Under the pieces are notes generated by a model. That model had not been told where the DNA came from. It ran no database searches and saw nothing but the letters and a program-made list of their open reading frames with translations. This document shows positions 1 through 64,000 of a stretch of DNA of 64,000 nt, piece by piece (within the stretch, counting starts at the first letter, position 1; each line of letters begins with the position of its first letter). Source of the stretch: an uncultured Candidatus Saccharibacteria bacterium. GTDB lineage: Bacteria > Patescibacteriota > Minisyncoccia > Phycocordibacterales > PALSA-1337. The translations under genes were made by a program, and so were the position numbers. The stretch is from assembly GCA_964495685.1 (NCBI GenBank), contig CAZBVQ010000001.1, positions 105,521 to 169,520 of the forward strand, in the 5' to 3' direction.

Positions 1-1232
1 ATATTCAGCAGGGAGTCTCAATCTCAATATTCGCAAAGAAAGAAGGCAAAAAGAAAGTCGGATTGGCAGATGTGTACCACTTCGAATTATGGGGCAAGCG
101 GGAAGATAAGTTTGCGGCTCTCAATGCGAGCACTATCGAAAATGTAAAGTGGAATAAATTGAACTATTCCGAGCCATATTATTTCTTTGTACCTAAAGAC
201 TTTGGCGACGAGGAGGAATATAAGAAGGGATTTTCTGTGACAGAAATATTTGGTGAATACAATTCAGGCATTCAGACCAAACGCGACGATCTTACGATAA
301 GTTTTGATAGGGGAAGCATTGAAGCAGTGGCTACAGATATGGAGAATCTTCCTGTCGACGAGATACGAAAGAAATATAATCTTCCTGAGGATGGTCGAGA
401 CTGGAAGATAGAGTGGGCGAAAAAAGATGTTACGGCTGGATATAAAATCGAAAATATTCAATACCGTCCTTTTGACACACGATACACTCTCTATACTGGG
501 CGTTCGAAAGGTTTTCTTGCGTATCCTCGAGAGAAGACAAACAAGAATATTGTTGGTAAAGACAATTTATCATTGCTGACAAGTCGCATGATCCCGCCTT
601 CCCAGGATTTTGATAGAAGTTTGGTCACACGAAATATATCTGATATACATGCGGCCAGTGACCAGACCTACGTTTTTCCATTGTATCTATATGCTGATGA
701 TGGATCGAAAGTATCGAATCTTAAGAAAGAAATTGTCGAAAAAATTAAGAATATAGTCGGAGATATTTCTCCGGAGGATATTTTCGATTACATATACGCA
801 ATGTCGTACTCGCCAACCTATAGGCAAAAATATAAGGAATTTTTAAGGATAGATTTTCCTCGGATACCATACCCAAAAGACGCTCAACAGTTTAAATCTC
901 TTGTTTCACGAGGTCGGGAACTTCGAAACCTACATTTGTTTGAGTCAAAGAATATCAATATTCTAACCACCTACCCCGCTAGCGGTTCTAATACTGTTGA
1001 GGCTGTTTCATATAAAAACGGCAATGTTTTCATTAACATTGACCAATATTTCGGGAATGTTCCTGCTACCGTTTGGGATTTTCACATTGGAGGATATATT
1101 CCTGCACAGAAGTGGCTCAAAGACCGAAGAGGACACAAACTATCTGACGATGAGATCTCGCACTACCAAAAAATTATCGTTGCTATTAGCGAAACTGCGC
1201 GGATAATGGAAGAAATTGGGAAAATTATCTAG
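1..1232 (+). CDS. Type IIG / Type ISP restriction-modification enzyme, C-terminal region (5'-partial; reading frame is open to window start)
   Basis: No in-frame stop from position 3; the ORF-track start at 63 is TTG. The YRPFD..RY..Y block and the W-DFHIGGYIP...W.K.R C-terminal block are typical of Eco57I/MmeI/LlaGI-type fused methyltransferase-specificity proteins. Confidence 0.55.
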   Translation, partial: IQQGVSISIFAKKEGKKKVGLADVYHFELWGKREDKFAALNASTIENVKWNKLNYSEPYYFFVPKDFGDEEEYKKGFSVTEIFGEYNSGIQTKRDDLTISFDRGSIEAVATDMENLPVDEIRKKYNLPEDGRDWKIEWAKKDVTAGYKIENIQYRPFDTRYTLYTGRSKGFLAYPREKTNKNIVGKDNLSLLTSRMIPPSQDFDRSLVTRNISDIHAASDQTYVFPLYLYADDGSKVSNLKKEIVEKIKNIVGDISPEDIFDYIYAMSYSPTYRQKYKEFLRIDFPRIPYPKDAQQFKSLVSRGRELRNLHLFESKNINILTTYPASGSNTVEAVSYKNGNVFINIDQYFGNVPATVWDFHIGGYIPAQKWLKDRRGHKLSDDEISHYQKIIVAISETARIMEEIGKII

Positions 1233-3065
1233 CTAGAATTCTCCGAGAATCTTTAGCAGTTTCTCCTCGTGTTCATTTATAGCCTTGGCGTCAGGTTTGA
1301 TCGAATGAATGTCTATGATTGGATTGTCTTTGAAGTAAAGTACCTCGTTGCTCTGGAAGATGCCGCTCCAGCCCTTCTTTTTACGGTCATCAGTGTTCGT
1401 CGCTACTCTGATTGCCTCATTATATTGATCTATATCGAGTTTTATCATCTCCTTTCTCTCGGATACGTGACCAGTCAAATCTGTTTCATACGTTCTGAAC
1501 AGTTTTTTGAGCAGTCCTTCGAAAGCTAAAAGTTTAGAATAGCCATCGATGAGCATCTCACGTCTTTCGAGAAATATCTTTTCCATCGTCGGGTCGATAA
1601 ATTTGAGAAATGTTTTTCCGTCCTCCTTAAACTCCTTTAAAAGCATCTTTCCTTCAAAGACGCCGGAAAGGATAGTAAGCGACATATTGTATATGCTGAA
1701 GAAATTCGGCTTGCCCTGATTATTCAGATTGCCGATGATAAGCTCGCGATCCAAGTGTTCACCTTTATGTTCCGGATCATCATCGGCATAAACGATGCCG
1801 AGATTGGCGTCGTAACGGTCAGTCCTTTCCTTGAAGTCCTTCACAAATTCGTAGTTGCCGTTGAAGTTGTACAGGCTTTCGCCGGTGATGACGATCCCGT
1901 CGAATTTTTCAAAAGCCTTCTTTTCATCGAGTTCTCCTTTTTCAGTTATATCGAGGCCGACCCTCTCCATTACTTCTTTAGCAGCCGCGAATTCGCTGTC
2001 ATAGAGGCGCTTGCTGTATAGCTTCTCTTTCATCGTCTCCGCCTCTGTATGGTTTCGTATCTGAAGTTCTTCCGCTTCGATGTGTTTGCGGAGTATCGAA
2101 TTTGCCTCTGTTTTGATAGCAATCCATCTATTGAATAACTCAGCATCACTGCTTACTGCAAGTGGTGTGTATGCTTCCTCAAGTCCGTCATCAAGCCATT
2201 TGAGGCATCCTTCCTTGAGCATGACCTGTATAGTTGTATTGTGTTCAACGGCATACTTCTCCATAGCCTTTGTAACATCGTCACAGGTGCCGGTATCCTC
2301 ATCGTCGGCTTCCTGATTTTTGGCCATAGCTTTTTCAGTAACTTCGATACCTTTCATCTTCAGAAAATATCGAGCTACTTCGACAAGAGGAATACAAGCA
2401 AAATAGTGGAAAAGCTGATATTCCTTGGCAAATTTGTTATAGCTTTGTTCCGCAACGAGAGATGCTAGCTTTCCCTTTGCCTCTGGAGAAAATTCAGATT
2501 TTCCGTTATACAGATTGGCAATGATTTCTTCTTGATCAAGATACTGATGATCTGTCTCCACGTCGGGGTAGAGTTCGTTCATACGCTTTCTGTCGTCCGG
2601 ATTCAGTTTTTCAAAGGCTAATTGATAAATGGCATAGTCGAAATCGAGCCCTTCCTTCAGCTTTACTTCTTTCTGCTTAGCTGCGATCCTTACGGCTTCG
2701 TCGAGCTCGACCATCTTCATTTTCTCCAAGGTATCAATGCATCTGCCCATCCTGCGATATGAGGGGTAGTAGAGTAGATTTAGAATGACAGGAAGTTGTG
2801 CCAAATATGCAACTTTGGCATCTTTGTATATTAGTTCGACCTCGATCTCCATTCTTCCCGTGTGCTTCCAGGCTTCATTTAGCCGATTCCACTCTCGAGC
2901 TTCGCTGTTATCCTTGGCTTTCCAGTTTTCCAACGCATCCTTATCAGCGGGAGTCAAAATATCCTTGCCGGTTTTCATCTTTTGCACGTCGTTTTGAATG
3001 AGGAGAATGAATTTCTCCCGTGCCGTTAGGTTTCCAGTATGTAGCATTCGCGTTAAATCTCTCAT
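1233..3065 (-). CDS. hypothetical protein, 610 aa, no recognisable motifs (no P-loop, no HTH seen); last gene of the minus-strand methyltransferase operon
   Basis: Long uninterrupted ORF with protein-like composition, tightly packed against flanking genes. Confidence 0.5.
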   Translation of the reverse strand: MRDLTRMLHTGNLTAREKFILLIQNDVQKMKTGKDILTPADKDALENWKAKDNSEAREWNRLNEAWKHTGRMEIEVELIYKDAKVAYLAQLPVILNLLYYPSYRRMGRCIDTLEKMKMVELDEAVRIAAKQKEVKLKEGLDFDYAIYQLAFEKLNPDDRKRMNELYPDVETDHQYLDQEEIIANLYNGKSEFSPEAKGKLASLVAEQSYNKFAKEYQLFHYFACIPLVEVARYFLKMKGIEVTEKAMAKNQEADDEDTGTCDDVTKAMEKYAVEHNTTIQVMLKEGCLKWLDDGLEEAYTPLAVSSDAELFNRWIAIKTEANSILRKHIEAEELQIRNHTEAETMKEKLYSKRLYDSEFAAAKEVMERVGLDITEKGELDEKKAFEKFDGIVITGESLYNFNGNYEFVKDFKERTDRYDANLGIVYADDDPEHKGEHLDRELIIGNLNNQGKPNFFSIYNMSLTILSGVFEGKMLLKEFKEDGKTFLKFIDPTMEKIFLERREMLIDGYSKLLAFEGLLKKLFRTYETDLTGHVSERKEMIKLDIDQYNEAIRVATNTDDRKKKGWSGIFQSNEVLYFKDNPIIDIHSIKPDAKAINEHEEKLLKILGEF

Positions 3066-3066
3066 G

Positions 3067-3309
3067 TTATCTTCTTTTCTTTAGGGTTTGTTCAAGGAAT
3101 TCGACCCGTTCCTTGAGATCAGCCACTTCGATCACTTTTGAAAGTGCCAAAGCAACACGCGAGACAGTCATGGCCCTCCTTAGCGTAGTTTTGCCCTGTG
3201 ACACGTCCTTAAGGGTGGTCGAGAGAATCTCGCCGGCTTCCTCGATGCTCAATATCTTCTTGTTTTCTTGGATATTCATATGTTTGTTACATTCCTTCGA
3301 CGATCTCAA
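3067..3309 (-). CDS. hypothetical small protein (80 aa), predicted helical/coiled
   Basis: ORF is packed 1 nt from the 610-aa gene and overlaps the upstream gene by 23 nt (operon-like). Confidence 0.35.
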   Translation of the reverse strand: MRSSKECNKHMNIQENKKILSIEEAGEILSTTLKDVSQGKTTLRRAMTVSRVALALSKVIEVADLKERVEFLEQTLKKRR

Positions 3310-3676
3310 CCCATGCTTTTACTTCAGCTGCCTTGCCGGACTTTGTTGCCTCTCTGTAGAGGGCGGAAATGACGTTCGGAGTGAGCTTTTTGGCCCAATA
3401 GCTGATGCTTTTCATGAGACCACCGTCCTCATCGATCTTTTTGTTCCATGCTGATAGCGTGCCGGGGTCCTTGATACCGAATCTCTTAGCAAATTCTGTT
3501 TGGTTTTTGATGTCGAGAAGCGATATGGCAATCTCATCATCAATGCCAAATTTCTCGATAACGTGCTTTGGCTGCCCACGGAGTATCGAGGGCATGGATC
3601 GCCAAAGAACGTATGACTCGAATTCCTGTTTCTTGTATACATTCAGTGATTTGGAATGTTCGGCATCGATTTCCAT
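3287..3676 (-). CDS. small HTH-like protein (129 aa), possibly phage terminase-small-subunit-like
   Basis: Segment EFAKRFGIKDPGTLSAWNKK resembles an HTH recognition helix; located directly downstream of the methyltransferases. Confidence 0.35.
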   Translation of the reverse strand: MEIDAEHSKSLNVYKKQEFESYVLWRSMPSILRGQPKHVIEKFGIDDEIAISLLDIKNQTEFAKRFGIKDPGTLSAWNKKIDEDGGLMKSISYWAKKLTPNVISALYREATKSGKAAEVKAWVEIVEGM

Positions 3677-3682
3677 ATGCGT

Positions 3683-4450
3683 TTAATCATGGTTAATCAG
3701 TTCGGCTTTTTTCTTGGTCAATTTCTCCCATCTCTCGACTATGGTCTTTGCATACGCCTCATCCAGCTCAACCATGAGACACTTTCGACCTAAGTGTTCG
3801 CAGGCAATCAAAGTTGATCCTGAACCGCCGAATGGATCGAGTACGATATCCCCGGGCTTTGTCGAGTGGTATATGAGGCGACGCAGAAGGGCTGGCGGTT
3901 TCATCGTCGGATGCAGCTTGCTTCTTGATGGTTTGGGGTAGAAAAGAGCCGTTTTGTCTTTGTTGCCGAAATATTGGTGTTTGCCGTACCAGCCGTACAC
4001 AATGAGCTCGTGTTGAGGATGGTAGTCCTTGCGGCCGACCACGAGGTGATTCTTTATCCATATGAGGAGTGCTGACTTCGTATAGCCGGTATCGTGTAGG
4101 GCATTCAGAAGTTCACGGAGTTTAGTGTCTCCGTTGAAGATGTAGAAAGCATTTTTCTCGGCCATATGGGAGTTGACTGCCTCGAGCCACTTATTTGAGA
4201 GATCGTAATAGTCGACATTTACTGCGTCTCCTTTGATCGCCTTAAATTCCACTCCATTTCCGCCTTTATGGATCGTGTCGAGGAATTCCTGCTTGCCCTC
4301 GACGTAACCAACGCCGTAGGGCGGGTCGGTCAAGACGAGATCGATCTTGTCGCCGCCAATGAGAAGATCCACGTCCTCTTTTTTCGTCGCATCTCCCAGA
4401 AGAAGACGATGTTCCCCGAGCTTCCAGATTTTAGTTGAGCTTTTTGGCAT
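3683..4450 (-). CDS. DNA methyltransferase (N6-adenine/N4-cytosine, beta-class, N6_N4_Mtase family)
   Basis: DPPY motif (LVLTDPPYGVGY) precedes the AdoMet motif I (LDPFGGSGST). The ORF track extends to 4507; the start used here is the internal Met (MPKSS..) to limit overlap with the upstream gene. Confidence 0.8.
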   Translation of the reverse strand: MPKSSTKIWKLGEHRLLLGDATKKEDVDLLIGGDKIDLVLTDPPYGVGYVEGKQEFLDTIHKGGNGVEFKAIKGDAVNVDYYDLSNKWLEAVNSHMAEKNAFYIFNGDTKLRELLNALHDTGYTKSALLIWIKNHLVVGRKDYHPQHELIVYGWYGKHQYFGNKDKTALFYPKPSRSKLHPTMKPPALLRRLIYHSTKPGDIVLDPFGGSGSTLIACEHLGRKCLMVELDEAYAKTIVERWEKLTKKKAELINHD

Positions 4451-5690
4451 GGTTTTGAGTGAAGTGCTCGTAACGCCGAATAATGAGATCGCAGAATGTG
4501 GGGTCAAGTTCGACCAAGTATGCCCGGCGTTTCAGTTGCTCTGCGGCGATCAGGGTACTTCCGCTTCCGCCGAAAAGATCGAGCACGATTTCTCCCGGTG
4601 CGCTACAGCGTTTCATCGGTTTTTCGTTCAATGTTATCGGTTTCTGTGTTGGGTGCTCGTAATCTGCGGTATTGTCGCGCTTCACTAGCCAGAGCTGGAC
4701 GATTGACATAAGGTCGTCATACGCGCCGATCGAGTTAACTTCTTTGTTTAGGATTTCTGATAGATTTTTTACCGACGGATTCAAGATAGGACTGCCGCGT
4801 GTGCCGTACACGCATGGTTCTATGACCTTGTTGAAGGCGACTTGCGGTGTTGGATCAAAGTTATTCTTGACCCAGAAGCAGATACGCCTGTTTACAATGC
4901 CGTTTTTCTCATACAGATTTTGGAGAAGCCAGACGTATTTCTCATCGCACCAGTAGAAGATGTGGATATCTGGCTTACATCCTGAAAGCGCATTCTTGAG
5001 CGATGTCTCGATGGATTTCTCGTATTCACCAGTGCTTTTGCTGTCATTTACAATCTTGTCAGTATATTTGCCGTTCGTACCTATGCCTTTGCGATAATCG
5101 AGGCCGATATTGTACGGGGGATCGCAGTAAATCATGCTCGCTTTGTCCGTACCCATCAGTTTCTGAATTGTCTCTGGATTTAGCGAGTCGCCGCATATGA
5201 GCTTATGGTCTCCAAGCTCATATATGTCACCGGGCTTGGTTTCTGGTACACTGATTTTTTCAAGCTCCTCCTTTACGTTGAATCCGTCATCCTGAATGTC
5301 GAGAACGTCGTCAAAGAACCCATTCAGTTCATCCGGTGTGAATCCAACGTCCATGAGCATGTTCGAATCGAAAAGCTTCAAAAGTTCTTCGTCCCAGCTT
5401 CCAAGGTTCTTGTTGAGACGAAGATTAAGCTCCTTTTCGCGCTCAATCTCCGGAATATTGAGATATACAACCGGCACTTCTGTGAATCCGAGTGTTGTGG
5501 CGACTTTGAGGCGAAGATGACCACCAATCACCACATTTTTTCGCTCTGGAGAACCATTTACGATGAGGGGATCGCAGAGGCCGAAGCGTTTGATGCTCTC
5601 GCTCATGTCGTAAAGCACTTTGTCGTCCCATTTCCTAGGATTATAGGCCGAGGGCTTCAGTTCTTTGATTTGTACGTGGTCGATTTTCAT
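4431..5690 (-). CDS. ParB-like nuclease domain fused to DNA methyltransferase (ParB-MTase)
   Basis: N-terminus: ELKPSAYNPRKWDD...GGHLRL (ParB/Srx fold). C-terminus: CDPPYN and LDLFGGSGST (DPPY and motif I). This is a common phage/plasmid methylase architecture. Confidence 0.8.
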   Translation of the reverse strand: MKIDHVQIKELKPSAYNPRKWDDKVLYDMSESIKRFGLCDPLIVNGSPERKNVVIGGHLRLKVATTLGFTEVPVVYLNIPEIEREKELNLRLNKNLGSWDEELLKLFDSNMLMDVGFTPDELNGFFDDVLDIQDDGFNVKEELEKISVPETKPGDIYELGDHKLICGDSLNPETIQKLMGTDKASMIYCDPPYNIGLDYRKGIGTNGKYTDKIVNDSKSTGEYEKSIETSLKNALSGCKPDIHIFYWCDEKYVWLLQNLYEKNGIVNRRICFWVKNNFDPTPQVAFNKVIEPCVYGTRGSPILNPSVKNLSEILNKEVNSIGAYDDLMSIVQLWLVKRDNTADYEHPTQKPITLNEKPMKRCSAPGEIVLDLFGGSGSTLIAAEQLKRRAYLVELDPTFCDLIIRRYEHFTQNHAKKLN

Positions 5691-5757
5691 AATAGTTGTT
5701 TATTGATTACTAATAAGTGAAGTATAGTAACTATTTAAGGCAAAAAAATTTATACTG

Positions 5758-6297
5758 TTAAAAACGCGCAGGCATCCTCCTCTTGAAAGTAAGGTGCAGG
5801 CGCTTGAGCTGGATCTCGGCAACAGGCTTGCTCACCTTGAAGATTCTAGCGACATCCTCGATATACGGCGACGGTGTTACCTTATACAGCTCGCGAACCA
5901 TTATTTCGGGCATGAGTATGTCGCCTGCAAATTCATCGCAAAGATCTTCGTCCCAACCGTGCACATTTTTCGAGCAGAACACCGTTTTTGGCTGATTGGG
6001 GAAGAGAACTATATGCGCCAGCTCATGCGCGGCGGAGAAACGCTGCCTCTCGGTGCATTCTTGGCCATTAACCACGACAATCCATCCGATATTCATGTCT
6101 TTGGTGGAGAAAGCCGACACGCCTTGCGGGAAAAGCTCGCTATTCGACTTTACGACGCAGTGTACATCGCCGAGATATGACTCGATGACATCCCTGATTG
6201 GAATGGGAGTCTTGAAATAGCCGGAGTCCTGTGCCTCCTTCAGAATCTCATTTACCTTGTTTTTGGCTTTGACTCGCCACTCGTCTGGGATCCGCAT
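5758..6297 (-). CDS. ImmA/IrrE family metallo-endopeptidase
   Basis: HEXXH signature AAHELAHIVLF; the gene lies directly downstream of an XRE repressor gene. Confidence 0.75.
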   Translation of the reverse strand: MRIPDEWRVKAKNKVNEILKEAQDSGYFKTPIPIRDVIESYLGDVHCVVKSNSELFPQGVSAFSTKDMNIGWIVVVNGQECTERQRFSAAHELAHIVLFPNQPKTVFCSKNVHGWDEDLCDEFAGDILMPEIMVRELYKVTPSPYIEDVARIFKVSKPVAEIQLKRLHLTFKRRMPARF

Positions 6298-6302
6298 ATT
6301 GG

Positions 6303-6653
6303 TTACTTAGTTTTTAAATGTTGTTTGATGTGTTCGATATATGCCTCGACCGCTTGTATCTGATTGTCGTTCAGATCATACTTGGCCCGAAGGAAGGTGG
6401 GTGTACTTGCTTTGGCGATATAATCCTCTTGTGTGATGCCTGCCTTTGTGAGGATTAACTCAACCGGCTCCTTCAATCCGTCCGCAATCTGTCGAAGTGT
6501 CTTGACTGAAGGGGAATCATCCAAGTACTCACCGCTTTCAAGCCTCGAAATATATCCTCTTGTGAGCTTCGATTCCTTGGCAAGTTTCTCCTGGGTCAAA
6601 CCCTTATCTTCACGCAATGACTTTATGACCGTGTGCAATTTCATGTTCTTCAA
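6303..6653 (-). CDS. XRE-family helix-turn-helix transcriptional regulator (ImmR-like repressor)
   Basis: LTQEKLAKESKLTRGYISRLESGE is a classic Cro/C1 HTH; pairs with the ImmA gene. Confidence 0.85.
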   Translation of the reverse strand: MKNMKLHTVIKSLREDKGLTQEKLAKESKLTRGYISRLESGEYLDDSPSVKTLRQIADGLKEPVELILTKAGITQEDYIAKASTPTFLRAKYDLNDNQIQAVEAYIEHIKQHLKTK

Positions 6654-7112
6654 TTCAACTTATGCTTCTAATGCTTCGACTGGCTTAATGATACCATGCA
6701 TGACTACAAGGTTACAATAGTATACAGTGTGGATATTGAATTAGGACACGGAAATAGCCACCTGTAAATACTTGGCTACGAAAAGCCAATCAAGTCAAGA
6801 ACGAATCGATAGAGATATGTATTTATGGCGATGTATAGCCATTCTTTGAACTTCATGAGTTTGAGATGGGTCTAAACTATTGGGTTTGTTTGGCTTTTGA
6901 CCCAAGTGAGACATGATGCGGATCCATCAAGGACTGTCTCAATTGTCTCATTTTGAGGAAACTAGCCCCTATGCGGATGCCTCACTACACTATTGGTGTG
7001 ATTGCCAGAAAACCCTTATACTGTCTTATACTACACAGTCCGAGACGTTAGTGGGGCACAACCAATACGCATGTTAATGTTAGATAGTTGTGATAATATC
7101 TTGAGATCAAAC

Positions 7113-7382
7113 ATGAAAAAATACTCTGAAAAAATGATAGTAATTATTTTTGGTTTCTTACTGTTCATTCCGGGTGTTTTAAGTATTTTTCCTCCGATAA
7201 GTTATCTGGTCTCACATTACGAATATGTCCTTCGTCTTCCAGCTCACGGTTTTCCTCTTTTATATAGGGGAGCTTTCCTTTTCATTGATTCATTATATTA
7301 TGCGCCAGTAGTTTTAAAGTTAGCCGTTTTGTTTGCCGGATTATTTTTAATATTATACGGATTCATCCATTACAAGAGATAA
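7113..7382 (+). CDS. small hydrophobic membrane protein (about 89 aa from the internal Met)
   Basis: Two or three predicted TM stretches (IVIIFGFLLFIPGVL, LAVLFAGLFLILYGFI). Confidence 0.35.
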   Translation: MKKYSEKMIVIIFGFLLFIPGVLSIFPPISYLVSHYEYVLRLPAHGFPLLYRGAFLFIDSLYYAPVVLKLAVLFAGLFLILYGFIHYKR

Positions 7383-7404
7383 ATAGTGAATATCCTCATA
7401 TATT

Positions 7405-8022
7405 ATGTCCATCAAATTCAACGAAGTTACCTGGTACTCAAAGCTCGGCGCAATCATCTTGTTTATTCTGGTCGTTCCAGTTTTGACGTTTTGTATTGGT
7501 CGGAAATATCAGGAAGTCATCGACATTCAGGTTGTAAGTGTGACAAATACTTCATCACCAAAACATATGGCCGCATCACCTGATCACCAGGGCGCAGTGA
7601 GTCCTCTGAGTAGTACGTATCACATCGATGATCAGGATGTAACACTCTCCAACGGTTCATTCGAGCAATCTGTAGAGGGAAGTTCTGGCACATTCGAGAC
7701 AAAACTATTTGGCGAGCCAGTGTATGGCGACCTCAATGGCGATGGTGTCAACGATGCTATTTCATTTTTGTATCAGGAGACTCCAGGTACTGGTATCTTT
7801 TTCTACGCTGTAGCCACAATCAATGTGAACGGCTCGTATGTCGGCACCAATGCCATTTTCTTGGGAGACCGTATTGCTCCGCAAAATATTACTATCTCCA
7901 AAGGTGTAGCCGCTGCAAACTATGCGACTCGCAAAGATTCAGATCCCATGACTACCGATCCATCAGTTGGAGTGACCAAATACGTGAAGATCGAAGGGTT
8001 GAAATTGGTGGAGGGGAGGTAG
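7405..8022 (+). CDS. membrane-anchored hypothetical protein (N-terminal TM)
   Basis: N-terminal TM segment AIILFILVVPVLTF; DLNGDGVNDA-type motif. Confidence 0.45.
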   Translation: MSIKFNEVTWYSKLGAIILFILVVPVLTFCIGRKYQEVIDIQVVSVTNTSSPKHMAASPDHQGAVSPLSSTYHIDDQDVTLSNGSFEQSVEGSSGTFETKLFGEPVYGDLNGDGVNDAISFLYQETPGTGIFFYAVATINVNGSYVGTNAIFLGDRIAPQNITISKGVAAANYATRKDSDPMTTDPSVGVTKYVKIEGLKLVEGR

Positions 8023-8098
8023 GTTATATTTTCTCTAGTATTTTACGCATGGTAGCATTGTGATCGATCTACAAAAGTCATTTTTTTGGTATTTAAGA

Positions 8099-8860
8099 TT
8101 ACTTTATCCCAGTCCACATGTTTTCAAATAGATTTAGGTAAGCTTTGGTAAGCGCTTTATTTTTTATGCATATAGCAGTGACTGGTGAATACTCAGTTGA
8201 GTAAATTATGTTCAGTACGGTGTCTATCTCTGGGTAGATGTGTAGGCCAGCAGGGTTGGGGTTATTAGACTCAACGTATTTTATTTCATACATATTTATG
8301 TTAGATACGTCATGGTCGATTGATTCCTTCTGGGAAGAGTAGCCGAGCATCTTGATGTGTACATTTTTCTTACGAACAACCTTATGATACTTGTCCCAAA
8401 TTGGTCGCATGGTTTGTTTCATGAAATCTTCTCCACCTGTACCCAAAACATATTTTGTACTTCGTGCGGGCATCGAGTTGATAAGTGTTGAGAGCAGTCT
8501 GAGGTACTCATCGTTGCCTTCGTGCACAGAAATCTCCCGCAATTCCCGATTGGTTGTGATTTGTTGATAATAACGAAGTAAATTTTCAGCGCTTTCTTGT
8601 TTTTCCTTGAGCTCAGTAATCAAAATGTTCGGGGTAATAGATTCAAAGATCATTTTACCCTTCATATTTTTGGCAGATATAAGTTTTTTGTCCACGAGGT
8701 GGTCAAGGGCGGTATATACAATGTTTCGGTGGAGGTTTGTTTTTGCGATTATGTTTCCAGCGGCGGAGGCGCCCTGTTGTAGCAAAACTTGGTAGACGAG
8801 GGCCTCGTTTTCTGAAAAACCCAATTTTCTTAAATCGAATAAATCGTTGTTTATAGGCAT
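8099..8860 (-). CDS. TrmB-family transcriptional regulator (copy 1)
   Basis: N-terminal winged HTH LGFSENEALVYQVLLQ...NIVYTALDHLVDKKLI plus a C-terminal TrmB-like domain; divergent to a binding-protein gene. Confidence 0.7.
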   Translation of the reverse strand: MPINNDLFDLRKLGFSENEALVYQVLLQQGASAAGNIIAKTNLHRNIVYTALDHLVDKKLISAKNMKGKMIFESITPNILITELKEKQESAENLLRYYQQITTNRELREISVHEGNDEYLRLLSTLINSMPARSTKYVLGTGGEDFMKQTMRPIWDKYHKVVRKKNVHIKMLGYSSQKESIDHDVSNINMYEIKYVESNNPNPAGLHIYPEIDTVLNIIYSTEYSPVTAICIKNKALTKAYLNLFENMWTGIK

Positions 8861-8896
8861 ATTTTATGTATTTTAGATAGTTATCACCTAAAATAG

Positions 8897-8924
8897 TTGA
8901 CAACATATATAATTATGCTATACT
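8897..8924 (+). promoter_or_regulatory. sigma70-like promoter for binding-protein gene 1 (TTGACA-16 nt-TATACT)
   Basis: Hexamers read directly: TTGACA at 8897-8902 and TATACT at 8919-8924. Confidence 0.5.
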
Positions 8925-8965
8925 GTAACTGCTAAGTCAAATATCAGCTGTTAATAACATATATT

Positions 8966-10099
8966 ATGAAAAAAATTATTATCCCGATAGTTATTCTTCT
9001 TCTTGTTGTGGTCATTGTCGGCTATTACTCATTAGTTTCTAATAAAACAGATACGCAGGAACCGATTGTTATTGGATACATCGGACCTCTTTCTGGTCCC
9101 TCTGCAGTTTTGGGGATGGACGCTGTTAAAGCAGTCCAGATTGCCGTTGACGAAGCAAACGTCAAAGGAGGTGTTAATGGCAGGGAACTCAAGATGGTTT
9201 TCCAAGACGATCAGTACCTAACAAAAAATACGGTTACTGCCTATCGAAAGATGGTTGACACCGACGGTGCCAAGATTGTTTTAGTTGCCAACTTTGGCGG
9301 GGTTCTCGCCTTGAAGGATGCGGCAGTGAAAGACGGTGTTATTATAATTGATCCACTCGACTGTAATGCCCGAGTTGCTGATTCTAGTAAAAATCTGTTT
9401 TGCATCGCTACCGAAACAGAGTCGATTGGTACGTCTCTTGCACACAAATTGGTTTCTCAAGGAAAATTGAAGGCAGGAATCATGTATTCAACTAAAGACG
9501 AGTTTATGTCATTGGTTAGTGATGCTTTCCGCAACACGTTTGCGAAAGCTGGTGGCGTAGCCATTGTTGAGTCATTCAATTATGAGGATAAAGACTTCAA
9601 GACTCAACTCACAAAGATTAAATCAGAAAATCCTGATGCATTGGTTCTCCTAGGACACGATGAAACAGGTATAATTATGAAACAGGCACGCGATCTTGGA
9701 CTCAAAGCACCCTTCATGACAACAGGTACAATCACAAGCCCTGGGGCACAAGAAGCTGCGCGTGGATATGCCGAAGGTACACTATTTGCATTTTGGGATG
9801 CTAGTTCGGACAACCTAGGAGCACAATCACTGACTAGTACATTTACCAAATTAGTTGGTCGCCCGCCAATATTTCCTCTTACGACTCATCCTGCATACGA
9901 CGCGGTAACCGTTCTTACGACTCAGGTTTTGCCTGGAATCAATGGAGATATTACTGCCGAAAAGATAAGGGCGGGACTTCTGTCGGTCAAAGGATACAAG
10001 GGTGTAACGGGAACGATTACTATCGACAGCAATGGGGCGGCTCCAATACAAGAGAGTGTGTATAAGCTCGTGAACGGTGCTCCAGTTAAGGCGGAGTAG
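8966..10099 (+). CDS. periplasmic substrate-binding protein, LivJ/LivK-like (Peripla_BP_6), orphan copy 1
   Basis: Signal/TM N-terminus followed by IVIGYIGPLSGP...GVNGRELKMVFQDDQY, typical of branched-chain amino acid binding proteins. Confidence 0.8.
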   Translation: MKKIIIPIVILLLVVVIVGYYSLVSNKTDTQEPIVIGYIGPLSGPSAVLGMDAVKAVQIAVDEANVKGGVNGRELKMVFQDDQYLTKNTVTAYRKMVDTDGAKIVLVANFGGVLALKDAAVKDGVIIIDPLDCNARVADSSKNLFCIATETESIGTSLAHKLVSQGKLKAGIMYSTKDEFMSLVSDAFRNTFAKAGGVAIVESFNYEDKDFKTQLTKIKSENPDALVLLGHDETGIIMKQARDLGLKAPFMTTGTITSPGAQEAARGYAEGTLFAFWDASSDNLGAQSLTSTFTKLVGRPPIFPLTTHPAYDAVTVLTTQVLPGINGDITAEKIRAGLLSVKGYKGVTGTITIDSNGAAPIQESVYKLVNGAPVKAE

Positions 10100-10115
10100 A
10101 ATAAAATTTCTTGCA

Positions 10116-10153
10116 CACAAAAACCACTCCATAACCGGAGTGGTTTTTGTGTG
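10116..10153. terminator. bidirectional intrinsic terminator between convergent genes
   Basis: Hairpin cacaaaaaccactcc-ataacc-ggagtggtttttgtgtg, with U-tracts on both strands. Confidence 0.7.
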
Positions 10154-10155
10154 TA

Positions 10156-10896
10156 TTAACTTGCTGTCACCCCCCACAACATCTCAAACACCGACCTGAA
10201 GACATCCACCATAGCTGGAATCGCAACAACAACAGCCAACGCCTTTATTTCTGGTCCGATGATCACAATTTTGTCGGCATAAATATCGATGGTGCTTTTG
10301 AATACGTATTTTTCGGGCAAGTATTTGAAGGTGCGCAATAGCTTGGGATCATTTTGCCCTTCTTCGCTACGTGAATCGTTGGAAAGTAATAATTTTACGC
10401 GCGTATTGTGTGCAGCGCGCTTTTTGCGGAATGAAATAAGGAAATCTCGATCAATATTCAAGAATCCGGAGACACTGCCGATGATGTAGTACTCTTTGTT
10501 GCGATATTCTTCGAGAATGTCCATGTAGAAGGCCTCGAACTCGCGCTTTGACTTGATCAGTCGTACGCCATACTCTCTGGCTTCAGCGCCCTGCATGCGT
10601 TCGAGGAGAGGGATGATCGAGGCGAGGGAAGCAAGCTTGCGTTCCTGGAGAATTGGCAACTTATTTGGCTGGAGGGGAGTATAAAATCTTTTACTGCCTT
10701 GGTCACTTTCGGTGATCATGCAGTGATGAATCAGGCGTTCAATAACCGGGTACACAGTGGTACGTTTTATGCCCAATTCTTTGGCCAGAATGGTGGCAGG
10801 AGCGCCTCCGAGTTGGAGTAGCTTCAGATACACCTGAATATCTAGTTCAGCGAGGCCAAAATCACCCAAAACCTTACTAATTGCTTCATTATTCAT
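10156..10896 (-). CDS. TrmB-family transcriptional regulator (copy 2)
   Basis: HTH ELDIQVYLKLLQLGGAPATILAKELGIKRTTVYPVIERL; paralogous to copies 1 and 3. Confidence 0.7.
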   Translation of the reverse strand: MNNEAISKVLGDFGLAELDIQVYLKLLQLGGAPATILAKELGIKRTTVYPVIERLIHHCMITESDQGSKRFYTPLQPNKLPILQERKLASLASIIPLLERMQGAEAREYGVRLIKSKREFEAFYMDILEEYRNKEYYIIGSVSGFLNIDRDFLISFRKKRAAHNTRVKLLLSNDSRSEEGQNDPKLLRTFKYLPEKYVFKSTIDIYADKIVIIGPEIKALAVVVAIPAMVDVFRSVFEMLWGVTAS

Positions 10897-10984
10897 TGTT
10901 GTTAAAAAATTACGACAGTATAGTAAATTAAGTATAATATATTCACAAATAAAGTCAAAGTAGACTACAATTTGTTAAAATATA

Positions 10985-11013
10985 TTGACAAATAGGGTAG
11001 TCTCGTGTATACT
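10985..11013 (+). promoter_or_regulatory. sigma70-like promoter (TTGACA-17 nt-TATACT), ending 7 nt before ATG 11021, which would give a leaderless mRNA
   Basis: TTGACA at 10985-10990 and TATACT at 11008-11013; no Shine-Dalgarno sequence between the -10 and the ATG. Confidence 0.5.
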
Positions 11014-11020
11014 TAGGCCC

Positions 11021-12139
11021 ATGAAAACAAAAATTATTTCAGTAGCAGTGATTTTAGCCATTATTATAGTGATAGCTATTATTTCTGCTCACAATAGCGG
11101 TCAAACAGTCAAAATTGGCGCATTGTACCCACGCACAGGCGGATTGGCTTCATATGGTGAGCCTGCCTACAACATGGCCAAGATTGCCGTCGAGGATGTG
11201 AATGCTTCGGGTGGTATTCATGGTCAGAAATTGGAATTGATCGCCGAAGACCATGTATGTGACCCGAAAATAGCTTTGTCGGCATACGCCAAACTTCGTG
11301 ATACGCAGGGCGTCGCTATATTCACCGCAGTTGCATGCAGCGGAACTATTTCTGCTATTGCCCCCAATCTGGAAAAAGATTCGACGGTACTTCTCGGCAC
11401 AGTCACGAGTGCAAATAAACTTTCAGGGATCTCGCCATCATTTTTCCGTAACTGGGCCTCTGACGCACAGGAGTCTCGATTGATTGCCGATCGTATTGTT
11501 GCGAACAAGTACAAGACGGTGGCTGCATTGTATGAAGAGACAGATTACGCCAAAGGATTGGTCGTGTCGCTCGAGGGATTCTTGGCTAGTTCCAGCGTTA
11601 CTGTTTCAAAAGAATCATTTGTCTCTGGTGCAGGCGATGTACGCACACAACTCAAGAAATTGCAGAGCATGAATGCTGATGCGGTATTCATTAGTGTGCA
11701 GACGGTAACCAGCGGGGAAGTCGTTTTGAAACAAATGGAACAGCTCGGATTTCACCCTAAGGTTTTGTTCGTGAATGACAACATCATCAAGGCCACATCT
11801 CTTGTCACTGCGCATAGTGAATTACTCGAAGGTGCGATCGGGGGAGATTACGTGTTCGAAGTCTCTGATGAGGCGCGCGGTGTCCTCGCTCATTACAAGA
11901 ATGTCTACGGTGTCGATTGCCCGCAGGTAAATATTTGTCTGGCTGAATATGATGCGATACGAATGCTCGCAGAAGCCATCAAGGAAAAAGGTGTAGTAGC
12001 ACAAGATGTCAGGGGATATTTGGCGGATAGTTCATACCAGGGACTCACGGGAACTATTTCTTTTGATGGCAAGAATGATAGGGAGGGTGCAGGGTATTCG
12101 TTGTTTGGGATTGACAAAGGTGCTGTGAATAAATTGTAA
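11021..12139 (+). CDS. periplasmic substrate-binding protein, LivJ/LivK-like, orphan copy 2
   Basis: MKTKIISVAVILAII TM then VKIGALYPRTGGLASYGEP...GIHGQKLELIAEDH; paralogous to copies 1 and 3. Start placed at the internal ATG just after the promoter. Confidence 0.8.
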   Translation: MKTKIISVAVILAIIIVIAIISAHNSGQTVKIGALYPRTGGLASYGEPAYNMAKIAVEDVNASGGIHGQKLELIAEDHVCDPKIALSAYAKLRDTQGVAIFTAVACSGTISAIAPNLEKDSTVLLGTVTSANKLSGISPSFFRNWASDAQESRLIADRIVANKYKTVAALYEETDYAKGLVVSLEGFLASSSVTVSKESFVSGAGDVRTQLKKLQSMNADAVFISVQTVTSGEVVLKQMEQLGFHPKVLFVNDNIIKATSLVTAHSELLEGAIGGDYVFEVSDEARGVLAHYKNVYGVDCPQVNICLAEYDAIRMLAEAIKEKGVVAQDVRGYLADSSYQGLTGTISFDGKNDREGAGYSLFGIDKGAVNKL

Positions 12140-12151
12140 AGATGCACCCAA

Positions 12152-12901
12152 TCAATTTTCCTCACTCGCATTCCACATAATCCCGTACATCTCCTGGTGC
12201 ATACGAATGACACTCTTATTTTCGATCACGATGCCAATAATCGGCTGTGTGAGCTGGTGAATCAATACTCGTTGTGGCGTAATGACTAGATTGGTAGTGA
12301 GTGTAGTCGCGGTAGGTAACATACGCGCCTCAGCATTGAAATTCTTTGCTAGAGATAACCATTTGTGACCCATGCCAGTGTCTTGCACAAGCATTTTTAT
12401 GGTGATTGGAAGTTTGGCACGGCGAAAGGAGAAGTCGGTGAAATACTCTTCATCGGCATTTACCCAGTGATCAACATTGCCCATGATGAGATATTCTTGG
12501 TGTGGTCGTATGTCGCGCAGGAAACTTTCGTATACACTTTTGACTGACTCGATACCCTCGTAATATCTGATGAAACTTTCTCCGCCTCTGAGATTGTAGA
12601 GTGCTGAAAATTCAGGTAGTAATTCCTTGAACCGAGCACGTCTCGCCTCGAGAATACTCTCGAGTTTGTCGGGATGTTCGGCGCTGAACTTTTTCTTGAA
12701 TCCCGCAACCTCAATATTCATGAGCCCTTTTTGCTTGAGTGATTCGACGACGGAATAGACTGTCGTACGCTTGAGACCTGCCGCTTGCGATAGCCGTAGG
12801 ATGGTAGTCGGACCCAAAGAAAGGGCGGCAAAGTAAACGCCGGACTCATTTTCAGTGAGGCCGAGACCTTGCAATGTTTCTGTAAGTTGATTGTTTTTCA
12901 T
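12152..12901 (-). CDS. TrmB-family transcriptional regulator (copy 3)
   Basis: HTH LTENESGVYFAALSLGPTTILRLSQAAGLKRTTVYSVVESL. Confidence 0.7.
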   Translation of the reverse strand: MKNNQLTETLQGLGLTENESGVYFAALSLGPTTILRLSQAAGLKRTTVYSVVESLKQKGLMNIEVAGFKKKFSAEHPDKLESILEARRARFKELLPEFSALYNLRGGESFIRYYEGIESVKSVYESFLRDIRPHQEYLIMGNVDHWVNADEEYFTDFSFRRAKLPITIKMLVQDTGMGHKWLSLAKNFNAEARMLPTATTLTTNLVITPQRVLIHQLTQPIIGIVIENKSVIRMHQEMYGIMWNASEEN

Positions 12902-13049
12902 AAAATGTCGAAAAAAGCGACAACATTATGATTATACATCATATTGGTCATATAAGTAAAAACATAATTATGTCGACAAATATGACATAAATTGACATAG
13001 AGAACATAATTATTCTGTAATCATTATTTATACATTACCGAATAATCCC

Positions 13050-14195
13050 ATGAAATATAAGAAATTAGTGATAAGTGCGGTGGTTGTCATTGTTATCATC
13101 GTTTTACTTATCTCGCGAGGGGGAACCTCTTCTTCGCCAGAATCAGTTAAAATCGGCAATATTCTATTCATGACTGGACCCCTCGCCTCTCTTGGGGAAC
13201 AGGAGCTGAATGGTATGAAGTTGGCAGAAACTCAAATCAATAAAACAGGAGGTATCAATGGCCGAAAACTTGAGTTAGTTACGGAAGATTACGCTGGCGA
13301 TTCCAAGCAGGCAGTTTCTGCATTTGAGAAACTGAAAAACGAAGGAGTTCGATTTATACTCATTGATGGCGGCGCTGCCATAGGGCCGGTAGGACCGCTC
13401 GTTCGCTCAAATAGTGACGTCATGAGTATGGTGCCGATCGGAATTACGCATTCGTATTTTGATGACAATCCTCGTACGTGTCGGTTGGCTTTTACTGCGC
13501 GTGATTACGGTGCAACTATCGGTATGTATCTTAAAAATACATTTAACCGTCCTCGAATAGCGTTTTTGGTAAGCGCAAATGAATACGGCAAGGCCGCCAT
13601 GACCCAGGTTTCTATGGCAGTTACGGAAATGGGCGGATCCATTATTCTTGGTGAGACGTATGAACAGGGTGTTTCCGACTTTCGTACGCAGATAACAAAG
13701 CTCAAAGAGAAACAGAGTGATATTGATGCGCTTGTCGTCATCAATGCGACCAACTCGATTGAGCCCATGTTGATGCAATTGAAACAATTGGGTTTCAGCA
13801 AACCGATTGTTTCGGATATGTTCAGTATCGTTAACGCGTCGCTCAAGGATCGTTCGTTGGCAGAAGGTGTAGTCTTTATTGATTATCCTTTTGTAGCAGA
13901 TCCACACGATTCTGATTCTGTCGAGCTTGCTTCATTCAAGCGGGAATACTTCGCGGCATACGGTAAGTATCCCGTTGCGGCGGCGGTTGTCGGCTACGAT
14001 GCAGTGATGACCCTTGCAGTGGCAATGAAGCATTCGGCTGGACTAACTGCGCAGGAGGTTTCAACTTATCTGACTACCAGATTGGGTGAATACAAGGGTG
14101 TGAGTGGTACATTTAGCTTTGACTCAGACTGTGAGGTGAAGCGTGAGACAGTGATGCGTAAGGTCGTTGATGGAGAATTTGTAACCGTAAGGTAG
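13050..14195 (+). CDS. periplasmic substrate-binding protein, LivJ/LivK-like, orphan copy 3
   Basis: VKIGNILFMTGPLASLGEQ...GINGRKLELVTEDYAGD; N-terminal TM. Confidence 0.8.
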   Translation: MKYKKLVISAVVVIVIIVLLISRGGTSSSPESVKIGNILFMTGPLASLGEQELNGMKLAETQINKTGGINGRKLELVTEDYAGDSKQAVSAFEKLKNEGVRFILIDGGAAIGPVGPLVRSNSDVMSMVPIGITHSYFDDNPRTCRLAFTARDYGATIGMYLKNTFNRPRIAFLVSANEYGKAAMTQVSMAVTEMGGSIILGETYEQGVSDFRTQITKLKEKQSDIDALVVINATNSIEPMLMQLKQLGFSKPIVSDMFSIVNASLKDRSLAEGVVFIDYPFVADPHDSDSVELASFKREYFAAYGKYPVAAAVVGYDAVMTLAVAMKHSAGLTAQEVSTYLTTRLGEYKGVSGTFSFDSDCEVKRETVMRKVVDGEFVTVR

Positions 14196-14218
14196 GTTGA
14201 AGGTGGCATCACAATAGT

Positions 14219-14245
14219 AAAGCCGCTCCCCCCCAGAAGCGGCTG
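14219..14245. terminator. GC-rich hairpin between convergent genes (weak U-tract)
   Basis: aagccgct-cccccccag-aagcggct. Confidence 0.4.
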
Positions 14246-14265
14246 TGATCCTGAACTGATTCCAG

Positions 14266-14817
14266 CTATGCCGTTTTCTGGCGCAGGCGAGGGAATTCCC
14301 AGGACGGATTGCTCATGATCGCGTGGTAGAACCACGGGGCAAGTGCAACTGCAAAGAACAGATTGCCCGCAAGATGTCGTATGGTGAATGGCACTTGCCC
14401 AATCAGAGCCGCTGACCAAGACTGGTCATAGAGGAGTGGCCCAGCCATGACACCAGTGATCAGATCGAAGAATAGTGTTCCCACGATACTGGCCATGACG
14501 AAATGTGTGGCAGTGGCTTTGCGGTTGCGGAAGAAATATCCACCTCCGATACCGACTAGACCATAGGTAATGGCCGTCAGGATGGTCCACGAGCCGATCT
14601 TGCCGACAATGGCATCGAGAGCAACCATACTCAAGGCGCCATACAAACCTCCAACAACAGGCCCGTACGCTTTTGATCCGGCGTACTGGGTGGCCATGAG
14701 TGGAGAGATATTCCACATGCCCAAGACGGGCGTGATCAAGCGGAAGATGAGTGTTGCTACGAACCCGGCAGCGTATTTCGGCATGCCGGCCAATGGATGG
14801 ACGAGTGCATTTTTCAT
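14266..14817 (-). CDS. small polytopic membrane protein, possibly an ECF-transporter S component (RibU-like riboflavin transporter inferred from the upstream FMN-like leader)
   Basis: 183 aa, about 5-6 hydrophobic helices; the size and topology fit ECF S components. The riboflavin assignment rests only on the leader motif. Confidence 0.4.
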   Translation of the reverse strand: MKNALVHPLAGMPKYAAGFVATLIFRLITPVLGMWNISPLMATQYAGSKAYGPVVGGLYGALSMVALDAIVGKIGSWTILTAITYGLVGIGGGYFFRNRKATATHFVMASIVGTLFFDLITGVMAGPLLYDQSWSAALIGQVPFTIRHLAGNLFFAVALAPWFYHAIMSNPSWEFPRLRQKTA

Positions 14818-14904
14818 AATAATGCGGGTTTACTAATAACACCCACACAGCGTACCTACGAGGATTCATGTACGAAACAGTCATACATGGCCTGGCGCGG
14901 GCAA

Positions 14905-15005
14905 ACCAGCGAAGTGCTGGGGTGTACGAGATCGGACTTGTCGGCCCTCGACGGGGCAGACATACCGTTGCGCGACAGTGAGGGAATCACACCCTACTTC
15001 ATCGT
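14905..15005 (-). ncRNA. candidate FMN riboswitch-like (RFN-like) leader
   Basis: Minus-strand RNA GAAGUAGGGUGUGAUUCCCUCACUGUCGCGCAACGGUAUGUCUGCCCCGUCGAGGGCCGACAAGUCCGAUCUCGUACACCCCAGCACUUC. It contains GGGUG(NN)AUUCCC, CAACGGUA, GCCCCG and GCCGACA..AGUC.GAU blocks resembling the RFN core, and a P1-like closing helix GAAGU/ACUUC. It is shorter than a typical RFN element. Confidence 0.4.
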
Positions 15006-15037
15006 ACACGCTGTATGTGGGCAGTAGTATAGCATAT

Positions 15038-15070
15038 AAAAAACCGTGCGCTCTCGGCGTACGGTCTTTT
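15038..15070 (-). terminator. intrinsic terminator downstream of the HU gene
   Basis: Minus-strand hairpin accgtacgcc-gaga-gcgcacggt followed by UUUUUU. Confidence 0.65.
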
Positions 15071-15092
15071 ACTCGATAGTAGGAGACAGGGG

Positions 15093-15365
15093 CTATTTGA
15101 CAGCGTCCTTGAGAGCCTTTGCGGCGCGGAACTTCGGAACCTTCATAGCGGGGACCTTGATGGCCTCACCGGTACGAGGGTTGCGAGCTTCACGAGCTGC
15201 GCGTTGCTTGACGGAAAAGATACCGAGACCAGCGATAGAGACCTCTTCGCCCTTCTTGAGCGAATCAACGATGCTGTTGATCACTGTCTCGACCGCCTGT
15301 TCGGCTTGAACCTTTGTTCCGCCGAGAACACCATGAACTGCGTCTACAATTGATGCTTTATTCAT
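15093..15365 (-). CDS. hup: HU-family DNA-binding protein
   Basis: MNKASIVDAVHG...GEEVSIAGLGIFSVKQRAAREARNPRTGEAIKVPA is canonical HU/IHF. Start taken at the internal Met that yields 90 aa. Confidence 0.9.
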   Translation of the reverse strand: MNKASIVDAVHGVLGGTKVQAEQAVETVINSIVDSLKKGEEVSIAGLGIFSVKQRAAREARNPRTGEAIKVPAMKVPKFRAAKALKDAVK

Positions 15366-15525
15366 TGTTGTTTTCGTTATGCTAATAAACTGGTCTCGGC
15401 CCGCCGCACGAGGGCGGATCGAGTCTCGAACCATGTCCCAATTATATAATAAGCCATATTTTGGGCAATAGGGTGGAGGATTTGACGAAACCACACTATT
15501 ATTTCAGAAAATTGATGTGTATATA

Positions 15526-15556
15526 CAAAAATCCCCAGCCGGAGGCCGGCTGGGGA
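15526..15556 (-). terminator. intrinsic terminator downstream of the acyltransferase gene
   Basis: ccccagccgg-agg-ccggctgggg hairpin followed by a U-tract on the minus strand. Confidence 0.65.
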
Positions 15557-15577
15557 TGAGGGGAACGCTTGCAAGGC

Positions 15578-16354
15578 CTACTGGTCTCCGAAGTATCGTT
15601 CCCATGTCTGTTTGGGAATATCATTAGTATCGAGTAGGGTTAGGAAGTCAATACTCTTAAACTCGCCGTCCAGTGCCGGTGGTCCACAAATTTTGGCACC
15701 AAGTAATAAGTACAGGCCAAGTAGCCTTGGTGTACTCGGGGGCGGCATTGACACCACATCGAGCGGACATTTGTACGCTTGTGTCGGGGTTGTGAGAAAA
15801 CGCCTCTCAACAAGATGCCCCTTTTTAAGGAACTCGTACACTGCTGCGCCATCGGCTGGGTTATCAGACGGGATTGAACTACAGCCGATGAGTTTGGTGA
15901 CTCCGTGATCTTTGGCGTAGTCCGCAATGCCGCGTAAGAGTAGCCTGAGCACATTTGGCACTTTCTGGTATTTCGGGTGAACAGAAGCTCTGCCCAACTC
16001 GATTAGTTGATCGTGGATGTCTTCAAATGGCCTAAAATCAAACTCCTGTGCACTATAGAACCCAAAGTGTTTGTTGGCCATTCGCCCAGTTTGTAGCCGA
16101 TAGGTGCCGACGATTTCACCAGATTCTGACTCAACACATAGATGGTCGCATACAGCGTCGAAATCATCCGCATCCTTTCCTGTGACTCGGGACTCAGGCA
16201 GCCCTTCTCCGATCGAGGCGAACACCGTGTGACGTAGTCGTTGTGCGGCCTCAATTTTTTTGGGTTCACGAGTGATGTATGAGGTGAAAATTTTCCGAGT
16301 TACACCTCCTGTGGTCGTTTGACCTAGTCCCGCAAGATTTCCTGCATTTTTCAT
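15578..16354 (-). CDS. GNAT-superfamily N-acyltransferase (Acetyltransf_5 / OlsB-like N-acyl amino acid synthase family)
   Basis: FDAVCDHLCVESESGEIVGTYRLQTG and the following blocks resemble ornithine-lipid N-acyltransferase and hemolysin-like GNATs. Start at internal Met MKNAG. Confidence 0.55.
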   Translation of the reverse strand: MKNAGNLAGLGQTTTGGVTRKIFTSYITREPKKIEAAQRLRHTVFASIGEGLPESRVTGKDADDFDAVCDHLCVESESGEIVGTYRLQTGRMANKHFGFYSAQEFDFRPFEDIHDQLIELGRASVHPKYQKVPNVLRLLLRGIADYAKDHGVTKLIGCSSIPSDNPADGAAVYEFLKKGHLVERRFLTTPTQAYKCPLDVVSMPPPSTPRLLGLYLLLGAKICGPPALDGEFKSIDFLTLLDTNDIPKQTWERYFGDQ

Positions 16355-16470
16355 GGTTCTGTCCTTCCATGGCTCTGTTGAGCTGATTTTGTTCAAAGTG
16401 GTTCCGCAAAACAATATCAAAAAAATGGAGATGAGTCAACCGTCACCTCTTTAGGCCGATTTGTAAATAG

Positions 16471-16499
16471 TTGACAGATTATTTTATTGATGATACAAT
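16471..16499 (+). promoter_or_regulatory. near-consensus sigma70 promoter (TTGACA-17 nt-TACAAT)
   Basis: TTGACA at 16471-16476, 17-nt spacer, TACAAT at 16494-16499; 12 nt before ATG 16512. Confidence 0.6.
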
Positions 16500-16511
16500 T
16501 TAGACCGAAGC

Positions 16512-16814
16512 ATGAGTGCTCCAATAAATTCAAAGCATAACCGCGCAATCGGGATGTTTTCTGCGGAGTCGATAGGTCAATTGATTACGCAGACTCAATC
16601 CAAGAAAAAAGTAAATGTTGCTGTGATTAGGGCGAGGGTCAGGCAAGATCGTCGGGATCAGCGTCGCTGGAAAGAGGCGGCGATACGGTCCTGGTGGGAC
16701 TTTCGTCGCGATTGGCCGTCTATGAAGGTCGGTAATCGGATTGGTAAATGGCATCCGTCCCTCAACAGAATTGAGTTTCCAGACGGGACTACGACGCCAG
16801 CGCCAAAACAGTAA
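16512..16814 (+). CDS. hypothetical Arg-rich basic protein (100 aa)
   Basis: ORF immediately downstream of the consensus promoter and upstream of a strong terminator; the antisense ORF 16530..16826 was judged less likely. Confidence 0.35.
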   Translation: MSAPINSKHNRAIGMFSAESIGQLITQTQSKKKVNVAVIRARVRQDRRDQRRWKEAAIRSWWDFRRDWPSMKVGNRIGKWHPSLNRIEFPDGTTTPAPKQ

Positions 16815-16931
16815 CATTACCTGCACTACTTGGCAGCGACTTTAACCCGGTGAACATGAGTAGATGTTCACCACCACATTAAGTTCGAGACCCAGTCGCG
16901 AATTTATAGGGTAGATACGGATGATTCTTAA

Positions 16932-16970
16932 ACAAAAACCGCACATCCTGGGAAGGCGTGCGGTTTTGTC
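16932..16970. terminator. bidirectional intrinsic terminator (serves the small plus-strand gene and the RNase Y gene)
   Basis: aaaaaccgcac-atcctgggaaggc-gtgcggttttgt. Confidence 0.7.
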
Positions 16971-17001
16971 ATTCTAGGTCCGGCCTGGAAATTACTAGGA
17001 A

Positions 17002-18531
17002 TTACCTCGCGAACTCCACCGTCCTCGTCTCTCGGATAACATTGACCTTGATCTCACCGGGATACTTGAGGTCCTTCTCGATCTTCATGGCGATATCTCG
17101 AGCCAAATTCTTGGCACCAAGATCGTCGATCTCCTCTGGTTTGACGAAGATACGGATCTCACGGCCAGCTTGGAGGGCATATGACTTCTCGATACCAGGG
17201 AAGGAGTTGGCGGTAGCTTCGAGGTCACCGAGACGTTTGATGTAATTCTCGACATTGTCACGACGGGCACCTGGGCGTGAACCTGAGATGGCATCAGCTG
17301 TCTGGACAATGCGAGATTCGACGGTCTCATACGGATATTCTTCATGGTGAGCCTGCATGGCCTTGACCACTTCCTCAGGTGCGCCGAATTTCTGGAGGAT
17401 ACGACGACCGATCTCGACGTGGGTACCGGCAACTTCATGGTCGAGAGCCTTGCCGATATCGTGGAGGAGGGCACCGGCCTTGGCGACCTGGACGTTGGCA
17501 CCGAGCTCCTCAGCAATCATGCCGGCGATGTGCGCCATCTCGACAGAGTGCTGGAGGACATTCTGGCCATAGCTGGTGCGGAAATGAAGGCGTCCCAGAA
17601 TGAGGAGGATGCGCGGATCAAGTCCGAGCACGCCACATTCGAAGGCGGCAGCCTCACCTTTGTCCTTGATAGTCTTGTTGATATCCTGACGAGCCTTGTC
17701 GACGACTGACTCTATCTTGGCTGGCTGGATACGACCATCCTTGATGAGCTCGCGGAGGGCGATAGCGGCAGTATGGCGACGTACCGGATCGAATGATGAG
17801 ATGGTGATAGCACCAGGCGTGTCGTCGACCATGACTTCGACACCAGTGACACGCTCGAAGGCCTTGATATTGCGTCCTTCCTTGCCGATAATCTTGCCTT
17901 TGACGTCATCGCTCGGGATTTCGACGATGGTAGACATAATATCCTGAGAAACAGAAGAGGCGAGGCGCTGGATAGAGACGGCCAGAATGTCTTTTGCTTT
18001 CTTCTCGAGCATCTCCTCACCTTGACTCTCGAGCTTGCTCATACGGACGAGGATATCCTGCTCGGACTGCTTCTCGACCATCTTCATGAGCTGATCCTTG
18101 GCTTCGGCAGCCGAAAGTTGCGCGATTTTCTCGAGTGCAAGCTTGCGATCTTCCTCCAATTTGTCGGTCTTGTCGCGAATAGCCTTGATTTCGGCGACGC
18201 GGACTTTGATCATTTCGACTTCTTTGTCGATGTCGGACTGGCGCTTGTCGAGGAGATCCTCTTTCTTGATAAGGCGATCTTCGACCTGATGTATCTTGTC
18301 TTCACGTTCTTTGATCTCTGCACGAGCATCCTCGAGTGTTTTGGTGGCTTTGGTTTCTGCGTCAGCGGTGATCTTCTTGGCCTCTTCTCTGGCGGCGAGG
18401 AGCATCTCTTTGATTTCGAGCTCCATCGAACCTTTCTTGCCGAGGGATATGATCAGTCGCAGGTAGTAACCAATAGCCACACCGACGACTCCTGCGATGG
18501 AGAGGTAGAGTGCGACTAATTTGAGTGACAT
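17002..18531 (-). CDS. rny: ribonuclease Y
   Basis: N-terminal TM, coiled-coil, KH domain and HD domain (LLHDIGKALDHEV). Confidence 0.9.
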   Translation of the reverse strand: MSLKLVALYLSIAGVVGVAIGYYLRLIISLGKKGSMELEIKEMLLAAREEAKKITADAETKATKTLEDARAEIKEREDKIHQVEDRLIKKEDLLDKRQSDIDKEVEMIKVRVAEIKAIRDKTDKLEEDRKLALEKIAQLSAAEAKDQLMKMVEKQSEQDILVRMSKLESQGEEMLEKKAKDILAVSIQRLASSVSQDIMSTIVEIPSDDVKGKIIGKEGRNIKAFERVTGVEVMVDDTPGAITISSFDPVRRHTAAIALRELIKDGRIQPAKIESVVDKARQDINKTIKDKGEAAAFECGVLGLDPRILLILGRLHFRTSYGQNVLQHSVEMAHIAGMIAEELGANVQVAKAGALLHDIGKALDHEVAGTHVEIGRRILQKFGAPEEVVKAMQAHHEEYPYETVESRIVQTADAISGSRPGARRDNVENYIKRLGDLEATANSFPGIEKSYALQAGREIRIFVKPEEIDDLGAKNLARDIAMKIEKDLKYPGEIKVNVIRETRTVEFAR

Positions 18532-18731
18532 AATGCGGTGAGACCCGCCTTTAGGGGATTAGGGTGAGATTCTCGTATGAGGTGTGCCGGTAGTCGTATA
18601 CAGAAGGGCGTTTTTCATAAGTAAGTTCATAAGATGTTCCACTAGAATTCCGTAAAAGCGAAGTCAAAATTTAAAGTTGGTAACATCTGCATAATATAAC
18701 TAAAGGTGGCGGAGTGCAAGGGTTCGAGTAG

Positions 18732-18760
18732 TTGCAATAAAGCACCACTTATTGTATATT
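18732..18760 (+). promoter_or_regulatory. sigma70-like promoter for clpP (TTGCAA-17 nt-TATATT)
   Basis: Hexamers read directly at 18732-18737 and 18755-18760. Confidence 0.45.
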
Positions 18761-18854
18761 ATGTCAATCCTAGAGAACAGGCCCGTATGCTATAGTTTCT
18801 CTATTAATTATTCATGTAATGGATGCCGACCTTCGTCGGCACGACACACCACTT

Positions 18855-19442
18855 ATGTCTATCCTTATCCCTACAGTTATCGAGAAGTCATCATTCGGCG
18901 AACGTGCCTACGACATTTATTCACGTCTCTTGAAAGAGAACATCATCTTCCTTGGTGGCCCGATTGACGATCATGTCGCCAACCTGACAATTGCTCAGCT
19001 TCTTTTCTTGCAGTCAGAAGATCCCAAGAAAGAAATTCAACTCTACATCAATTCACCAGGTGGTTCGGTGACTGCTGGTCTCGCCATCATCGACACGATG
19101 CAGCATATCAAGAATGATGTCTCAACGGTGTGTGTCGGTATTGCCGCATCAGCTGCAGCTCTCATCCTTTCTTCGGGTACCAAAGGCAAGCGCATTGCTC
19201 TCCCTAATGCTGAGGTGATGATTCACCAACCGCTCGGTGGCGCAGAAGGTCAGGCGTCTGATATCGAAATTACTGCCAAGCACATCATCAAGACTCGTGA
19301 GACCTTGAACAAAATGCTCGCCAAGAATACAGGCCAATCACTTGCGAAGATCGAGAAAGATGTCGATCGCGATTTCTTCATGAGTGCTGATGAGGCCAAG
19401 AAGTATGGCATTATTGATCAGGTGGTAAGCGGAAAGAAGTAA
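18855..19442 (+). CDS. clpP: ATP-dependent Clp protease proteolytic subunit
   Basis: [40 protein letters not shown] are ClpP signature blocks. Start at the internal Met matching ClpP N-termini. Confidence 0.95.
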
Positions 19443-20159
19443 ATGCGTCTCCATCGTTTCTATATCTCCGAACCCATCAGTGCTCGCGCTGAGGTGATTG
19501 TCGTCGATGCCGATCTTGTTCATCAGATCAGGAATGTATTTCGTCTCAAGAATGGTGACTCAGTCATCTTGTTCGATGGTAGTGGTTCTGATTACACCTG
19601 TCGCATCGAAGGTGGTGACAAGCACTCCATCACGTTCATCGTCATCGAATCATCACGTAGTCGCTATATACCCACACAGCATGTCGTGCTGTGTGCTGCG
19701 GTGGTCAAGAAAGACACATTCGAATGGATCGCTGAGAAAGCTACTGAGCTAGGTGTGAGCGAGATCGTCCCGGTCATTTCTGAACGTAGTGAGAAGAAAT
19801 CGTTGAACGAATCTCGTTTGAGCAAGATCGTGAATGAGGCCAGTGAACAGTCGGGCCGTGGTGACATTCCTGTACTGCATTCGGTCATCGAGCTGCGTGA
19901 GTATATCGAAAAAAATATCATAGATGGATCAAAGATGTTGGCATTCCATATTGATGGTCCGATTTTCGACCGAGCACGTTTCACGGCTTCTGCCGATGCA
20001 AAAACACATATTTTCATAGGGCCCGAAGGTGGCTGGTCGCCTGATGAGCTGGCCTTGTTTCACAGCAAGAAAATTCCGGTGGTATCTCTTGGAACCCAGG
20101 TTTTGCGGGCTGAAACGGCGGTCGTCTCCGCCCTGTCATTGACGTTGTTGGGGAAGTGA
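19443..20159 (+). CDS. rsmE: 16S rRNA (uracil1498-N3)-methyltransferase RsmE
   Basis: MRLHRFY N-terminus, IGPEGGWSPDE, LG.QVLRAETA. Confidence 0.85.
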   Translation: MRLHRFYISEPISARAEVIVVDADLVHQIRNVFRLKNGDSVILFDGSGSDYTCRIEGGDKHSITFIVIESSRSRYIPTQHVVLCAAVVKKDTFEWIAEKATELGVSEIVPVISERSEKKSLNESRLSKIVNEASEQSGRGDIPVLHSVIELREYIEKNIIDGSKMLAFHIDGPIFDRARFTASADAKTHIFIGPEGGWSPDELALFHSKKIPVVSLGTQVLRAETAVVSALSLTLLGK

Positions 20160-20224
20160 TGCCAATTTCAGGTAGCACTGCGGAGGTGAATGCTCGAGGA
20201 AAATTCTCATGATGTTTCACAGAT

Positions 20225-20252
20225 AAAAAACCCGGCTTGTGCCGGGTTTTTG
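20225..20252. terminator. bidirectional intrinsic terminator (rsmE / tig convergent)
   Basis: aaaaaacccggc-ttgt-gccgggttttt. Confidence 0.8.
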
Positions 20253-20254
20253 TA

Positions 20255-21331
20255 TTACTTAGTCGCTTCCAGGAACGCGAACACCTTCTCATTGGTGAGT
20301 ACTGTTTCAGCATAGACAGCTGCACGGTCGCGGTCAGCATCTTTGTAGTGTTCGGTGATGTGATTGACCTCTTCCTCGATCTCCTTCACATCCGGCTTCA
20401 ACTTTTCTTTGACAGCGATCTCATTCAAGATCAATTGCAACTTCGCTTTCTTCTCAGCGTGAGGCAACCATTCCTTGCGAATTTCTTCGAGTGATTTCTT
20501 GGCATGCTTCAGATAGTCATCGAGCTTCACACCCATGCGTTCGATGTCAGCAGCAAATTGTGCCTGTGTACGATCGAGCTCACTTTCGATCATGAGGTCA
20601 GGAATCTCGACCGTCGTGGCCTCGGCGAGTGCATCGGCGATTTTGAGACGAGTTTTTTCTTTTGCCTCATCACGCTTCTGTTCGGCGATCATGTCAGAAA
20701 GTTTGTTCTTGAAATCAGGAACGTCATTGAAGTCGCCGAGAGTCTTGACCCAGTCGTCAGTGAGCTCAGGCATACCGGCTTCGATCGCTTTGTCGTGTTC
20801 CTCAGGAGTCATCTTGTCGTGGTCATGTCCCTCATGTGACGCGGAACGTTTGCGAATCTTGAGGATGGCTTCCTCAATATCTTTTTCTTTGACTTCCAAT
20901 TCTGCGGGGTCAGCTTTTTTTGCTTCTGCTGCAGCGATCTTCTGGTAGTCGGGAAGGGTGACTGTGGGCACTACAGCAGTGACTGCGGTGAACTCCATCG
21001 GATTGCCAGGTGCAAGTTTGGTCACACGGATTTCAGGTTTGCCGATAGCGTCGATCTTTTCGTTGATGAGTATTTCGATGTAGGCCTTGGAAAGGGCGAT
21101 CTCGGCCATCTCTTCATGAATAGCTGATTCGCCAACCTTGGCCACCAGGATGTTTTCGGGGACCATGCCCTTGCGGAAGCCGTCGATGCTGATCTGCTTG
21201 TTCAGATAGGATATTGCCTCGGCACGATATGCGCCCCAGATCTCGGCAGGAATTGATCCGGTAATCTCGACACGTGATTTGTCGAGCTTCTTGGTAGTAA
21301 TGGTTCCGTACATTTTTGCTGTTTTTGTCAT
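20255..21331 (-). CDS. tig: trigger factor (short form)
   Basis: N-terminal ribosome-binding GFRKGMVP motif; 358 aa. Confidence 0.85.
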   Translation of the reverse strand: MTKTAKMYGTITTKKLDKSRVEITGSIPAEIWGAYRAEAISYLNKQISIDGFRKGMVPENILVAKVGESAIHEEMAEIALSKAYIEILINEKIDAIGKPEIRVTKLAPGNPMEFTAVTAVVPTVTLPDYQKIAAAEAKKADPAELEVKEKDIEEAILKIRKRSASHEGHDHDKMTPEEHDKAIEAGMPELTDDWVKTLGDFNDVPDFKNKLSDMIAEQKRDEAKEKTRLKIADALAEATTVEIPDLMIESELDRTQAQFAADIERMGVKLDDYLKHAKKSLEEIRKEWLPHAEKKAKLQLILNEIAVKEKLKPDVKEIEEEVNHITEHYKDADRDRAAVYAETVLTNEKVFAFLEATK

Positions 21332-21380
21332 GAGGGGGAGTCTACACTAGAAAACAGAAACAGTAAACGTGCGGGAGATA

Positions 21381-21412
21381 CAAAAAACAGAGGTTTATTC
21401 CTCTGTTTTTTG
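21381..21412. terminator. intrinsic terminator
   Basis: aaaaaacagagg-tttatt-cctctgttttttg. Confidence 0.7.
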
Positions 21413-21429
21413 TATCAGTCTGCTGGTAA

Positions 21430-21780
21430 CTAAAAGCTCTGCGTATCAAGTCCCTTGGCCGAGGTGTTGAGATCGGCTTCGAGTGACGAGAGATCGTCTG
21501 CAGTATTGGTGACCGGCTGAACAGTCGCTGTCGGAGCGGGGAGTTCTGAGGAGGTCTCTGTCGAAGGTGTCATCTGGGCGGCCACCGATGTGTCGATAGG
21601 GGCCTGCTCGTTGTTCATCTGAGAGGCGAAGAGGTACAAAGCTCCGATGATGAGGACAAGGACGATGACAAGGACTGCTACGATGGGGCCGACTTTCTTG
21701 TGCTCGGGAGTAGCGGTGGGTTGCTCAAATGTCGGCTGAGACGTCGCAGGGGTAATAGGTTGTTGTTGATTTGGATCCAT
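21430..21780 (-). CDS. hypothetical single-TM, low-complexity protein
   Basis: Pro/Thr/Gln-rich with one TM (IVAVLVIVLVLIIGALYLF). Confidence 0.45.
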   Translation of the reverse strand: MDPNQQQPITPATSQPTFEQPTATPEHKKVGPIVAVLVIVLVLIIGALYLFASQMNNEQAPIDTSVAAQMTPSTETSSELPAPTATVQPVTNTADDLSSLEADLNTSAKGLDTQSF

Positions 21781-21810
21781 GGTTGTTGATGATTAGGGTG
21801 TATAAAGATA

Positions 21811-22647
21811 TTAGGGAGTCGTGGTCGGGGTAGTCGAAGCGGTGCCGCCTAGACCCATGGCGCGAGCAATGGCTCGGACGACAGCAGTGAGAGATTCGTG
21901 AGCATCTTTGACTGCCTTGAGGGCGGCATCAGCGATCTGGCGGGGCTTGGTCAAGTCGATGGACGTAGGGTCCGTCGAGCTCGCAGTCGGTGTGGGAGGT
22001 GTATATGACTTGAGTGTCTCGAGAGCGCTGATCGCTGTGGCAATCTTTGCGTCAGCGATAGCGAGCGCGCTTTTTGCTGCAGCCATGTCACGCCCCGCAG
22101 ATGTTGCTTTGTCGATGCGTGAGACGATGCGTTCGCGAACCTGCTTGAGATTCTCGATGGAGACATTCAGTTGTTTGATCAGGGCTTCTTTGCGGATTTG
22201 GAATATGTCCTTGCGCATATCACGACGAATCTCACGACGATCTGGCGTATTGGTAGCATTCTTCATCTCTTCACGACCCTCGCGGCGCGTTTCCATGACC
22301 TCTTCACGACGGTCATCACGAATTTCTTTGCGCTCCATGCGAGTGCTCGTGGCGATCAGGGGGCGAGTGCTCGTGGCGGGGCGACGATTTTCGAGTATCT
22401 TGTTACGAATCTCGACATTGTTCTGGATATTTTCGGTCTTGGCACGGAGCTGCTCGCGCAATGCGGCGGGCACGGGTGTACCTGGGCGCGGTGTAGGAGT
22501 GGTCCCTGGTGCAGGTGGACGCATCATCGTTTCCCGTTCTTGGACAGAACCGTCCGTATCGGCACTCTCCTCTGCATGACTCGTGGCAGGGATAGAAAGT
22601 ACCAAAGCGAAGGCGATGATAGGGTAGATATAATAGTGTTTCTTCAT
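21811..22647 (-). CDS. secreted low-complexity protein (signal peptide, Arg/Glu-rich repeats, Pro/Thr tails)
   Basis: MKKHYYIYPIIAFALVLSIPATSHA signal peptide. Confidence 0.5.
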   Translation of the reverse strand: MKKHYYIYPIIAFALVLSIPATSHAEESADTDGSVQERETMMRPPAPGTTPTPRPGTPVPAALREQLRAKTENIQNNVEIRNKILENRRPATSTRPLIATSTRMERKEIRDDRREEVMETRREGREEMKNATNTPDRREIRRDMRKDIFQIRKEALIKQLNVSIENLKQVRERIVSRIDKATSAGRDMAAAKSALAIADAKIATAISALETLKSYTPPTPTASSTDPTSIDLTKPRQIADAALKAVKDAHESLTAVVRAIARAMGLGGTASTTPTTTP

Positions 22648-22737
22648 AAAATAAAGATTACGATTAAATGTATCACTGACGTGATGTTGAATAGTATACC
22701 ACGATGGATATCGTTGGCAGAATAATGTGTGGAGTAC

Positions 22738-22766
22738 GAAAAACCGGCCGAAAGCCGGTTTTTCCT
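22738..22766 (-). terminator. intrinsic terminator downstream of hppA
   Basis: aaaaaccggc-cgaa-agccggttttt. Confidence 0.75.
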
Positions 22767-22788
22767 GCAGATGTCCTAGAGATCACTA

Positions 22789-24771
22789 TTAGACCAAGAA
22801 GGCGACGATGAGGAGTGCGACGATATTCAAGATCTTGATCATTGGGTTGATGGCTGGACCAGCGGTGTCCTTGTATGGATCGCCGACGGTGTCGCCAGTA
22901 ACTGCTGCCTTGTGGGCATCTGAACCCTTGCCACCATGATTGCCTTGTTCGATATGCTTCTTGGCATTGTCCCATGCACCACCACCTGATGTCATAGAGA
23001 TGGCTACGAAGAGGCCGGTGACGATAGAGCCGACGAGGAGACCTCCGAGGGCAACTGGGCCAAGGATGAATCCGACCAATATCGGAGCGAGAACAGGGAT
23101 GAGCGCAGGGATGATCATTTCCTTGATAGCCGCTGAGGTGACGATGTCTACACAGCGAGCATAGTCAGGCTTGGCAGTACCTTGCATGATACCCTTGATC
23201 TCACGGAATTGGCGACGAACTTCCTCGACGACCTTGCCCGCGGCTTTACCGACAGCTTCCATAGAGAGAGCTGCGAAGTAATAAGGAAGAAGTCCTCCGA
23301 TAAAGAGACCGACAATAACCTTTGGATCACTCAGGCTGAATGAAAGTCCGGGAACAGAGTGGGTATATTCAGCGAAGAGTACGAGTGCCGCGAGACCTGC
23401 TGAGCCGATGGCGTACCCTTTTGTGACTGCCTTTGTAGTGTTACCGACAGCGTCCAACGGATCGGTGACATCACGAACTTCTTGTGGCAGTTCTGCCATC
23501 TCCGCAATACCTCCGGCGTTGTCAGTAATAGGGCCATAGGCGTCGATGGCAACGATAATACCGGCCATTGAAAGCATAGACATGGCTGCAACCGCGATAC
23601 CATAGAGACCAGCGAAGTAGTATGCAGCGAGAATGCCGGCAACGATGGTGATAAGTGGCCATGCGGTAGATTTCATCGAGATGGCGAGGCCCTGAATGAT
23701 GTTCGTGCCATGACCAGAGACTGAAGCGTTGGCGATTGATTTGACGGGAGCGTATTTGGTCGAAGTGTAGTACTCGGTGATCACGACGAGAAGTGCGGTG
23801 ACTATGAGACCGACGAGCGTACAACCGAAGAGGTTGGCGACACTGTAGGTACCGTTGTCAGCCATGATCCATTTGGTGATCGGATAGAATGCGATGGCGG
23901 CAAGAATACCAGCTACAGTAAGGCCTTTGTACATAGCACCCATGATATTTTGTGAGGAGCCCATCTTGACGAACCAGGTACCAATGATCGAGGCGATGAT
24001 AGCGATACCGCCGAGAGCGAGCGGATACATGAGGGCACCGTCGAATCCTTTGAAGAGGGAGGCGCCGAGCATCATGGCTGCAATAGTGGTTACCGCATAG
24101 GTCTCGAAGAGGTCCGCAGCCATACCAGCACAGTCACCGACGTTGTCTCCAACGTTATCAGCAATAACTCCCGGGTTTCGTGGATCATCTTCTGGAATAC
24201 CAGCTTCTACCTTACCGACCAAGTCGGTACCTACGTCTGCTGCTTTGGTGAAAATACCACCACCGAGACGTGCGAATACTGAGATGAGGGATGCGCCGAA
24301 TGCCAGACCAATGAGAGAGGATACGTCCTTGGTGATTGCATAGAAGACGGTCGTGCCGAGAAGGGCGAGGCCGACGACGAAGAGTCCAGTGATAGCACCA
24401 CCATTGAAGGCGAGAGAGAGTGCAGTCCCGAGTCCTTTGCGAGCAGCTTCTGTCGTGCGAATGTTGGAGCGTACCGATACATTCATGCCGATATAGCCGG
24501 CGAGAGCAGAAAGGATTGCTCCAATAATGAAGCCGATGGCGATCGTGATGCCGAGAGTGAGCCAGAGGACGATGAAGAGTACTACAGCAATGAGAGTGAT
24601 CGTCTTGTACTGTCGATTCAAGTAGGCCTTTGCCCCAGCTTGAATGGCGGCGGCGATCTCCTTCATGCGATCATTGCCGGTGGGCTTCTTCATGATCGAG
24701 GAGATCAAGAATGCTCCGTAAATGAGAGAGATGAGAGAGGCTATTAATGCGAACCAAATGTATGCGTTCAT
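22789..24771 (-). CDS. hppA: membrane-bound H+/Na+-translocating pyrophosphatase
   Basis: [54 protein letters not shown] is canonical for V-PPases. Start at the internal Met MNAYIWF. Confidence 0.95.
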
Positions 24772-25024
24772 GGTGAGTGTGTTACGTGGGACTTTTAATA
24801 CTTTTAACCTAACAAAAGCCGTATGACTATAGAGTAAAAATACTGTTTTTGCAAGGGAATCCACACTGATTCAGTGGGGTAATAATACAAAAAAATTTGC
24901 ATAAATAAAAAATTCGTGCTATAAAAATATCAGACATAATTCTGCCAATGTCTGAGATGGAACACTGCATGAGGCGGTGTTTTATTATCGGTATATAACA
25001 AACAACGAGGCAGATTGATAGCTC

Positions 25025-26506
25025 ATGAAAAAGAAACTACTCACTATGGCGTTACTGGTACTTGCCGTGACATCTGGATCGTCACGTCTCGAAGCCGCGG
25101 GCATTGCCTACACAAAATTGGCGACCTTGGGAAGTATCGGCTCCAGCATTCGGAGTGCACCGTTGCTCAAAGGGTCGGAATTGTTCGTTGCTTGTTACTC
25201 TGGCGGCAGCAATTCCGCGGGTAGCGTGTTTGCGTACAACGTATCAACGGAAAACATCACTCACGTCTATAGCTTTTCCGGCCTTTTCGGAGTGAACGGC
25301 AGTAGCCCTCAAGGTGGTTTGGCACTTCTCGGTGATGTCTTTTATGGCACTACAGTCTTTGGTGGAACGAATACTACCGAAGGCGTCCTGTTCAAATTGA
25401 CACCGTCTGGTGTCTATACCAAACTCCTCGATTTCGGAGGTGCAATTGGTGGTGAGCCAACGGAGACGCTTGCTGTCTCGGGTGATACACTCTACGGCAG
25501 TACGCTCACTGGCGGTACTTACAACTGGGGGAGTCTCTTTGCCGCTACCACGAACGGTGCCATAGTGTGGACGAAGATGTTCGATGGTACCAATGGCCGT
25601 CACGCGACACAGCTCATCCCTCTCGGGGATTATCTATATGGTGCAACGTTTGGTGGAGGGGTGCACAGTGATGGAACAACATTCAGGATCAAGAAAGATG
25701 GCACTGGATTCACTACGCTGTATAGCTTTGCTGGTGGTAGTGACGGTGCGTACCCGTACTCCCTATCTCTTGGGTGGGATGGGCGTATGTACGGCACCAC
25801 GGCAGGATATGCGGGCGATGATGACGCTACGGTGTTCTATATGGGCACCAATGGTATTCCGACGACGGTGTTGCATCTGACTGATGGTGACTATGCGACG
25901 GGAGCAACCTTGGGACCCAACGGCCTCATTTATGCCACGACGCGTGGTACGGGCAAGAACGGGAATGCGGGCCGAGTCTATCAGCTCGGTACGAATGGAT
26001 CAGCTCTCACGCTCGTGACTTATCCATACCCCAGCCAAGTTGTCACACAGGCCTATGTTGCACCGATCACATTCGGTCCTGACAATCGTGCTTACTACGG
26101 TTATTACTACTCCAACTCATTCGTGCGTCTCGGTTTTCCGATGGCGACGGCGCTGAAGATTGATACCTTGACGTGTACCAACACGGCATATAGTTGGTCC
26201 GCCGTTGCCGGACAGGCGTACGCAGTGAGACAGGGTGATGACGTATCGACCTACAGCACTATTGCTACGGTGGTACCCACCAATGGCGTTGGACAATATG
26301 TTGGACGCTCATTCCGGACGAATACGTTCACGAGGCTGGTCGTATTCACCACGAACACGATGACAGGATTCGATGTTGCCATGACCAATGGCGCTGTCAT
26401 GCGTTCAAGTGCGTGGGGTCCGCCAGTAGATCAGCGGGACACAAATTGTGTGCCACGTTACGTTGGGGGTGGAAGTGGGGATACTAATGGCCCGCCATCT
26501 CCTTGA
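25025..26506 (+). CDS. secreted beta-propeller-like repeat protein (Gly/Thr-rich repeats resembling Gloeo_Verruco-type repeats)
   Basis: Signal peptide, then repeated units ...LYGTT.GG...GTVF.L...G....L. The family assignment is tentative. Confidence 0.55.
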   Translation: MKKKLLTMALLVLAVTSGSSRLEAAGIAYTKLATLGSIGSSIRSAPLLKGSELFVACYSGGSNSAGSVFAYNVSTENITHVYSFSGLFGVNGSSPQGGLALLGDVFYGTTVFGGTNTTEGVLFKLTPSGVYTKLLDFGGAIGGEPTETLAVSGDTLYGSTLTGGTYNWGSLFAATTNGAIVWTKMFDGTNGRHATQLIPLGDYLYGATFGGGVHSDGTTFRIKKDGTGFTTLYSFAGGSDGAYPYSLSLGWDGRMYGTTAGYAGDDDATVFYMGTNGIPTTVLHLTDGDYATGATLGPNGLIYATTRGTGKNGNAGRVYQLGTNGSALTLVTYPYPSQVVTQAYVAPITFGPDNRAYYGYYYSNSFVRLGFPMATALKIDTLTCTNTAYSWSAVAGQAYAVRQGDDVSTYSTIATVVPTNGVGQYVGRSFRTNTFTRLVVFTTNTMTGFDVAMTNGAVMRSSAWGPPVDQRDTNCVPRYVGGGSGDTNGPPSP

Positions 26507-26529
26507 TCATTGATCGGGTCTTTGATTCG

Positions 26530-26565
26530 AAGCCCGCAAGCCGAGGAGGTTTGCGGGCTTTTTTG
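26530..26565 (+). terminator. intrinsic terminator
   Basis: agcccgcaa-gccgaggaggtt-tgcgggcttttttg. Confidence 0.8.
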
Positions 26566-26668
26566 CATCTAAAGAGAATCACTGTACGGAGACATAGCTC
26601 GCATATGGAACGGAGGACCAGGTGAATGGAGGAAGCAGAATTTCTCGAGACGGCGCTTTCACGTTATA

Positions 26669-26896
26669 ATGGTCTGCATGTCCAACGATACACAATTTCT
26701 GATACTGATCGGCAAGAAAATCCGTCATGAACGTGAGAGGAGGGGACTTTCCCAAGAAGAACTTGGCAAACTAGCCAAAGCTCATCGCACCTACGTGGGC
26801 ATGGTCGAGCGTGGCGAAAAAAATATCACCATATTCAACCTGAGACGATTCGCTGATGCACTCAAGATGCAGGTGAGAGACCTGATAGATTTCTAG
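26669..26896 (+). CDS. XRE-family HTH transcriptional regulator (short, 72-75 aa)
   Basis: IRHERERRGLSQEELGKLAKAHRTYVGMVERGEKN; a TATAAT overlaps the first ATG, suggesting a leaderless start at the second ATG (26678). Confidence 0.7.
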   Translation: MVCMSNDTQFLILIGKKIRHERERRGLSQEELGKLAKAHRTYVGMVERGEKNITIFNLRRFADALKMQVRDLIDF

Positions 26897-27067
26897 ATAT
26901 TCGCAATTTCGTATATGTACAAAATATACCGCGCGCATACGAATGCGTACGGTTTTCTCTCGGAGAGAGTTGACAAAAGGATTAATTATAATGCCTACTA
27001 TAGTTAGCGCTTGACGGTTTTTCGTTAGAGAGTATGATACTTATAGATAGCGCTACCTATAGTATCC

Positions 27068-27316
27068 ATGTCGGATACGGGGTGCGTATCAGTAGAAAGG
27101 GATAGTATGCAGCAAAAAACAACAATACTCCGTAACAGGTTTCGGAGGTCGAGCTATTGTGGCTCTGATTCTCCAACCTGTGTTGAAGTGGCACGAAGTA
27201 AAACTGCAGTTAGTGTCAGGGACTCCACGAAAAAGCAAGGTCCTATTCTGCAGTTTAACCACGACGAGTGGCGTGCTTTCTTGAAAGGCGCGGTCGCCGG
27301 AGAGTTCAATGTTTGA
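27068..27316 (+). CDS. DUF397-domain protein
   Basis: FRRSSYCGSDSPTCVEVARS..VSVRDSTKKQGPILQFNHDEWRAFLKGAVAGEF matches the W/F-RKSSYS...CVEVA...V.VRDSK....L.F....W.AF consensus. In actinobacteria these are paired with XRE regulators. Confidence 0.65.
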   Translation: MSDTGCVSVERDSMQQKTTILRNRFRRSSYCGSDSPTCVEVARSKTAVSVRDSTKKQGPILQFNHDEWRAFLKGAVAGEFNV

Positions 27317-27367
27317 TTCGGACACGACACGACGGTGACACGAGAGTGTCACCGTCATTTCATTAAA

Positions 27368-27877
27368 ATGAAAAAACAAATTATTTTTGTACCTGGTTTC
27401 GGCGCGAGTGATCCAAGATACCTAAAGAGGGTACTTGGTTTTCGGTGTAATATATTTATTCCTGATTGGGAAAGGGGAACGTTGAGTGACTATATACGGG
27501 AATACGAAGCTTTTTTGATTAATAACAACTTGAGTGACTTTATTGCCATTGGGTTTTCTTTCGGGGCGCTCATCATTGCCTGTTCCAAAGTCGTTCCTAA
27601 GGAAAGTATTTTAATCGCAATGACACCGCTTTTTGTCGAAGATAAGATCTTTTGGAGTCAGAAATGGATCGATTCAATTGGAATAAAAAGGTTTGCCGAC
27701 CAAGGCATTTTTATTGCCAAATCGAATACGACGTTCCTAGTTGGCGGAAAAGATACGAAAGTTATTCTGCGGACAGTTGGCCGTTTGCGAGGCAATGCGG
27801 CAGTTTTTATGGAGCAATCAGCCGGTCATCTGTTAGAAGATTTTGTTGGGATCATAAAAAAGCTTATCAAAGTATAG
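27368..27877 (+). CDS. small alpha/beta-hydrolase-fold protein
   Basis: GFSFGA nucleophile elbow (GxSxG), about 170 aa, FVPGFGAS N-terminus. Confidence 0.5.
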   Translation: MKKQIIFVPGFGASDPRYLKRVLGFRCNIFIPDWERGTLSDYIREYEAFLINNNLSDFIAIGFSFGALIIACSKVVPKESILIAMTPLFVEDKIFWSQKWIDSIGIKRFADQGIFIAKSNTTFLVGGKDTKVILRTVGRLRGNAAVFMEQSAGHLLEDFVGIIKKLIKV

Positions 27878-27888
27878 GTTTTGTTACC

Positions 27889-27921
27889 TAAAAACAAAAA
27901 CCCGCGCAATTATGCGCGGGC
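27889..27921 (-). terminator. intrinsic terminator downstream of the M16 peptidase gene
   Basis: cccgcgca-atta-tgcgcggg with a U-tract on the minus strand. Confidence 0.6.
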
Positions 27922-27940
27922 GGAATAGGTCCATGGTAGT

Positions 27941-29218
27941 CTATGGTCTGATAATCACAGTGGACAGCTGGTGTGGCTGCATCTGGTCCCGAAACCATTG
28001 TGAGAGGTGGGAGGGAGTAATCGTTCGTAACTCTCGTACCTCCTGCGTGAGCGGTGTAACGCTCCCGATAGACACCCACTCATCGACAGCGTTTTCGAGT
28101 ATCTTGCCGATGGTAGTATCAACAACTTCGCGTCTCCCGAGGCACGTTTGTATGGACTCTTTGATTACGTCTGTGATCGTCGGGTCCTCTTCGGCGAGCT
28201 CACGGATCGTATTATGGATGATCTTTTCGATCAGATCAGCCTTAGTTGGAGGCACATGAAGACATATTGACGTGCGACTATGATCTCGGAAACGGTATAC
28301 ACCAACACTGGGCGTGTACACTGCACCGAGAGCAGATCTTACTCTCACAAATAACAGATTCCACAAAGCCGTCTCTATGATGTCATGCAATGTCGCTTGG
28401 CTCATGTTCGGTGCAATTCGGAACAATGAAATTTCCGTAGTTTTCGGAACATTTTTGCTCGTAAGACCAAAGTATTCCCTCGAGGATATGTCGAGTCGAT
28501 GTTGCTGTGGCCCAGACCGCGACGCAAGTTGTTGCGTTTCTGGTAATGATGTGCCGGTAGGTATTCCGCAGAATACAGTCTCGATGGTTCTCTTCACCTT
28601 CTTATTCTGAATATTTCCTGCCAATGCGAGGCGCACATTGCCGTTATGATAGTTATTCATATGGAATGATCGAAGAGCATCTGGGGTTATGCGTTTCAAC
28701 GAGCTGTGCCAACCAAATGCCCACGTAGATCGTCCGAACGTGTGTGGTCCATATATACGCTTACGCACAGTTTTCTCCAGTTGCTCGTGTCTCGAATTGT
28801 TGAAGCGCGTCCACATCTCTTGGGAAATGACACATCGTTCACGTTCGATCTCGTGGTGGTCAAGATTGGGCGTAAACACCAATGCTCGAAGGAATGCGAG
28901 AGCCTGTTCCAGATGTTCGCAATGAATCTTTCCGTAGTAACTTGTTTTTTCGAAGCTGGTGCTTGCGTTAAGTGTCTCAAAGAACAACTTTCGCCCGATG
29001 CGACGAATATCTTCGAAGTGGGGGTAGCCCTTGCAGCCATTGAAGGGTAGGTGTTCGAAGAAATGTGCCAAACCCTCCTGACCGATAGGATCATGCCGTG
29101 CACCAACGGTAAAGATGAGCTGTACATGTACGAAACTATCGGCCCACGGTATATGTTTCATGATGACGGGAATACCAGAAATGTTCAGATGTTTAAATTG
29201 GTAAGGATCAAATCTCAT
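27941..29218 (-). CDS. M16-family (pitrilysin/insulinase-like) zinc peptidase
   Basis: Inverted zincin motif HFFEHLPFNG (HxxEH). Confidence 0.8.
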   Translation of the reverse strand: MRFDPYQFKHLNISGIPVIMKHIPWADSFVHVQLIFTVGARHDPIGQEGLAHFFEHLPFNGCKGYPHFEDIRRIGRKLFFETLNASTSFEKTSYYGKIHCEHLEQALAFLRALVFTPNLDHHEIERERCVISQEMWTRFNNSRHEQLEKTVRKRIYGPHTFGRSTWAFGWHSSLKRITPDALRSFHMNNYHNGNVRLALAGNIQNKKVKRTIETVFCGIPTGTSLPETQQLASRSGPQQHRLDISSREYFGLTSKNVPKTTEISLFRIAPNMSQATLHDIIETALWNLLFVRVRSALGAVYTPSVGVYRFRDHSRTSICLHVPPTKADLIEKIIHNTIRELAEEDPTITDVIKESIQTCLGRREVVDTTIGKILENAVDEWVSIGSVTPLTQEVRELRTITPSHLSQWFRDQMQPHQLSTVIIRP

Positions 29219-29287
29219 AACGTGCTATCTCCTGGGGTTGTGTTCAATTAATCATTAACACGTTATGTGGACATAGTCAATATTGAG

Positions 29288-29320
29288 ACAAAATCACTTC
29301 CCCCGAAGAAGAAGTGATTT
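29288..29320 (-). terminator. hairpin downstream of nusA
   Basis: aaatcacttc-ccccgaagaag-aagtgattt. Confidence 0.45.
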
Positions 29321-29343
29321 GTTGGCGTTCGTGAGTGTAGGAA

Positions 29344-30522
29344 TTATTCAGCTGACTTTGTCGTGGGGGTCTCTGATTCCTCATCCTCATCACCTTCAGC
29401 GAGTTCTTCGCCGCCAGTTGATTTGATGTCGATCTTCCAGCCAGTAAGCTTGGCAGCGAGGCGGACATTCTGGCCACCTTTACCGATGGCGAGCGACTGC
29501 TCATCTTCGGTGACGGTGACAATAGCGCGATGCGCGGCCTCATCCAGTTCAAGTGAAACGACCTCGGCGGGCGAGAGTGCTTCCTCAATGAATAGGGCAG
29601 GATCCTCATTCCATTCGACAATGTCAATCTTTTCTCCTGACAATTCACTGGTGACAGTCGATACGCGGACACCACGCTGGCCGACCATGGAGCCGATCGG
29701 ATCGATGTGAGCGTCATGTGATATGACGGCGACCTTGGAGCGAGAGCCAGCTTCACGAGCGATAGCCTTGATCTCGACGGTACCCGAAGCGATTTCTGGA
29801 GCCTCAGTCTCGAAGAGTTTGGCCAGGAACTTGGGATGTGAACGAGACAATTTCAAGACGATTCCCTTGGGAGTTTCCTCTACAGCGTAGAGATAGGCAC
29901 GAATGCGGTCGCCAGTCTTCCAGCGCTCACTCGGGATCTGCTCCTCGTAGGGGATAATACCGAGTGCACGGCCCATATTGATGTGGACCATGCCGCGTTC
30001 GACGCGCTCGACGGTACCAGCGACAATTTCGCCTTCTTTGGCACCATATTCACCCATAACTGAGACTTTCTCAGCTTCACGGATCTTCTGGATGATGATC
30101 TGCTTTGCAGTCTGCGCAGCAATGCGACCGAAATCTGCCTTGCTTTCGAGAGGGAAGACGAGCTCATCGCCAATCTCGGCGTTCTTCTTTATCTTCTTGG
30201 CGTCTTCGATGAGCATGTGCTGCTCAGGGTTGAAGCGAATCTTGATATCGTCGACGTTGGCGTCCTTGAGATCGATCTCTTCTTCCTCATCACCTTCCAT
30301 GATGACTTGGTTGCGATCGACGACGACCTTCACCTGCCAAAATTCGACACCACCTGTGTTCTGGTCGAATGAGGCGCGGACAATCTGACCTTTCTTGCCG
30401 TATTCTTTCTTGTAGGCAGTTGCGAGGGACATAGCGATGGCTTCCAAGGTCTTTTCCTTGGGAATACCACGCTCTTCTTCGAGCTGTTGGACGACTGAAT
30501 TGATTACTTTGAGATCAAACAT
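29344..30522 (-). CDS. nusA: transcription termination/antitermination factor NusA
   Basis: N-terminal NusA domain, S1 and two KH domains; MFDLKVINSVVQQLEEERGIP. Confidence 0.95.
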   Translation of the reverse strand: MFDLKVINSVVQQLEEERGIPKEKTLEAIAMSLATAYKKEYGKKGQIVRASFDQNTGGVEFWQVKVVVDRNQVIMEGDEEEEIDLKDANVDDIKIRFNPEQHMLIEDAKKIKKNAEIGDELVFPLESKADFGRIAAQTAKQIIIQKIREAEKVSVMGEYGAKEGEIVAGTVERVERGMVHINMGRALGIIPYEEQIPSERWKTGDRIRAYLYAVEETPKGIVLKLSRSHPKFLAKLFETEAPEIASGTVEIKAIAREAGSRSKVAVISHDAHIDPIGSMVGQRGVRVSTVTSELSGEKIDIVEWNEDPALFIEEALSPAEVVSLELDEAAHRAIVTVTEDEQSLAIGKGGQNVRLAAKLTGWKIDIKSTGGEELAEGDEDEESETPTTKSAE

Positions 30523-30759
30523 ACATTGTATTGTTATTTTCCGCCAGCTGGCGGTTGTTATTAAGTTTTCAGTTTGCCGAGAGGATGTTCGATCCTTTTA
30601 GCAAAGAAGTCCGCCGGTGGGCGAACAACTGATGGGGTAACTATAGCACAATTGATTGTTTGGGGCAAATCGACTCAGCTTCTGTACGGGTCTAGGTTTT
30701 CTGGTAAAGGTTCTTATAAACAATGCCCAGTAAGGCCCTTTTTGCTACAATAGTAGGTA

Positions 30760-32508
30760 ATGCTCATCGAAGACACCCAGCTCTATAAATTCATTCTCGA
30801 TTCAGGCCTCGTTACCAAGGAGGATCTTGAGGCTGCCAAGAAGGAGGCCGACAAGAATGAGAAGCGCCTTGGTGACATTCTCGTCTCCGCAGGCAAAATT
30901 ACCGCTGACAACCTGCGCCGCATGGAGGCGTATGTGCTGGGCATCCCATTCGTTGACCTCAAGGGTAAAAAGATAGACTCAGATACACTCTCACTCATTC
31001 CTGAGCCGATCGCTCGTGGGCACAACATCGTCGCATTCAAGAAATCAGACTCCTCGCTCGAGGTGGCCATGCTCGATGTCAACGACCTTTCAGCTATTGA
31101 TTTCATCAAGAAGAAGGTCAATCTCAAGATCCAGCCACGCCTGACGGATTCGGACTCTCTCAAGGAGGTATTGGTTCAGTATCAAAAGAGCTTGAAGGCA
31201 GAGTTCGGTGATTTGATTCAGAAGGAGACCGCAACGCTGAAGACGATTGCAGAAGACAATGGGGATCCGTCTTCGGAGGCCGATATGAAGAAGCTGGCCG
31301 AAGATCTACCAGTTGTGCGCATCGTCGATACACTGATCAAGCATGCTGCTATCCAGAATGCCTCGGATATTCATATCGAGCCCATGGATAACCAAGTGCT
31401 GGTGCGTTACCGTATTGATGGATTATTGCACGATGCGATGGTATTGCCACGACAGGCTGGCCCATCAGTCTCAGCGCGTATCAAGGTGCTTTCGAATTTG
31501 AAACTCGACGAGAAACGACTACCTCAGGATGGGCGTTTCAAGGTCGACATGAACAATGAGAAGGTCTCATTCCGCGTCTCTATATTGCCGACATATTATG
31601 GCGAGAAGATCGTCATGCGTCTTCTCCGCGAAAGCATTTCTGGCTATACACTCGAGTATCTCAACTTCCACGGGGAAGGGCTGGAACGTATTCACCACGC
31701 ACTGACGCAGACCACGGGCATGATCCTCACCACTGGTCCGACCGGTTCTGGTAAGACGACGACACTCTATACCATGCTCGATCTCCTCAATCAGCCCGAT
31801 GTCAATATTTCTACGATCGAAGACCCTATCGAATATCAGATCGGTCGCATCAACCAGACACAGGTTCGTCCTGAGATTGGATTTACCTTCGCGCAGGGGA
31901 TACGTACACTCGTCCGTCAGGACCCAGATATCATCATGGTCGGTGAAATCCGTGATAATGAGACGGCAGCTCTCGCGGTCAACGCTGCTCTCACTGGTCA
32001 CTTGGTGCTTTCGACGCTCCACACCAATAGTGCAGCTGGCGCTATCCCACGTCTTCTCGATATGGGCGTAGAGTCATTCTTGCTTGTCTCGACTCTCAAT
32101 ATCGTGATTGGCCAGCGTCTGGTTCGTCAACTGACCGAAACCAAAGAGAAGTATGAGTTATCCAAAGCTGAGCTTGCTCAGCTCGAGAAGGTGGTCGACC
32201 TCAATCGTGTACTCGAAGCACTGAAGGCAGACAAAATAGTCAAAGCCTCTGACACGGTCAAGGATTTGACGTTCTGGAAAGCTGTTCCATCTGGTGACAG
32301 TGATGGGTTCAAGGGTCGTGTCGGCATCCATGAGATTCTCAAGATGAATCAGAGTATCAAAGATCTGGTCATGAAGAATGCTACGGCCGCAGAGATAGAG
32401 GTGCAGGCCAAGAAAGAGGGGATGCTCACCATGCTCGAAGACGGTATTTACAAATGTGTCGAGGGCAAAACGACTATCGAGGAAGTGTTGCGTGTGATCA
32501 CTGAATAA
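30760..32508 (+). CDS. pilB: type IV pilus assembly ATPase PilB (GspE family)
   Basis: Walker A GPTGSGKTTTLYTML plus GspE N-terminal domain. Confidence 0.95.
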   Translation: MLIEDTQLYKFILDSGLVTKEDLEAAKKEADKNEKRLGDILVSAGKITADNLRRMEAYVLGIPFVDLKGKKIDSDTLSLIPEPIARGHNIVAFKKSDSSLEVAMLDVNDLSAIDFIKKKVNLKIQPRLTDSDSLKEVLVQYQKSLKAEFGDLIQKETATLKTIAEDNGDPSSEADMKKLAEDLPVVRIVDTLIKHAAIQNASDIHIEPMDNQVLVRYRIDGLLHDAMVLPRQAGPSVSARIKVLSNLKLDEKRLPQDGRFKVDMNNEKVSFRVSILPTYYGEKIVMRLLRESISGYTLEYLNFHGEGLERIHHALTQTTGMILTTGPTGSGKTTTLYTMLDLLNQPDVNISTIEDPIEYQIGRINQTQVRPEIGFTFAQGIRTLVRQDPDIIMVGEIRDNETAALAVNAALTGHLVLSTLHTNSAAGAIPRLLDMGVESFLLVSTLNIVIGQRLVRQLTETKEKYELSKAELAQLEKVVDLNRVLEALKADKIVKASDTVKDLTFWKAVPSGDSDGFKGRVGIHEILKMNQSIKDLVMKNATAAEIEVQAKKEGMLTMLEDGIYKCVEGKTTIEEVLRVITE

Positions 32509-32509
32509 T

Positions 32510-33730
32510 ATGTCTCATTTTATCTTCAAGGCGAAACATCCAGCTGGTGACGTGTATAGTAGCGAGAAAGACGCTACTGATCGGTATGAATTGTACAAAC
32601 TTATCCGTGAAAGTGGTGACGAAGTCGTCGAGATCCGGGAGGTCACTGCATCGAGGGGGTTGCACCGAGACATTTCGTTCGGGGGGTTGTTCAAGCACAT
32701 CAAGACAATCGAAAAAATTAATTTTGCCCGTAACCTCGGATCAATGCTCGAAGCTGGTCTGGCGCTGTCGCGTGCACTGTCTGTCCTCGAGCGTCAGTCG
32801 CACAATAAGGCGTTCAAGAAGGTGCTCTCTGAATTGATATCAGACATCAGCAAAGGATCGACGTTGTCCGATGCGATGACCAAGCATCCCAAAGTTTTCG
32901 CTCAGTTATTCGTTTCGATGGTACGTGCCGGTGAACAGAGCGGTACATTGGCAGAGTCATTCAAAGTGGTTGCGACTCAGATGGACAAGAGCTATACACT
33001 CGAACGCAAGGTCAAAGGAGCATTGATTTATCCAGGTGTTATCCTCTGTGCAATGATCTTGATCGGTATACTGATGTTCGTGTTCGTGGTTCCCACGCTG
33101 ACCAAGACATTCGTCGAGCTGAACGTGGCTCTACCACTCAGTACCCGTGTGGTGCTCGGTATTAGTGACGTGTTCCAGAACTATGGCCTCTTGGTATTGA
33201 TAGCGATCGCCGCTTCGGTGTGGGCGGTCACGTGGTGGTCACGTCGTCCTTCGGGGAAGCAGGTCATTCATGCGCTCGTCTTGAAGCTCCCCATCGTCGG
33301 TGGACTGGTGCAAGAAGTGAACACGGCTCGTACCGCGCGTACATTGTCATCACTTCTCGGTTCTGGCGTTGATGTGGTCGAGTCGGTCACTATCACTGCC
33401 GCGGTCATACAGAATGTTCATTTTCGGCGCGTCCTCGAACAGGCGTGTGGGGCTATCAAGAAAGGAGATCTCATGTCCAAAGTCTTCGCCGAAGCTCGTA
33501 CTCTCTACCCGGTGTTCATCTCCGAGATGATGAGTGTGGGCGAAGAGACGGGCAAGACGGGCGAGATGTTGGCTGGGGTTGCTCACTACTATGAGGATGA
33601 TGTCGAACAGAAGACAAAGGATATGTCGACGGTTATTGAGCCTGTGCTGATGATCGTCATTGCTGCGGGAGTTGGTTTTTTCGCCATTGCCATGATTTCA
33701 CCTATGTATTCGTTGGTAAATGCTATTTAA
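32510..33730 (+). CDS. pilC: type IV pilus platform protein PilC (GspF family)
   Basis: Two GspF repeats, three TM segments, starts 2 nt after pilB. Confidence 0.9.
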   Translation: MSHFIFKAKHPAGDVYSSEKDATDRYELYKLIRESGDEVVEIREVTASRGLHRDISFGGLFKHIKTIEKINFARNLGSMLEAGLALSRALSVLERQSHNKAFKKVLSELISDISKGSTLSDAMTKHPKVFAQLFVSMVRAGEQSGTLAESFKVVATQMDKSYTLERKVKGALIYPGVILCAMILIGILMFVFVVPTLTKTFVELNVALPLSTRVVLGISDVFQNYGLLVLIAIAASVWAVTWWSRRPSGKQVIHALVLKLPIVGGLVQEVNTARTARTLSSLLGSGVDVVESVTITAAVIQNVHFRRVLEQACGAIKKGDLMSKVFAEARTLYPVFISEMMSVGEETGKTGEMLAGVAHYYEDDVEQKTKDMSTVIEPVLMIVIAAGVGFFAIAMISPMYSLVNAI

Positions 33731-33734
33731 GCAT

Positions 33735-35543
33735 ATGAGATTGGAAATGAGAGACTCGAGCTTGAAGGGAATGCGGGCATTCACGCTCGTCGAAGTACTC
33801 GTGGGAGCAGCTGTGTTCCTGGTGGTGGCGATTGCTGCCTACAATGCATACATTGGCCTCTTCCAACTCATCAGTGTGAGCCAGAATAAGATTGTCGCCT
33901 TGAATCTGGCGAACGAACAATTTGAGATTGCCCGTAACATGCCCTATACGGATGTCGGTATCGTCGGAGGTATTCCGAAAGGTAAGCTCGCTCATATCCA
34001 ACAAGTAGTGCGCGGTGGGGTGCAATTCACCGTCACGACGACCGTGCGTAACCTCGATCTGCCTTTCGATGGTACTATCGGGGGATCTCCCAACGATCTG
34101 TCACCAGCTGATAACAAGCTCGTCGATATCACCGTAGCTTGTGATGGGTGCAAAAACTTCCATCCCATCAATCTAACTGGTCAGGTTGCGCCCAAGAATC
34201 TCGAGACGGCCTCAAACAATGGGGCACTGTTCATCAGAGTGTTCGATGCCAATGGTCAAGCGGTCCAAGGTGCTTCGGTCCATGTCGTCAATGTTGCCAC
34301 TACGACGACCATCGTCATCGACGATGTTACTGATGCGAATGGCATGCTCCAACTCGTCGATGTGCCACCAGGCACCAACGCGTACCGAATTGTGGTGACC
34401 AAATCGGGGTATTCAACAGACCGCACCTATTCTCCTAGTGATACGACCAATCCGTCACCACTCAAGCCAGATGCGACGGTATTATTACAACAAGTGACTC
34501 AAGTGAGCTTCGCTATAGATCGTCTGAGTACGGTCACTATCTCGAGTGTCGGGCCGACGTGTGCCGTGGTCCCTGATTTCCAGTTTGCATTGGTGGGGTC
34601 CAAGCTTATCGGCGCTACCACGGCGAAGTTTTCACAAAACATGATCACTGACGGATCAGGTAATCTCACGTTGTCTAATAACGTCGAATGGGATACCTAC
34701 ACAACTATCCCGACGAATACGACGTATGATGTGGCGGGGCTCAATCCGCTCAACCCTGCTACGGTCAACGCTGGGGTATCACAACAGATACAGATCATTG
34801 CGGTGCCGCGACAGTCGCGTAGCATTGTAGTAACTGTCAAAGATAGCGCGACGCAGCTACCTATATCTGGCGCCACGGTGACATTGAGCAAGGTCTCCTA
34901 TACCAGCACCAAGACGACGGGCAAAGGATTCATCAATCAGACAGATTGGTCTGGGGGCTCTGGACAAGCGACGACATCGGATACTACTCGGTATTGGAAT
35001 GATGACGGACATGTCGATGTGTCTGTTCCGGGAATTGTGTCGTTGCGTACGTCATTCGGTGAATATGACCAGGCTGGTACCATAGAATCTTCTACATTCG
35101 ATACGGGCTCAGTGAGTAATTTCTATACACTCACCTGGTCTCCGGTAGATCAGCCTGTTCAGGTGGGCGACAATGCGGTGCGTCTCCAGATCGCCACGGC
35201 GACTACGACTTCTCCAGAAACGTGGAATTTCATCGGTCCCGATGGTACAGCCAGCTCGTACTATACGGTGCCTGATGTGCCCTTGAGTGATGTACATAAT
35301 GGTGATAGGTACCTGCGCTACAAGGTCTATCTCGCGAGCGTCTCGACGAGTACGACACCGACAGTCACTGACGTCGCATTCACGTTCACTTCGTCGTGTA
35401 CTCCTCCAGGACAAGTGTTGTTCGCTGGTCTAGCGAACGGAACGTATCATGTACATGTGGTCAAAGATGGGTATTCAGATTTCGATTATGACATCGCCAC
35501 AGATGCCAGCTGGCAGGAAGTACAGGCAGTCATGACGCAGTAA
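33735..35543 (+). CDS. very large prepilin-type (class III signal) protein, pilin/pseudopilin-like
   Basis: KGMRAFTLVEVLVGAAVF prepilin cleavage/methylation motif and hydrophobic helix; about 600 aa with beta-rich, carboxypeptidase-regulatory-like segments (VHVVNVATTTTIVIDDVTDANGML, HVHVVKDGYSDFDYDI). Confidence 0.7.
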   Translation: MRLEMRDSSLKGMRAFTLVEVLVGAAVFLVVAIAAYNAYIGLFQLISVSQNKIVALNLANEQFEIARNMPYTDVGIVGGIPKGKLAHIQQVVRGGVQFTVTTTVRNLDLPFDGTIGGSPNDLSPADNKLVDITVACDGCKNFHPINLTGQVAPKNLETASNNGALFIRVFDANGQAVQGASVHVVNVATTTTIVIDDVTDANGMLQLVDVPPGTNAYRIVVTKSGYSTDRTYSPSDTTNPSPLKPDATVLLQQVTQVSFAIDRLSTVTISSVGPTCAVVPDFQFALVGSKLIGATTAKFSQNMITDGSGNLTLSNNVEWDTYTTIPTNTTYDVAGLNPLNPATVNAGVSQQIQIIAVPRQSRSIVVTVKDSATQLPISGATVTLSKVSYTSTKTTGKGFINQTDWSGGSGQATTSDTTRYWNDDGHVDVSVPGIVSLRTSFGEYDQAGTIESSTFDTGSVSNFYTLTWSPVDQPVQVGDNAVRLQIATATTTSPETWNFIGPDGTASSYYTVPDVPLSDVHNGDRYLRYKVYLASVSTSTTPTVTDVAFTFTSSCTPPGQVLFAGLANGTYHVHVVKDGYSDFDYDIATDASWQEVQAVMTQ

Positions 35544-35567
35544 GGTATCTGATGCTACAATATATAC

Positions 35568-36179
35568 ATGAGAGCTTTTACGCTCGTTGAAGTTATTACG
35601 ACAGTTGCCATATTCTCGGTCATCATGATCGCGGTTTCTGCGTTTGAGTACAACGTTCTTGATTACAATCGATCGGGGAGCACTTCGCTGACCAATCTGG
35701 AAGAGATCCAGTCTCTCCTCAAGACGATGACACGCGAATTGCGCTCGATGGAACCCGGTGATGACGGTGCCTATCCAATAATCGCTGCAGCGACGTCGAG
35801 TGTCACTTTCTTCGCCAATGTCGACGGTGATACGTCCAAAGAGAAAGTGAGATATTATATTGGCACAACGACGACGACACGTACGACCGTATTCCGTGGC
35901 GTGATCGACCCCAGTGGTGTGCCTGCTACATACAATCCGTCTTCAGAACGGATCAAGACGCTTGTCACGGGTGTGCGCAATGCGACGAATACGCCGATGT
36001 TCACCTATTATGATGGTATGTACGCAGGGACTTCGTCACCGATGACGTATCCATTGACACTCACGTCGATCCGTATGGTCGGGGTGACCATGACCGTGGA
36101 TACTGATCCTCTCCGTAGTCCAGTGACCAAGACATTCACGTCCCAAGCATCGCTCCGTAACCTCAAAGACAATTTATGA
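35568..36179 (+). CDS. prepilin-type N-terminal domain protein (pseudopilin)
   Basis: MRAFTLVEVITTVAIFSVIMIAV. Confidence 0.75.
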   Translation: MRAFTLVEVITTVAIFSVIMIAVSAFEYNVLDYNRSGSTSLTNLEEIQSLLKTMTRELRSMEPGDDGAYPIIAAATSSVTFFANVDGDTSKEKVRYYIGTTTTTRTTVFRGVIDPSGVPATYNPSSERIKTLVTGVRNATNTPMFTYYDGMYAGTSSPMTYPLTLTSIRMVGVTMTVDTDPLRSPVTKTFTSQASLRNLKDNL

Positions 36180-37660
36180 TAAGTATATATCGACATACGA
36201 TGCGTCATAGAATAGTGGTCCGCGGCGTTATTCTGGTCAATGTGCTTGTGTTTGCGGCTATTGCAGCGACGGTGACTATGGCGCTCGTCAGTTGGGGTGG
36301 GGGAGTCCTCAAGACGACCAGTATGCTCGGTTCGCGGGAACAGGCATTCCAACTTGCTGAAGCAGGTGTGGAATATTATCGCTGGCATCTTGCACATGCG
36401 TCGACCGATTATCAGGACGGGACAGGTCATGCTGGTCCGTACGTCCATACGGTCACTGATGTCGATGGAGATATCATCGGCAGTTATTCATTGACGATAA
36501 CACCTCCGCCGATAGGTTCTACCATCGTCAAGGTGCGCTCGGTGGGTACGGCATCATCGACGCCGCCAGTATCACGTACGATTCAAGCAACATTGGCGAT
36601 ACCGTCTCTTGCGAAATACGCCGTAGTCGCAAACCAAAACATGCGTTTCGGTGCAGGTACCGAAGTTTTCGGACCTGTGCATTCGAATGCGGGAGTTCGA
36701 TTCGATGGAGTGAGTCACAATATCATCACCAGCTCTTTGTCGACGTATGATGATCCTGATGACAGTTCGAGCCAACAGCGATTCGCAGTATATACCACGG
36801 TCTCACCGCAAGATCCCAACCCACCGGCGGCTGTACCCAATCGTCCTGACGTGTTCATGGCCGGCCGTCAATTTCCTGTCCAATCATATGACTTCAACGG
36901 GCTGACAGTCGATCTGTCGCAGATGAAAGCAGATGCCCAAGAGGCGGGAGTATATATACCCGCTTCAGGATCGCAGGGATATCATATCGTCCTCAAATCC
37001 AACGACACATTCGATCTGTACAAGGTCACGTCGCTCCAGAGTCCACCGTCATCGTGCTCGAATGTCAATAATCAGAGCGATTGGGGCACATGGAGTGTGC
37101 GCACACAGGTCCATCCTGTCTCTGGGGTCAACAATTCTCCTCAGAACTATCCATTCCCTACGAACGGAGTGATATTCGTCGAGGATCATGTCTGGGTGGA
37201 TGGTGTCGTCGACGGGGCGCGATTGACTATAGCTGCCGGCAAGTTTCCTGATAATGTGTCGACACGCAAGGACATCATGGTAAATGACGATGTGATATAT
37301 ACTCATTATGACGGTACTGATGTGATATCACTCGTCGCCCAGCGGAATGTGTCGACAGGACTGTTCAGTCAGAATGATCTACGGATCGATGCGGCTCTAG
37401 TGGCACAGAATGGCCGAGTGGGGCGCTACTATTATGAAGTAGACTGTCGTTCAAGTGGGACCAATTATTACACTCGTGATGTTATTACGTTGTATGGCAT
37501 GATTGCCACCAACCAACGTTATGGCTTCGCCTATACTGATGGTACCGGCTATGATACACGCAACATTATTTATGATAGCAACCTACTCTACGGTCCTCCG
37601 CCGTCATTCCCGCTGACATCGAGTCAGTACCAGACCATTTCGTGGCAAGAAGTACAATAA
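36176..37660 (+). CDS. pilus-associated membrane-anchored protein (PilX-like minor pilin?)
   Basis: N-terminal TM helix VILVNVLVFAAIAATVTMALV; co-oriented and overlapping the pseudopilin gene by 4 nt. Confidence 0.45.
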   Translation: MISIYRHTMRHRIVVRGVILVNVLVFAAIAATVTMALVSWGGGVLKTTSMLGSREQAFQLAEAGVEYYRWHLAHASTDYQDGTGHAGPYVHTVTDVDGDIIGSYSLTITPPPIGSTIVKVRSVGTASSTPPVSRTIQATLAIPSLAKYAVVANQNMRFGAGTEVFGPVHSNAGVRFDGVSHNIITSSLSTYDDPDDSSSQQRFAVYTTVSPQDPNPPAAVPNRPDVFMAGRQFPVQSYDFNGLTVDLSQMKADAQEAGVYIPASGSQGYHIVLKSNDTFDLYKVTSLQSPPSSCSNVNNQSDWGTWSVRTQVHPVSGVNNSPQNYPFPTNGVIFVEDHVWVDGVVDGARLTIAAGKFPDNVSTRKDIMVNDDVIYTHYDGTDVISLVAQRNVSTGLFSQNDLRIDAALVAQNGRVGRYYYEVDCRSSGTNYYTRDVITLYGMIATNQRYGFAYTDGTGYDTRNIIYDSNLLYGPPPSFPLTSSQYQTISWQEVQ

Positions 37661-37695
37661 CTGCGCGCGAGCTCTACTTTTGATACAATAGGGCC

Positions 37696-38457
37696 ATGTC
37701 ACAAAAACTCATTATCGGTAACTGGAAGATGAATCCGGCCACACTCGATGAGGCCAAGCAGATTATCCGCAAGACGCGAGCAGCAGCCAGCAAGCTTGAG
37801 CATATACAAGTCGTAGCTTGTCCTCCGTATGTGTTTATTCCTGCCGCGATTTCAAAGCGAGATGCAGATACTCTCGAAGTGGGTGCTCAGACTGTTTCAT
37901 TCGAAGAGGGAGGACCTCATACAGGTGATGTCAGCGCTTCAATGCTCAGCAATCTAGGCGTTCGCTATGTGATTGTCGGTCATTCAGAAGAACGTGCGGC
38001 AGGTGATACTGATGAGATGGTATCAAGGCGCGTTAAAGCTATAGTTGAAGCCGGCATGAAGGCTGTGCTCTGTGTTGGCGAAAAGGTGCATGATGAAGGT
38101 GGTGCGTATCTCAATACACTCGCAGATCAGATCAAAAGTAGTCTCGCCGGTGTTCCAGCTCATCTTGCAAAAAATATTATATTGGCCTATGAGCCGGTCT
38201 GGGCAATCGGTGCAAAAGAGGCGATGCAGTCACAGCAGATTCACGAGACATCTATTTTTGTGCGCAAGACATTCTCGGATGTATTTAGTCAGAACCAGGC
38301 CATGAAGGCACTCGTACTCTATGGTGGTTCAGTCAATTTCCGCAACGCCCACGAGATCATGACGGTTGGCCAGGTGGATGGACTTCTGGTGGGGAGGGAG
38401 AGCGTCAATATTCCAGGGTTTGTTGAATTACTGAAAGCGGTGGATGCGATAGGATAA
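37696..38457 (+). CDS. tpiA: triosephosphate isomerase
   Basis: GNWKMN, GHSEER, CVGE motifs. Confidence 0.95.
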   Translation: MSQKLIIGNWKMNPATLDEAKQIIRKTRAAASKLEHIQVVACPPYVFIPAAISKRDADTLEVGAQTVSFEEGGPHTGDVSASMLSNLGVRYVIVGHSEERAAGDTDEMVSRRVKAIVEAGMKAVLCVGEKVHDEGGAYLNTLADQIKSSLAGVPAHLAKNIILAYEPVWAIGAKEAMQSQQIHETSIFVRKTFSDVFSQNQAMKALVLYGGSVNFRNAHEIMTVGQVDGLLVGRESVNIPGFVELLKAVDAIG

Positions 38458-38466
38458 CTAATACCT

Positions 38467-40095
38467 ATGTACGTATTGAAATTCATATATCGAAACCTCG
38501 GTCGTTTCAAGGGGCGATTCAATCTTGTTTTTGTCATGGGAGTTTTCGATGGGGCTGCAACATTCCTAATTCCTGTATTGCTGGCCGAATTTACCAAGAA
38601 TACATTTTCTGCAAGCGATTTTCGCGGACTATGTGTAGGAGTTGTTGTTTTGTATCTCGCTTCGTTGGGATTTCAGTGGGTCATCAGACGTTTCGGGGAG
38701 TCTATAGGTCCGCAGTTCGGAAATTATATTCGCCTCCATTATTTCCAGATGCTTGAGCGTCTTTCGGTCAAAGAAATTTCAAAACAACATTCCGGGTATG
38801 TTCTTTCACTGATCAATAAAATATCCGATGGTGTGCCTGCTATTTTCATGGACATATTCTGGGACTTCGCCAAAGGCCTTGCGAACGTCACTCTGTTTTT
38901 CTATTTCACCGCACAAGAATCGTTTTCGGTTGCTATCATAAACCTTGTCGTATTGATCGTGTTTGTCAGTATCGGTACGTATTTGGCACGGAAAATGGTG
39001 CCACTTGCCAATGATCTCAACAAAAAGAAGGCGTCTCTCATGGAATCATACGTTGATTTCATGGCGAATATCATTACCGTTAAGAAAATGAACATATACA
39101 GTTTCGTTGAGGGTAAATTGACAACAAAGACGGATGATAATTATCGCCAAATAACCAAACTACAAAATTTCCACTCAAATCGTTGGCTTCTTTCTCATGC
39201 GCTATTTGGTATCGCCTTCCTTTCGACCATAGGTTTTTTGCTTTTCCAGGTATCTACCGGCGCAATGTCTGCGTCAATCCTGATTCTGTTCGTCGCTGCC
39301 TACGCGCTCATTCGTACCAACATGGAACGTCTCACTGAGAACATAAAGTCGCTCATTGAAATGAAGGCGTATATCCGCAGTTTGGAATCTGTCATTTCTG
39401 GTGAGCAGATAGCGTACGGAAATACGGCTATATCAGATTGGCATGAAATAGTTTTCAAAAATGTCGTCGTTCGTCACGAGGGGACAGAGAAGAATATAAC
39501 CATTCCTGATCTATCGATTCGAAAAGGAGACAAGATATGTATTATGGGTAAATCAGGCCAAGGCAAAACCACGCTCCTCAACTTGATAGCTGATTTCGTG
39601 AAGCCAGATACTGGTGTAAGGGCTGTGGACGGTATCGATTACGCTCAAATCAACCAAGATTTTTTCAAGAAGACGATAGCTCTTGTGTCACAGGAAACTG
39701 AGCTGTTCAATGTTTCGTTGAGAGAAAACATGGTTTTGGGCAGAATGGGGATTGAAGATCGTATGGTCGGTGCCCTGGATTCACTCGATATGCGTGACTG
39801 GATACATGGTCTCGATCAGGGACTCGATACTGTCGTCGGTGAGAAGGGGGCCAGGTTGTCTGCGGGACAGAAACAGCGCATCAATTTCATTCGTGGAGTG
39901 CTCTTGGATCGAGATATTATCATTCTTGATGAGCCGACATCTCATCTGGATGATGCGACTGAGGCTCGTGTCGTCGACTACATAGCCACGCATCTCGCGG
40001 ACAAGACCCTCATCATCGTTTCTCACCGAGAAGCATTGAAGGCGGTGTGTAATAAGTGCTACAGTATGGAACGTCATACGTTAGTGGCTGCATAA
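38467..40095 (+). CDS. ABC transporter, fused permease/ATP-binding protein (exporter type)
   Basis: Six-TM N-terminus; Walker A GKSGQGKTT, signature LSAGQKQR, Walker B IIILDEPTSHLD. Confidence 0.9.
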   Translation: MYVLKFIYRNLGRFKGRFNLVFVMGVFDGAATFLIPVLLAEFTKNTFSASDFRGLCVGVVVLYLASLGFQWVIRRFGESIGPQFGNYIRLHYFQMLERLSVKEISKQHSGYVLSLINKISDGVPAIFMDIFWDFAKGLANVTLFFYFTAQESFSVAIINLVVLIVFVSIGTYLARKMVPLANDLNKKKASLMESYVDFMANIITVKKMNIYSFVEGKLTTKTDDNYRQITKLQNFHSNRWLLSHALFGIAFLSTIGFLLFQVSTGAMSASILILFVAAYALIRTNMERLTENIKSLIEMKAYIRSLESVISGEQIAYGNTAISDWHEIVFKNVVVRHEGTEKNITIPDLSIRKGDKICIMGKSGQGKTTLLNLIADFVKPDTGVRAVDGIDYAQINQDFFKKTIALVSQETELFNVSLRENMVLGRMGIEDRMVGALDSLDMRDWIHGLDQGLDTVVGEKGARLSAGQKQRINFIRGVLLDRDIIILDEPTSHLDDATEARVVDYIATHLADKTLIIVSHREALKAVCNKCYSMERHTLVAA

Positions 40096-40104
40096 TTATT
40101 TTTC

Positions 40105-41247
40105 ATGAAAACAATCCGCGATATTGAATATGTTGATGGAGTAAAGGTGCTGGTACGCGCAGATTTCAATGTGCCTATCAAGAAGGGAGCAGTGGGGGAT
40201 GATTTTCGTATTCGTGCAGCTTTGCCGACTATTGATTTTTTAACCAAAAAAGGGGCAGTTGTTATTTTGGCTAGTCATCTGGAATCGATAGATGGTGACA
40301 ATCCATCATTGGCACCTATTGTCAAGCATTTGGAGAAATTGGGCGTGCCAGTCACGTTCATTAAAGATTTGAAGAATGCCCACCAGATTATCGAGGCGGG
40401 AATCAAGGATAAGAAATCAGGCGACACCGTCATTTTCCTCCTCGAGAACCTGCGTTTCTCGGATGGTGAAAAGAATAATGATCCCACCTTCGCCAAAGCG
40501 CTGGCCTCACTCGCTGATGTGTATGTGAACGAAGCATTTCCGGTCTCACACCGTGCGCATGCGTCCATTGTTGGTGTTCCCAAATTTCTTCCAAGTTATG
40601 CTGGGCTTCAGTTCGAAAAAGAAGTAGGCCATCTTTCAAAAGCATTTACCCCAGGACATCCATTCGTATTTGTGCTCGGTGGTGCCAAGTTCAATACAAA
40701 GCTCCCGCTTATCGCACGATTCTCGACAATGGCAGATACTATTTTCCTTGGTGGAGCGTTGGGTAATGACGCTTTGCTTGCGAAGGGGATTTCAGTCGGC
40801 ACCTCGAAAGTTTCGAACGGCACAGTTGATATTTCGGCTATGGTAAGTCAGCCGAATATTATCTTACCTATTGATGCTACTATTCAGGATCATTCTGCAA
40901 AAGAGATAGGCTCTATCAGTGAGAAGGACGCCATTCTCGATGCGGGTCCTCAGACGCTGGCCTTGGTCGGTGCCAAGATTGCCTCGGCGAAGTTTATTCT
41001 CTGGAATGGCCCACTTGGTCCTTATGAAGGCGGATATGTCGAAGGTACCGAATCTGTGGCGAAGATGATCGCTGATCGTACGCAGGCAGATACGGATGTC
41101 ATCTCGATGGTGGGTGGGGGAGATACGTTGGCCGCTATCGCCAACTTGGGTATTGAGGACAAGTTCACTTTCGTTTCTTCTGGAGGTGGTGCCATGCTCG
41201 ATTTTCTCGCAAAGGGGACGTTGGTGGGGATAGAGGCGTTGGGGTAA
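40105..41247 (+). CDS. pgk: phosphoglycerate kinase
   Basis: VLVRADFNVP N-terminal block; 380 aa. Confidence 0.95.
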   Translation: MKTIRDIEYVDGVKVLVRADFNVPIKKGAVGDDFRIRAALPTIDFLTKKGAVVILASHLESIDGDNPSLAPIVKHLEKLGVPVTFIKDLKNAHQIIEAGIKDKKSGDTVIFLLENLRFSDGEKNNDPTFAKALASLADVYVNEAFPVSHRAHASIVGVPKFLPSYAGLQFEKEVGHLSKAFTPGHPFVFVLGGAKFNTKLPLIARFSTMADTIFLGGALGNDALLAKGISVGTSKVSNGTVDISAMVSQPNIILPIDATIQDHSAKEIGSISEKDAILDAGPQTLALVGAKIASAKFILWNGPLGPYEGGYVEGTESVAKMIADRTQADTDVISMVGGGDTLAAIANLGIEDKFTFVSSGGGAMLDFLAKGTLVGIEALG

Positions 41248-41414
41248 TTTGTGAGTTAAAACACAAAAACGCCTCAAAATCGTGGTCTTGCATACCCGTG
41301 TCGCATGAAGGAGGTTGTGCAACTGGCTCTAGCACTTGAAGGTATCAAAATCAACTTGAAAAATAATGTCTGCAGGTGTAGGATGGGTTTAAACCTAACC
41401 AGGAGTTCATAATT

Positions 41415-41666
41415 ATGAGAAGGCAAGAGTTTTTACGGGCGACCTTGGCCTCAGGGGCGAACCATGTTGCACCCGGTCATGGTGGCTGCTGCGAAGAAGA
41501 TGATCATGTTTGTACGTGTCAGTGTCACGATCCAGAAACTGGACACATGATGCACCACGTCGGCCCTTGTTGTGAAACGGCCTCCTGTGGACTCAACATT
41601 AACCATGGCTTCATGTCGCATCATGTTGCTCATTGTCCAACGTGTCAACGTGAATCTCACAAATAG
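41415..41666 (+). CDS. small Cys/His-rich protein with a twin-arginine (Tat)-like signal peptide
   Basis: MRRQEFLRATLASGANHVA (RRxFL Tat motif and AxA site) followed by about 60 residues with 9 Cys and 9 His (CC..HVCTCQCH..HMMHH..CC..C..HH..HCPTC). AGGAG sits 7 nt upstream of the ATG. Confidence 0.45.
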   Translation: MRRQEFLRATLASGANHVAPGHGGCCEEDDHVCTCQCHDPETGHMMHHVGPCCETASCGLNINHGFMSHHVAHCPTCQRESHK

Positions 41667-41708
41667 TCTGGGAGGATCCTACGTGCGCGCTTCGAAAGGG
41701 GCCGCTTT

Positions 41709-42077
41709 TTATTTGAGCGCCGCAACAATCTTCTTCTTATTCCCCTCAAAATCATTTTTGTCACCTTTGACCTTGTCACTGGGGAATACCCACACGTGAG
41801 CATGCTCGATCTCCTCACCGACGATCTTACTCAGCACTTGGTCACAGTCGAACGCCTTACGCTGTGCATTGGCGACCTTTGCTACCACTTCGAAATAGGT
41901 ACCAACATTTTCAACATCCCAGACCCAGCGGTAGTGCTTCTTGGGAATAACGAGGGCGTGACCAGGTGAGAGAGGACGAATATCGAGGAAAGCTATGAAG
42001 TCAGTATCTTCATAGACAATATGGGCAGGAATTTCTCGGGCGATGATTTTGCAGAAAATGCAGGTGGACATATCCAC
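41709..42077 (-). CDS. HIT-family (histidine triad) hydrolase
   Basis: Histidine triad HAHVWVFP; CIFCKII N-terminus. Confidence 0.85.
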
Positions 42078-42144
42078 ATTATATCCTAGGTTTGGCCTAG
42101 AATCATTCCTAGGCCCGGCCTGGGTGGTGGGGTATAATCGCCCT

Positions 42145-43959
42145 ATGTCCTATACCACTCGCCGCCCATTGACTCTCGATGAACGCAACCGTGTCGGTGG
42201 TGCATCTGATGTTGTGGCACACCTCTTGTTCCATCGTGGTATTACCGATGCGGGAGCCGCCGATACATTCCTGATACCGAGCTATGATGTCCATGTCCAT
42301 GACCCATTCTTGCTCAAAGATGCTGAGCGGGCCGCTGAACGGTTCATCTCTGCTATCCAAAAAGGTGAGCGTATCGCCATCTATTCTGACTATGACGCAG
42401 ATGGCATTCCTGCAGCGGTCATGTTCAATGATTTCTTGAAAAGGATTGGATATGCCAATTACACCATCTATATTCCTCATCGTCACAATGAAGGTTTTGG
42501 TGTGAATGAGGATGCGGTAGAACAGCTTGCACGGGATGGGGTCAAGCTCATGATCACTGTCGACTGTGGCATTTCTGATGTTCATCCGATCACTCACGCG
42601 AATAGTCTGGGCATAGATGTCATAGTCACGGATCACCATGAGCCTCCCGCCGTATTACCACCGGCGTTCGCGATCATTGATCACAAACAGGCAGATTGCG
42701 AATATCCAGACAAACATATCTGTGGATCAGGCGTCGGATTCAAGCTCATTCAGGCAATTATCAAGAAAGCCAAACATCTAGCGTATGCACTCGGTAATCT
42801 GAAAGACGGGCACGAAAAATGGCTGCTCGACATGGTGGGTATCGCGACACTTTCTGACATGGTTCCTCTTACGGGGGAGAACAGGGTATTTGCTCGCTAT
42901 GGATTGTCGGTGCTGCGCAAGAGTCCACGCAAAGGGTTGATGAGATTATTGGCAAAATTGAAAATGAATCAGGCTCATTTAACTGAAGATGATATTGCCT
43001 TCATGATCACACCGCGCATCAATGCCGCTTCACGTATGGGTGTGCCCATGGACGCATTCAAACTTCTGGCCGCTGACAATGACACTGATGCAGAGTTCTA
43101 CGCCACACATCTCGATGAGATCAATAATGAGCGCAAGGGGATCGTGGCTGCATTGGTCAAAGAGATCAAGAAAACAGTACGTGAGCGATATGGGGAAACA
43201 ATACCATCGGTGATAGTGCTCGGTAATCCCGATTGGAAGCCATCATTGCTTGGTCTTGCTGCGAATTCATGCGCCGAAGAATTCGATCGCCCCGTCTTTC
43301 TCTGGGGGCGTGATGGTGACGATGTGATCAAGGGGTCATGTCGTTCTGAAGGAAAGAGTAATGTGGTCGAGATCATGCGTGGTATTCCCAGTGAGACGTT
43401 CCTGCAGTTTGGTGGACACAAACACTCGGGCGGATTTGCCGTAGCGAATGAAAGGGTCCATTTCTTGGAGAAGGAGTTGAATGAAGCAGCAGTAAAAATA
43501 AATTCGAAATTCGAAATCCTAAATCCTAAACAAATTCGAAATTCGAAATTCGACTTGTCTGCCGTAGCCTTGGCGAAGGCGGAAATTCAAAACAGCGAGG
43601 AAATGGATTGGGTTGATATGGAGTTGAAACTGGAAGACGTCACCTGGAATTTGCAAGAAGATATTGATCGTTTGTCACCATTTGGTATGGGTAATCCCAA
43701 GCCACTCTTCATATTCAAGAATGTCCGACCGGCTGAGGTGCGTATGTTCGGCAAGGCCAAGGATCATGTCGAGTTGGTATTCAAGAAAAAGAGTGGCGCA
43801 TCACTTTCTGCTATTGCATTCTTTGGTGGCGAGAATGAGTGGGCGCAACAGTTAATCGCTGACAAAAATAGAGAGGTTGATTTGATTGCATCAATCGAGA
43901 AGTCGATGTTTCGGGGGAGGAAGGAGCTCCGGTTGAGGGTGGAGGAGGTCCTCGTATAG
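42145..43959 (+). CDS. recJ: single-stranded-DNA-specific exonuclease RecJ
   Basis: DHH motifs (DYDADG, ITVDCG, VTDHHEP) and DHHA1 domain. Start at the internal Met; a TATAAT lies 6 nt upstream (leaderless-like). Confidence 0.9.
43497..43556 (+). repeat. in-frame tandem/interspersed short repeats (aattcgaaat units, cctaaat x2) inside recJ
   Basis: aaataaattcgaaattcgaaatcctaaatcctaaacaaattcgaaattcgaaattcgac, encoding [20 protein letters not shown]. Confidence 0.7.
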
Positions 43960-43981
43960 GTTTTCTGATATACTCGTCCGT

Positions 43982-44698
43982 ATGAATTCAATTATCATCT
44001 TCACCGACGGCTCTTCTCGAGGTAACCCTGGTCCTGGTGGATGGGGTGCAGTTATCGTCAATGGTTCACAAGTGACCGAGCTTGGTGGTGGGGAACAACA
44101 TACAACAAACAACCGAATGGAGCTCAGCGCAGTCATTGGTGGTCTCAAAACTGTCAGTGCTGACGAAGCCGTTACCATCTATTCCGACTCCTCTTATGTC
44201 ATAAATGGTATTACCAAGTGGGTGGCTGGCTGGAAACGCAATGGCTGGCTCACCAAGACCAAAGATGAGGTTCAGAATAAAGATCTTTGGATGGATCTCG
44301 ATGCACTCGTCTCCAAGTTGGGCCCAGGTTCAATTTCCTGGAAATACGTCGGCGGACATGTCGGTATTGCAGGCAATGAGCGTTGTGATGTCATAGCCAC
44401 GTCATTTGCCGATGGTGAAAAGGCGGAGCTTTACAATGGACCAATTTTTAAATATTCAATTCCGAACATTCTCGATATTTCACATGATGAGATCAAGGTG
44501 CAGGCCAAGAAATCTTCGTCGTCACGCTCGAACAAGCCAGCGTACTCATATGTCAGTGCCGTCGGTGGCAAGATCCAGATTCATCGCACCTGGGCTGAAT
44601 GTGAGAAGCGTGTCAAAGGGGTGAAGGGAGCTCGATTCAAGAAATCATTTGATGCCATGAATGAGATGGAAATCGTGAGTGAATTTGGCGGACATTAG
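43982..44698 (+). CDS. rnhA: ribonuclease HI with a C-terminal hybrid-binding-domain-like extension
   Basis: N-terminus IFTDGSSRGNPGPGGWGAV..NNRMEL..DSSYVING..W..VGGHVG.AGNERCD is RNase H1. C-terminus AYSYVSAVGGKIQIHRTWAECEKRVKGVKGARFKKSFDAMNEM resembles the RNase H1/caulimovirus viroplasmin HBD. Confidence 0.85.
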   Translation: MNSIIIFTDGSSRGNPGPGGWGAVIVNGSQVTELGGGEQHTTNNRMELSAVIGGLKTVSADEAVTIYSDSSYVINGITKWVAGWKRNGWLTKTKDEVQNKDLWMDLDALVSKLGPGSISWKYVGGHVGIAGNERCDVIATSFADGEKAELYNGPIFKYSIPNILDISHDEIKVQAKKSSSSRSNKPAYSYVSAVGGKIQIHRTWAECEKRVKGVKGARFKKSFDAMNEMEIVSEFGGH

Positions 44699-44707
44699 AC
44701 CACGCCG

Positions 44708-44760
44708 ATCAATCTTCAGCGAATCTTCATCGATTCTTGAATATTTCTTCATTACGAATA
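44708..44760 (+). repeat. intergenic repeat copy 1 (shares an identical 25-mer ATCAATCTTCAGCGAATCTTCATCG with 46770-46794), immediately upstream of the comEC-core gene
   Basis: Direct sequence comparison; the downstream about 30 nt is related but rearranged (TTCTTGAAT / TTCTTCATT / ACGAATAC blocks). Confidence 0.8.
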
Positions 44761-44776
44761 CCTAGAATGACTCTCT

Positions 44777-46132
44777 ATGAACAGGAGGGTCTTTTTGTTT
44801 TGGGTGATACTGATTTCCTGTGCACTGGCTCGGGTGATTTTGTCGCACGCTGTCGCGCCGGATATTGGATCGTGCCTCAAGTCTACTGTCCATGGTATTG
44901 GGATAGTGAATGAAGATCCCTCACGATCAGAGGGTGGGCAGGTGCTTATTATTCGTGCCGAACACCTATTTATGGCGACTTCTTCTGATTCGTGTGCGGA
45001 TGATCTACTTATTCGCATGAAAACCAAGCCATACCCTCGATGGGCATTTGGTGACGCTGTATCTTTCTCTGGCAAAGTATCCAAACCATTCAATTTCAAG
45101 AGTGATGTTGGTCGGACGTTCGATTATGTCGGATATCTTGCCAAAGATGATGTGTACTACGAGATCAAGAGTGCGACCGTCGAACGTCTCGAGGATACCA
45201 GACACGGATCGCTCGCTGGGCGAGTCGAGTCACTTCTGTTCAAAACGAAACGCCACTTCGTCACCAATATCGAGCGGACCCTGGGCGAACCTCACGCTGC
45301 ATTAGCCGCTGGGCTCGTCGTAGGGGAGAAGAGCGCTCTAGGCAAAGACCTGCTCAATGATTTCCGTATGGTCGGACTTATTCATATTGTTGTCTTGTCG
45401 GGATTCAACATAACTATCGTCGGAGATGCTATGCGTCGCATACTCTCATTCTTGCCACGTGTCTGGGGTATCGGTGTCGGCGGCGTAGGCATCATCTTGT
45501 TTGGTGTTATGGTCGGCGGGGGTGCCACAGTCGTTCGGTCTTGTTTCATGGCTTCTATTGCACTGTCGGCAGATCTCATCCGTCGTGACTACAATGTGAC
45601 GCGTGCACTCATATTCGCTGGGCTACTTATGGTCATCCAGAATCCGGCGATCCTCTTGCACGATCCTTCATTCCAGCTCTCATTCTTGGCGACATTGGGA
45701 CTTATCTTGCTCGCCAGTCCTATCGAGAAGCGTCTGACGTTCATTACGGAGAGGTTCGGTATCCGTGGCATTGTGGCTTCAACTATAGCGACGCAGGTAT
45801 TTGTGTCGCCCTACATTCTCTATACGATGGGCACCATTTCTATTATTGGCATGGTGGTGAATATTCTAGTGTTGCCGATTATTCCCGTTACTATGCTTTT
45901 TGTATTCCTGACAGGGGCGACAGGATTTATTTCATTGAATGTGGCACAGATATTCGGTTGGGTATCACACATGTTGCTCACGTACGAGTTGCATATGGTG
46001 GAGTGGTTCGCCCAGACTCCATTCGCTGCCGTGACCTTGCCGCAATTCTCTGGTTGGTGGGTGGCGGGGTTTTATGCTGGATTCTTCGGAGTGTTTGTTG
46101 TGCTAAGAATGAGAACATGTCGTACGAACTAA
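44777..46132 (+). CDS. comEC: ComEC/Rec2-family DNA internalisation channel protein, N-terminal and competence domains only
   Basis: N-terminal OB-like region then polytopic Competence domain (LIHIVVLSGFNITIVG..); lacks the C-terminal metallo-beta-lactamase domain. Confidence 0.8.
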   Translation: MNRRVFLFWVILISCALARVILSHAVAPDIGSCLKSTVHGIGIVNEDPSRSEGGQVLIIRAEHLFMATSSDSCADDLLIRMKTKPYPRWAFGDAVSFSGKVSKPFNFKSDVGRTFDYVGYLAKDDVYYEIKSATVERLEDTRHGSLAGRVESLLFKTKRHFVTNIERTLGEPHAALAAGLVVGEKSALGKDLLNDFRMVGLIHIVVLSGFNITIVGDAMRRILSFLPRVWGIGVGGVGIILFGVMVGGGATVVRSCFMASIALSADLIRRDYNVTRALIFAGLLMVIQNPAILLHDPSFQLSFLATLGLILLASPIEKRLTFITERFGIRGIVASTIATQVFVSPYILYTMGTISIIGMVVNILVLPIIPVTMLFVFLTGATGFISLNVAQIFGWVSHMLLTYELHMVEWFAQTPFAAVTLPQFSGWWVAGFYAGFFGVFVVLRMRTCRTN

Positions 46133-46159
46133 AAAGACACCCTATGGTGTCTTTTGTTA

Positions 46160-46741
46160 CTACTGCGCTTTATTGAAATTCTCTTCAATTACGCTCCAAT
46201 TGAGATTCTTGAAGAAATCTTCGACATACTGCTTCTTGCCTGAGGGCTGGTAGTCAGCGACGAATGAGTGTTCCCATAGGTCGAGCGCGAGAATGGGAGC
46301 GACACCGGTCAGATGGCCGAAGTGTTGTTCATCTACCCAATACTGGATCAACGTGTCAGTTACCTTGTCATAACCCAGCATGGCCCATCCTACACCACGG
46401 GTGGTGGCGAGATTTTTGAAGATAGTCACAAATGTCTCGAAAGATCCGGTCCACTCAACTATTTTTTTGTACAGTGCAGAATCTGCTGAGATCTCCTTGG
46501 GTCCACCCTCAAATGCGCTGAAATAATATTCGTGGTTGCGCATACCATCGAACTCGAATGCCTGTCGACGATAGGTCTCGCGACGAGCGTATTCGGGGAT
46601 AGTCTGATTTTCGACAACCTCATGTACGAGGTTGAAGTGCTTCACATATCCTTCATAGAGCTTGAGATGCTCTTCGATCGTCTTCTCGGAAATGCCAATA
46701 AGTTTGGGGATCTTGAATGTTTTTGGGGTGAATTGTTTCAT
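46160..46741 (-). CDS. sodA: Fe/Mn superoxide dismutase
   Basis: DLWEHSF..YQ (DxWEHAYY-type) C-terminal motif and the N-terminal His/Tyr pattern. Confidence 0.95.
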   Translation of the reverse strand: MKQFTPKTFKIPKLIGISEKTIEEHLKLYEGYVKHFNLVHEVVENQTIPEYARRETYRRQAFEFDGMRNHEYYFSAFEGGPKEISADSALYKKIVEWTGSFETFVTIFKNLATTRGVGWAMLGYDKVTDTLIQYWVDEQHFGHLTGVAPILALDLWEHSFVADYQPSGKKQYVEDFFKNLNWSVIEENFNKAQ

Positions 46742-46769
46742 GTGGCTATTGTATCACATGACCACACGA

Positions 46770-46820
46770 ATCAATCTTCAGCGAATCTTCATCGCTTCTT
46801 CATTTTTTCTTGAATTCGTA
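46770..46820 (+). repeat. intergenic repeat copy 2 (identical 25-mer), upstream of the ComEC MBL-like gene
   Basis: See copy 1. Confidence 0.8.
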
Positions 46821-47799
46821 CTGGTATGGTTTATACATGAATCTACGTATTGCAGAGCATCCGTTATTTGTCGGTCTGGCAGCCACCGCTCTTGTCTCGT
46901 GTCTCGCTGGCTACATCGCACATGAAGAAAGTCGAGCGCCGCTACTCGAGATATACGTGATTGCTTTGAAGGGAGGTCGAGCGGTGTTCATCCGTACGCC
47001 AGATGATCAGCGCATTCTGGTCAATGGCGGCCAGAATAGTGAGATCGTCAAACAGATCACCAACGTACTACCATTTTATTCCCGTCGGATCGATACGGTC
47101 ATTGCGACAGATACGGATCTCAAGAATGTCACGGGGCTCATAGACATTATTGGACGTTACGATGTACGACACGCTTATTTTCCTCGATACACACTAGACA
47201 ATATCGGGCTGGCGAGTACCACTGGTCCGAGTTTTCAGGTATTCACGTCTTCGCTCGCAGAAAAGCAAGTCAATGTACGCGAGATAGGTGCCGGAGATCA
47301 GGTGCGCATTTCTGGTCTGGAAGGTGTGACACCAGAGCCGTCGCCACCAGTTACGCTTCACGCTCTTTTTCCTGTTGATCCATCCGTATTCAGCTACTCC
47401 AAGGCTAGTCCGCCACAGATCATTTTCACTATTGAGCACGGCATGAATCGATTCACATTTGTGGACGATGCGTCTGTGAAAGTACAAAAGACTATTGCGA
47501 ATTCTACGACTACAAAGCAGTTATTTGATATGGATGACCTCGACTCTATTTTGATCACATCCAAAGCGGGGAAAATAGGAGATAGTGCAGCGGAACTGAT
47601 CAAGATCATTCAGCCAAGCTGGCTTATATTCGAACAAACAATCTCGGCCAAATCCTCGAGCGCTTCATCGGCAAAAGCACAGAAGAAAGCTGATCCTCTG
47701 GCGGGCATTCTGTTGGGCCATAGATTCAATGTACGTGCACTCAAAGTGGTCAGGATACTTTCTGATGGTGTGACGGTGGAAATAGAAACGACCCCGTGA
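46810..47799 (+). CDS. ComEC C-terminal metallo-beta-lactamase-like domain protein, apparently degenerate (no HxHxDH seen)
   Basis: LEIYVIALKGGRAVFIRTPDDQRILVNGGQNS...IDTVIATDTDLKNVTGL parallels the ComEC MBL domain start (fDVGQGda.li..p.g..lLiDgG....lvlTH.D.DH) with the metal ligands replaced. The ORF-track start is TTG 46810; an ATG at 46837 is an alternative. Confidence 0.55.
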   Translation: MNSYWYGLYMNLRIAEHPLFVGLAATALVSCLAGYIAHEESRAPLLEIYVIALKGGRAVFIRTPDDQRILVNGGQNSEIVKQITNVLPFYSRRIDTVIATDTDLKNVTGLIDIIGRYDVRHAYFPRYTLDNIGLASTTGPSFQVFTSSLAEKQVNVREIGAGDQVRISGLEGVTPEPSPPVTLHALFPVDPSVFSYSKASPPQIIFTIEHGMNRFTFVDDASVKVQKTIANSTTTKQLFDMDDLDSILITSKAGKIGDSAAELIKIIQPSWLIFEQTISAKSSSASSAKAQKKADPLAGILLGHRFNVRALKVVRILSDGVTVEIETTP

Positions 47800-47817
47800 G
47801 GACGGGGCCGGGCGTAA

Positions 47818-48327
47818 TTATTTGAGATTGCTTATGCGTACACTGAGTACGTCGCCTCGGTTCTTACCACAAGTTATGTGCACGAGACGGCGTTTGTGTT
47901 TGAGCAGAACGTCGGTGTACCACTGTTTTTCACCGGGCATCTTGTCCCAAGGGAAAGCTGAGAACTTCAAGAATTTGAGCCAGTGGAACTCACCACTTTT
48001 ATTTTTGAGGTGGCCAGTCCATTCTGTGAATAGAATCATATCAACAATGAACTTTGTCCGGCTCGCAATAATCTTGACGCGCAATTGTGCGACACGCATG
48101 CCGTTAAGTGGGACGAGAGCGGCCTCCTCTTTGATTTCACGTTTACATCCAGTGATGATGCCGAGGTCGTTTTCTTCGAGATGCCCTCCTACTGGCATTA
48201 CCAAATCACCGACGACACCACTGGTACGTAATCCAAGAAGCATCGAAGGGTCGGTACTATGGTGGTGCTTCACCAGGAGTCCTGCTACCAAATGGATGTG
48301 CTTCCATGGTTTGTGTGCGGTTTTCAT
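47818..48327 (-). CDS. NUDIX hydrolase
   Basis: Nudix box GGHLEENDLGIITGCKREIKEEAAL. Confidence 0.8.
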   Translation of the reverse strand: MKTAHKPWKHIHLVAGLLVKHHHSTDPSMLLGLRTSGVVGDLVMPVGGHLEENDLGIITGCKREIKEEAALVPLNGMRVAQLRVKIIASRTKFIVDMILFTEWTGHLKNKSGEFHWLKFLKFSAFPWDKMPGEKQWYTDVLLKHKRRLVHITCGKNRGDVLSVRISNLK

Positions 48328-48365
48328 ATTCGTTACTAGTGTACTCTTTTATAATTTGGACGCAA

Positions 48366-48396
48366 CAAAAAACCCAGCTTCTGTGCCGGGTTTTTG
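48366..48396 (-). terminator. intrinsic terminator downstream of rpmB
   Basis: aaaaaacccagc-ttctgt-gccgggttttt. Confidence 0.75.
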
Positions 48397-48408
48397 TTGA
48401 GGATATCT

Positions 48409-48648
48409 TTATATAATTCCCGCTTTCTTGAGAGTCTTGAATGCGCCGTTCTTCTGGATAGTGCGGAGACCGCGTGCCGAGACGGTGATGCGGACACTCT
48501 TCTTGATTTCAGGGACGTAGATGGTCTTTTTCTGGAGATTCGGATAACGACGAATCTTGCCGCAAGGATTGAACTGCGTTGCACGGGTAGCGTTCGAGTA
48601 GCGACCACCGCTCACTGAACCACGCTTAGTTATTGCACAGATTTGGGC
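48409..48648 (-). CDS. rpmB: 50S ribosomal protein L28
   Basis: MAQICAITKRGSVSGGRYSNATRATQFNPCGKIRRYPNLQKK; start at the internal Met of the longer ORF. Confidence 0.85.
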   Translation of the reverse strand, partial: AQICAITKRGSVSGGRYSNATRATQFNPCGKIRRYPNLQKKTIYVPEIKKSVRITVSARGLRTIQKNGAFKTLKKAGII

Positions 48649-48667
48649 CATAAAAGTAGTAGGCAGT

Positions 48668-49315
48668 ATGGTATCATGGGATACGCAAAGTCGCAAGTCC
48701 AATACCATGTTTACCATCCTATCCGTCGTTATCCTCATATTGTCAGTTATTATTCATGAAGTATGTCATGGCTACATGGCTGATCGCCTCGGCGACCCTA
48801 CTGCTCGTTTGCAGGGGAGACTCACTCTCAATCCGATCAAGCACATTGATCCTATCGGCTCAATTGTGGTTCCACTCATTACTTCAATGGCTGGGTTTAC
48901 ATTTGGTTGGGCCAAGCCTGTGCCATATGAGCCACGGAATCTCAGAAACAAGCGATCGGGTGAATTCCTGATAGCGCTTGCCGGTCCTGTGTCCAATCTG
49001 GCAATTGCACTCATATTCGGGTTGCTCATCCGTTTCATCCAACAAGGCACTATGACACCAGTCATTGAAATCTCGGCCTATATCGTTCTTGTCAACATTG
49101 TCTTGGCCGTCTTCAACCTCATTCCGATACCACCACTTGATGGTTCCAAGCTCCTGTTTTCTCTATTGCCCAATCAGTATGGTCGTCTGCGTATGCAATT
49201 GGAATCGTTCGCCCCAATTCTTATCGTGGTCGTCGCGTTTTTCTTGTGGAGGTTCATTTCACCGGTAATATGGCCTATTTTCGAGGCTTTTACAGGCATT
49301 GGATTTGGCGGGTAG
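48668..49315 (+). CDS. site-2 protease family (M50) membrane zinc metalloprotease
   Basis: HEXXH in the first TM (IHEVCHGYMA) and LDGSKL (LDG) motif; an alternative start at Met 48707. Confidence 0.7.
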   Translation: MVSWDTQSRKSNTMFTILSVVILILSVIIHEVCHGYMADRLGDPTARLQGRLTLNPIKHIDPIGSIVVPLITSMAGFTFGWAKPVPYEPRNLRNKRSGEFLIALAGPVSNLAIALIFGLLIRFIQQGTMTPVIEISAYIVLVNIVLAVFNLIPIPPLDGSKLLFSLLPNQYGRLRMQLESFAPILIVVVAFFLWRFISPVIWPIFEAFTGIGFGG

Positions 49316-49530
49316 ACAATTCAAGTTATATCGTGTGTAAGTGGCGGCGCAATTTTATTTGCCAGAATCTATTTCTCATGCTAAGGTAACCCCACTTTCC
49401 CCATCGAAGGGAAGTACATTAGTAACGGCAAGAATGAGTAATCGCCAAGGTTCGTTGTCTAGGCTCGGCTTGGACCACATCTCAAACCAACAGCGGTGAA
49501 GAATTCAGGATTGCCACCAATTTATTATTT

Positions 49531-49950
49531 ATGCCAACAATCAATCAGTTGACCAAGCGTTCACGCACCCGCTTCACACGCAAGTCGAAGTCGGTTGCCC
49601 TGACGCGCACATTCAACACCATCAAGAACCACCCGGTATTTTTCCCGGCTCCGTTCAAGCGAGGTGTATGTGTCAAAGTTACTACCAAGACCCCGAAGAA
49701 GCCGAACTCAGCTATCCGCAAGATCGCTCGTGTCCGTCTCTCGAACGGTATGGAAGTCACCGCTTACGTTCCTGGTGAAGGTCACAACCTTCAGGAACAC
49801 TCAGTGGTACTCCTCCGTGGTGGCCGCGTCAAGGACGTAGGTCTCCGCTATTCAGTCGTCCGTGGCGTGCTCGATGCAGCTGGTGTCGAGAAGCGCAGGA
49901 AAGGTCGAAGTCAGTACGGTAACAAGAAGCCTAAAGCAGCTAAAGCCTAA
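49531..49950 (+). CDS. rpsL: 30S ribosomal protein S12
   Basis: MPTINQL..., PKKPNSA.RK..RVRL.NG motif. Confidence 0.95.
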
Positions 49951-49956
49951 ACTACC

Positions 49957-50427
49957 ATGCGAAGAAAACTCAACATCAAAAGGGAATTGAAGCCAGATAT
50001 TGGCTATCAATCACTCAAGCTCGGTAAGTTCACCAATTACATTATGGAGTCTGGCAAGAAGACGGTTGCTCGCGGTATTGTTGCTGACTGCATGAATACA
50101 ATCAAAGAGAAGATGAAGACTGAGACGCCTCTCGAAGTATTTGAGGCCGCTCTCAAAAACACCATGCCACTCATGGAAGTTCGTTCTCGCCGTGTCGGTG
50201 GTGCCAACTATCAGGTTCCTCGTGAAGTCCGCCCAGAACGTCGCTCAGCCCTCTCAATGAAATGGATTGTCGAGGCCGCTCGTGCCAAGAAGGGCAAGCC
50301 GATTGCTGAGAAGCTTGCTGACGAGATCATTGCCGCCTCCAAGAATGAGGGCGAGGCTATCAAGAAGCGCGAAAACATGCACAAGATGGCAGAGGCCAAC
50401 AAGGCGTTTGCTCACTTTGCGTGGTAA
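49957..50427 (+). CDS. rpsG: 30S ribosomal protein S7
   Basis: Canonical S7 blocks (VFEAALKNTMP.MEV.SRRVGGANYQVP). Confidence 0.95.
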   Translation: MRRKLNIKRELKPDIGYQSLKLGKFTNYIMESGKKTVARGIVADCMNTIKEKMKTETPLEVFEAALKNTMPLMEVRSRRVGGANYQVPREVRPERRSALSMKWIVEAARAKKGKPIAEKLADEIIAASKNEGEAIKKRENMHKMAEANKAFAHFAW

Positions 50428-50455
50428 CTTTCGTCTGGTTTTTATCTAAAATACA

Positions 50456-50484
50456 GAAGCGCGGTCATTTTGCCGCGCTTTTGC
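50456..50484 (+). terminator. intrinsic terminator after rpsG
   Basis: agcgcgg-tcatttt-gccgcgcttttg. Confidence 0.65.
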
Positions 50485-50516
50485 TATACTATATCCATAT
50501 CAACTAACTCATTTAC

Positions 50517-51209
50517 ATGAAGTCACGTAACTACAAGATCTTTCTTCTCATTGTATTTGTTCTTGTGTGGGTCTGGGCGGCCTGGGACCCGACATATCGC
50601 CATGATTGGTTGCTCGAAAACTATCTTGTATTTATATTCGTGCCTATTTTGCTTATCACGGGACGATGGTTCAAACTCTCAAATATTTCCTACACACTGA
50701 TTACGGTATACATGATTCTCCATGTCATTGGATCTCACTATACGTATTCAGAAGTTCCATTCGGGTACACGTTGCAAGAATGGTTGGGCGCGAGCCGCAA
50801 CATGTATGATCGCCTCGTGCACTTCTCCTACGGATTCCTCTTGGCATATCCCGTGAGAGAAGTGTTCATGCGTCTCGCACATGCCAAAGGCATCTGGGGA
50901 TACTTTTTTCCTGTCGATATTACCTTCGCGCTCTCGGCTGTCTACGAAATTATCGAGTGGCGCACAGCAGCGAATGTCGATCTCTCGGCTGGCTTGGCAT
51001 TCCTGGGATCTCAGGGTGACATTTGGGACGCCCAAAAAGATATGCTCATGGCGGGTATCGGCGCTATCCTAGCCATGTTGATCGTATTCATCGTCAACGC
51101 TTCATTCCAGAAAGGATTCTGGCGTGATCTCTGGGAATCGCTCAAACCGCGCAGAGCTGATGGTCCGCTCGGAGAGAAGAAGTTAGCAGAATATTTGAAG
51201 GGGAGGTAA
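50517..51209 (+). CDS. polytopic membrane protein, YjdF/DUF2238- or VanZ-like (tentative)
   Basis: About 6 TM; conserved-looking HVIGSHYTYSEVPFG and YEIIEW....D...G.....D.WDAQKDMLMAGIGA C-terminal pattern. Confidence 0.4.
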   Translation: MKSRNYKIFLLIVFVLVWVWAAWDPTYRHDWLLENYLVFIFVPILLITGRWFKLSNISYTLITVYMILHVIGSHYTYSEVPFGYTLQEWLGASRNMYDRLVHFSYGFLLAYPVREVFMRLAHAKGIWGYFFPVDITFALSAVYEIIEWRTAANVDLSAGLAFLGSQGDIWDAQKDMLMAGIGAILAMLIVFIVNASFQKGFWRDLWESLKPRRADGPLGEKKLAEYLKGR

Positions 51210-51231
51210 AAGTGTCCACATACGTAGGATT

Positions 51232-51699
51232 TTGTTGGTGCGTTGCAAGAAAGTGATGTTGGATAGTGTGTTGGCGGAGTTGTATCAAGTTGATACGAAA
51301 ACATTAAATAGGTCAGTACAGCGTAACCTGAAGCGTTTTCCGGCCGACTTCATGTTTCAACTCAATGGGTCTGAGATAAAAAACTTGAAGTACCAAATTG
51401 GTACTTCAAGTTGGGGTGGTCGTCGCAAACAGCCCTATGTATTCACGGAGCTCGGTGTCGCCATGCTTTCTTCTGTTCTCCATAGTGATCGTGCTGTACA
51501 GATGAACATATTCATCATGCGCGCATTCGTGCAGTTGCGAGAATTGATCGCTACCAACAAAGAAGTGGCGACTCGGATGGACGCACTCGAGCGGAGGCAA
51601 GATAAGCAGAGTGAGCATCTCGTAGCGATTTCTACTGCCTTGAAAAAGTTGGCTGATGAACCGGTCAGACCGAAGGGGAGGATGGGGTTTGAGAGGTAA
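51232..51699 (+). CDS. ORF6N-domain protein (KilA-N/Rha antirepressor-like, phage-associated family)
   Basis: KVMLDSVLAELYQVDTKTLNRSVQRNLKRFPADFMFQL...GGRRKQPYVFTELGVAMLSSVLHSDRAVQMNIFIMRAFVQLR matches the ORF6N consensus. The start codon is uncertain (TTG); upstream in-frame codons continue the domain to a stop at 51196. Confidence 0.7.
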   Translation: MLVRCKKVMLDSVLAELYQVDTKTLNRSVQRNLKRFPADFMFQLNGSEIKNLKYQIGTSSWGGRRKQPYVFTELGVAMLSSVLHSDRAVQMNIFIMRAFVQLRELIATNKEVATRMDALERRQDKQSEHLVAISTALKKLADEPVRPKGRMGFER

Positions 51700-51735
51700 T
51701 AATATGTGTTAAACTGTCATTGGAACAGGAATCTT

Positions 51736-51924
51736 ATGAGTGAAAAAAAGCAATCTCACGAAACCAGTGTACCGTTGTCAGGTTCAAGACTCAGTCCTGG
51801 AGAGTACACAGAATTACTTCAGGAGCTTATCGATGCCCGAGATCGTGTCCTCAGGCAGTTTGAGGACAGGTGGATCTATATCCCTCGAGGGGCAAAGGTT
51901 TACTACGGCCATTTTGGGGTTTGA
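51736..51924 (+). CDS. hypothetical small protein (62 aa)
   Basis: ORF between the ORF6N gene and a terminator; weak evidence. Confidence 0.3.
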   Translation: MSEKKQSHETSVPLSGSRLSPGEYTELLQELIDARDRVLRQFEDRWIYIPRGAKVYYGHFGV

Positions 51925-51944
51925 CCCAGTAAGGATGGGCATTG

Positions 51945-51973
51945 CAGGGCGAGGGCAGTTCCTCGCTTTTTTA
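51945..51973 (+). terminator. intrinsic terminator
   Basis: gcgagg-gcagtt-cctcgctttttta. Confidence 0.65.
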
Positions 51974-52098
51974 TTTGATTATTTAGCCATTTTCCCTTAT
52001 AGTATGCCTTATCAAGAAGCTCTCAAGCTTTTTTAATTATCACTAATTTTTCGGCCACTTTTATCAATTAACGGCCTATAGTATTAGTCAATCTATTT

Positions 52099-54243
<2,145 letters not shown>

Positions 54244-54321
54244 CGTACTTGCCCTGCGTAGCTCGAGCTTGTGAGAGCGAAGCGGGGAGAAAAGGAAGTA
54301 AAACACATAAAGGTACCAACA

Positions 54322-54358
54322 GGAAGTCCCAAGTCGCAAGATTCGGGACTTCTTTGTC
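54322..54358 (+). terminator. hairpin terminator candidate after fusA
   Basis: gaagtccc-aagtcgcaagattc-gggacttctttgtc (long loop). Confidence 0.45.
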
Positions 54359-54658
54359 GCTGAATTATGCAGGGATACCTGTTGATAACTCACCCTTGTC
54401 GAAAAGTGAGGGTAAGCTATAATATTCTCACTACCCAAGGACGTGTCTCGGAGGAGACAGGTCTTTTCTTTTTGTCTCGTTCTTATCAGGTTCGTTAATA
54501 ACCACCATATGCAATTGCATAGATCAATGTTCGGGCAAGATGTTAAGTATCTACTCGCACTCTCATTGCTGGCATGGATGACATTCTCGTTACCGTCTGT
54601 CCAAGCGGCTCTGATCGGATAGTTCTTTGTTCAATTACTAATTTATCATTCTATCTTC

Positions 54659-56533
54659 ATGATACACATGAGAAGACTGATTGTTCCGATATCGTTTGCA
54701 GTCATGGGACTCGCAGTTGCGGCCATGCTTCCTGCGCTCGTATCGGCACAAACTACTGATCGGGAAGCTCGTTCATGTTACACGTTCTCATATAACATGG
54801 GTGTCGGAAGCAGTCGATCAGAAGACGTTACTCGTCTAAGTGCCGCCCTTAATACAGAAGGCCTTATGACGGGCAAAACAGATACATTCGATGAGGAGAT
54901 AGCTGCGGCCGTGGTCAAGTTCCAGGCAAAATACGGTATTCCAACCACCGGATATGTCGGACCATTGACGCGCGCTAAGCTTAATTCTCTGTATGGCTGT
55001 GGATCGCAGGGAAGTACGAGCTCGGTTGCGGCGGCATGTCCTCCGGGATATGTTTGTACGCCTGCCAACCAGGTCAAATATACCTGCCCGCCAGGATACG
55101 TCTGTAATCCTGTCGGATCTAGCAACATTACATCGAATAATACATCCACCGATCATATTGGTGCCGTAAGTAGTACACAGACCGCGACGACATGTCCGGC
55201 GGGGTTCTTGTGCCAACCAAGTGGTTCTGGTCGTCCGGCCACCGAGAAGGGGAGAGCCGCGTATAATCTGTTCGTGACGTTGCTCCATCGTACTCCGGAC
55301 GTTAATATTCCTGATTGGAATTATTTCGAGAATTACTCGGGTTCCATAGATCAGATGAAACAGGAATTTATGTCGGGTATTGAGTATACGACCAAACAAA
55401 AAATATACGCCATCTTCCAGAGCTGTGGCAAATCAGCTCCAGATGATCTCCAGCTCACCAAGTGGTATTACGTATCCGAATATAATGGATACAATACCGA
55501 AGTTGTCCGTCAGGCTCTCGGGTGTTCATCGGTTACTATGTCGACACCTGTGCAGACAACAGTCTGTCCAGCTGGATTTACCTGTAATCCGACGACATCT
55601 ACACCTATTCAACCATCGTCGAAGCCGTTTATTGTGATCACCTCACCTACTGGTGGTGAATCATATCAGGTGGGCGGGCAGATAGCTGTCCGTTGGTATA
55701 GCGGGAGTATTTCATCGACGCAGTCGCTCGACGTGGTGCGCCTGCGCAGTGTTACTACAGGAGTAGAACACTACCTCGCGAATGGGGTTCTCAATGATGG
55801 TACTGAATCATTGACTTTGCCACCACTCGAAAGTGGGAAGTATACTCTTGAGATCAAGTCATCAGTACCAGGTGTGGCCGACGCCGTCATCGCGAGGAGC
55901 GCCCCATTTTATGTGGGATACTCATCCGAGCCAACGAAAGTTACTGGAATGGTCAAATGTGTCTTTAAAGGTTCATCCAAAGTCGAAGAGTGTTACTCGA
56001 CTGATGGCCGTTACCGCTTCAGTGGAGTAGAAACTGCAGGTGGCCAAGTCGGCGGTACAAAAGGTGCACAAATTACCTGGAAGAGTACCTGTGGCGGGTA
56101 TGCGTACACCACAAATGATGGTGGCAATGCGTACGCGAACTTCACTTGTTCCTCGGTAACACCTATTGCAGGGTCCCCGGTGGCAGCATTGACTATCGGG
56201 GGTGCACATAGTTACACCTACAGCGTCGGTCAAACAAATCACTATGAGTGGTCATCGGCTAATGCTGATTCATTCTCCTCATATTCGAAGGCAAATAATC
56301 CGACGCAATGTGGAGAGGGTCCGTGGGTTGCCAACACTGATCACGGCACTTCTGACACATATATAGGTCGTCAATGGGCAGGATGTGTCTGGACTGTGAC
56401 ATATGTGGTCAAAAATAGCAGTACGGGCAAGACGGCCTCGGATACTGTGGTCGTCACGATCAATCCGGTCGAGGCGTCAGTCACGTCTGATGCTGTCCAG
56501 CCGCAAACGAGTACTTCCAATCTGCCTTATTAG
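54659..56533 (+). CDS. secreted cell-surface protein with peptidoglycan-binding-like domain and Cys-containing CPxG[YF]xC repeats
   Basis: Signal peptide MIHMRRLIVPISFAVMGLAVAAMLPALVSA; FDEEIAAAVVKFQAKYGIPTTGYVGPLTRAKL (PG_binding_1-like); repeats CPPGYVCTP, CPPGYVCNP, CPAGFLCQP, CPAGFTCNP; a DUF4214-like segment (TLLHRTPDVNIPDWNYF). Confidence 0.6.
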   Translation: MIHMRRLIVPISFAVMGLAVAAMLPALVSAQTTDREARSCYTFSYNMGVGSSRSEDVTRLSAALNTEGLMTGKTDTFDEEIAAAVVKFQAKYGIPTTGYVGPLTRAKLNSLYGCGSQGSTSSVAAACPPGYVCTPANQVKYTCPPGYVCNPVGSSNITSNNTSTDHIGAVSSTQTATTCPAGFLCQPSGSGRPATEKGRAAYNLFVTLLHRTPDVNIPDWNYFENYSGSIDQMKQEFMSGIEYTTKQKIYAIFQSCGKSAPDDLQLTKWYYVSEYNGYNTEVVRQALGCSSVTMSTPVQTTVCPAGFTCNPTTSTPIQPSSKPFIVITSPTGGESYQVGGQIAVRWYSGSISSTQSLDVVRLRSVTTGVEHYLANGVLNDGTESLTLPPLESGKYTLEIKSSVPGVADAVIARSAPFYVGYSSEPTKVTGMVKCVFKGSSKVEECYSTDGRYRFSGVETAGGQVGGTKGAQITWKSTCGGYAYTTNDGGNAYANFTCSSVTPIAGSPVAALTIGGAHSYTYSVGQTNHYEWSSANADSFSSYSKANNPTQCGEGPWVANTDHGTSDTYIGRQWAGCVWTVTYVVKNSSTGKTASDTVVVTINPVEASVTSDAVQPQTSTSNLPY

Positions 56534-56570
56534 AATCGCTCTGCGTCGACAGCGAATATAACCTCTAATC

Positions 56571-56600
56571 AAAACCCCCGCATCATTGCGGGGGTTTTTC
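56571..56600 (+). terminator. intrinsic terminator
   Basis: aaaacccccgc-atcatt-gcgggggttttt. Confidence 0.8.
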
Positions 56601-56620
56601 ATACGCGGTACACTGGTGCC

Positions 56621-57217
56621 ATGAATACACCACAAGCTTTCATCTTCATTGGACGGTCTGGTTGCGGCAAGGGCACACAAGCGAAGCTACTGATGGATCT
56701 CTTGCAGAAGAAGATGCCTGATATCGAATCACTCTATATTCAGACGGGGCAGGAATTCCGTGAGCTGATCAAGAAGACTACAGCGACGGCCGAGAAAGCC
56801 AAGGCGATATATGATGTCGGTGGATTGGAACCGGAGTTCCTCACCGTCAATTTGTGGACGAGTGTACTCATGAATACATACAAGGGTAACCAGCATCTGG
56901 TACTCGATGGTACGCCTCGCAAGCTCCATGAAGCAGGCATTCTCCATTCATGCTTTGGTTTTTATGGTTTCGGCAAGCCGTGGGTCATCGATGTAGAGAT
57001 TAGTGAGGAGGAATCATTCAAGCGACTGATGGCCCGCAAACGTCTCGATGATACTGAAGAAGAAATCCGTAAGCGCATGGCATGGTATGAGACCGATGTC
57101 ATCCCTACACTCAGCTATTATGATGGCAATCCGGCCTATACATTCCTGAAAATATTCGGTGAGCGCAGCATTGACGAGGTTCACGCTGATATTGTGAAAA
57201 AGCTTGGGTTGGTGTAG
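56621..57217 (+). CDS. adk: adenylate kinase family protein (divergent P-loop)
   Basis: FIGRSGCGKGTQA P-loop region; overall adk-like length; sits next to map as in spc-operon ends. Confidence 0.8.
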   Translation: MNTPQAFIFIGRSGCGKGTQAKLLMDLLQKKMPDIESLYIQTGQEFRELIKKTTATAEKAKAIYDVGGLEPEFLTVNLWTSVLMNTYKGNQHLVLDGTPRKLHEAGILHSCFGFYGFGKPWVIDVEISEEESFKRLMARKRLDDTEEEIRKRMAWYETDVIPTLSYYDGNPAYTFLKIFGERSIDEVHADIVKKLGLV

Positions 57218-57228
57218 CGTAGAGGACA

Positions 57229-57996
57229 ATGATCAAACTTAAGACCAAAGAAGATATCGCCATCCTCCGCGAAGGGGGTAAGAGGCATGCGCGGATTCTC
57301 AAAGAATTGGCTGCTATGGTACGGGCTGGTCTCCCGATCGCTGAGCTCGATGCGCGTGCATTGCAACTTGTCCAGGAAGGTGGTGACGTTCCTGCCTTCC
57401 TCAACTATCAACCGTATGGTGCATCACGACCGTATCCAGCGACATTGTGCGTCTCAATCAACGACGAGATCGTTCATGGCATTCCGACGGAAGGCGATAA
57501 GGTCCTCAAAGAAGGCGATATTGTCAGTCTAGATTTGGGACTCATTCATCGGCAGCTGATTACAGATTCCGCTATCACCGTGCCTGTCGGCAAAGTGTCT
57601 GCGGAGAAGGCCAAGCTCCTCGAAATCACCCGAGAAGCGATGATGGCTGGTATCAAAGCGGCCAAGGGTGGTGCGCGTGTGGGAGATATCAGTGCCGCTA
57701 TTCAGCGTATAGGCGTCGCCCATGGATATGGTATTGTCGAAGAGTTGGCCGGCCACGGCGTTGGCTATCATGTCCACGAAGATCCCTACATACCCAATTT
57801 CGGTCATCCGGGCAAAGGTGAGATTCTTAGGCCGGGCATGGTGATCGCCATTGAGCCGATGTTCAATCTGGGTACCAAGAAAATCAAACTAGACACAGAC
57901 GGATACACCTATCGTACGACAGATGGTAAGGCGAGTGCGCACTTCGAACACACGGTAGTTATCACAAAAAGTGGGGCAGAAATATTGACTGCGTAA
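57229..57996 (+). CDS. map: methionine aminopeptidase, type I
   Basis: Metal-ligand blocks DIVSLDLG, GHGVGYHVHE, IAIEPM, EHTVVIT. Confidence 0.95.
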   Translation: MIKLKTKEDIAILREGGKRHARILKELAAMVRAGLPIAELDARALQLVQEGGDVPAFLNYQPYGASRPYPATLCVSINDEIVHGIPTEGDKVLKEGDIVSLDLGLIHRQLITDSAITVPVGKVSAEKAKLLEITREAMMAGIKAAKGGARVGDISAAIQRIGVAHGYGIVEELAGHGVGYHVHEDPYIPNFGHPGKGEILRPGMVIAIEPMFNLGTKKIKLDTDGYTYRTTDGKASAHFEHTVVITKSGAEILTA

Positions 57997-58078
57997 CAAG
58001 GTCGGTGACTCAGGCGGTACGCAGGATGGGGCATACTATCACTTGCGTAGCGTGTTCCTCGGGTATAGGATGTAGTGC

Positions 58079-58684
58079 ATGAAACATCCTCAATTTGAAC
58101 GTACGCTTGTGATTATCAAACCTGATGGTATCCAGCGAGGACTCATCGCCGAAGTCATCAAACGATATGAACAGATCGGGCTCAAGCTCGTGGGTATCAA
58201 GATGATGGTACCTACGCGCGAGCTCATCGAACAACACTACACACTCGATCCGGAGTGGCGTGTGAAGACGGGACTGAAGACGATCAATGCCTACAAAGAG
58301 CGGGGACTGAAACATCCGATTTCTGACGATCCTGTCAAAGTCACTGCTGTCATTCTCGAAAAACTGGTTGCCTATATGACCAAGGGGCCAATCATCGCCA
58401 TGGTGTGGCAAGGTGCACACGCAGTACAGATTGTGCGCAAACTGACCGGAGGCACGGAACCGTTGACGTCAGATGTAGGTACTATTCGTGGTGATTTCGT
58501 TCTTGATTCGTACGGTATGAGTGACCATGATGGACGTGCGGTCAGGAATATTGTCCACGCATCTGGCTCTGACAAAGAGGCGCAAGATGAAATCGCACAC
58601 TGGTTCACCAAAAATGAATTGTTCGACTACACACTTATCAGCGATGCGATCCTGTACGGTGCGGAACTCAAGGGAATATTGTAG
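58079..58684 (+). CDS. ndk: nucleoside diphosphate kinase (with insertions)
   Basis: ERTLVIIKPDGIQRGLI...NIVHASGSD (NxxHGSD variant). Confidence 0.85.
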   Translation: MKHPQFERTLVIIKPDGIQRGLIAEVIKRYEQIGLKLVGIKMMVPTRELIEQHYTLDPEWRVKTGLKTINAYKERGLKHPISDDPVKVTAVILEKLVAYMTKGPIIAMVWQGAHAVQIVRKLTGGTEPLTSDVGTIRGDFVLDSYGMSDHDGRAVRNIVHASGSDKEAQDEIAHWFTKNELFDYTLISDAILYGAELKGIL

Positions 58685-58734
58685 TCGTTTGTCAACGTTG
58701 ATCGGGTGTCGAAAAAATGTCGTAACTACTTATC

Positions 58735-58912
58735 CACCCTTGCGGTCTGGCAGAGGAGGACTACAATGAGATTAGGTTACGAGGTATTAACCCTATACCA
58801 ATTTATTTGGGATCCCGACGAACTTCGGTTCACATTAATTCGCACCCTGGTGTTGAATTTGAGGGAACCCACCTAACCTATTTAGGTTAGTAAATACTTC
58901 GTGACCTACCAA
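58735..58912 (+). ncRNA. candidate structured non-coding RNA / 3'UTR element with a long-range 15-bp helix
   Basis: AGGTTACGAGGTATT (58781-58795) pairs with AATACTTCGTGACCT (58893-58907), with 2 G.U pairs; internal hairpins GAAC-UUCG-GUUC and CUAACC-UAUUUA-GGUUAG. The element is immediately followed by an intrinsic terminator and then by a separate promoter-like sequence. Confidence 0.35.
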
Positions 58913-58914
58913 AG

Positions 58915-58941
58915 ATCATCCCTTCCTCGGGGTGATTTTTG
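58915..58941 (+). terminator. intrinsic terminator
   Basis: atcatccc-ttcctc-ggggtgat-ttttt (one G.U). Confidence 0.65.
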
Positions 58942-58974
58942 ATTTCCGGGAAAAAACGGTATACTGAGCCAACA

Positions 58975-59343
58975 ATGATCTCATATATTTTAGCGCTCAT
59001 TATCCTCACCCTAGTCCTTATTGGCAATTCACTTGGTCCGACAGCTACCCATATCAGTATCAAGTATTTCGACAGCATCCTACATCTTTTGGCGGGTATG
59101 GGATTGGGTTTTTTCTTTCTCGGATTGACGGTGAGGGGTGTGTTCAGGGATTGGCATACTCTGGGACGTGTCACGTTGATTGTTGTTGCCTGCGGTGTGA
59201 TGTGGGAGTTGTTCGAAATACATTTCGACCTGTCTGGGTATGCGTTGTGGACGACGATGTATTATCTCGATACGGTCAAGGATTTACTCCTTGATACCGT
59301 CGGAGCCGCGGTCGTGGCATATATAGTTGTCCACAAAGAATAA
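58975..59343 (+). CDS. small polytopic membrane protein, VanZ/YjdF-like C-terminal pattern (tentative); possible paralogue of 50517..51209
   Basis: 3-4 TM; WELFEI...D......LDTVKDLLLDTVGAAV resembles the YEIIEW...D...GD.WDAQKDMLMAGIGA of the other gene. Confidence 0.4.
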   Translation: MISYILALIILTLVLIGNSLGPTATHISIKYFDSILHLLAGMGLGFFFLGLTVRGVFRDWHTLGRVTLIVVACGVMWELFEIHFDLSGYALWTTMYYLDTVKDLLLDTVGAAVVAYIVVHKE

Positions 59344-59348
59344 TACCC

Positions 59349-60734
59349 ATGTCTTCACGTCCATATATCACATTCTGGAGTGGGGTAGGGACAGTCACTG
59401 GTGCCAATTTTGTTATGGATACGGGTCGTTCCCGGATCGCCATCGATTGTGGCATGGTACAGGGTGAGAAGTTCGCTACCGAGGAAAATGCACAACCATT
59501 TGCGTACGACCTATCGTCACTAAGTGCACTCATTATTACTCATGCTCACCTCGATCACGTTGGCCGTATACCCAAGTTGGTCAAGGATGGATACCAAGGT
59601 CCTATCTATTCGACACCGGAGACACGGGAGCTTGCAGAGCTGGTCTTGAATGATGCGGTGGGTATTCTGGCCTTGGAGGCAAAACAGAACGGTGGATTAC
59701 CACTCTACGGTATCGAAGATGTCGAGGCAGTATTTCCGCTCTGGAAAACTATTCCATATCATCAAGAGACGAAAATCACCGATGACGTTTCTGTGTTCTT
59801 GAAAGATGCGGGACACATTCTCGGCTCATCCATGATCGAAATGCATGTCAAAGGGGGGAAGTCGGATGGTAGCGATCTCAAGGTATTGTTTACGGGCGAT
59901 GTCGGCAATTCACCGGCACCTCTCCTGCGAGATACTGAGCCAGTTGGTGAAGTCGATTATATGATCACCGAAAGTGTGTATGGTGACCGCAATCACGAGG
60001 CTCGGGAGCTACGGACTCAGCAGTTCGAGAAAGTGATCAATGACACACTGGCACGTGGTGGCACCCTGGTCATTCCTGCCTTTTCGATCGATCGCACACA
60101 GGTACTACTTTATGAGCTGAACAACTTCGTCGAACAGAAGAAGATACCTTCGGTGCCTGTATTCGTCGATTCGCCTATGGCGATCAAGGCGACTGAGGTA
60201 TATCAGGCGAGCACGGAGCTTTTCAATGACAAAGTCAAAGAGCAAATAAATGGCGGAGATAATATTTTCCGTTTCCCGCATCTTCAGTTCACGGTGTCAC
60301 AGAATGAGTCTCGCGATATTGAGCGACTTCGCGGTGCCAAGATCATTCTGGCGGGATCAGGTATGTCAGTCGGTGGTCGTGTGCTCAGTCACGAGGAAGA
60401 TTTCTTGCCAGATCCCAAGAATACGATTCTTCTTGTGGGATATCAGACGACGGGCTCTCTGGGGAGGAAGTTGGCTGATGGTGCCAAGAAAGTCACGATC
60501 CATGGTCGCGAGATCAAGGTAAAGGCACATATTGAGACCTTGTATGGCTATTCGGCGCACAAAGACAGTGATCATATGGTGGAGTTCGTCGCTACGGCTT
60601 CTCGCCGTCTCAAGAAAGTCTTCGTGGTCATGGGTGAGCCCAAATCATCGATGTTCTTGGCACAACGGCTCAACAATGAGTTGGTTGTGAAGGCATTGGT
60701 ACCGGAGAGAGGGGAGAAGTATGAGTTGGAATAA
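59349..60734 (+). CDS. metallo-beta-lactamase-fold beta-CASP ribonuclease (RNase J / CPSF73-like, RNA-metabolising MBL)
   Basis: HAHLDHVG motif 2, beta-CASP region and C-terminal RMMBL-like segment (GYSAHKD). Confidence 0.8.
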   Translation: MSSRPYITFWSGVGTVTGANFVMDTGRSRIAIDCGMVQGEKFATEENAQPFAYDLSSLSALIITHAHLDHVGRIPKLVKDGYQGPIYSTPETRELAELVLNDAVGILALEAKQNGGLPLYGIEDVEAVFPLWKTIPYHQETKITDDVSVFLKDAGHILGSSMIEMHVKGGKSDGSDLKVLFTGDVGNSPAPLLRDTEPVGEVDYMITESVYGDRNHEARELRTQQFEKVINDTLARGGTLVIPAFSIDRTQVLLYELNNFVEQKKIPSVPVFVDSPMAIKATEVYQASTELFNDKVKEQINGGDNIFRFPHLQFTVSQNESRDIERLRGAKIILAGSGMSVGGRVLSHEEDFLPDPKNTILLVGYQTTGSLGRKLADGAKKVTIHGREIKVKAHIETLYGYSAHKDSDHMVEFVATASRRLKKVFVVMGEPKSSMFLAQRLNNELVVKALVPERGEKYELE

Positions 60735-60764
60735 AAAACCCCGAGGTGTCCTCGGGATTTTTTC
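60733..60764. terminator. bidirectional intrinsic terminator (beta-CASP gene / rplT convergent)
   Basis: aaaaaaccccgagg-tgt-cctcgggattttttc. Confidence 0.8.
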
Positions 60765-60769
60765 TGAAC

Positions 60770-61114
60770 CTATTTGATACTCTCTACAACTCGCTTGAAT
60801 GTCTCTGGCTTGAATTCTGCGAGATGAGCGAGGGCTTTGCGATCGAGCTCGACACCTTTCTTCTTGGCAGCGCCAATGAATTTGCTATAGGTAGTACCGA
60901 GCTGGCGGAGGCCGGCGTTGATCTTGACGTTGAAGAGGCGACGCATGTCACCCTTCTTGTCTCGACGATGAGCGAAGGCATAGGCACCGGCATGCTGGAG
61001 TGCATCAATGGCCATACGCTCCTTCTTGGAACGACCAAAGCGCATACCTTTTGCGGCCTTGAGGATGGAGCGGCGGTGCTTGAGGGCATTAATTCCTTTC
61101 TTGACACGTGTCAT
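60770..61114 (-). CDS. rplT: 50S ribosomal protein L20
   Basis: MTRVKKGINALKHRRSILKAAKG..., canonical L20. Confidence 0.95.
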   Translation of the reverse strand: MTRVKKGINALKHRRSILKAAKGMRFGRSKKERMAIDALQHAGAYAFAHRRDKKGDMRRLFNVKINAGLRQLGTTYSKFIGAAKKKGVELDRKALAHLAEFKPETFKRVVESIK

Positions 61115-61135
61115 GGTAGTTGATGTAGGTTACGA

Positions 61136-61327
61136 TTAAAGGTTGACGAGGAAACGACTCTTTGCCTTGTTGTCCATATGGATAGCGTACATACGACGCT
61201 TGGCAACACTGGCACGAGTACGCTCGCGGGCATTGAAGTGGTTCTGCCCAGCTTTGCGCGCCAAAATCTTGCCATTTTTGGTGATCTTGAGGCGCTTGAG
61301 ATATGATTTTGTGGTTTTAATACTCAT
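61136..61327 (-). CDS. rpmI: 50S ribosomal protein L35
   Basis: MSIKTTKSYLKRLKITKNGKILARKAGQNHFNA. Confidence 0.9.
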   Translation of the reverse strand: MSIKTTKSYLKRLKITKNGKILARKAGQNHFNARERTRASVAKRRMYAIHMDNKAKSRFLVNL

Positions 61328-61341
61328 AGATGTTTGATATT

Positions 61342-61405
61342 AGATATTAGATATCTGGTACTAGAGACGTCCGCACGTTTTTCTAATACCCAATATCCAA
61401 TATCT
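61342..61405 (-). promoter_or_regulatory. long imperfect inverted repeat in the infC-rpmI intergenic region (candidate L20 translational operator or processing stem)
   Basis: agatattagatatctgg (61342-61358) versus cccaatatccaatatct (61389-61405): 14 of 17 positions pair, enclosing a 30-nt loop with an acgt-ccgc-acgt-ttttt mini-hairpin. Confidence 0.4.
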
Positions 61406-61418
61406 AAGCTCTTGCGGT

Positions 61419-61928
61419 TTACTTCTTCTCAATAACAATACTCAGTCCTTTGGGTCCTTTGGTGACATCTTGGGCCACCTTGTATTCGACAGTCACGATC
61501 TTGAGGAGTCGTTCGAGACGTTCCTTCAAGAAGTTGAGGTCCATATACTTGGAGCGACCGATCAAGAAAAGGTCGATTTTGACACGATTGCCTTCAGCGA
61601 GCCACTCAGAGACACGCTTGGCTTTGAGTTCGAGGTCGTGCTCGCCAGTGCCGATCTTGACTTGGACGATTTTGAGTTCGCTGGTCAATGTCTTGGCCTT
61701 AGCGGCCTTCTCCTTCTTCTTCTCATCGTACAGATACTTGCCGTAATCCATGATCTTGGCGACCGGAGGGGTGGCTGTCGGAGAGATCTCGATCAGGTCT
61801 AAGGCACGCTTCTGGGCTTCTGCCAATGCTACAGAGAGCGCGATAACGCCGAGATTCTCTCCTTCGGCGGTTATGACGCGCAACTCAGGCGCTTTGATCT
61901 GATGATTGATTTTAACTCGTATAGCCAC
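61419..61928 (-). CDS. infC: translation initiation factor IF-3
   Basis: N-domain and C-domain blocks (LRVITAEGENLGV...LDLIEISP.A.PPVAKIMDYGK...). Confidence 0.9.
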   Translation of the reverse strand: MAIRVKINHQIKAPELRVITAEGENLGVIALSVALAEAQKRALDLIEISPTATPPVAKIMDYGKYLYDEKKKEKAAKAKTLTSELKIVQVKIGTGEHDLELKAKRVSEWLAEGNRVKIDLFLIGRSKYMDLNFLKERLERLLKIVTVEYKVAQDVTKGPKGLSIVIEKK

Positions 61929-62023
61929 GTGATAGGATTACAGGCGTTATTTATAGCATAATAAGGGGATACGCGCAATATCCACATTGTGTCTTGCGAG
62001 CCCCCACGATACAATAGTAGTGC

Positions 62024-62320
62024 ATGTTCGAGAGCACACCTCAGTACCCATTGAAGCACGCACATCATCGCAGGCATTTGGCGATACTTGTTTTGGCATT
62101 GATCGTGTTCTTGCTCATCATGGGAGGATACGTGTATCGGTCTGATTATTCGGGCTCAGCTGACAATGGTCAGATCCCTAGCCCTTCTTCGTCATGGTCA
62201 GCGGCTGATCAGAGGGCGAAGCAGGCGGTACTCGACACTATCAGTGTCCGCGTGACTGATACGTTGTCTCCGTCTGAGCTCAAAACCAAACAAGCATTGC
62301 TCAAATCAATTCGCAGGTAG
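62024..62320 (+). CDS. hypothetical single-TM protein
   Basis: HRRHLAILVLALIVFLLIMGGYVY TM segment. Confidence 0.4.
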   Translation: MFESTPQYPLKHAHHRRHLAILVLALIVFLLIMGGYVYRSDYSGSADNGQIPSPSSSWSAADQRAKQAVLDTISVRVTDTLSPSELKTKQALLKSIRR

Positions 62321-62352
62321 CATCATTTATTATTAGTTCACACATTTAGTAT

Positions 62353-63039
62353 ATGAAACATACTCAACTTCGTCCGCTCGTCTCAGGTCTCAGTATTGCA
62401 TTACTCGCTCTTGTGTTATCCGTCGGAGTTTCATATGTGTGGGCTGGTACATGGACGGCACCTGGGTCGACACCACCCAACGGCAACGTCGATGCACCAG
62501 TCAATATTGGTGTCGGTCACCAAAATAAGCTCGGCTCACTGTCGATCAATACGACAGCTTCCAGTCCTGACCCATACGGCCTTGATGTTTTTGGTATCTC
62601 GAGGTTTTTCGGTGATGTTCGTATCGGATCTACGACCTCCCCGGCATCGTTGACTGTAGTCGATGCCAGCGTGATAGCAGGAACGGCAAACGGCAAAGTT
62701 TTGACGTCTGACGCAAATGGAAAGGGGACATGGCAGACGCCTAGTGGTGGTGGAGTAGTAGTCAAGAATGGTAATGCAGTGATAGCGTGTGCAGATTATG
62801 GTAGTTCTGGTCCTGGATCTCAAGCAGTAACATTTCCCTCAGCATTTACGTCCGCGCCAACTGTCGTGATCACTCCGAACTGGTCCAATTACAGCGGTGA
62901 TGAAGCACCAAGTTGGTGGGTGACCAATGTGACGACGACAGGTTTCACTATCAATGTGCATACGCAGAATTCTTCGAGCGGCTGTATCGGTAACCTAGGT
63001 GCGGCTGGCAGGGTTCATTGGGTCGCAGTAGGAAACTAG
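62353..63039 (+). CDS. secreted protein with C-terminal H-type-lectin-like domain (tentative)
   Basis: Signal peptide; C-terminal AVTFPSAFTSAPTVVITPNW...VTNVTTTGFTINVHT...VHWVAVG resembles the H_lectin pattern (F..F...P.V......v.nvt..GF...v........W.A.G). Confidence 0.45.
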   Translation: MKHTQLRPLVSGLSIALLALVLSVGVSYVWAGTWTAPGSTPPNGNVDAPVNIGVGHQNKLGSLSINTTASSPDPYGLDVFGISRFFGDVRIGSTTSPASLTVVDASVIAGTANGKVLTSDANGKGTWQTPSGGGVVVKNGNAVIACADYGSSGPGSQAVTFPSAFTSAPTVVITPNWSNYSGDEAPSWWVTNVTTTGFTINVHTQNSSSGCIGNLGAAGRVHWVAVGN

Positions 63040-63069
63040 CATCAAGATTTGTCTTTGGTCGGACAATAT

Positions 63070-63564
63070 ATGGACTACTCAGTGCTGATATTCATAGTCA
63101 CCATTATATTGCTCGTTCCTGGAATTATTATGGCAATTGTTCCCGGTCTTCCGGGACTTTTGTTTATGCTTCTCATTGCGACAATCTATGGACTCTTTGA
63201 TCATTTCACCCACCTCACCCTCGGCAATCTCGGTATCCTCGCACTTATCACAGCAGTTGCAATGCTCGTGGATCTATTCTCAGGAATTATTGGTGCCAAG
63301 TGGGGAGGAGCTCACTGGTCATCGATCTGGTATGGACTTCTAGGTCTCGTCGTGGGCTCTATTGTCATCCCTATACCAATTATCGGTAGTTTGGCTGGAC
63401 TGTTCTTGGGAGTGCTTGGTGCTGAATGGTACCGTACTTCAAGTATCAAGAAGGCCAACAAGGCAGCCATGGGTAGTTTCGCTGGATCTATTGTCGGCAT
63501 GGTCAGTAATGGGGTAGCCGCGCTGACCTTTGTAATCCTCTTTGGTATCTTCGCTTGGTCTTAG
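63070..63564 (+). CDS. small polytopic membrane protein, DUF456/YqgC-like (tentative)
   Basis: About 165 aa, four hydrophobic helices, Gly-rich GxxxG packing motifs. Confidence 0.45.
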   Translation: MDYSVLIFIVTIILLVPGIIMAIVPGLPGLLFMLLIATIYGLFDHFTHLTLGNLGILALITAVAMLVDLFSGIIGAKWGGAHWSSIWYGLLGLVVGSIVIPIPIIGSLAGLFLGVLGAEWYRTSSIKKANKAAMGSFAGSIVGMVSNGVAALTFVILFGIFAWS

Positions 63565-63567
63565 AAT

Positions 63568-64000
63568 CTAGAGGAACTTCTTGACCAGTCGCATTAGTCG
63601 CTCGACTATCTTCTCGGTGAAGAAGCGCTTGCGCCATTCATTGAGATTGATCTCGTGTGAGTGTTGAATGTCGCGTACGAAATGGGCTGCGAGCTCCTCG
63701 GTAAATTTGGCATTAGTGGTGGCTATGTTGGCCTCAAAGTTGTAGAGAAGGGAGGCGCTATCGAGGTTCATGGAGCCGACGGTGGCCCATTCACCGTCGA
63801 TAATGACGGCTTTGCTATGAATGATGGTGCCCTCGTACAAGAAGAGGCGCACACCTGACTCGAGTAATGTGGTGAAGTATGATCGTGCTGCGAAATCGAG
63901 TGCTGGGTAGTGGTCGGTCCTCTCGGGTAGGACGATGCGCACATCGACACCGCGGTGAGCGGCGAGTTTGATGACGCGGAGCAGTCGGTGTGTGGGCACG
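63568..64000 (-). CDS. phospholipase D-family / cardiolipin-synthase-like protein, C-terminal HKD domain (partial; continues past window end)
   Basis: HKD motif HSKAVIIDGEWATVGSMNLD; no start codon within the window. Confidence 0.7.
   Translation of the reverse strand, partial: VPTHRLLRVIKLAAHRGVDVRIVLPERTDHYPALDFAARSYFTTLLESGVRLFLYEGTIIHSKAVIIDGEWATVGSMNLDSASLLYNFEANIATTNAKFTEELAAHFVRDIQHSHEINLNEWRKRFFTEKIVERLMRLVKKFL

Follow-up and report, generated by a model that had tools for sequence, protein, structure and literature searches.

Phage satellites of the SaPI/PICI, PICMI and P4-like types are small (5–15 kb), are governed by a master repressor module and carry a small-terminase homolog of their own, and they lack genes for the large terminase, capsid, tail and lysis. 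The cassette described here agrees with them in each of these respects. It differs from them in its hosts, which are ultra-small Patescibacteria, and in the possession of two phage-type methyltransferase (MTase) genes and a p80/p610 pair. Literature searches returned no described satellites in Patescibacteria, and we know of none.

Parts of the locus resemble three other described systems. The pairs ImmR/ImmA (ICEBs1, phage phi105) and CapH/CapP (CBASS and other defence operons) likewise consist of an adjacent XRE HTH repressor and M78 HExxH peptidase, and they head the operon that they would control. ICEBs1 is under the control of its ImmR/ImmA pair. In the pre-packaging module of Patescibacteria-like phages from IMG/VR (PHROG 498), the genes for ParB-MTase, MTase, TerS and TerL follow one another. 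The MmeI-family Type IIG/IIL enzymes unite MmeI_Mtase, N6_Mtase, Eco57I and a C-terminal specificity domain in one polypeptide, and their recognition segment is hypervariable among relatives.

The window analyzed here is a stretch of 64,000 nucleotides from an uncultured Candidatus Saccharibacteria bacterium (contig CAZBVQ010000001.1, positions 105,521 to 169,520). The host genome belongs to the Patescibacteria and is Paceibacteria-like. The block at its left end is tentatively read as two independent accessory units, a Type IIG enzyme and a 5.5-kb cassette, which face each other.

Organization of the locus

The following features were assigned in the block and in the adjacent gap.

3–1232 (feature 1–1232), plus strand: C-terminal 409 aa of an MmeI-like Type IIG restriction-modification (R-M) enzyme (PF18135, PADLOC)
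1233–3065, minus strand: p610, 610 aa, mostly helical, cassette-specific, hallmark gene of the element family
3067–3279 (alternative end 3309), minus strand: p80, 70–80 aa, helical (alignment, synteny)
3287–3676, minus strand: p129, TerS-like HTH protein of 129 aa (homology to the gene in the small-terminase position of phages)
3683–4450 (alternative end 4507), minus strand: beta-class N6/N4 DNA methyltransferase, 255–274 aa (PF01555, 4e-31; phrog_498, 2e-77)
4431–5690, minus strand: fusion of ParB-N and a beta-class DNA methyltransferase (PF02195, 5e-10; PF01555, 5e-25; phrog_498, 6e-100)
5758–6297, minus strand: M78 (ImmA/IrrE/CapP-type) zinc metallopeptidase (PF06114, 2e-11; PADLOC capP, 6e-16)
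6303–6644 (alternative end 6653), minus strand: XRE-family HTH repressor (ImmR/CapH-type), 113 aa (PF01381, 8e-14; PADLOC capH, 6e-10)
6645–6740, minus strand: predicted operon promoter and leader, right end of the cassette (promoter scan, L033 alignment)
6903–7062, plus strand: conserved non-coding element within the gap (L067 alignment, RNA fold score)

All eight genes of the initial annotation are present as listed there (ORF and domain searches), and HMM searches with Pfam, PADLOC and PHROG bore out the identities of the Type IIG, MTase, M78 and XRE genes.

The product of the plus-strand gene matches PF18135 Type_ISP_C (3e-82) and the PADLOC model REase_MTase_IIG (6e-102). The part inside the window comprises the MTase end and the target-recognition domain. 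The complete gene encodes about 1027–1077 aa and begins about 1.85–2.0 kb outside the left end of the window. As found in L001, the full-length product contains the Pfam domains N6_Mtase, MmeI_Mtase, Eco57I and Type_ISP_C, as in the MmeI family, and no helicase domain is among the Pfam hits listed for it. The gene, truncated by the window, had been called Type IIG/ISP-like. The first half of this name holds, with an MmeI-like enzyme, and the identity as Type ISP was rejected, since the domains listed for the full-length product do not include a helicase-like motor. The recognition domain (window 308–642) cannot be aligned with that of the relative L033. On the tentative reading, the first unit is an ordinary defence gene whose MmeI-like Type IIG product combines its activities in a single polypeptide.

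The seven minus-strand ORFs are all intact. Only the M78 and ParB-MTase genes are farther apart (67 nt); all other distances range from −20 to +7 nt, which indicates a tight operon. Both the gene call and the alignment with L033 back a start of the XRE gene at ATG 6644, and the M78 peptidase shows a HELAH motif at residue 91. The similarity of this pair to ImmR/ImmA and CapH/CapP is at the family level only, and cleavage of the repressor is a prediction; many related loci carry a divergent pair or, in its place, an S24/LexA-type repressor. In both MTases motif IV (DPPY) precedes motif I (FGGSG), which is the order of the beta class; in the second MTase the two motifs lie at residues 42 and 207. 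This enzyme is a ParB-less paralog of the product of the upstream ParB-MTase gene.

Relationship to phage genes

The phage affinity previously noted for the ParB-methylase fusion is confirmed by 46–56% identity to homologs encoded on 20 viral contigs of IMG/VR. In most of these contigs an MTase and/or a TerS-like ORF follows the ParB-MTase gene, and TerL was detected in three. In the cassette, p129 follows the two MTases, in the TerS slot. This protein shares 55% identity (E 1e-47) with the product of an ORF directly upstream of TerL in L096, a 39-kb viral contig (predicted phage) with a gene for a major head protein as well. In L097, a homolog with 32% identity matches the PHROG TerS families (3e-5), with TerL and portal genes downstream. 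The AF2 model of p129 contains HTH-like helices, and its nearest relatives outside the cassettes are phage genes next to TerL. The first three genes of the phage module are thus homologous to those of the cassette and stand in the same order, and the MTase pair is a phage pre-terminase module. The cassette differs in that p80 and p610 stand in place of the large terminase and of every head gene downstream, and in that a repressor/protease pair lies directly upstream. The cassette was found in just one IMG/VR contig, and this contig represents an integrative element, not a phage.

No family match was obtained for p80 in Pfam, PADLOC, PHROG and further searches. Its position between p129 and p610 is constant, and at its C-terminus it has a motif similar to the tail of the DUF5763 proteins found ahead of p610 in variants without MTases. 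p610 is a conserved large protein across the cassette loci; searches by sequence and by fold yielded no other relative, and no ATPase, nuclease or other domain was recognized in it. In the variants without MTases, p610 adjoins Prim-Pol or DnaG-like primases, ParA and integrases. These neighbors, together with the control of ICEBs1 by an ImmR/ImmA pair and the T4SS pilin genes of the related genome L071, would suit a part of an integrative mobilizable or conjugative element. In such an element p129 and p80 would be relaxosome accessories, p610 a new mobilization or replication-initiation protein, and the MTases leading-region anti-restriction functions. We consider this unlikely: no relaxase, coupling-protein or T4SS gene lies in or beside any cassette examined, and the closest non-cassette relatives of p129 belong to phages.

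It is less likely still that the locus is a regulated orphan-MTase (epigenetic) operon of the host with p129, p80 and p610 as unrelated passengers. In its favor, the operon encodes two MTases but no nuclease cognate to them, and a repressor/protease switch lies upstream. The linkage of the five genes is, however, invariant, yet p610 also occurs without MTases beside primases and integrases, and the pre-terminase character of the MTase pair does not fit either.

Conservation and mobility

The genes for ParB-MTase, MTase, p129, p80 and p610 keep a rigid order in about 25 Patescibacteria loci with unrelated flanks, even around a distant p610 relative of 496 aa. In many genomes the 5.5-kb cassette stops right after p610. 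It is a discrete unit, and the earlier proposal of a prophage or ICE (integrative conjugative element) edge is not supported. A same-strand recombinase lies downstream in 12 of the 25 loci with at least 5 kb of downstream sequence. The recombinases of the related loci are of the serine or tyrosine type, often large serine recombinases. The slot between cassette and recombinase is variable and holds diversity-generating retroelements (DGRs), Type I/III R-M genes or GmrSD; DGRs are present in 11 of 36 loci. The element in L029 is flanked by two tRNA genes, and L024 carries a Prim-Pol primase. The related loci thus share a terminal integrase, a primase and a variable defence/cargo slot with the known satellites; the usually large serine type of the recombinase and the frequent DGR cargo distinguish them. 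Linkage to a recombinase in about half of the related loci and the variable cargo slot point to a small integrative element.

The window copy differs from the satellites in lacking an integrase and a replication gene. The integrase sought on leftward extension was not found: no recombinase or integrase lies within 10 kb to the left or 57 kb to the right. Neither att-like direct repeats nor a primase were detected for this copy, and structural, lysis or conjugation genes are absent in and next to the cassette. A recombinase is likewise missing from the vicinity of about half of the related loci, some of which are bounded by housekeeping genes.

The dN/dS values relative to L033 are 0.01–0.13 for the XRE, p129, p80 and p610 genes, for which they could be computed (p129 0.013, p80 0.03), at dS above 1 and saturated. 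The genes are therefore maintained and not decaying, and the term "degraded" does not apply to these intact ORFs. The degraded prophage suggested by the initial annotation would be an inert remnant in decay where a phage had once integrated. The presence of phage-type MTases and of a TerS homolog, with the remaining phage genes and an integrase absent, would fit such a remnant. We regard it as highly improbable, because it is largely refuted by dN/dS of 0.013–0.13 at saturated dS, and the seven tightly coupled ORFs and the identical gene set and order in more than 25 divergent genomes also argue against it.

Chromosomal site, boundary and composition

The site lies just 3′ of the LOOT small RNA gene, downstream of a livF-like ABC ATPase gene. 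At the same site in L067 (97% LivF identity), a sibling cassette with the order S24 repressor, ParB-MTase, MTase, TerS and TerL (phrog_38, 1.5e-82) replaces the window cassette. The ParB-MTases of the two are 48% and the second MTases 52% identical, and ThsB-TIR adjoins the sibling cassette. Three contigs from 83–88% relatives (L069, L070 and L071) have the site without the island. The block was rightly considered cargo rather than core genome: its site holds a different cassette or nothing, and the cassette recurs in unrelated contexts at more than 25 other Patescibacteria loci. As part of the same tentative reading, both accessory units may sit in a variable hotspot that starts at the LOOT 3′ end.

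The homology with L033 ends at about 6735–6740, and the alignment with L067 breaks at about 7062, in agreement with a right boundary near 6.7–7.0 kb. These alignments support a right edge of the cassette near 6.74 kb. The promoter scan, in which site counts were not above those of shuffles, placed a −35 box TTGTAA and an extended −10 box TGGTATCAT at 6717–6688. The operon leader is 100% conserved relative to L033 and contains GAAGCAT twice. The non-coding gap described before is real and extends from 6645 to 7133; it is not empty, as the element at 6903–7062 is 74% identical to L067 19165–19325. This element has an RNA fold z of −2.55 and no match in Rfam. It belongs to the flank, not to the cassette, and marks a rearrangement breakpoint relative to L067.

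The GC content of the block 1–6653 is 44.6%, against 49.1 ± 1.1% for windows of the same size across 14.2–64 kb. The block is AT-richer than this region, as previously claimed, but not than its flanks, since the right neighbor (6654–14,200) has 42.8% and the left flank beyond the window 43.1% GC. The compositional break expected at 6.7–7.0 kb is thus absent; the shift to about 49% GC is located at about 14.2 kb. Within the block, low GC is limited to the Type IIG gene (39.4%, GC3 0.385) and p610 (43.4%), and the MTase and M78 genes have 47–51%. In related loci the GC of the cassette follows that of the host, from 37% to 55%. Composition was rejected as an island marker, because the flanks are as low or lower in GC.

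Proposed function of the cassette

We favor, at somewhat less than even confidence, the reading that the unit from 1233 to about 6740 is a phage-derived satellite-type or domesticated packaging and modification cassette, with the Type IIG enzyme as separate restriction cargo. The XRE repressor would keep the operon off until, upon a stress or infection signal, the M78 protease cleaves it. The two MTases would methylate DNA bound for packaging or transfer. p129 would recognize the DNA of the element and recruit or misdirect an infecting helper phage's terminase and capsids, and p80 and p610 would be a cassette-specific partner in the packaging step, the part of p610 being a guess. No helper phage was identified for the window genome, which counts against a satellite.

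A less probable alternative, though one of some weight, is an anti-phage system that the host has domesticated and that is not mobile by itself. Upon infection the CapH/CapP-like pair would induce the operon, the TerS-like p129 with p80 and p610 would sabotage the packaging of the invader, and the MTases would mark self DNA or protect otherwise. The PADLOC matches to capP and capH suit this alternative. So do the frequent defence neighbors, namely Type IIG (window, L033), GmrSD with an MTase (L031), Type I/III systems elsewhere and the ThsB-TIR beside the sibling cassette, as well as the lack of a recombinase in this copy and at about half of the loci and the long vertical stay beside the same ABC genes under strong purifying selection. 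On the other hand, p129, p80 and p610 match none of the PADLOC system models, no effector domain (nuclease, TIR, pore or NTPase) is detectable, and the frequent same-strand recombinases, primases and ParA better fit a mobile element.

A satellite origin does not preclude a role in defence. Since integrase, primase and att are absent from this copy, and a nearby recombinase from about half of the loci, a purely cellular role is possible. The vertical inheritance of this copy under strong purifying selection, with no recombinase at hand, suggests that the satellite-type cassette has most likely been immobilized here, or is mobilized in trans, and is kept because it still works.

Gene organization of the cassette

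The gene map drawn for positions 1-6653 (the block) in the initial annotation agrees exactly with the ORF list. The HMM searches proposed there, run against Pfam and PADLOC and additionally against PHROGs, gave matches for the Type IIG enzyme, the XRE repressor, the M78 peptidase and both methyltransferases (MTases). The remaining three proteins, p129, p80 and p610, which are named by their approximate length in amino acids, had no match in Pfam, PHROGs or PADLOC.

Genes of the block (window positions)
3-1232, plus strand: Type IIG enzyme, last 409 residues (PF18135 Type_ISP_C, 3e-82; PADLOC REase_MTase_IIG, 6e-102)
1233-3065, minus strand: p610, ORF
3067-3279, minus strand: p80, ORF
3287-3676, minus strand: p129, ORF
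3683-4450, minus strand: second N6_N4_Mtase, MT2 (PF01555; DPPY at 42, FGGSG at 207)
4431-5690, minus strand: ParB_N and N6_N4_Mtase fusion, ParB-MTase (PF01555; DPPY at 190, FGGSG at 373)
5758-6297, minus strand: M78/ImmA-like peptidase (PF06114, 2e-11; HELAH at residue 91)
6303-6644, minus strand: XRE repressor, 113 aa from ATG (PF01381, 8e-14)

The seven minus-strand genes form a tightly packed operon, referred to as the cassette, with spacings of -20 to +7 nt except for the 67 nt that precede the ParB-MTase gene. The XRE and M78 genes are separated by 5 nt and encode an HTH repressor and a peptidase with the HExxH zinc site, which at the sequence level is an ImmR/ImmA (CapH/CapP) pair. In both the ParB-MTase and MT2, motif IV (DPPY) is located N-terminal to motif I (FGGSG), as in beta-class MTases. 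That the whole cassette is an epigenetic operon is considered very improbable. None of the multi-gene defence systems in PADLOC-DB v2 was recognized; only generic MTase, capH/capP and RmrA-like matches were obtained. The convergent Type IIG and p610 genes have their stops on adjacent bases (1232 and 1233), with zero spacer and no terminator-like hairpin between them at this junction. In L033, a contig of a relative, the same junction has a 1-bp gap.

The full-length product of the Type IIG gene (1027-1077 aa) has precomputed Pfam matches to N6_Mtase (PF02384), MmeI_Mtase (PF20473), Eco57I (PF07669) and Type_ISP_C (PF18135). Judged on its MTase and specificity domains, it is a Type IIG (MmeI-like) enzyme. 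Such enzymes combine an endonuclease, a gamma-class N6-adenine MTase and a target-recognition domain on one polypeptide. Type ISP enzymes such as LlaGI and LlaBIII are ~1570 aa long and carry an Mrr-type nuclease and an SF2 helicase-like ATPase motor, both ahead of the MTase-TRD. The designation "Type IIG/ISP" therefore holds in its first part, on account of the MmeI_Mtase and accompanying domains, but not in its second, since the full-length product of ~1050 aa is too short and shows no helicase/ResIII domain among its Pfam matches. The Type IIG gene is ordinary on its own. Its target-recognition part (308-642) cannot be aligned at the DNA level with the L033 gene, which is ~80% identical elsewhere, as would be expected if the specificity had been swapped or had diversified.

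Chromosomal site of the cassette

The cassette, the Type IIG gene and the flanking ABC genes are all present in L033, with DNA ~78% identical and p610 86% identical. The homology ends at window position 6735-6740, ~90 bp before the XRE start, and a different gene lies beyond. The right boundary had been expected near 6.7-7.0 kb, and the end of the L033 homology falls in this range. In L067, a contig with a livF-like protein 97% identical to the one encoded left of the window, a sibling cassette occupies the same site (11023-17304, Logan SRR25528439_551). Its genes encode, in order, an S24/LexA-type repressor, a 245-aa protein, a ParB-MTase, an MTase, TerS and TerL. The ParB-MTase and the MTase are 48% and 52% identical to their counterparts in the window, TerS matches PHROG TerS families (3e-6) and TerL matches phrog_38 (1.5e-82). 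No portal or capsid genes are found in the sibling cassette. It also has a convergent gene for a 284-aa protein with a weak HNH match, and it adjoins a ThsB-TIR gene. In three further relatives, L069, L070 and L071 (LivF 83-88% identical), unrelated housekeeping genes follow livF directly. The different cassette in L067 and the housekeeping genes in these three contigs bear out the proposal that the block is cargo and not core genome. A search for the empty site through the 205-aa right-flank gene returned nearest relatives of only 47% identity. The cassette is accessory, and it is a discrete unit that extends from 1233 to ~6740.

The cassette occupies a variable hotspot of the chromosome, located 3' of a LOOT small RNA. 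This RNA (RF03000, 81-85 bits) separates livF from the variable DNA in L033, in L067 and in L001, the locus record that extends the window DNA leftwards, and the similarity of the three loci stops at its 3' end.

L001 14974-15088, minus strand in L001 and plus strand in window orientation: LOOT RNA, RF03000 (81.6 bits against a gathering score of 46.4)

The RNA gene is located ~1.9-2.0 kb left of window position 1, between the livF-like and Type IIG genes. The 1077-aa call of the Type IIG gene overlaps it, so the true start is probably that of the 1027-aa product. An apparent Type IIG "scar" in L067 proved to be the conserved LOOT RNA gene and not a gene remnant. The variable DNA begins at the 3' end of the RNA, as at tRNA-type integration sites. 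Within the window, the tRNA and Rfam scan returned nothing at the gathering threshold. The DNA to the left of the window encodes the rest of the Type IIG enzyme, two livG/livF-like ABC ATPases and further TrmB and binding proteins.

To the right of the cassette, two non-coding features are shared with L067.

6903-7062, plus strand: conserved non-coding element of ~160 nt (74% identical to L067 19165-19325)
14878-15024, minus strand: sub-threshold match to the AdoCbl (cobalamin) riboswitch (33.6 bits, gathering score 50, E 1.6e-4)

The element at 6903-7062 is conserved although synonymous sites are saturated. It contains GAGACA/TGTCTC inverted repeats, has an RNA fold z of -2.55 and no Rfam match, and is followed in the window by a small membrane-protein gene (7134-7382). 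The AdoCbl-like match, which the default Rfam scan misses, is located upstream of a gene for a 183-aa membrane protein (14266-14817, minus strand), and this pair is conserved in L067 (19384-19529). There, the element is followed by the riboswitch and the membrane-protein gene, adjacent and co-oriented; an ORF called "p142" in this region was reinterpreted as non-coding and corresponds to the element plus the riboswitch. In the window, the riboswitch and its gene are inverted at ~15.0-14.27 kb, 7.7 kb from the element. Relative to L067, the window is thus rearranged, by inversion or insertion, between ~7.06 and 15.04 kb.

Base composition does not delimit the block. It had been described as more AT-rich than the DNA to its right, but its GC content of 44.6% is matched or undercut by both flanks, with 42.8% at 6654-14200 and, beyond the left end of the window, 43.1% over the 6.7 kb that adjoin the Type IIG gene. 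From 14.2 to 64 kb, windows of block size have 49.1 +/- 1.1% GC. These values place the compositional shift at ~14.2 kb, at an array of paired genes for TrmB-like regulators and Peripla_BP_6 proteins and not at the island. Within the block, GC content clearly deviates only in the Type IIG gene (39.4%, GC3 0.385); values of 47-51% are found in the MTase and M78 genes. Across related genomes, the GC content of the cassette tracks that of the host from 37% to 55%. The array comprises at least six TrmB-like regulator genes, each divergently paired with a Peripla_BP_6 (Liv-type) gene, at 8099-14195 and at L001 1-4967 and 16690-21833, and no permease genes adjoin the livG/livF-like ATPase genes. With 37-46% GC, the array is AT-rich throughout and explains the shift at 14.2 kb.

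Maintenance of the cassette and absence of mobility genes

The genes shared with L033 were compared by their substitution rates. The ratios cover five genes, as M78 and both MTase genes yielded no valid dS.

dN/dS against L033
p129: 0.013
p80: 0.03
p610: 0.04
Type IIG: 0.04
XRE: 0.13

For all five genes dS exceeds 1, likewise for the flanking ABC genes. Low dN/dS at such dS indicates that the cassette and the Type IIG gene have long been inherited vertically at this site under purifying selection. The block had been read as a degraded prophage/ICE edge or a defense island; the ratios (0.013-0.13) largely exclude an inert remnant. For the same reason, the reading of the cassette as inert debris is barely tenable. 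The long residence of the cassette and the Type IIG gene has occurred with no recombinase nearby. That this copy is a fully domesticated anti-phage module is possible, though we consider it unlikely.

An integrase and its att partner were expected from leftward extension of the contig, but no recombinase is encoded in the 10 kb to the left or the 57 kb to the right of the block. Reverse transcriptase and primase genes are likewise absent from the 10 kb to the left and from the 64-kb window, which was searched by tblastn. The direct repeats anticipated at the junctions were not recovered either: direct and inverted matches between the block edges are short and consistent with chance. Long repeats are not expected from large serine recombinases anyway. 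The reading of the block as the edge of a prophage or ICE found no signature genes in its favour. A prophage was rejected on the absence of TerL, portal, capsid and tail genes from positions 1-9 kb and from the 10 kb to the left, and no structural phage genes occur in the cassette or its neighbours. An ICE/IME-type role is improbable, since no Pfam domain of a relaxase, coupling protein or T4SS was detected in the cassette or in the related loci that were examined.

Recurrence of the cassette in Patescibacteria

A peptide-pattern and tblastn scan over one genome per species recovered 27 loci, nearly all in MAGs labelled as Patescibacteria or unclassified. The counts are lower bounds owing to the pattern-based discovery, the gene calls of related loci come in part from a crude ORF caller, and some MAG labels are wrong; a few short cassette contigs with other phylum labels are probably mis-binned. 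The Patescibacteria labels borne by p610 homologs are Paceibacteria, Minisyncoccia, Taylorbacteria, Yanofskybacteria and Adlerbacteria; p610 itself is encoded on the 521,699-bp contig ena:ERZ27309394:k141_127337. The order ParB-MTase, MTase, p129, p80, p610, in one orientation, is found in every locus with enough sequence, even around a distant 496-aa relative of p610. The exceptions are the MTase-less variants L022, L024 and L026, together with L065, which was found through a distant p610 relative. About nine loci have the XRE/M78 pair upstream and on the strand of the cassette; elsewhere, a divergent M78 and XRE pair takes its place. The flanks of the cassette vary between genomes, and in several of them housekeeping genes (enolase, PPDK) follow directly.

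A recombinase gene is encoded downstream on the same strand in 12 of the 25 loci with at least 5 kb of downstream sequence, mostly of the large serine type (PF00239, PF07508 and PF13408). The interval between p610 and the recombinase holds variable cargo: diversity-generating retroelements (DGRs), GmrSD with an EcoRI-type MTase, and Type I/III restriction-modification (R-M) genes. The DGRs consist of a reverse transcriptase, bAvd and one to three targets of ~270 aa, sometimes with AAA_5 and VWA proteins. They lie between p610 and a large serine recombinase in L029 (11896-21598) and also in L006, L008, L012, L013, L016, L062 and L098, which suggests that the element family carries DGRs in Patescibacteria. 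The L029 element is located exactly between tRNA-Ser and tRNA-Arg. In the MTase-less variants, a DUF5763 protein replaces p129 and p80, and p610 adjoins Prim-Pol/PriCT or DnaG-like primases, ParA and tyrosine or serine integrases. The recurrence of the cassette and its linkage to recombinases, primases and integrases imply that p610 is a hallmark of a family of small integrative elements.

No description of the cassette was found in the literature; genomic islands with R-M genes have been reported in Paceibacteria (PMC12455944). Three components are of known kinds: the Type IIG gene, the pair of ImmR/ImmA type and the fusion of ParB and MTase. New are the recurrent cassette architecture in Patescibacteria, the pairing of a TerS-like gene with an orphan 600-aa family that replaces TerL, and the association of the cassette with DGRs and serine recombinases.

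Phage ancestry of the MTases and p129

The link between the ParB-MTase and phages, put forward in the initial annotation, is supported by homologs of 46-56% identity in 20 IMG/VR viral contigs. In most of these, an MTase and/or a TerS-like ORF follows the ParB-MTase gene, and TerL was detected after it in three. p129 is 55% identical (E 1e-47) to the product of an ORF directly before TerL (phrog_2, 1e-29) in L096, a 39-kb viral contig that also encodes a major head protein (phrog_9953, 1e-43). A homolog in the contig L097, 32% identical to p129, matches three PHROG TerS families (3e-5 to 8e-3) and precedes TerL and portal genes. The position immediately upstream of TerL is thus held by the homologs of p129 in phages and not by p129 itself. 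p129 has no significant Pfam or PHROG match to TerS families, the TerS family phrog_2538 being reached at E ~0.1 in only 3 of 14 orthologs; fold searches gave generic HTH matches only, and the PDB profile search returned nothing. From the L096 and L097 homologs we conclude that p129 stands in the TerS slot and is a homolog of proteins found there, while matching no curated TerS model.

p80 and p610 stand where TerL would be encoded, but neither is related to it; for p610, identity with TerL was rejected at an hhalign probability of 0.1%. p610 has no match in Pfam, PHROG or PADLOC even at E up to 10, none in the PDB profile search, and none in BFVD by Foldseek at E <= 1e-3. Its AF2 model is mostly helical (pLDDT 80, pTM 0.56). 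Among 1.84 billion representatives, the family accounts for 229 clusters at 50% identity; its distant members were too divergent for search patterns to be derived from their alignment. Among viral contigs, p80 and p610 occur together in a single IMG/VR contig; this contig carries a serine recombinase, a DGR and Type III genes and is an integrative element, not a phage. An acidic motif, GIVYADDDPEHKGEHLD, at residues 426-434 of p610 (window 1764-1790, minus strand) is well conserved in the 600-aa group. Its Y426 and D430 are invariant in alignment A1, and the whole segment is absent from the distant 497-aa relative. The "YADD" at residue 426 was considered as the YxDD motif of reverse transcriptases; as it has no supporting fold, it is treated as a coincidence.

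Proposed role of the cassette

The MTases and p129 have phage homologs and a phage gene order, the cassette is frequently linked to recombinases and cargo, and it is under purifying selection. As in PICI-like elements, a candidate packaging-redirection gene, the TerS-like p129, is present, and capsid, tail and lysis genes are absent; an integrase and att sites bounding the element are missing from the window copy and found in about half of the related loci. We tentatively favour, at somewhat less than even confidence, a satellite-type element that is immobilised or mobilised in trans in this genome. Helper-phage induction and packaging into helper particles characterize PICI-like satellites.

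In the proposed satellite, the XRE/M78 pair would act as a switch of the ImmR/ImmA or CapH/CapP type. In such switches, signal-dependent cleavage of the repressor by the protease derepresses the operon. The MTases would modify DNA at induction. The TerS proteins of SaPIs and PICIs redirect or disturb the terminase of the helper phage, and p129 may, by analogy, do the same, with p80 and p610 as putative partners in this step. Candidate helper-type phages with a p129-like TerS are present in IMG/VR (L096).

A broader reading, which we regard as rather doubtful when taken as a whole, is that the cassette family would be the first phage-satellite lineage of Patescibacteria (CPR), of a minimalist kind with a repressor/protease switch, two phage MTases and TerS. 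p80 and p610 would then represent a new class of factor, with an unseen fold, that hijacks helpers or interferes with packaging, the family would be a main vehicle of DGRs and restriction genes in these ultra-small genomes, and copies lacking a recombinase, including that of the window, would be satellites domesticated as heritable anti-phage modules.

Patescibacteria have tiny genomes, mostly without CRISPR. To our knowledge, their mobile elements and phage-host conflicts are poorly charted. In the compact, recurrent and selectively maintained cassette, genes for phage packaging and modification are joined to a stress switch and to an orphan 600-aa family, and restriction genes, DGRs and serine recombinases are repeatedly found beside it. 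Should the cassette prove to be a satellite or to act by interference, it would provide a concrete handle on the movement of DGRs and defence genes in CPR bacteria, and a new protein family would join those known from phage parasitism.

Follow-up and report, generated by a model that had tools for sequence, protein, structure and literature searches.

Near the beginning of the window, by which we mean the whole 64-kb stretch of DNA that was analyzed, three open reading frames occupy the minus strand at 1233–3065, 3067–3309, and 3287–3676. The original prediction had placed them correctly in coordinates and strand. Its 80-aa middle frame (3067–3309, TTG start) is, according to homologues and gene calls, a 70-aa gene that starts at ATG 3279 and therefore does not overlap with its 129-aa neighbor. 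The three genes (p610, p70, and p129) and the features surrounding them are as follows.

63–1232, plus strand: C-terminal part (389 aa) of a Type IIG/ISP restriction-modification enzyme that is truncated at the window edge (PF18135 Type_ISP_C, 2.9e-82; PADLOC REase_MTase_IIG, 2.6e-95)
1233–3065, minus strand: p610, 610 aa, last gene of the operon, an orphan
3067–3279, minus strand: p70, 70 aa, with its start set by homologue starts and gene calls
3287–3676, minus strand: p129, 129 aa, homologue of viral-contig genes in the TerS (small terminase) position, with a probable HTH
3683–4507, minus strand: N6/N4 DNA methyltransferase, MT2 (PF01555, 4.1e-31)
4431–5690, minus strand: ParB_N-fused N6/N4 DNA methyltransferase (ParB-MTase), first gene of the five-gene operon (PF02195 and PF01555)
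5758–6297, minus strand: ImmA/IrrE-type M78 metallopeptidase, predicted regulatory switch (PF06114, 2.4e-11; PADLOC capP, 5.9e-16)
6303–6653, minus strand: XRE-family HTH repressor, predicted regulatory switch (PF01381, 7.6e-14; PADLOC capH, 6.4e-10)
6654–7060, minus strand: upstream control region with TGAGACA repeats and a GTGCCCC box

ParB-MTase, MT2, p129, p70, and p610 form a tightly packed operon, in which spacers of 6, 7, and 1 nt separate MT2 from p129, p129 from p70, and p70 from p610, respectively. The start of MT2 is ambiguous (TTG 4507 or a later ATG near 4450). As predicted, p610 is the final gene of the methyltransferase operon and borders directly on the Type IIG gene, which runs convergently: the two stop codons touch with 0 nt between them (TAG followed by CTA, 1230–1235). 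The gene call for the Type IIG enzyme on the source contig is 1077 aa long, and a true start about 47 codons later is suggested, which would give a protein of about 1030 aa. The XRE repressor and the ImmA-like protease precede the operon, and this placement of an XRE HTH protein and an M78 metallopeptidase directly upstream of a putatively controlled operon resembles the CapH/CapP and ImmR/ImmA pairs. Upstream of the repressor, TGAGACA occurs in two direct copies (6950–6944 and 6941–6935) and one inverted copy (6913–6907), and the GTGCCCC box lies at 7059–7053. A comparable repeat and box architecture is found upstream of the operon in several other copies of the island described below; a promoter and terminator scan gave no enrichment over shuffled sequences.

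The three frames are confirmed as real genes under strong purifying selection. In a comparison with a relative at the same chromosomal site, p129 has a dN/dS of 0.013, p70 of 0.03, and p610 of 0.04; the values come from a pair of recombinase-less copies sharing that one site, with synonymous sites saturated.

The order of the five operon genes is kept in about 25 Parcubacteria/Patescibacteria loci, within a backbone that runs XRE repressor, ImmA-like protease, ParB-MTase, MTase, p129, p70, and p610. In most loci the identity to the window is 76–84% for ParB-MTase (most window-type loci with a full gene), 68–83% for the second methyltransferase, 75–87% for p129, 57–70% for p70, and 44–68% for p610. 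Two divergent loci, L022 and L027, retain approximately 48% (ParB-MTase), 48% (MTase), and 64% (p129), and MT2, which is 70–76% identical in most island copies, falls to 47–48% in L022, L027, and the likewise divergent L040. Some copies have a divergent XRE/M78 pair that belongs to another sequence type. At the DNA level, homology between copies begins about 90–150 nt upstream of XRE and ends within the last 160 nt or so of p610, in the comparison of L003 with L037 exactly at the stop codon. These comparisons place the three genes, with good support, at the promoter-distal end of an invariant island backbone. The original prediction had seen them as candidate defense or anti-defense cargo embedded between a restriction enzyme and methyltransferases; the comparison reverses these roles, as they belong to the most conserved syntenic part and the Type IIG gene is the variable cargo.

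The Type IIG gene occupies, as accessory cargo, a hotspot bounded by p610 on one side and, in about half of the copies, by a recombinase on the other. It follows p610 in the window locus and in L041, and a full-length homologue among the related loci was found only in L041 and L040. Elsewhere the hotspot holds GmrSD and a methyltransferase (L003), Mrr, PIF1, a Type IIG enzyme, and OLD (L040), diversity-generating retroelement (DGR) cassettes (L001, L034, L035, and L042), an IS (L036), or PemK (L006). The copy in L042 comes from IMG/VR and has no capsid genes. About 11 of about 22 non-redundant loci encode, on the same strand and 0.2–8.4 kb downstream of p610, a cognate large serine recombinase with 57–64% identity between copies; the Resolvase, Recombinase, and Zn_ribbon_recom domains were recognized in L001, L003, L012, L014, L022, L026, L034, L035, L036, and L040. 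No recombinase lies within 10 kb of the window copy, nor anywhere in the window. Structural (capsid, portal, tail) or lysis genes were not seen in any annotated island copy. A search for att sites by direct repeats returned chance-level repeats only, and the adjacency of island copies to tRNA genes is not consistent.

The last gene of the backbone encodes an acidic protein (pI 5.2) that is mostly helical. The expectation that p610 would carry no recognizable motif held, with no match in Pfam, PHROGs, NCBIfam, or PADLOC. Its full-length homologues number more than 250, in Patescibacteria in every case where the host is named, and only 233 representatives occur among 1.84 billion proteins. The AF2 model (pLDDT 83.9) is almost entirely helical and has no fold match in PDB or BFVD. 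Its sequence has no P-loop or nuclease signature, GxxxxGK[ST] being absent, and no wHTH match. Against terminase families there were 0 matches, p610 having neither the Walker A/B ATPase nor the RNase H-like nuclease of a large terminase (TerL), and alignment to the TerL of the sister island L048 by hhalign gave E = 0.39. Homology to any phage or satellite protein was not detected, and the p610 profile gave no match in a motif-limited scan of IMG/VR. Candidate PD-(D/E)xK, HEPN Rx4-6H, and HD motifs picked out by eye were rejected because their residues are not conserved. Sequence inspection indicates that a conserved acidic loop (approximately residues 420–440) is missing from a subfamily of about 495 aa, whose alignment is too divergent for scanning viral contigs. 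Paralogy with the 610-aa frame of L030, the 367-aa frame of L028, the 674-aa frame of L043, or the L048 TerL was likewise discarded, as was a role as DGR target, the VR being located in a separate gene of about 300 aa. p610 is a large, acidic, helical protein, and apparently not an enzyme.

Its partner p70 is basic and helical, and adjoins the p610 homologue upstream in every window-type locus whose sequence extends there. Its homology is to zinc-ribbon proteins of the DUF5763 family, in their C-terminal half (DUF5763 C-terminus vs p70 of L008, E = 2.6e-5); the N-terminus of DUF5763 has a weak resemblance to a primase zinc finger (E = 0.0017). As a small basic helical protein, p70 may serve as an adaptor. 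The pair of p70 domain and p610 also occurs in two other small elements of satellite-like or plasmid-like gene content. It is accompanied in L030 by a PrimPol and a serine recombinase, and in L028, a 10.2-kb contig with a 55-bp terminal overlap, by a DnaG-type primase and a tyrosine recombinase.

For p129, 237 full-length homologues were found. The earlier suspicion that it resembles a small terminase is supported, because homologues lie directly upstream of TerL in viral contigs. The closest is a 153-aa gene in contig L043, 50–55% identical over its full length, that overlaps the start of TerL (phrog_2, 1e-29) in a sequence that also encodes a major head protein. In L044 a 148-aa homologue (32% identity) sits one ORF upstream of a TerL that was identified by tblastn against an annotated TerL (2e-50). 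Apart from HTH_28, which appears below threshold in 42 of 48 homologues, nothing in Pfam, NCBIfam, or PHROG matched p129 at E < 0.01, and the TerS family phrog_2538 was matched by five of the 48, all at E ≥ 0.12. Foldseek against PDB gave a best E of 1.6, and the PDB sequence profile search gave 0 matches. Since no curated TerS family matches, the TerS identity of p129 derives from position and from homology to unannotated phage genes, and it is the homologues rather than p129 itself that stand directly upstream of terL in phage genomes.

The methyltransferases lead to the same phage context. ParB-MTase homologues (46–56% identity) were found in about 20 IMG/VR contigs, 14–15 of which encode TerL 0.4–1.9 kb downstream of the methyltransferases; homologues of MT2 in phage contigs are 47–54% identical. 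The sister island L048 is ordered ParB-MTase, MTase, a 122-aa gene, TerL, cargo, and cognate recombinase. Because the related phages and L048 both present ParB-MTase, MTase, a small gene, and then TerL, p70 and p610 can be assigned to the TerL slot. In the phage module (IMG/VR L045, L054, and L063) the order ParB-MTase/MTase/TerS/TerL and the homologous methyltransferases are shared with the island, whereas the island has p70 and p610 in place of TerL, with no similarity to it at the profile level, and portal or capsid genes are absent downstream of them. The statement that a packaging module is unlikely here, made in view of the missing ATPase motifs, was therefore misleading: the operon is syntenic with such a module of related phages.

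The architecture, that is, gene order, conservation, phage synteny, cargo boundary, and purifying selection, is well supported. Our preferred explanation, with a probability of roughly 0.45, is a phage-derived, satellite-like, integrative island, found only in Parcubacteria-type Patescibacteria, in which p129, p70, and p610 act on phage packaging, presumably as a complex. Release of the XRE/ImmA switch would allow the operon to be expressed, the methyltransferases would modify DNA, and the TerS-like p129 together with p70-p610 would either capture the machinery with which an infecting phage packages its DNA or block it. Such action would spread the island where the recombinase is present, and would protect the cell where the recombinase is absent, as in the window copy.

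Known systems offer partial likenesses. With SaPI/PICI and PICMI satellites, as they are generally understood, the island shares a size of about 8–16 kb, a repressor switch (here the candidate XRE and M78 pair directly upstream), in about half of the copies an integrase at one end, its own TerS relative, accessory or defense genes at the end, and possibly the protection of the host through interference with phage packaging. Judged by gene content, p129 would be the packaging-redirection gene of an element from which capsid, tail, and lysis genes are absent. In contrast to these satellites, the island belongs to Patescibacteria, its integrase is a large serine recombinase that is missing in half of the copies, two phage-type methyltransferases are part of its backbone, and p70 and p610 do not resemble CpmA/B, Ppi, Rpp, Sid, or Psu. 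Most known phage satellites have a replication module; the window-type backbone has neither a replicase nor a pri-rep module, and a PrimPol or DnaG-type primase occurs only in the divergent L030 and L028 elements. SCC elements are similarly large-serine-recombinase islands without transfer or capsid genes, in which conserved genes of initially unknown function lie beside the recombinase and the variable cargo includes restriction-modification systems. However, the conserved genes of SCC are of helicase/primase type, and those found here are methyltransferases, a TerS relative, and two orphans, in another host and at other insertion sites. Searches of the literature found neither the element nor DUF5763 described, nor any satellite of Patescibacteria.

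Among the alternatives, an unlikely one, which is also the closest to the idea behind the original prediction, is that the five-gene operon is a methylation-linked defense or addiction system, in which the methyltransferases mark self DNA, p129, p70, and p610 are sensor or effector, and XRE/M78 act as CapH/CapP-like inducible regulators. The operon always adjoins a defense-rich hotspot, and strong purifying selection on recombinase-less, vertically inherited copies would suit such a system. In PADLOC-DB 2.0, the matches of the regulators to capP (5.9e-16) and capH (6.4e-10) speak for this explanation; the regulators also match RmrA, and the methyltransferases (MTase_II) and the Type IIG enzyme have matches too. 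None was obtained for p610, p70, or p129, which speaks against it. The lack of an NTPase or nuclease motif in p610 and the apparent absence of its acidic loop from the shorter subfamily also argue against it, and the methyltransferases are highly conserved (mostly 76–84%) rather than diversified as is usual for restriction-modification specificities. Moreover, the p70-domain and p610 pair in L028 has no adjacent methyltransferase, and the phage counterparts of the methyltransferase pair and of p129 sit in a packaging-module context.

Somewhat less likely still is a role of p129, p70, and p610 in the replication or maintenance of the excised circular island, with the DNA-binding subunit recognizing an origin and p610 organizing host replication proteins. 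The model for this proposal is the conserved replication genes beside the ccr recombinases of staphylococcal SCC. In its favor, the pair lies one gene from PrimPol (L030) or the DnaG-type primase (L028) and directly adjoins a serine recombinase in L022, L030, and L038; the weak primase zinc finger resemblance of DUF5763 and the iteron-like TGAGACA repeats that several copies have 5′ of the operon point the same way. Genes that served mobility alone should, however, decay after loss of the recombinase, and the recombinase-less window lineage keeps all three at a dN/dS at or below 0.04. An acidic p610 that has no NTPase motif or wHTH match fits this role poorly, and the TerS homology and TerL-slot synteny favor packaging.

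It is highly improbable that p610 is an anti-sigma-like regulatory sensor that sequesters the HTH protein p129 and thereby controls expression of the adjacent cargo. Residues 37–62 of p610 do weakly match DUF4880 (FecR anti-sigma N-terminal) in 26 of 68 homologues (best E = 7e-4), but these matches are short and below threshold, the cargo differs in every copy and is mostly on the opposite strand, and in phage the TerS position is held by a gene homologous to p129 over its full length. A decaying prophage remnant whose three frames have no current function would account for the phage-derived methyltransferases, TerS-like gene, and XRE/ImmA pair and for the absence of capsid genes and of an integrase in the window, but is already contradicted, and hardly tenable, given a gene set intact in dozens of lineages and dN/dS of 0.01–0.04 at saturated synonymous sites.

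Returning to the packaging explanation, a bolder and more doubtful form of it is that p70-p610 represents a new phage-parasitizing or anti-phage module, in which a non-ATPase helical protein and its adaptor replace TerL beside a TerS relative and, in phages of Patescibacteria, capture the packaging motor or block it. The island would then be the first CPR phage-satellite family, partly domesticated as host defense.

A large part of bacterial diversity belongs to Patescibacteria, yet very little is known about their mobile elements or their interactions with phages. The island family is widespread in Parcubacteria and carries a hotspot of defense genes (Type IIG, GmrSD, Mrr, OLD, and retroelements), and p610, one of its three strongly conserved proteins, sits exactly at the place of the phage packaging motor. 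The locus also illustrates that neighboring defense genes can mislead on function, as here the gene beside them is the platform and not the payload. If the reading as a satellite, or as interference with packaging, is true, the island would offer a testable entry to the conflict between phage, satellite, and host in ultra-small symbionts, as well as a new protein family acting on terminases.

The window is part of a 522-kb contig from a Patescibacteria assembly, and the three uncharacterised ORFs of the original prediction, here p610, p70, and p129, are indeed present on its minus strand in the following arrangement:

63-1232, C-terminus of a Type IIG/ISP enzyme, convergent to the p610 operon
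1233-3065, minus strand, p610 (610 aa)
3067-3309, minus strand, ORF of p70 (80 aa as longest ORF)
3287-3676, minus strand, p129 (129 aa)
3683-4507, minus strand, N6/N4 methyltransferase, upstream of p129
4431-5690, minus strand, ParB_N-fused N6/N4 methyltransferase (ParB-MTase), upstream of the second methyltransferase (MTase)
5758-6297, minus strand, M78/ImmA-type peptidase, upstream of both methyltransferases
6303-6653, minus strand, XRE HTH protein, upstream of the M78 peptidase

According to its homologues and to gene calls, p70 starts at ATG 3279, which gives 70 aa and spacers of 6, 7, and 1 nt (MTase-p129, p129-p70, and p70-p610, respectively). The stop codons of p610 and the Type IIG gene directly adjoin. 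As longest ORF (from TTG 4507) the second MTase overlaps the ParB-MTase by 77 nt (4431-4507); a later start is called in the source contig and in relatives (255-262 aa, overlap 20-40 nt).

The window proteins were compared by tblastn with 40 related loci (L handles), about 25 of which have the order ParB-MTase, MTase, p129, p70, p610 in common. In most loci the identity to the window is 76-84% for ParB-MTase, 68-83% for MTase, 75-87% for p129, 57-70% for p70, and 44-68% for p610; L022 and L027 are divergent (ParB-MTase and MTase ~48% each, p129 ~64%). The operon is preceded by an XRE/M78 pair that is either co-directional, as in the window, or divergent and of a different sequence type. DNA homology among the copies sets in ~90-150 nt upstream of XRE and stops within the last 160 nt of p610, between L003 and L037 exactly at its stop codon. 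The genes after p610 vary from copy to copy: Type IIG in the window and L041; GmrSD and an EcoRI-type MTase in L003; Mrr, DUF2779, a PIF1-type helicase, Type IIG, and an OLD-family nuclease in L040; complete diversity-generating retroelement (DGR) cassettes in L001, L034, L035, and L042; an IS transposase in L036; and a PemK toxin in L006. Judged by sequence comparison, p129, p70, and p610 are thus backbone of the island and not the cargo for which they had been taken, as their order is kept in ~25 loci and the variable genes come after p610.

In about 11 of ~22 non-redundant loci the block is closed by a cognate large serine recombinase, encoded on the strand of p610 0.2-8.4 kb downstream (57-64% identity between copies). 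No recombinase was found within 10 kb of the window copy or elsewhere in the 64-kb window. Where DGR cassettes directly follow p610, as in several copies, they comprise an RT, bAvd, and a 126-129-nt TR/VR pair of 78-88% identity (L034, 13564-13689/14104-14229; L035, 13385-13513/13904-14032). The VR lies at the 3' end of a separate ~300-aa gene, and p610 was rejected as DGR target.

Homologues of p129 were found in IMG/VR viral contigs. The homologue of L043 (39 kb) has 153 aa and is 50-55% identical along its full length; its gene overlaps the beginning of the large terminase gene (TerL; phrog_2, 1e-29), with a major head protein downstream (phrog_9953, 1.4e-43). A 148-aa homologue in L044 precedes TerL (tblastn 2e-50 to annotated terminases) at a distance of one small ORF. 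These positions bear out the likeness of p129 to small terminase subunits (TerS) that had been remarked upon earlier. Furthermore, ParB-MTase homologues (46-56% identity) occur in ~20 viral contigs, usually with the second MTase (47-54%) after them, and in 14-15 of these TerL follows 0.4-1.9 kb beyond the MTases. In a sister island, L048, the ParB-MTase and MTase genes are followed by a 122-aa gene and a genuine TerL (8e-37), then by cargo on the minus strand and the cognate serine recombinase. From the gene order in the phage contigs and L048 it therefore follows that p70 and p610 occupy exactly the place of TerL. Profile comparison showed no relation of p610 to TerL, to other neighbours, or to a 674-aa ORF downstream of TerL in L043, which is unannotated and possibly a portal.

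Capsid, portal, tail, and lysis genes were absent from the annotated island copies. The architecture is very probably (roughly 85%) that of an island of phage origin that combines a repressor/protease switch, MTases of phage type, a relative of TerS, and a cargo hotspot, often with a serine recombinase, but without TerL or virion genes. Phage satellites of PICI/PICMI-like type, or domesticated derivatives of them, are built in this way. Assignment to the PICI family proper would be premature, as a replication module is absent and the window copy is devoid of an integrase.

Several further contexts contain more divergent homologues of p610, with 24-44% identity. L030 combines a PrimPol/PriCT replicase, a DUF5763 zinc-ribbon protein, and a p610-like gene with a different large serine recombinase, beyond which host genes begin. 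L028 (1-10212) carries genes for an HTH_17 protein, a Fic protein, a DUF5763-like and a p610-like protein, an orphan 367-aa ORF, a DnaG-type primase, and a tyrosine recombinase. The 55-bp terminal overlap of this 10.2-kb contig suggests a circular molecule, probably a plasmid-like or P4-sized element; it also encodes a Thr-rich membrane protein and is binned, probably wrongly, with a Planctomycetia MAG. In L038 a 73-aa gene precedes a p610-like gene of 496 aa, and immediately thereafter comes a serine recombinase, directly downstream of which lies a group I intron match (RF00028, 83 bits; 3719-3963, minus strand). The full five-gene operon with a ~495-aa p610 is found in L040 and L042. Since p70 is homologous to the C-terminal half of DUF5763 proteins, the constant unit consists of a DNA-binding element (HTH protein or zinc ribbon), the p70 domain, and p610.

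The chromosomal sites of the island vary between genomes; one or other flank is common to L036, L037, and L003, and L041 occupies the site of the window copy, so that the island is inherited vertically over long periods as well. L041 and the window copy, both with Type IIG cargo and without recombinase, were compared for selection. Identity is 98% for p129, 94% for p70, and 86% for p610, and dN/dS is 0.013, 0.03, and 0.04, respectively, with synonymous sites saturated (dS>1) and values similar to those of flanking host ABC-transporter genes. All three genes are thus functional in a copy that appears to be immobile and is passed on vertically. Such constraint speaks against a remnant in decay, and equally against a role confined to excision or transfer.

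For p70-p610 we tentatively infer, rather than observe, a function in packaging interference, a possible but doubtful assignment proposed because of the position in the TerL slot, the tight spacing to the TerS-like gene (which suggests translational coupling), and retention without a recombinase. By binding TerS or TerL, the two proteins would redirect the packaging of phage DNA or jam it; this would spread a mobile island and, in an immobile one, serve as an anti-phage interference module. Among the alternatives, a methylation-linked defence or addiction system would fit regulators resembling CapH/CapP, but an effector motif is absent and the L028 pair has no adjacent MTase. Primases adjoin the pair in L028 and L030, as expected of a replication or maintenance module of the excised island, whereas purifying selection in immobile copies speaks against it. 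An anti-sigma-like regulator draws on weak matches only.

Upstream of XRE (minus-strand reading), TGAGACA occurs twice directly and once inverted at 6907-6950, and a conserved GTGCCCC box lies at 7053-7059. The same TGAGACA cluster is found 200-300 nt upstream of XRE in L003, L012, and L021, which together with L037 have a conserved ~95-nt box; these elements could be operators, iterons, or a pac-like site. The island is flanked on both sides by ABC-transporter genes and repeated pairs of TrmB-regulator and Peripla_BP_6 (Liv-type solute-binding protein) genes (window ~8099-10099 and beyond; 1-5000 and 16690-21833 of L005, the source-contig region), a paralogue array unusual for a small genome.

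The 64-kb window (1-64000) contains no tRNA genes (ARAGORN) and no Rfam families at or above gathering score. About 1.9 kb left of its position 1, the Type IIG gene is closely preceded by a strong LOOT RNA match (RF03000; L005 14974-15088, minus strand; 81.6 bits, gathering score 46.4). That gene spans L005 11834-15067, with only its last 389 codons (63-1232) in the window. For the called ORF (1077 aa) the true start is probably ~47 codons further in; the LOOT match overlaps the beginning of the ORF, and the alignment with the homologues of L041 (1027 aa) and L040 begins only at residue 44. Further strong LOOT matches lie in L012 (15990-16107, 77.2 bits) and L034 (16936-17055, 90.7 bits, between a 326-aa gene and the serine recombinase), so that three island copies carry one in the cargo region, on the cargo strand. 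LOOT is an orphan motif that is not known from outside metagenomes, so these matches would place it in a Patescibacteria island.

The searchable literature yielded no account of the element, of what DUF5763 does, or of Patescibacteria harbouring phage satellites. Islands of satellite type and hotspots of defence genes are known kinds; new here are the variant in an unexplored phylum and the orphan protein pair at the terminase position.

Follow-up and report, generated by a model that had tools for sequence, protein, structure and literature searches.

The 64-kb window (the whole stretch of DNA that was analyzed) carries three genes for TrmB-family regulators (R1-R3), each divergent from a gene for a Peripla_BP_6 substrate-binding protein with a predicted membrane anchor (SBP; B1-B3), and we consider it probable that this array provides three separately regulated satellite SBPs for a Liv/Bra-type (HAAT-family) importer encoded elsewhere in the Patescibacteria genome of about 0.7 Mb. 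In the proposed mechanism, B1-B3 would sit on the outer face of the membrane, held there by an N-terminal helix that is not cleaved, and would most likely hand their ligands to a common LivHM-LivGF translocator, as the orphan SBP BraC3 of Rhizobium works through the Bra membrane complex (PMC2978685). The divergent regulators would be of TrmBL2 architecture, without the TrmB sugar-binding subdomain. R2 and R3 would repress their own genes from a site just downstream of their own -10 elements and the SBP genes from a site over the SBP -35 elements, and a signal would lift the repression. R1 and B1 appear to work likewise with one site, which would suffice because the R1 and B1 promoters overlap.

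The sequence-only reading had described three minus-strand TrmB regulators, each facing a plus-strand Peripla_BP_6 gene, and all six ORFs were found at their coordinates (Table 1). The family assignments were also borne out: the N-terminal winged-helix domains of R1, R2, and R3 all scored above the cutoff of Pfam PF01978 (25.6 bits), and B1-B3 scored 159-163 bits for Peripla_BP_6 against a cutoff of 31.7. In the ORF list, B2 spans 10985-12139 and begins at TTG 10985; the source annotation (372 aa) and the orthologs indicate that ATG 11021 is most likely the true start. R2 and R3 shared 26% identity across the full length (E 5e-23), R1 showed a full-length yet weak likeness to both (19-22% identity), and B1, B2, and B3 were 24-30% identical to each other. 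The possibility that the pairs are assembly artefacts was ruled out, because the paralogs are only 19-30% identical as proteins and show no similarity as DNA, the same array was found in at least four independent assemblies, and other MAGs (L005, L006, L021, and L024) carry orthologous arrays. The array is carried by a 521,699-bp contig. A hairpin separates the convergent B1 and R2 genes.

Table 1. Genes and regulatory elements of the array, and the ABC transporter, in the 64-kb window.
Feature	Coordinates	Strand	Remarks
R1, TrmB-family regulator, 253 aa	8099-8860	-	Pfam TrmB 43.6 bits, residues 10-77
Candidate R1 operator GTTATCACCTAAAATAGTTGACA	8880-8902		Minus strand TGTCAAC...TGATAA; conserved upstream of L005 R1 ortholog
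B1 promoter, TTGACA-16-TATACT	8897-8924	+	11/12, TG-extended
R1 promoter, TTGACT-17-CATAAT	8912-8940	-	Face to face with B1 promoter
B1, Peripla_BP_6 binding protein with predicted membrane anchor, 377 aa	8966-10099	+	Pfam E 6.5e-47
Likely bidirectional terminator	10119-10148		Perfect 13-bp-stem hairpin with A-run and T-run flanks, read from sequence
R2, TrmB-family regulator, 246 aa	10156-10896	-	Pfam TrmB 47.0 bits
Putative R2 proximal operator TGTTAAAAAATTACGACA	10900-10917		TGTCG-N8-TAACA on R2 strand; between R2 -10 and start codon
R2 promoter, TTGACT-16-TATACT	10931-10958	-	-10 at 10931-10936
Putative R2 distal operator TGTTAAAATATATTGACA	10973-10990		Overlaps B2 -35
B2 promoter, TTGACA-17-TATACT	10985-11013	+	Ends 7 nt ahead of ATG 11021
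B2, Peripla_BP_6 binding protein with predicted membrane anchor, 372 aa	11021-12139	+	Pfam E 3e-46
R3, TrmB-family regulator, widespread Patescibacteria clade, 249 aa	12152-12901	-	Pfam TrmB 51.3 bits
Putative R3 proximal operator TGTCGAAAAAAGCGACA	12906-12922		Between R3 -10 and start codon
R3 promoter, TTTACT-18-TATAAT	12931-12960	-	
Putative R3 distal operator TGTCGACAAATATGACA	12971-12987		Overlaps B3 -35 (12982-12987)
B3 promoter, ATGACA-17-CATAAT	12982-13010	+	-35 ATGACA at 12982-12987
B3, Peripla_BP_6 binding protein with predicted membrane anchor, 381 aa	13050-14195	+	Pfam E 2.4e-47
ABC transporter, fused ABC_membrane+ABC_tran	38467-40095		Exporter type (Pfam)

The lack of an importer permease or ATPase nearby was confirmed: Pfam detected no BPD_transp_2 permease or Liv-type ATPase among the window ORFs up to 44.7 kb, tblastn detected no Liv importer genes across the whole 64-kb window, and the ABC transporter at 38467 is an exporter-type fusion, as had been read. 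Importer genes were also absent from the orthologous arrays of L005 and L006. The description of B1-B3 as binding proteins without transporters, on the other hand, was not supported. A LivM probe from the nearest outgroup, L016, retrieved P0318, a LivM-like permease with 82% identity, whose record is the same as that of the exact B3 protein, P0121 (4 contigs, the longest being 700,686 bp; NCBI/Logan/ENA). The two P0318 loci (L017 and L018) have the order SBP-SBP-LivH-LivM-x-SBP-SBP-SBP-LivG-x-SBP-x-LivF, namely a complete LivH-LivM-LivG-LivF set with six further Peripla_BP_6 genes. The matching records, which would place this cluster on the same 700,686-bp contig, indirectly assign it to the genome of B3. 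B3 was 40% identical to an SBP of the same-genome Liv cluster, and SBP relatives were found in multi-SBP LivHMGF operons of other presumed Patescibacteria contigs (L013/L016 and L015). A search of the Liv locus gave neither R2 nor R3 operators, so that nothing connects the expression of the satellites with the translocator; of the co-regulated cognate operon elsewhere that the sequence-only reading had considered, the operon was found, but not the co-regulation.

In the NJ tree, B3 was sister to the in-operon SBP L016_10001 (96%), and the two next joined L016_11148 and LIVwin_13101 (98%). Because B3 is nested among in-operon SBPs with 96-100% bootstrap, it is probably a Liv-operon SBP that left the cluster and relocated beside R3. 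B1, B2, and B3 were scattered in the tree without forming a common group. Triplication of one cassette, and with it the proposed diversification by tandem duplication, was rejected because the regulator and binding-protein trees, compared as a check on co-duplication of the three pairs, were incongruent.

The N-terminal regions of B1-B3 contained a 17-residue span with a mean Kyte-Doolittle value of 3.3-3.6, the first 40 residues were devoid of Cys, and the hydrophobic helix of B1 had no lipobox Cys. By hydropathy, all nine SBPs (B1-B3 and the six of the Liv cluster) have one common anchor design, which suggests that B1-B3 are extracytoplasmic. Relatives of B1 showed 61% and 44-47% identity (243 at E<=1e-30), and the B2 orthologs, which begin with MKTKII, showed 65% and 59%. 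B1-B3 scored 88-98 bits for the high-affinity branched-chain amino acid SBP model NF011933, far below its cutoff of 477, and their identification as LivJ/LivK orthologs was rejected. Among solved structures, LivJ, LivK, 4gnr, and Atu2422 came nearest to B1 and B3 (E 1e-17 to 1e-21). E. coli LivJ/LivK, S. pneumoniae LivJ (4gnr), and Agrobacterium Atu2422 (3ip5) belong to the same type I binding-protein family, with 24-30% identity at most, and B1 and B3 differ from these proteins in that a predicted N-terminal membrane anchor takes the place of the cleaved signal peptide. The LivJ contacts to the alpha-amino and alpha-carboxylate groups (Y18, S79, T102, Y202, and E226) were compared by alignment only. 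In this alignment, B2 appeared to retain most alpha-amino-acid contacts (LivJ-type Y18, S79, S102, D121, and Y150), whereas the equivalents of Ser79, Thr102, Tyr202, and Glu226 appeared to be replaced in B1 and B3. In B3, positions 79 and 102 are occupied by G and I, respectively, and Y150 and an acidic residue near 226 are retained; its sister SBPs still have the S79 and T102 that B3 has lost. Almost no ligand-contact residues are left in B1. Because key LivJ alpha-amino-acid contacts have been lost, the ligands and docking competence of B1 and B3 are uncertain.

R3 belongs to an old regulator family that is widespread in Patescibacteria and has a TrmBL2-like fold. It had 515 homologs at E<=1e-3, with 53-73% identity among the 119 matches listed besides a partial self-match, and its family occurs at 237 metagenome loci, among housekeeping genes and with variable neighbors. 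The gene upstream of the R3 orthologs was divergent in 68 of 74 loci, and this partner changes from lineage to lineage. Orthologs of R2 (74% identity in L005 and 60% in L006) are each divergent from a B2 ortholog, and the R1 ortholog of L005 (51%) is not adjacent to any SBP gene. The AF2 model of R3 (pLDDT 87.8) gave a full-length Foldseek match to TrmBL2 (5box_A; E 1.9e-14, 268 columns) and matched TrmB with E 1.7e-9, and its C-domain matched the PLD fold of Zucchini, PLD3, and F13. The architecture is that of the TrmBL2 type of about 260 aa, i.e. a winged helix-turn-helix, a long coiled-coil helix, and a PLD-like C-domain. With the sugar-sensing TrmB/TrmBL1 equivalogs NF040851 and NF047390, the regulators scored 15-36 bits in the N-terminal part only, against cutoffs of 600-650; an identity as sugar sensors of about 340 aa was ruled out, as R1-R3 have 246-253 aa and the model stops after the PLD-like domain. 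Y49 of R3 was invariant in 51 orthologs, and in the phmmer register (R3 6-77 to TrmB 7-77) it corresponds to TrmB Y50, the DNA-contacting tyrosine of the recognition helix (PMC4158304). R1 and R2 have a Y in the same KR(T/N)xVY context.

A shared promoter region for each pair was supported by strong promoter matches in each of the three intergenic regions, and the two TTGACA/TATACT promoters named earlier are present ahead of B1 (spacer 16) and B2 (spacer 17). The top six promoter-like matches between 8000 and 14400 corresponded to one per gene, across the three intergenic regions; as the total of 15 was not above the 14.0 in shuffles, only ranking and placement are telling. The geometry of the B2 promoter was matched in L005, where the B3 arrangement was also readable. 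The putative operators are inverted repeats, TGTCR-N8-TAACA for R2 versus TGTCR-N7-YGACA for R3, each occurring twice in its intergenic region. The exact R2 pattern occurred three times in the 64-kb window against 0.34 expected, two of them within the R2/B2 intergenic region (IG2), and L005 and L006 have kept these sites along with the whole of IG2. TGTCR-N7-YGACA likewise occurred three times in the window (0.42 expected), two within the 148-bp IG3. At least one such site was present upstream in 64 of 73 R3-ortholog loci and both in 37, clustering at about -24 (proximal) and -86 (distal); the background frequency was 0.012 per 100 nt. The candidate R1 operator, seen in just two genomes, overlaps the B1 -35 element and, relative to the predicted start of the R1 transcript, covers roughly +3 to +25. 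The claim of a dedicated regulator for each binding-protein gene thus gained support from regulator-specific operators, of which IG2 and IG3 have two copies each and which orthologous loci have preserved, and these conserved, positioned palindromes argue for sequence-specific DNA binding by the R3 family.

Proteins of the TrmB family act as repressors from sites that are located at the promoter or downstream of it, or that overlap the promoter or start site, autoregulation has been reported for members, and activation from a site upstream of the promoter is known, e.g. for TrmBL1 and Tgr (PMC4158304). Seen from the regulator gene, the distal site is located upstream of that gene's -35 element, a position that allows activation in this family and counts against pure repression. 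Similar to TrmB at the trehalose/maltose ABC operon of Thermococcus/Pyrococcus (PMC4158304), R1-R3 are winged-helix regulators with inverted repeats at an importer SBP promoter, where their binding is predicted. They differ from TrmB, TrmBL1, and Tgr in having about 250 aa and no C-terminal sugar-binding subdomain, in their bacterial host with sigma-70-type promoters, and in SBPs of amino-acid rather than sugar type; the operators (TGTCR-N7/8-YGACA or TAACA) differ from TACT-N3-AGTA or TATCAC-N5-GTGATA of the TrmB family (PMC4158304). TrmBL2, an archaeal chromatin protein and global repressor (PDB 5box, 5bpd, and 5bqt), has the same architecture and length and also lacks the TrmB effector subdomain, with only about 19% identity. 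TrmBL2 is largely non-specific and the R3 C-domain has no known effector site, which counts against a specific signal-responsive repressor.

The sign of regulation could be opposite, with the regulators activating or acting both ways at the SBP promoters, e.g. with the distal site recruiting RNA polymerase and the proximal site serving only autorepression. The upstream sites of TrmBL1 and Tgr, the distance of about 11 nt between the R3 distal site and the R3 -35 element, and the imperfect B3 promoter elements, which could need help, are consistent with this. We regard it as unlikely, since the B2 distal operator holds a perfect TTGACA -35 paired with TATACT (11/12), so that the B2 promoter should fire unaided and a bound dimer would occlude it, and the operator/-35 overlap recurs at B3 and B1. 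R3-type proteins might instead be TrmBL2-like general chromatin or architectural proteins that adjoin SBP genes incidentally, in keeping with TrmBL2 as the best structural match, the missing effector subdomain, and the widespread family with its housekeeping surroundings. This is highly improbable: TrmBL2 covers genes and intergenic stretches alike and is hardly specific, whereas the divergent promoter of the R3 family itself has inverted repeats at two set positions, far above background, the gene upstream of R3 orthologs is nearly always divergent, and the paralogs R2 and R3 differ in operator spacing (N8 versus N7).

Transporter-independent ligand sensors or scavengers, originating from a single regulator/SBP cassette that was triplicated in tandem, would fit the absence of importer genes from the window and from the L005 and L006 arrays, the individual regulators, and the diverged pockets of B1 and B3. 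We give this explanation very little weight in view of the LivHMGF cluster and six SBPs attributed to the same genome, the near SBP relatives in operons, and the ungrouped B1-B3 with incongruent trees. Moreover, B1-B3 cannot signal alone because they keep only 2-4 cytoplasmic residues, and a scan of the window genes up to 44.7 kb revealed neither a kinase nor a chemoreceptor as a partner. The diverged pockets, together with an ECF S-component-like gene at 14266-14817 just downstream of B3, could also point to this neighbor or another ABC system as the membrane partner. That is scarcely credible, as ECF transporters are not known to rely on soluble binding proteins, the ECF-like gene runs convergent to B3 and is not co-transcribed with it, and the Peripla_BP_6 SBPs of the clade pair with BPD_transp_2 permeases wherever operon context exists.

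The preferred reading, satellite SBPs for LivHMGF, resembles BraC3/BraDEFG of Rhizobium leguminosarum (PMC2978685) in that a Peripla_BP_6-type SBP gene is distant from the permease/ATPase genes and several SBPs per genome serve one HAAT-family translocator. Unlike in that system, at least nine SBPs would share one translocator in a genome of about 0.7 Mb, with docking predicted, the SBPs are by prediction membrane-anchored rather than periplasmic, and a TrmB-family regulator gene of its own is divergent from each of three SBP genes.

Six open reading frames were found at the positions that a sequence-only reading had assigned to them, namely three TrmB-family regulator genes (R1, R2, and R3), each paired with a divergent Peripla_BP_6 substrate-binding protein (SBP) gene (B1, B2, and B3). 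In the Pfam search, residues ~10–77 of R1–R3 matched the TrmB winged-helix domain with 43.6–51.3 bits against a cutoff of 25.6, and the remaining ~170 residues had no Pfam match. B1–B3 were assigned to Peripla_BP_6 with E values of 3e-46 to 2e-47. Every score of these proteins against the NCBIfam equivalog and subfamily models was far under the cutoff, indicating that none of them is an ortholog of TrmB, TrmBL1, LivJ, or UrtA. The names of the homologs pointed to Patescibacteria/CPR as the organism's group. The identical array was seen in at least four independent assemblies, including a 521,699-bp contig, and an assembly artefact, of which the sequence-only reading had warned, was thus ruled out. 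A collapsed repeat or recent duplication was likewise rejected, because self-BLASTN of positions 8001–14300 revealed no DNA similarity between the cassettes; identities between paralogs were low (19–26% for the regulators and 24–30% for the SBPs).

Coordinates of the genes and predicted operators of the array
Feature	Position	Strand	Description
R1	8099–8860	-	TrmB-family regulator ORF
B1	8966–10099	+	Peripla_BP_6 SBP ORF
R2	10156–10896	-	TrmB-family regulator ORF
R2 operators (predicted)	10900–10917, 10973–10990		Variant with 8-nt spacer
B2	10985/11021–12139	+	Peripla_BP_6 SBP ORF, alternative starts
R3	12152–12901	-	TrmB-family regulator ORF
R3 operators (predicted)	12906–12922, 12971–12987		Exact TGTCR-N7-YGACA
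B3	13050–14195	+	Peripla_BP_6 SBP ORF

The pairs had been proposed to have diversified by tandem duplication, regulator and SBP being copied together, and the phylogenies contradicted this proposal. In a neighbor-joining (NJ) tree of 31 SBPs (100 bootstraps; deep nodes poorly supported), B1, B2, and B3 never formed one group. B3 was nested among SBPs encoded within Liv operons: the clade of B3 with its orthologs from L005 and L006, two orthologous arrays (100%), was sister to the in-operon SBP L016_10001 (96%), and this group was sister to L016_11148 plus LIVwin_13101 (98%), the latter being retained in the Liv cluster of this genome with 40% identity to B3. B2 and its L005 and L006 orthologs formed their own clade (100%), the depth of which was not placed by the tree, nor did the tree settle the position of B1. 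In the NJ regulator tree (deep nodes likewise poorly supported), the R3 clade (100%) took in Doudnabacteria, Gribaldobacteria, and other distant lineages, and R1 and R2 formed separate clades. Moreover, the orthologous regulators L005_1687 and L006_4791 (100%) were located opposite non-orthologous SBPs. This discordance between the regulator and SBP trees indicates that the pairs were put together by gene relocation and not copied as units. In L005 (6546–8023), the gene opposite the R1 ortholog (51% identity) was not an SBP gene but an unannotated one of 196 aa, and no B1 ortholog with more than 30% identity was found in the L005 and L006 loci examined.

The sequence-only reading had described the array as binding proteins without transporters. 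Within the window its factual statements held: tblastn with Patescibacteria LivH, LivM, LivG, and LivF detected no Liv components in the window or in the L005 and L006 arrays, and the sole ABC gene reported encoded a fused exporter (38467–40095). For the genome, the description was not sustained. Only about ten B3 relatives exceeded 40% identity. The closest one beyond the immediate clade of B3, P0129 (44% identity), was encoded in a LivHMGF-type cluster (L013/L016) containing two BPD_transp_2 permeases, LivG-like and LivF-like ATPases, and eight tandem Peripla_BP_6 genes, and a second relative, P0149 (L015), lay in a Liv cluster of the same multi-SBP design. With the complete LivM-like permease encoded in L016 as query, a homolog search yielded P0318 (82% identity, 288 aa), whose record (4 contigs, the longest of 700,686 bp; NCBI/Logan/ENA) was the same as that of P0121, the exact B3 protein. 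The gene order of the P0318 cluster (L017/L018) was SBP-SBP-LivH-LivM-x-SBP-SBP-SBP-LivG-x-SBP-x-LivF. Judged indirectly from these matching records, the window's genome most likely has, in addition, genes for one Liv-type translocator and for six more SBPs, and the total appears to be at least nine SBPs in a genome of ~0.7 Mb. All nine proteins had an uncleaved-anchor N-terminus with no lipobox cysteine. The use of a Liv/Bra membrane complex by a distant SBP is known for BraC3 (PMC2978685).

The sequence-only reading had also named a co-regulated permease/ATPase operon elsewhere as a finding that would overturn it; such a cluster was attributed to the same genome, but the co-regulation was not borne out. 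Neither the R2 nor the R3 operator occurred in L015–L018 at 0 mismatches, which gave no sign of co-regulation of the Liv clusters by R2/R3; the 1-mismatch matches were scattered, at background level, and confined to L018. No TrmB-like genes were found in the Liv clusters. In L015, L016, and L017/L018, which are presumed Patescibacteria Liv clusters, 6–8 SBP genes were interleaved with LivH, LivM, LivG, and LivF. The LivM permease was 79–92% identical among the best 120 matches, some from named Patescibacteria lineages, and the SBPs diverged to less than 30%.

The nearest solved homologs of the SBPs were the amino-acid binders 4gnr, Atu2422, LivK, and LivJ (E values of 1e-17 to 1e-21). In the pocket alignment, LivJ residues 1–219 agreed with the database search, and the part past residue 219 is what we take to be the LivJ sequence. 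B2 retained the LivJ contacts Y18, S79, S102, D121, and Y150, and B1 retained almost none. An alpha-amino acid is the predicted type of ligand for B2, but not for B1. Where the in-operon sisters retained S (position 79) and T (position 102), the B3 clade had G and I/V, suggesting that the B3 pocket may have changed after relocation. B1 was an ordinary member of a large family, with one relative at 61% identity, several at 44–47%, and 243 at E ≤ 1e-30. Among its relatives, P0365, P0368, P0375, P0418, and P0449 were fused double or triple Peripla_BP_6 proteins of 666–1188 aa with 2–3 matched stretches.

A word-indexed search yielded 515 R3 homologs at E ≤ 1e-3; the 119 matches listed besides a truncated self-match were 53–73% identical. 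JGI metagenomes contained 237 loci encoding R3 relatives, the metagenome scan found no R2 relatives, and L005 and L006 were the only loci in which orthologs of R1 and R2 appeared. The AlphaFold2 model of R3 built from 51 orthologs (pLDDT 87.8) comprised a winged helix (1–75), a long helix (78–104), and an alpha/beta domain (110–246). In Foldseek, TrmBL2 gave a full-length match to this model (E 1.9e-14, 268 columns), followed by TrmB (1.7e-9), and the C-domain alone matched PLD-fold proteins. By this model, R3 has the architecture of TrmBL2, in which the sugar-binding subdomain known from TrmB is absent (PMC4158304). Sugar sensing of the TrmB type was rejected for these regulators because this subdomain is missing. 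The invariant Y49 of R3 corresponds to Y50 of TrmB, which contacts DNA (PMC4158304). Conserved positions in the R3 C-domain included G116, Y124, Y137, F157, R161, N204, Q216, P220, N228, and W243. We found no open-access paper mentioning both TrmB-family regulators and Patescibacteria/CPR, and a literature search on Patescibacteria and branched-chain amino acid SBPs yielded nothing relevant.

Every upstream region of the first-examined R3 orthologs contained two copies of TGTCR-N7-YGACA. In a larger sample with one mismatch allowed, 64 of 73 loci had at least one site and 37 had both; the sites formed two sharp positional clusters at about −24 and −86 relative to the start codon over a background of 0.012 per 100 nt. 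Two of the three exact matches in the window were the R3 operators (0.42 expected per 64 kb), and two of the three exact matches to the R2 pattern were the R2 operators (0.34 expected). The R2 variant was kept in L005 and L006, where the intergenic region was otherwise highly conserved too. The third R3-pattern match (62540–62556, TGTCGATCAATACGACA) is inside an ORF (62353–63039) and may be due to chance. Additional regulon members in the window were not accepted, as this site is intragenic and the 1-mismatch matches, mostly in coding regions, were taken as noise.

Between positions 8000 and 14400, the six best promoter-like matches were located in the three intergenic regions shared by the pairs, one for each gene. 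The proximal R2 and R3 operators were placed between the −10 of the regulator gene and its start codon, and the distal operators overlapped the −35 hexamers of B2 (TTGACA, 10985–10990) and B3 (ATGACA, 12982–12987). In the R1/B1 intergenic region, the two promoters overlapped face to face, and a motif at 8880–8902, conserved with L005 and thus in two genomes only, covered the B1 −35 and the R1 transcript start. TrmB-family proteins repress at promoter-overlapping sites (PMC4158304), and by analogy we infer that the regulators would repress both their own genes and the SBP genes, DNA binding and regulation being predictions. The B2 −10 ended 7 nt before the ATG (10985–11021), with equal spacing in L005 (9214–9250) and 10 nt in L006, suggesting that the B2 mRNA may be leaderless or near-leaderless.

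A divergent upstream gene was present at 68 of 74 R3-ortholog loci. The 63 partners analyzed included ten NMT1-type ABC binding proteins and eight class-V aminotransferases, both in other lineages (L027 and L077–L088 among these loci), and three Peripla_BP_6 proteins, and the rest were mostly without a Pfam family; 21 of the 63 had an N-terminal hydrophobic helix. At L027 (1407–3861), the R3 ortholog was divergent from a complete NMT1-type SBP-ATPase-permease operon, and the genes for RNase Y and ClpP were adjacent, just like those of the window. An unannotated family of 216–260 aa recurred at ~7 R3 loci (e.g., L030, 3217–3864). Despite the change of partners, the R3 C-domain was highly conserved (mean column identity of 63% over the whole protein), and R3 therefore probably senses one common signal and not the ligand of its current partner.

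Taken together, B1–B3 are apparently satellites within a multi-receptor Liv system, each of them under a divergent TrmBL2-like regulator with its own predicted palindromic operator, an arrangement that appears to be undescribed. R3 is from a regulator family that is widespread in Patescibacteria and in which the partner gene was swapped among lineages, and the analysis gives a concrete pair of cis-element and regulator recurring in many of these lineages. More doubtfully, the R3 clade may represent a regulator found throughout Patescibacteria, with its divergent promoter and two fixed TGTCR-N7-YGACA operators acting as a portable regulatory socket. Opposite this socket, individual lineages would have put different genes with uptake, surface, or metabolic functions (those for SBPs taken out of the Liv operon, entire ABC importers of the NMT1 type, class-V aminotransferases, or small secreted proteins), all of them responding to one conserved intracellular signal sensed by the conserved PLD-like domain, and the paralogs R1 and R2 would have repeated the trick in the window's lineage. 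If so, a single translocator in this tiny genome would be served by three specificities, each switched on its own. The array breaks no known principle: orphan SBPs are established, and so are ABC importers controlled by TrmB. Patescibacteria have very small genomes with few transcription factors and transporters, and depend on scavenged nutrients. At least nine genes are apparently given to SBPs of one amino-acid-type translocator, three of them under dedicated regulators, which suggests that receptor choice, and not transporter number, is the means of widening and tuning the nutrient range in these cells.

In a Pfam scan up to 44.7 kb, the window genes were housekeeping genes, including those for HU, RNase Y, ClpP, trigger factor, H+-PPase, NusA, type IV pilus proteins, TIM, PGK, RecJ, and RNase H. 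The trigger factor homolog (20255–21331, minus strand, 358 aa) matched Trigger_N and Trigger_C only, the central PPIase domain not being matched. The window had no tRNA genes or Rfam matches. An ECF S-component-like/DUF6580 membrane protein was encoded convergently with B3 (14266–14817, minus strand), and the scanned window genes included no ECF A/T components. ECF transporter biology argues against an S component partnering an SBP, and this neighbor was ruled out as an SBP partner by this and by its orientation. A mobile-looking restriction-modification/methylase island occupied positions 1–6653 and encoded a protein with a Type ISP C-terminal specificity domain (63–1232), a 610-aa protein without a family (1233–3065), two N6/N4 DNA methylases, of which one was fused to ParB_N, and a pair made up of an IrrE-like peptidase and HTH_3; the strain variant L003 had other genes at this position. 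The GC content was 41–47% across positions 1–14000 versus ~50% downstream. Directly upstream of R1, a plus-strand gene (7405–8022) encoded a 205-aa protein that belonged to no Pfam family and had a hydrophobic helix at its N-terminus, and this gene adjoined the array in all three assemblies covering this position (L001–L003).
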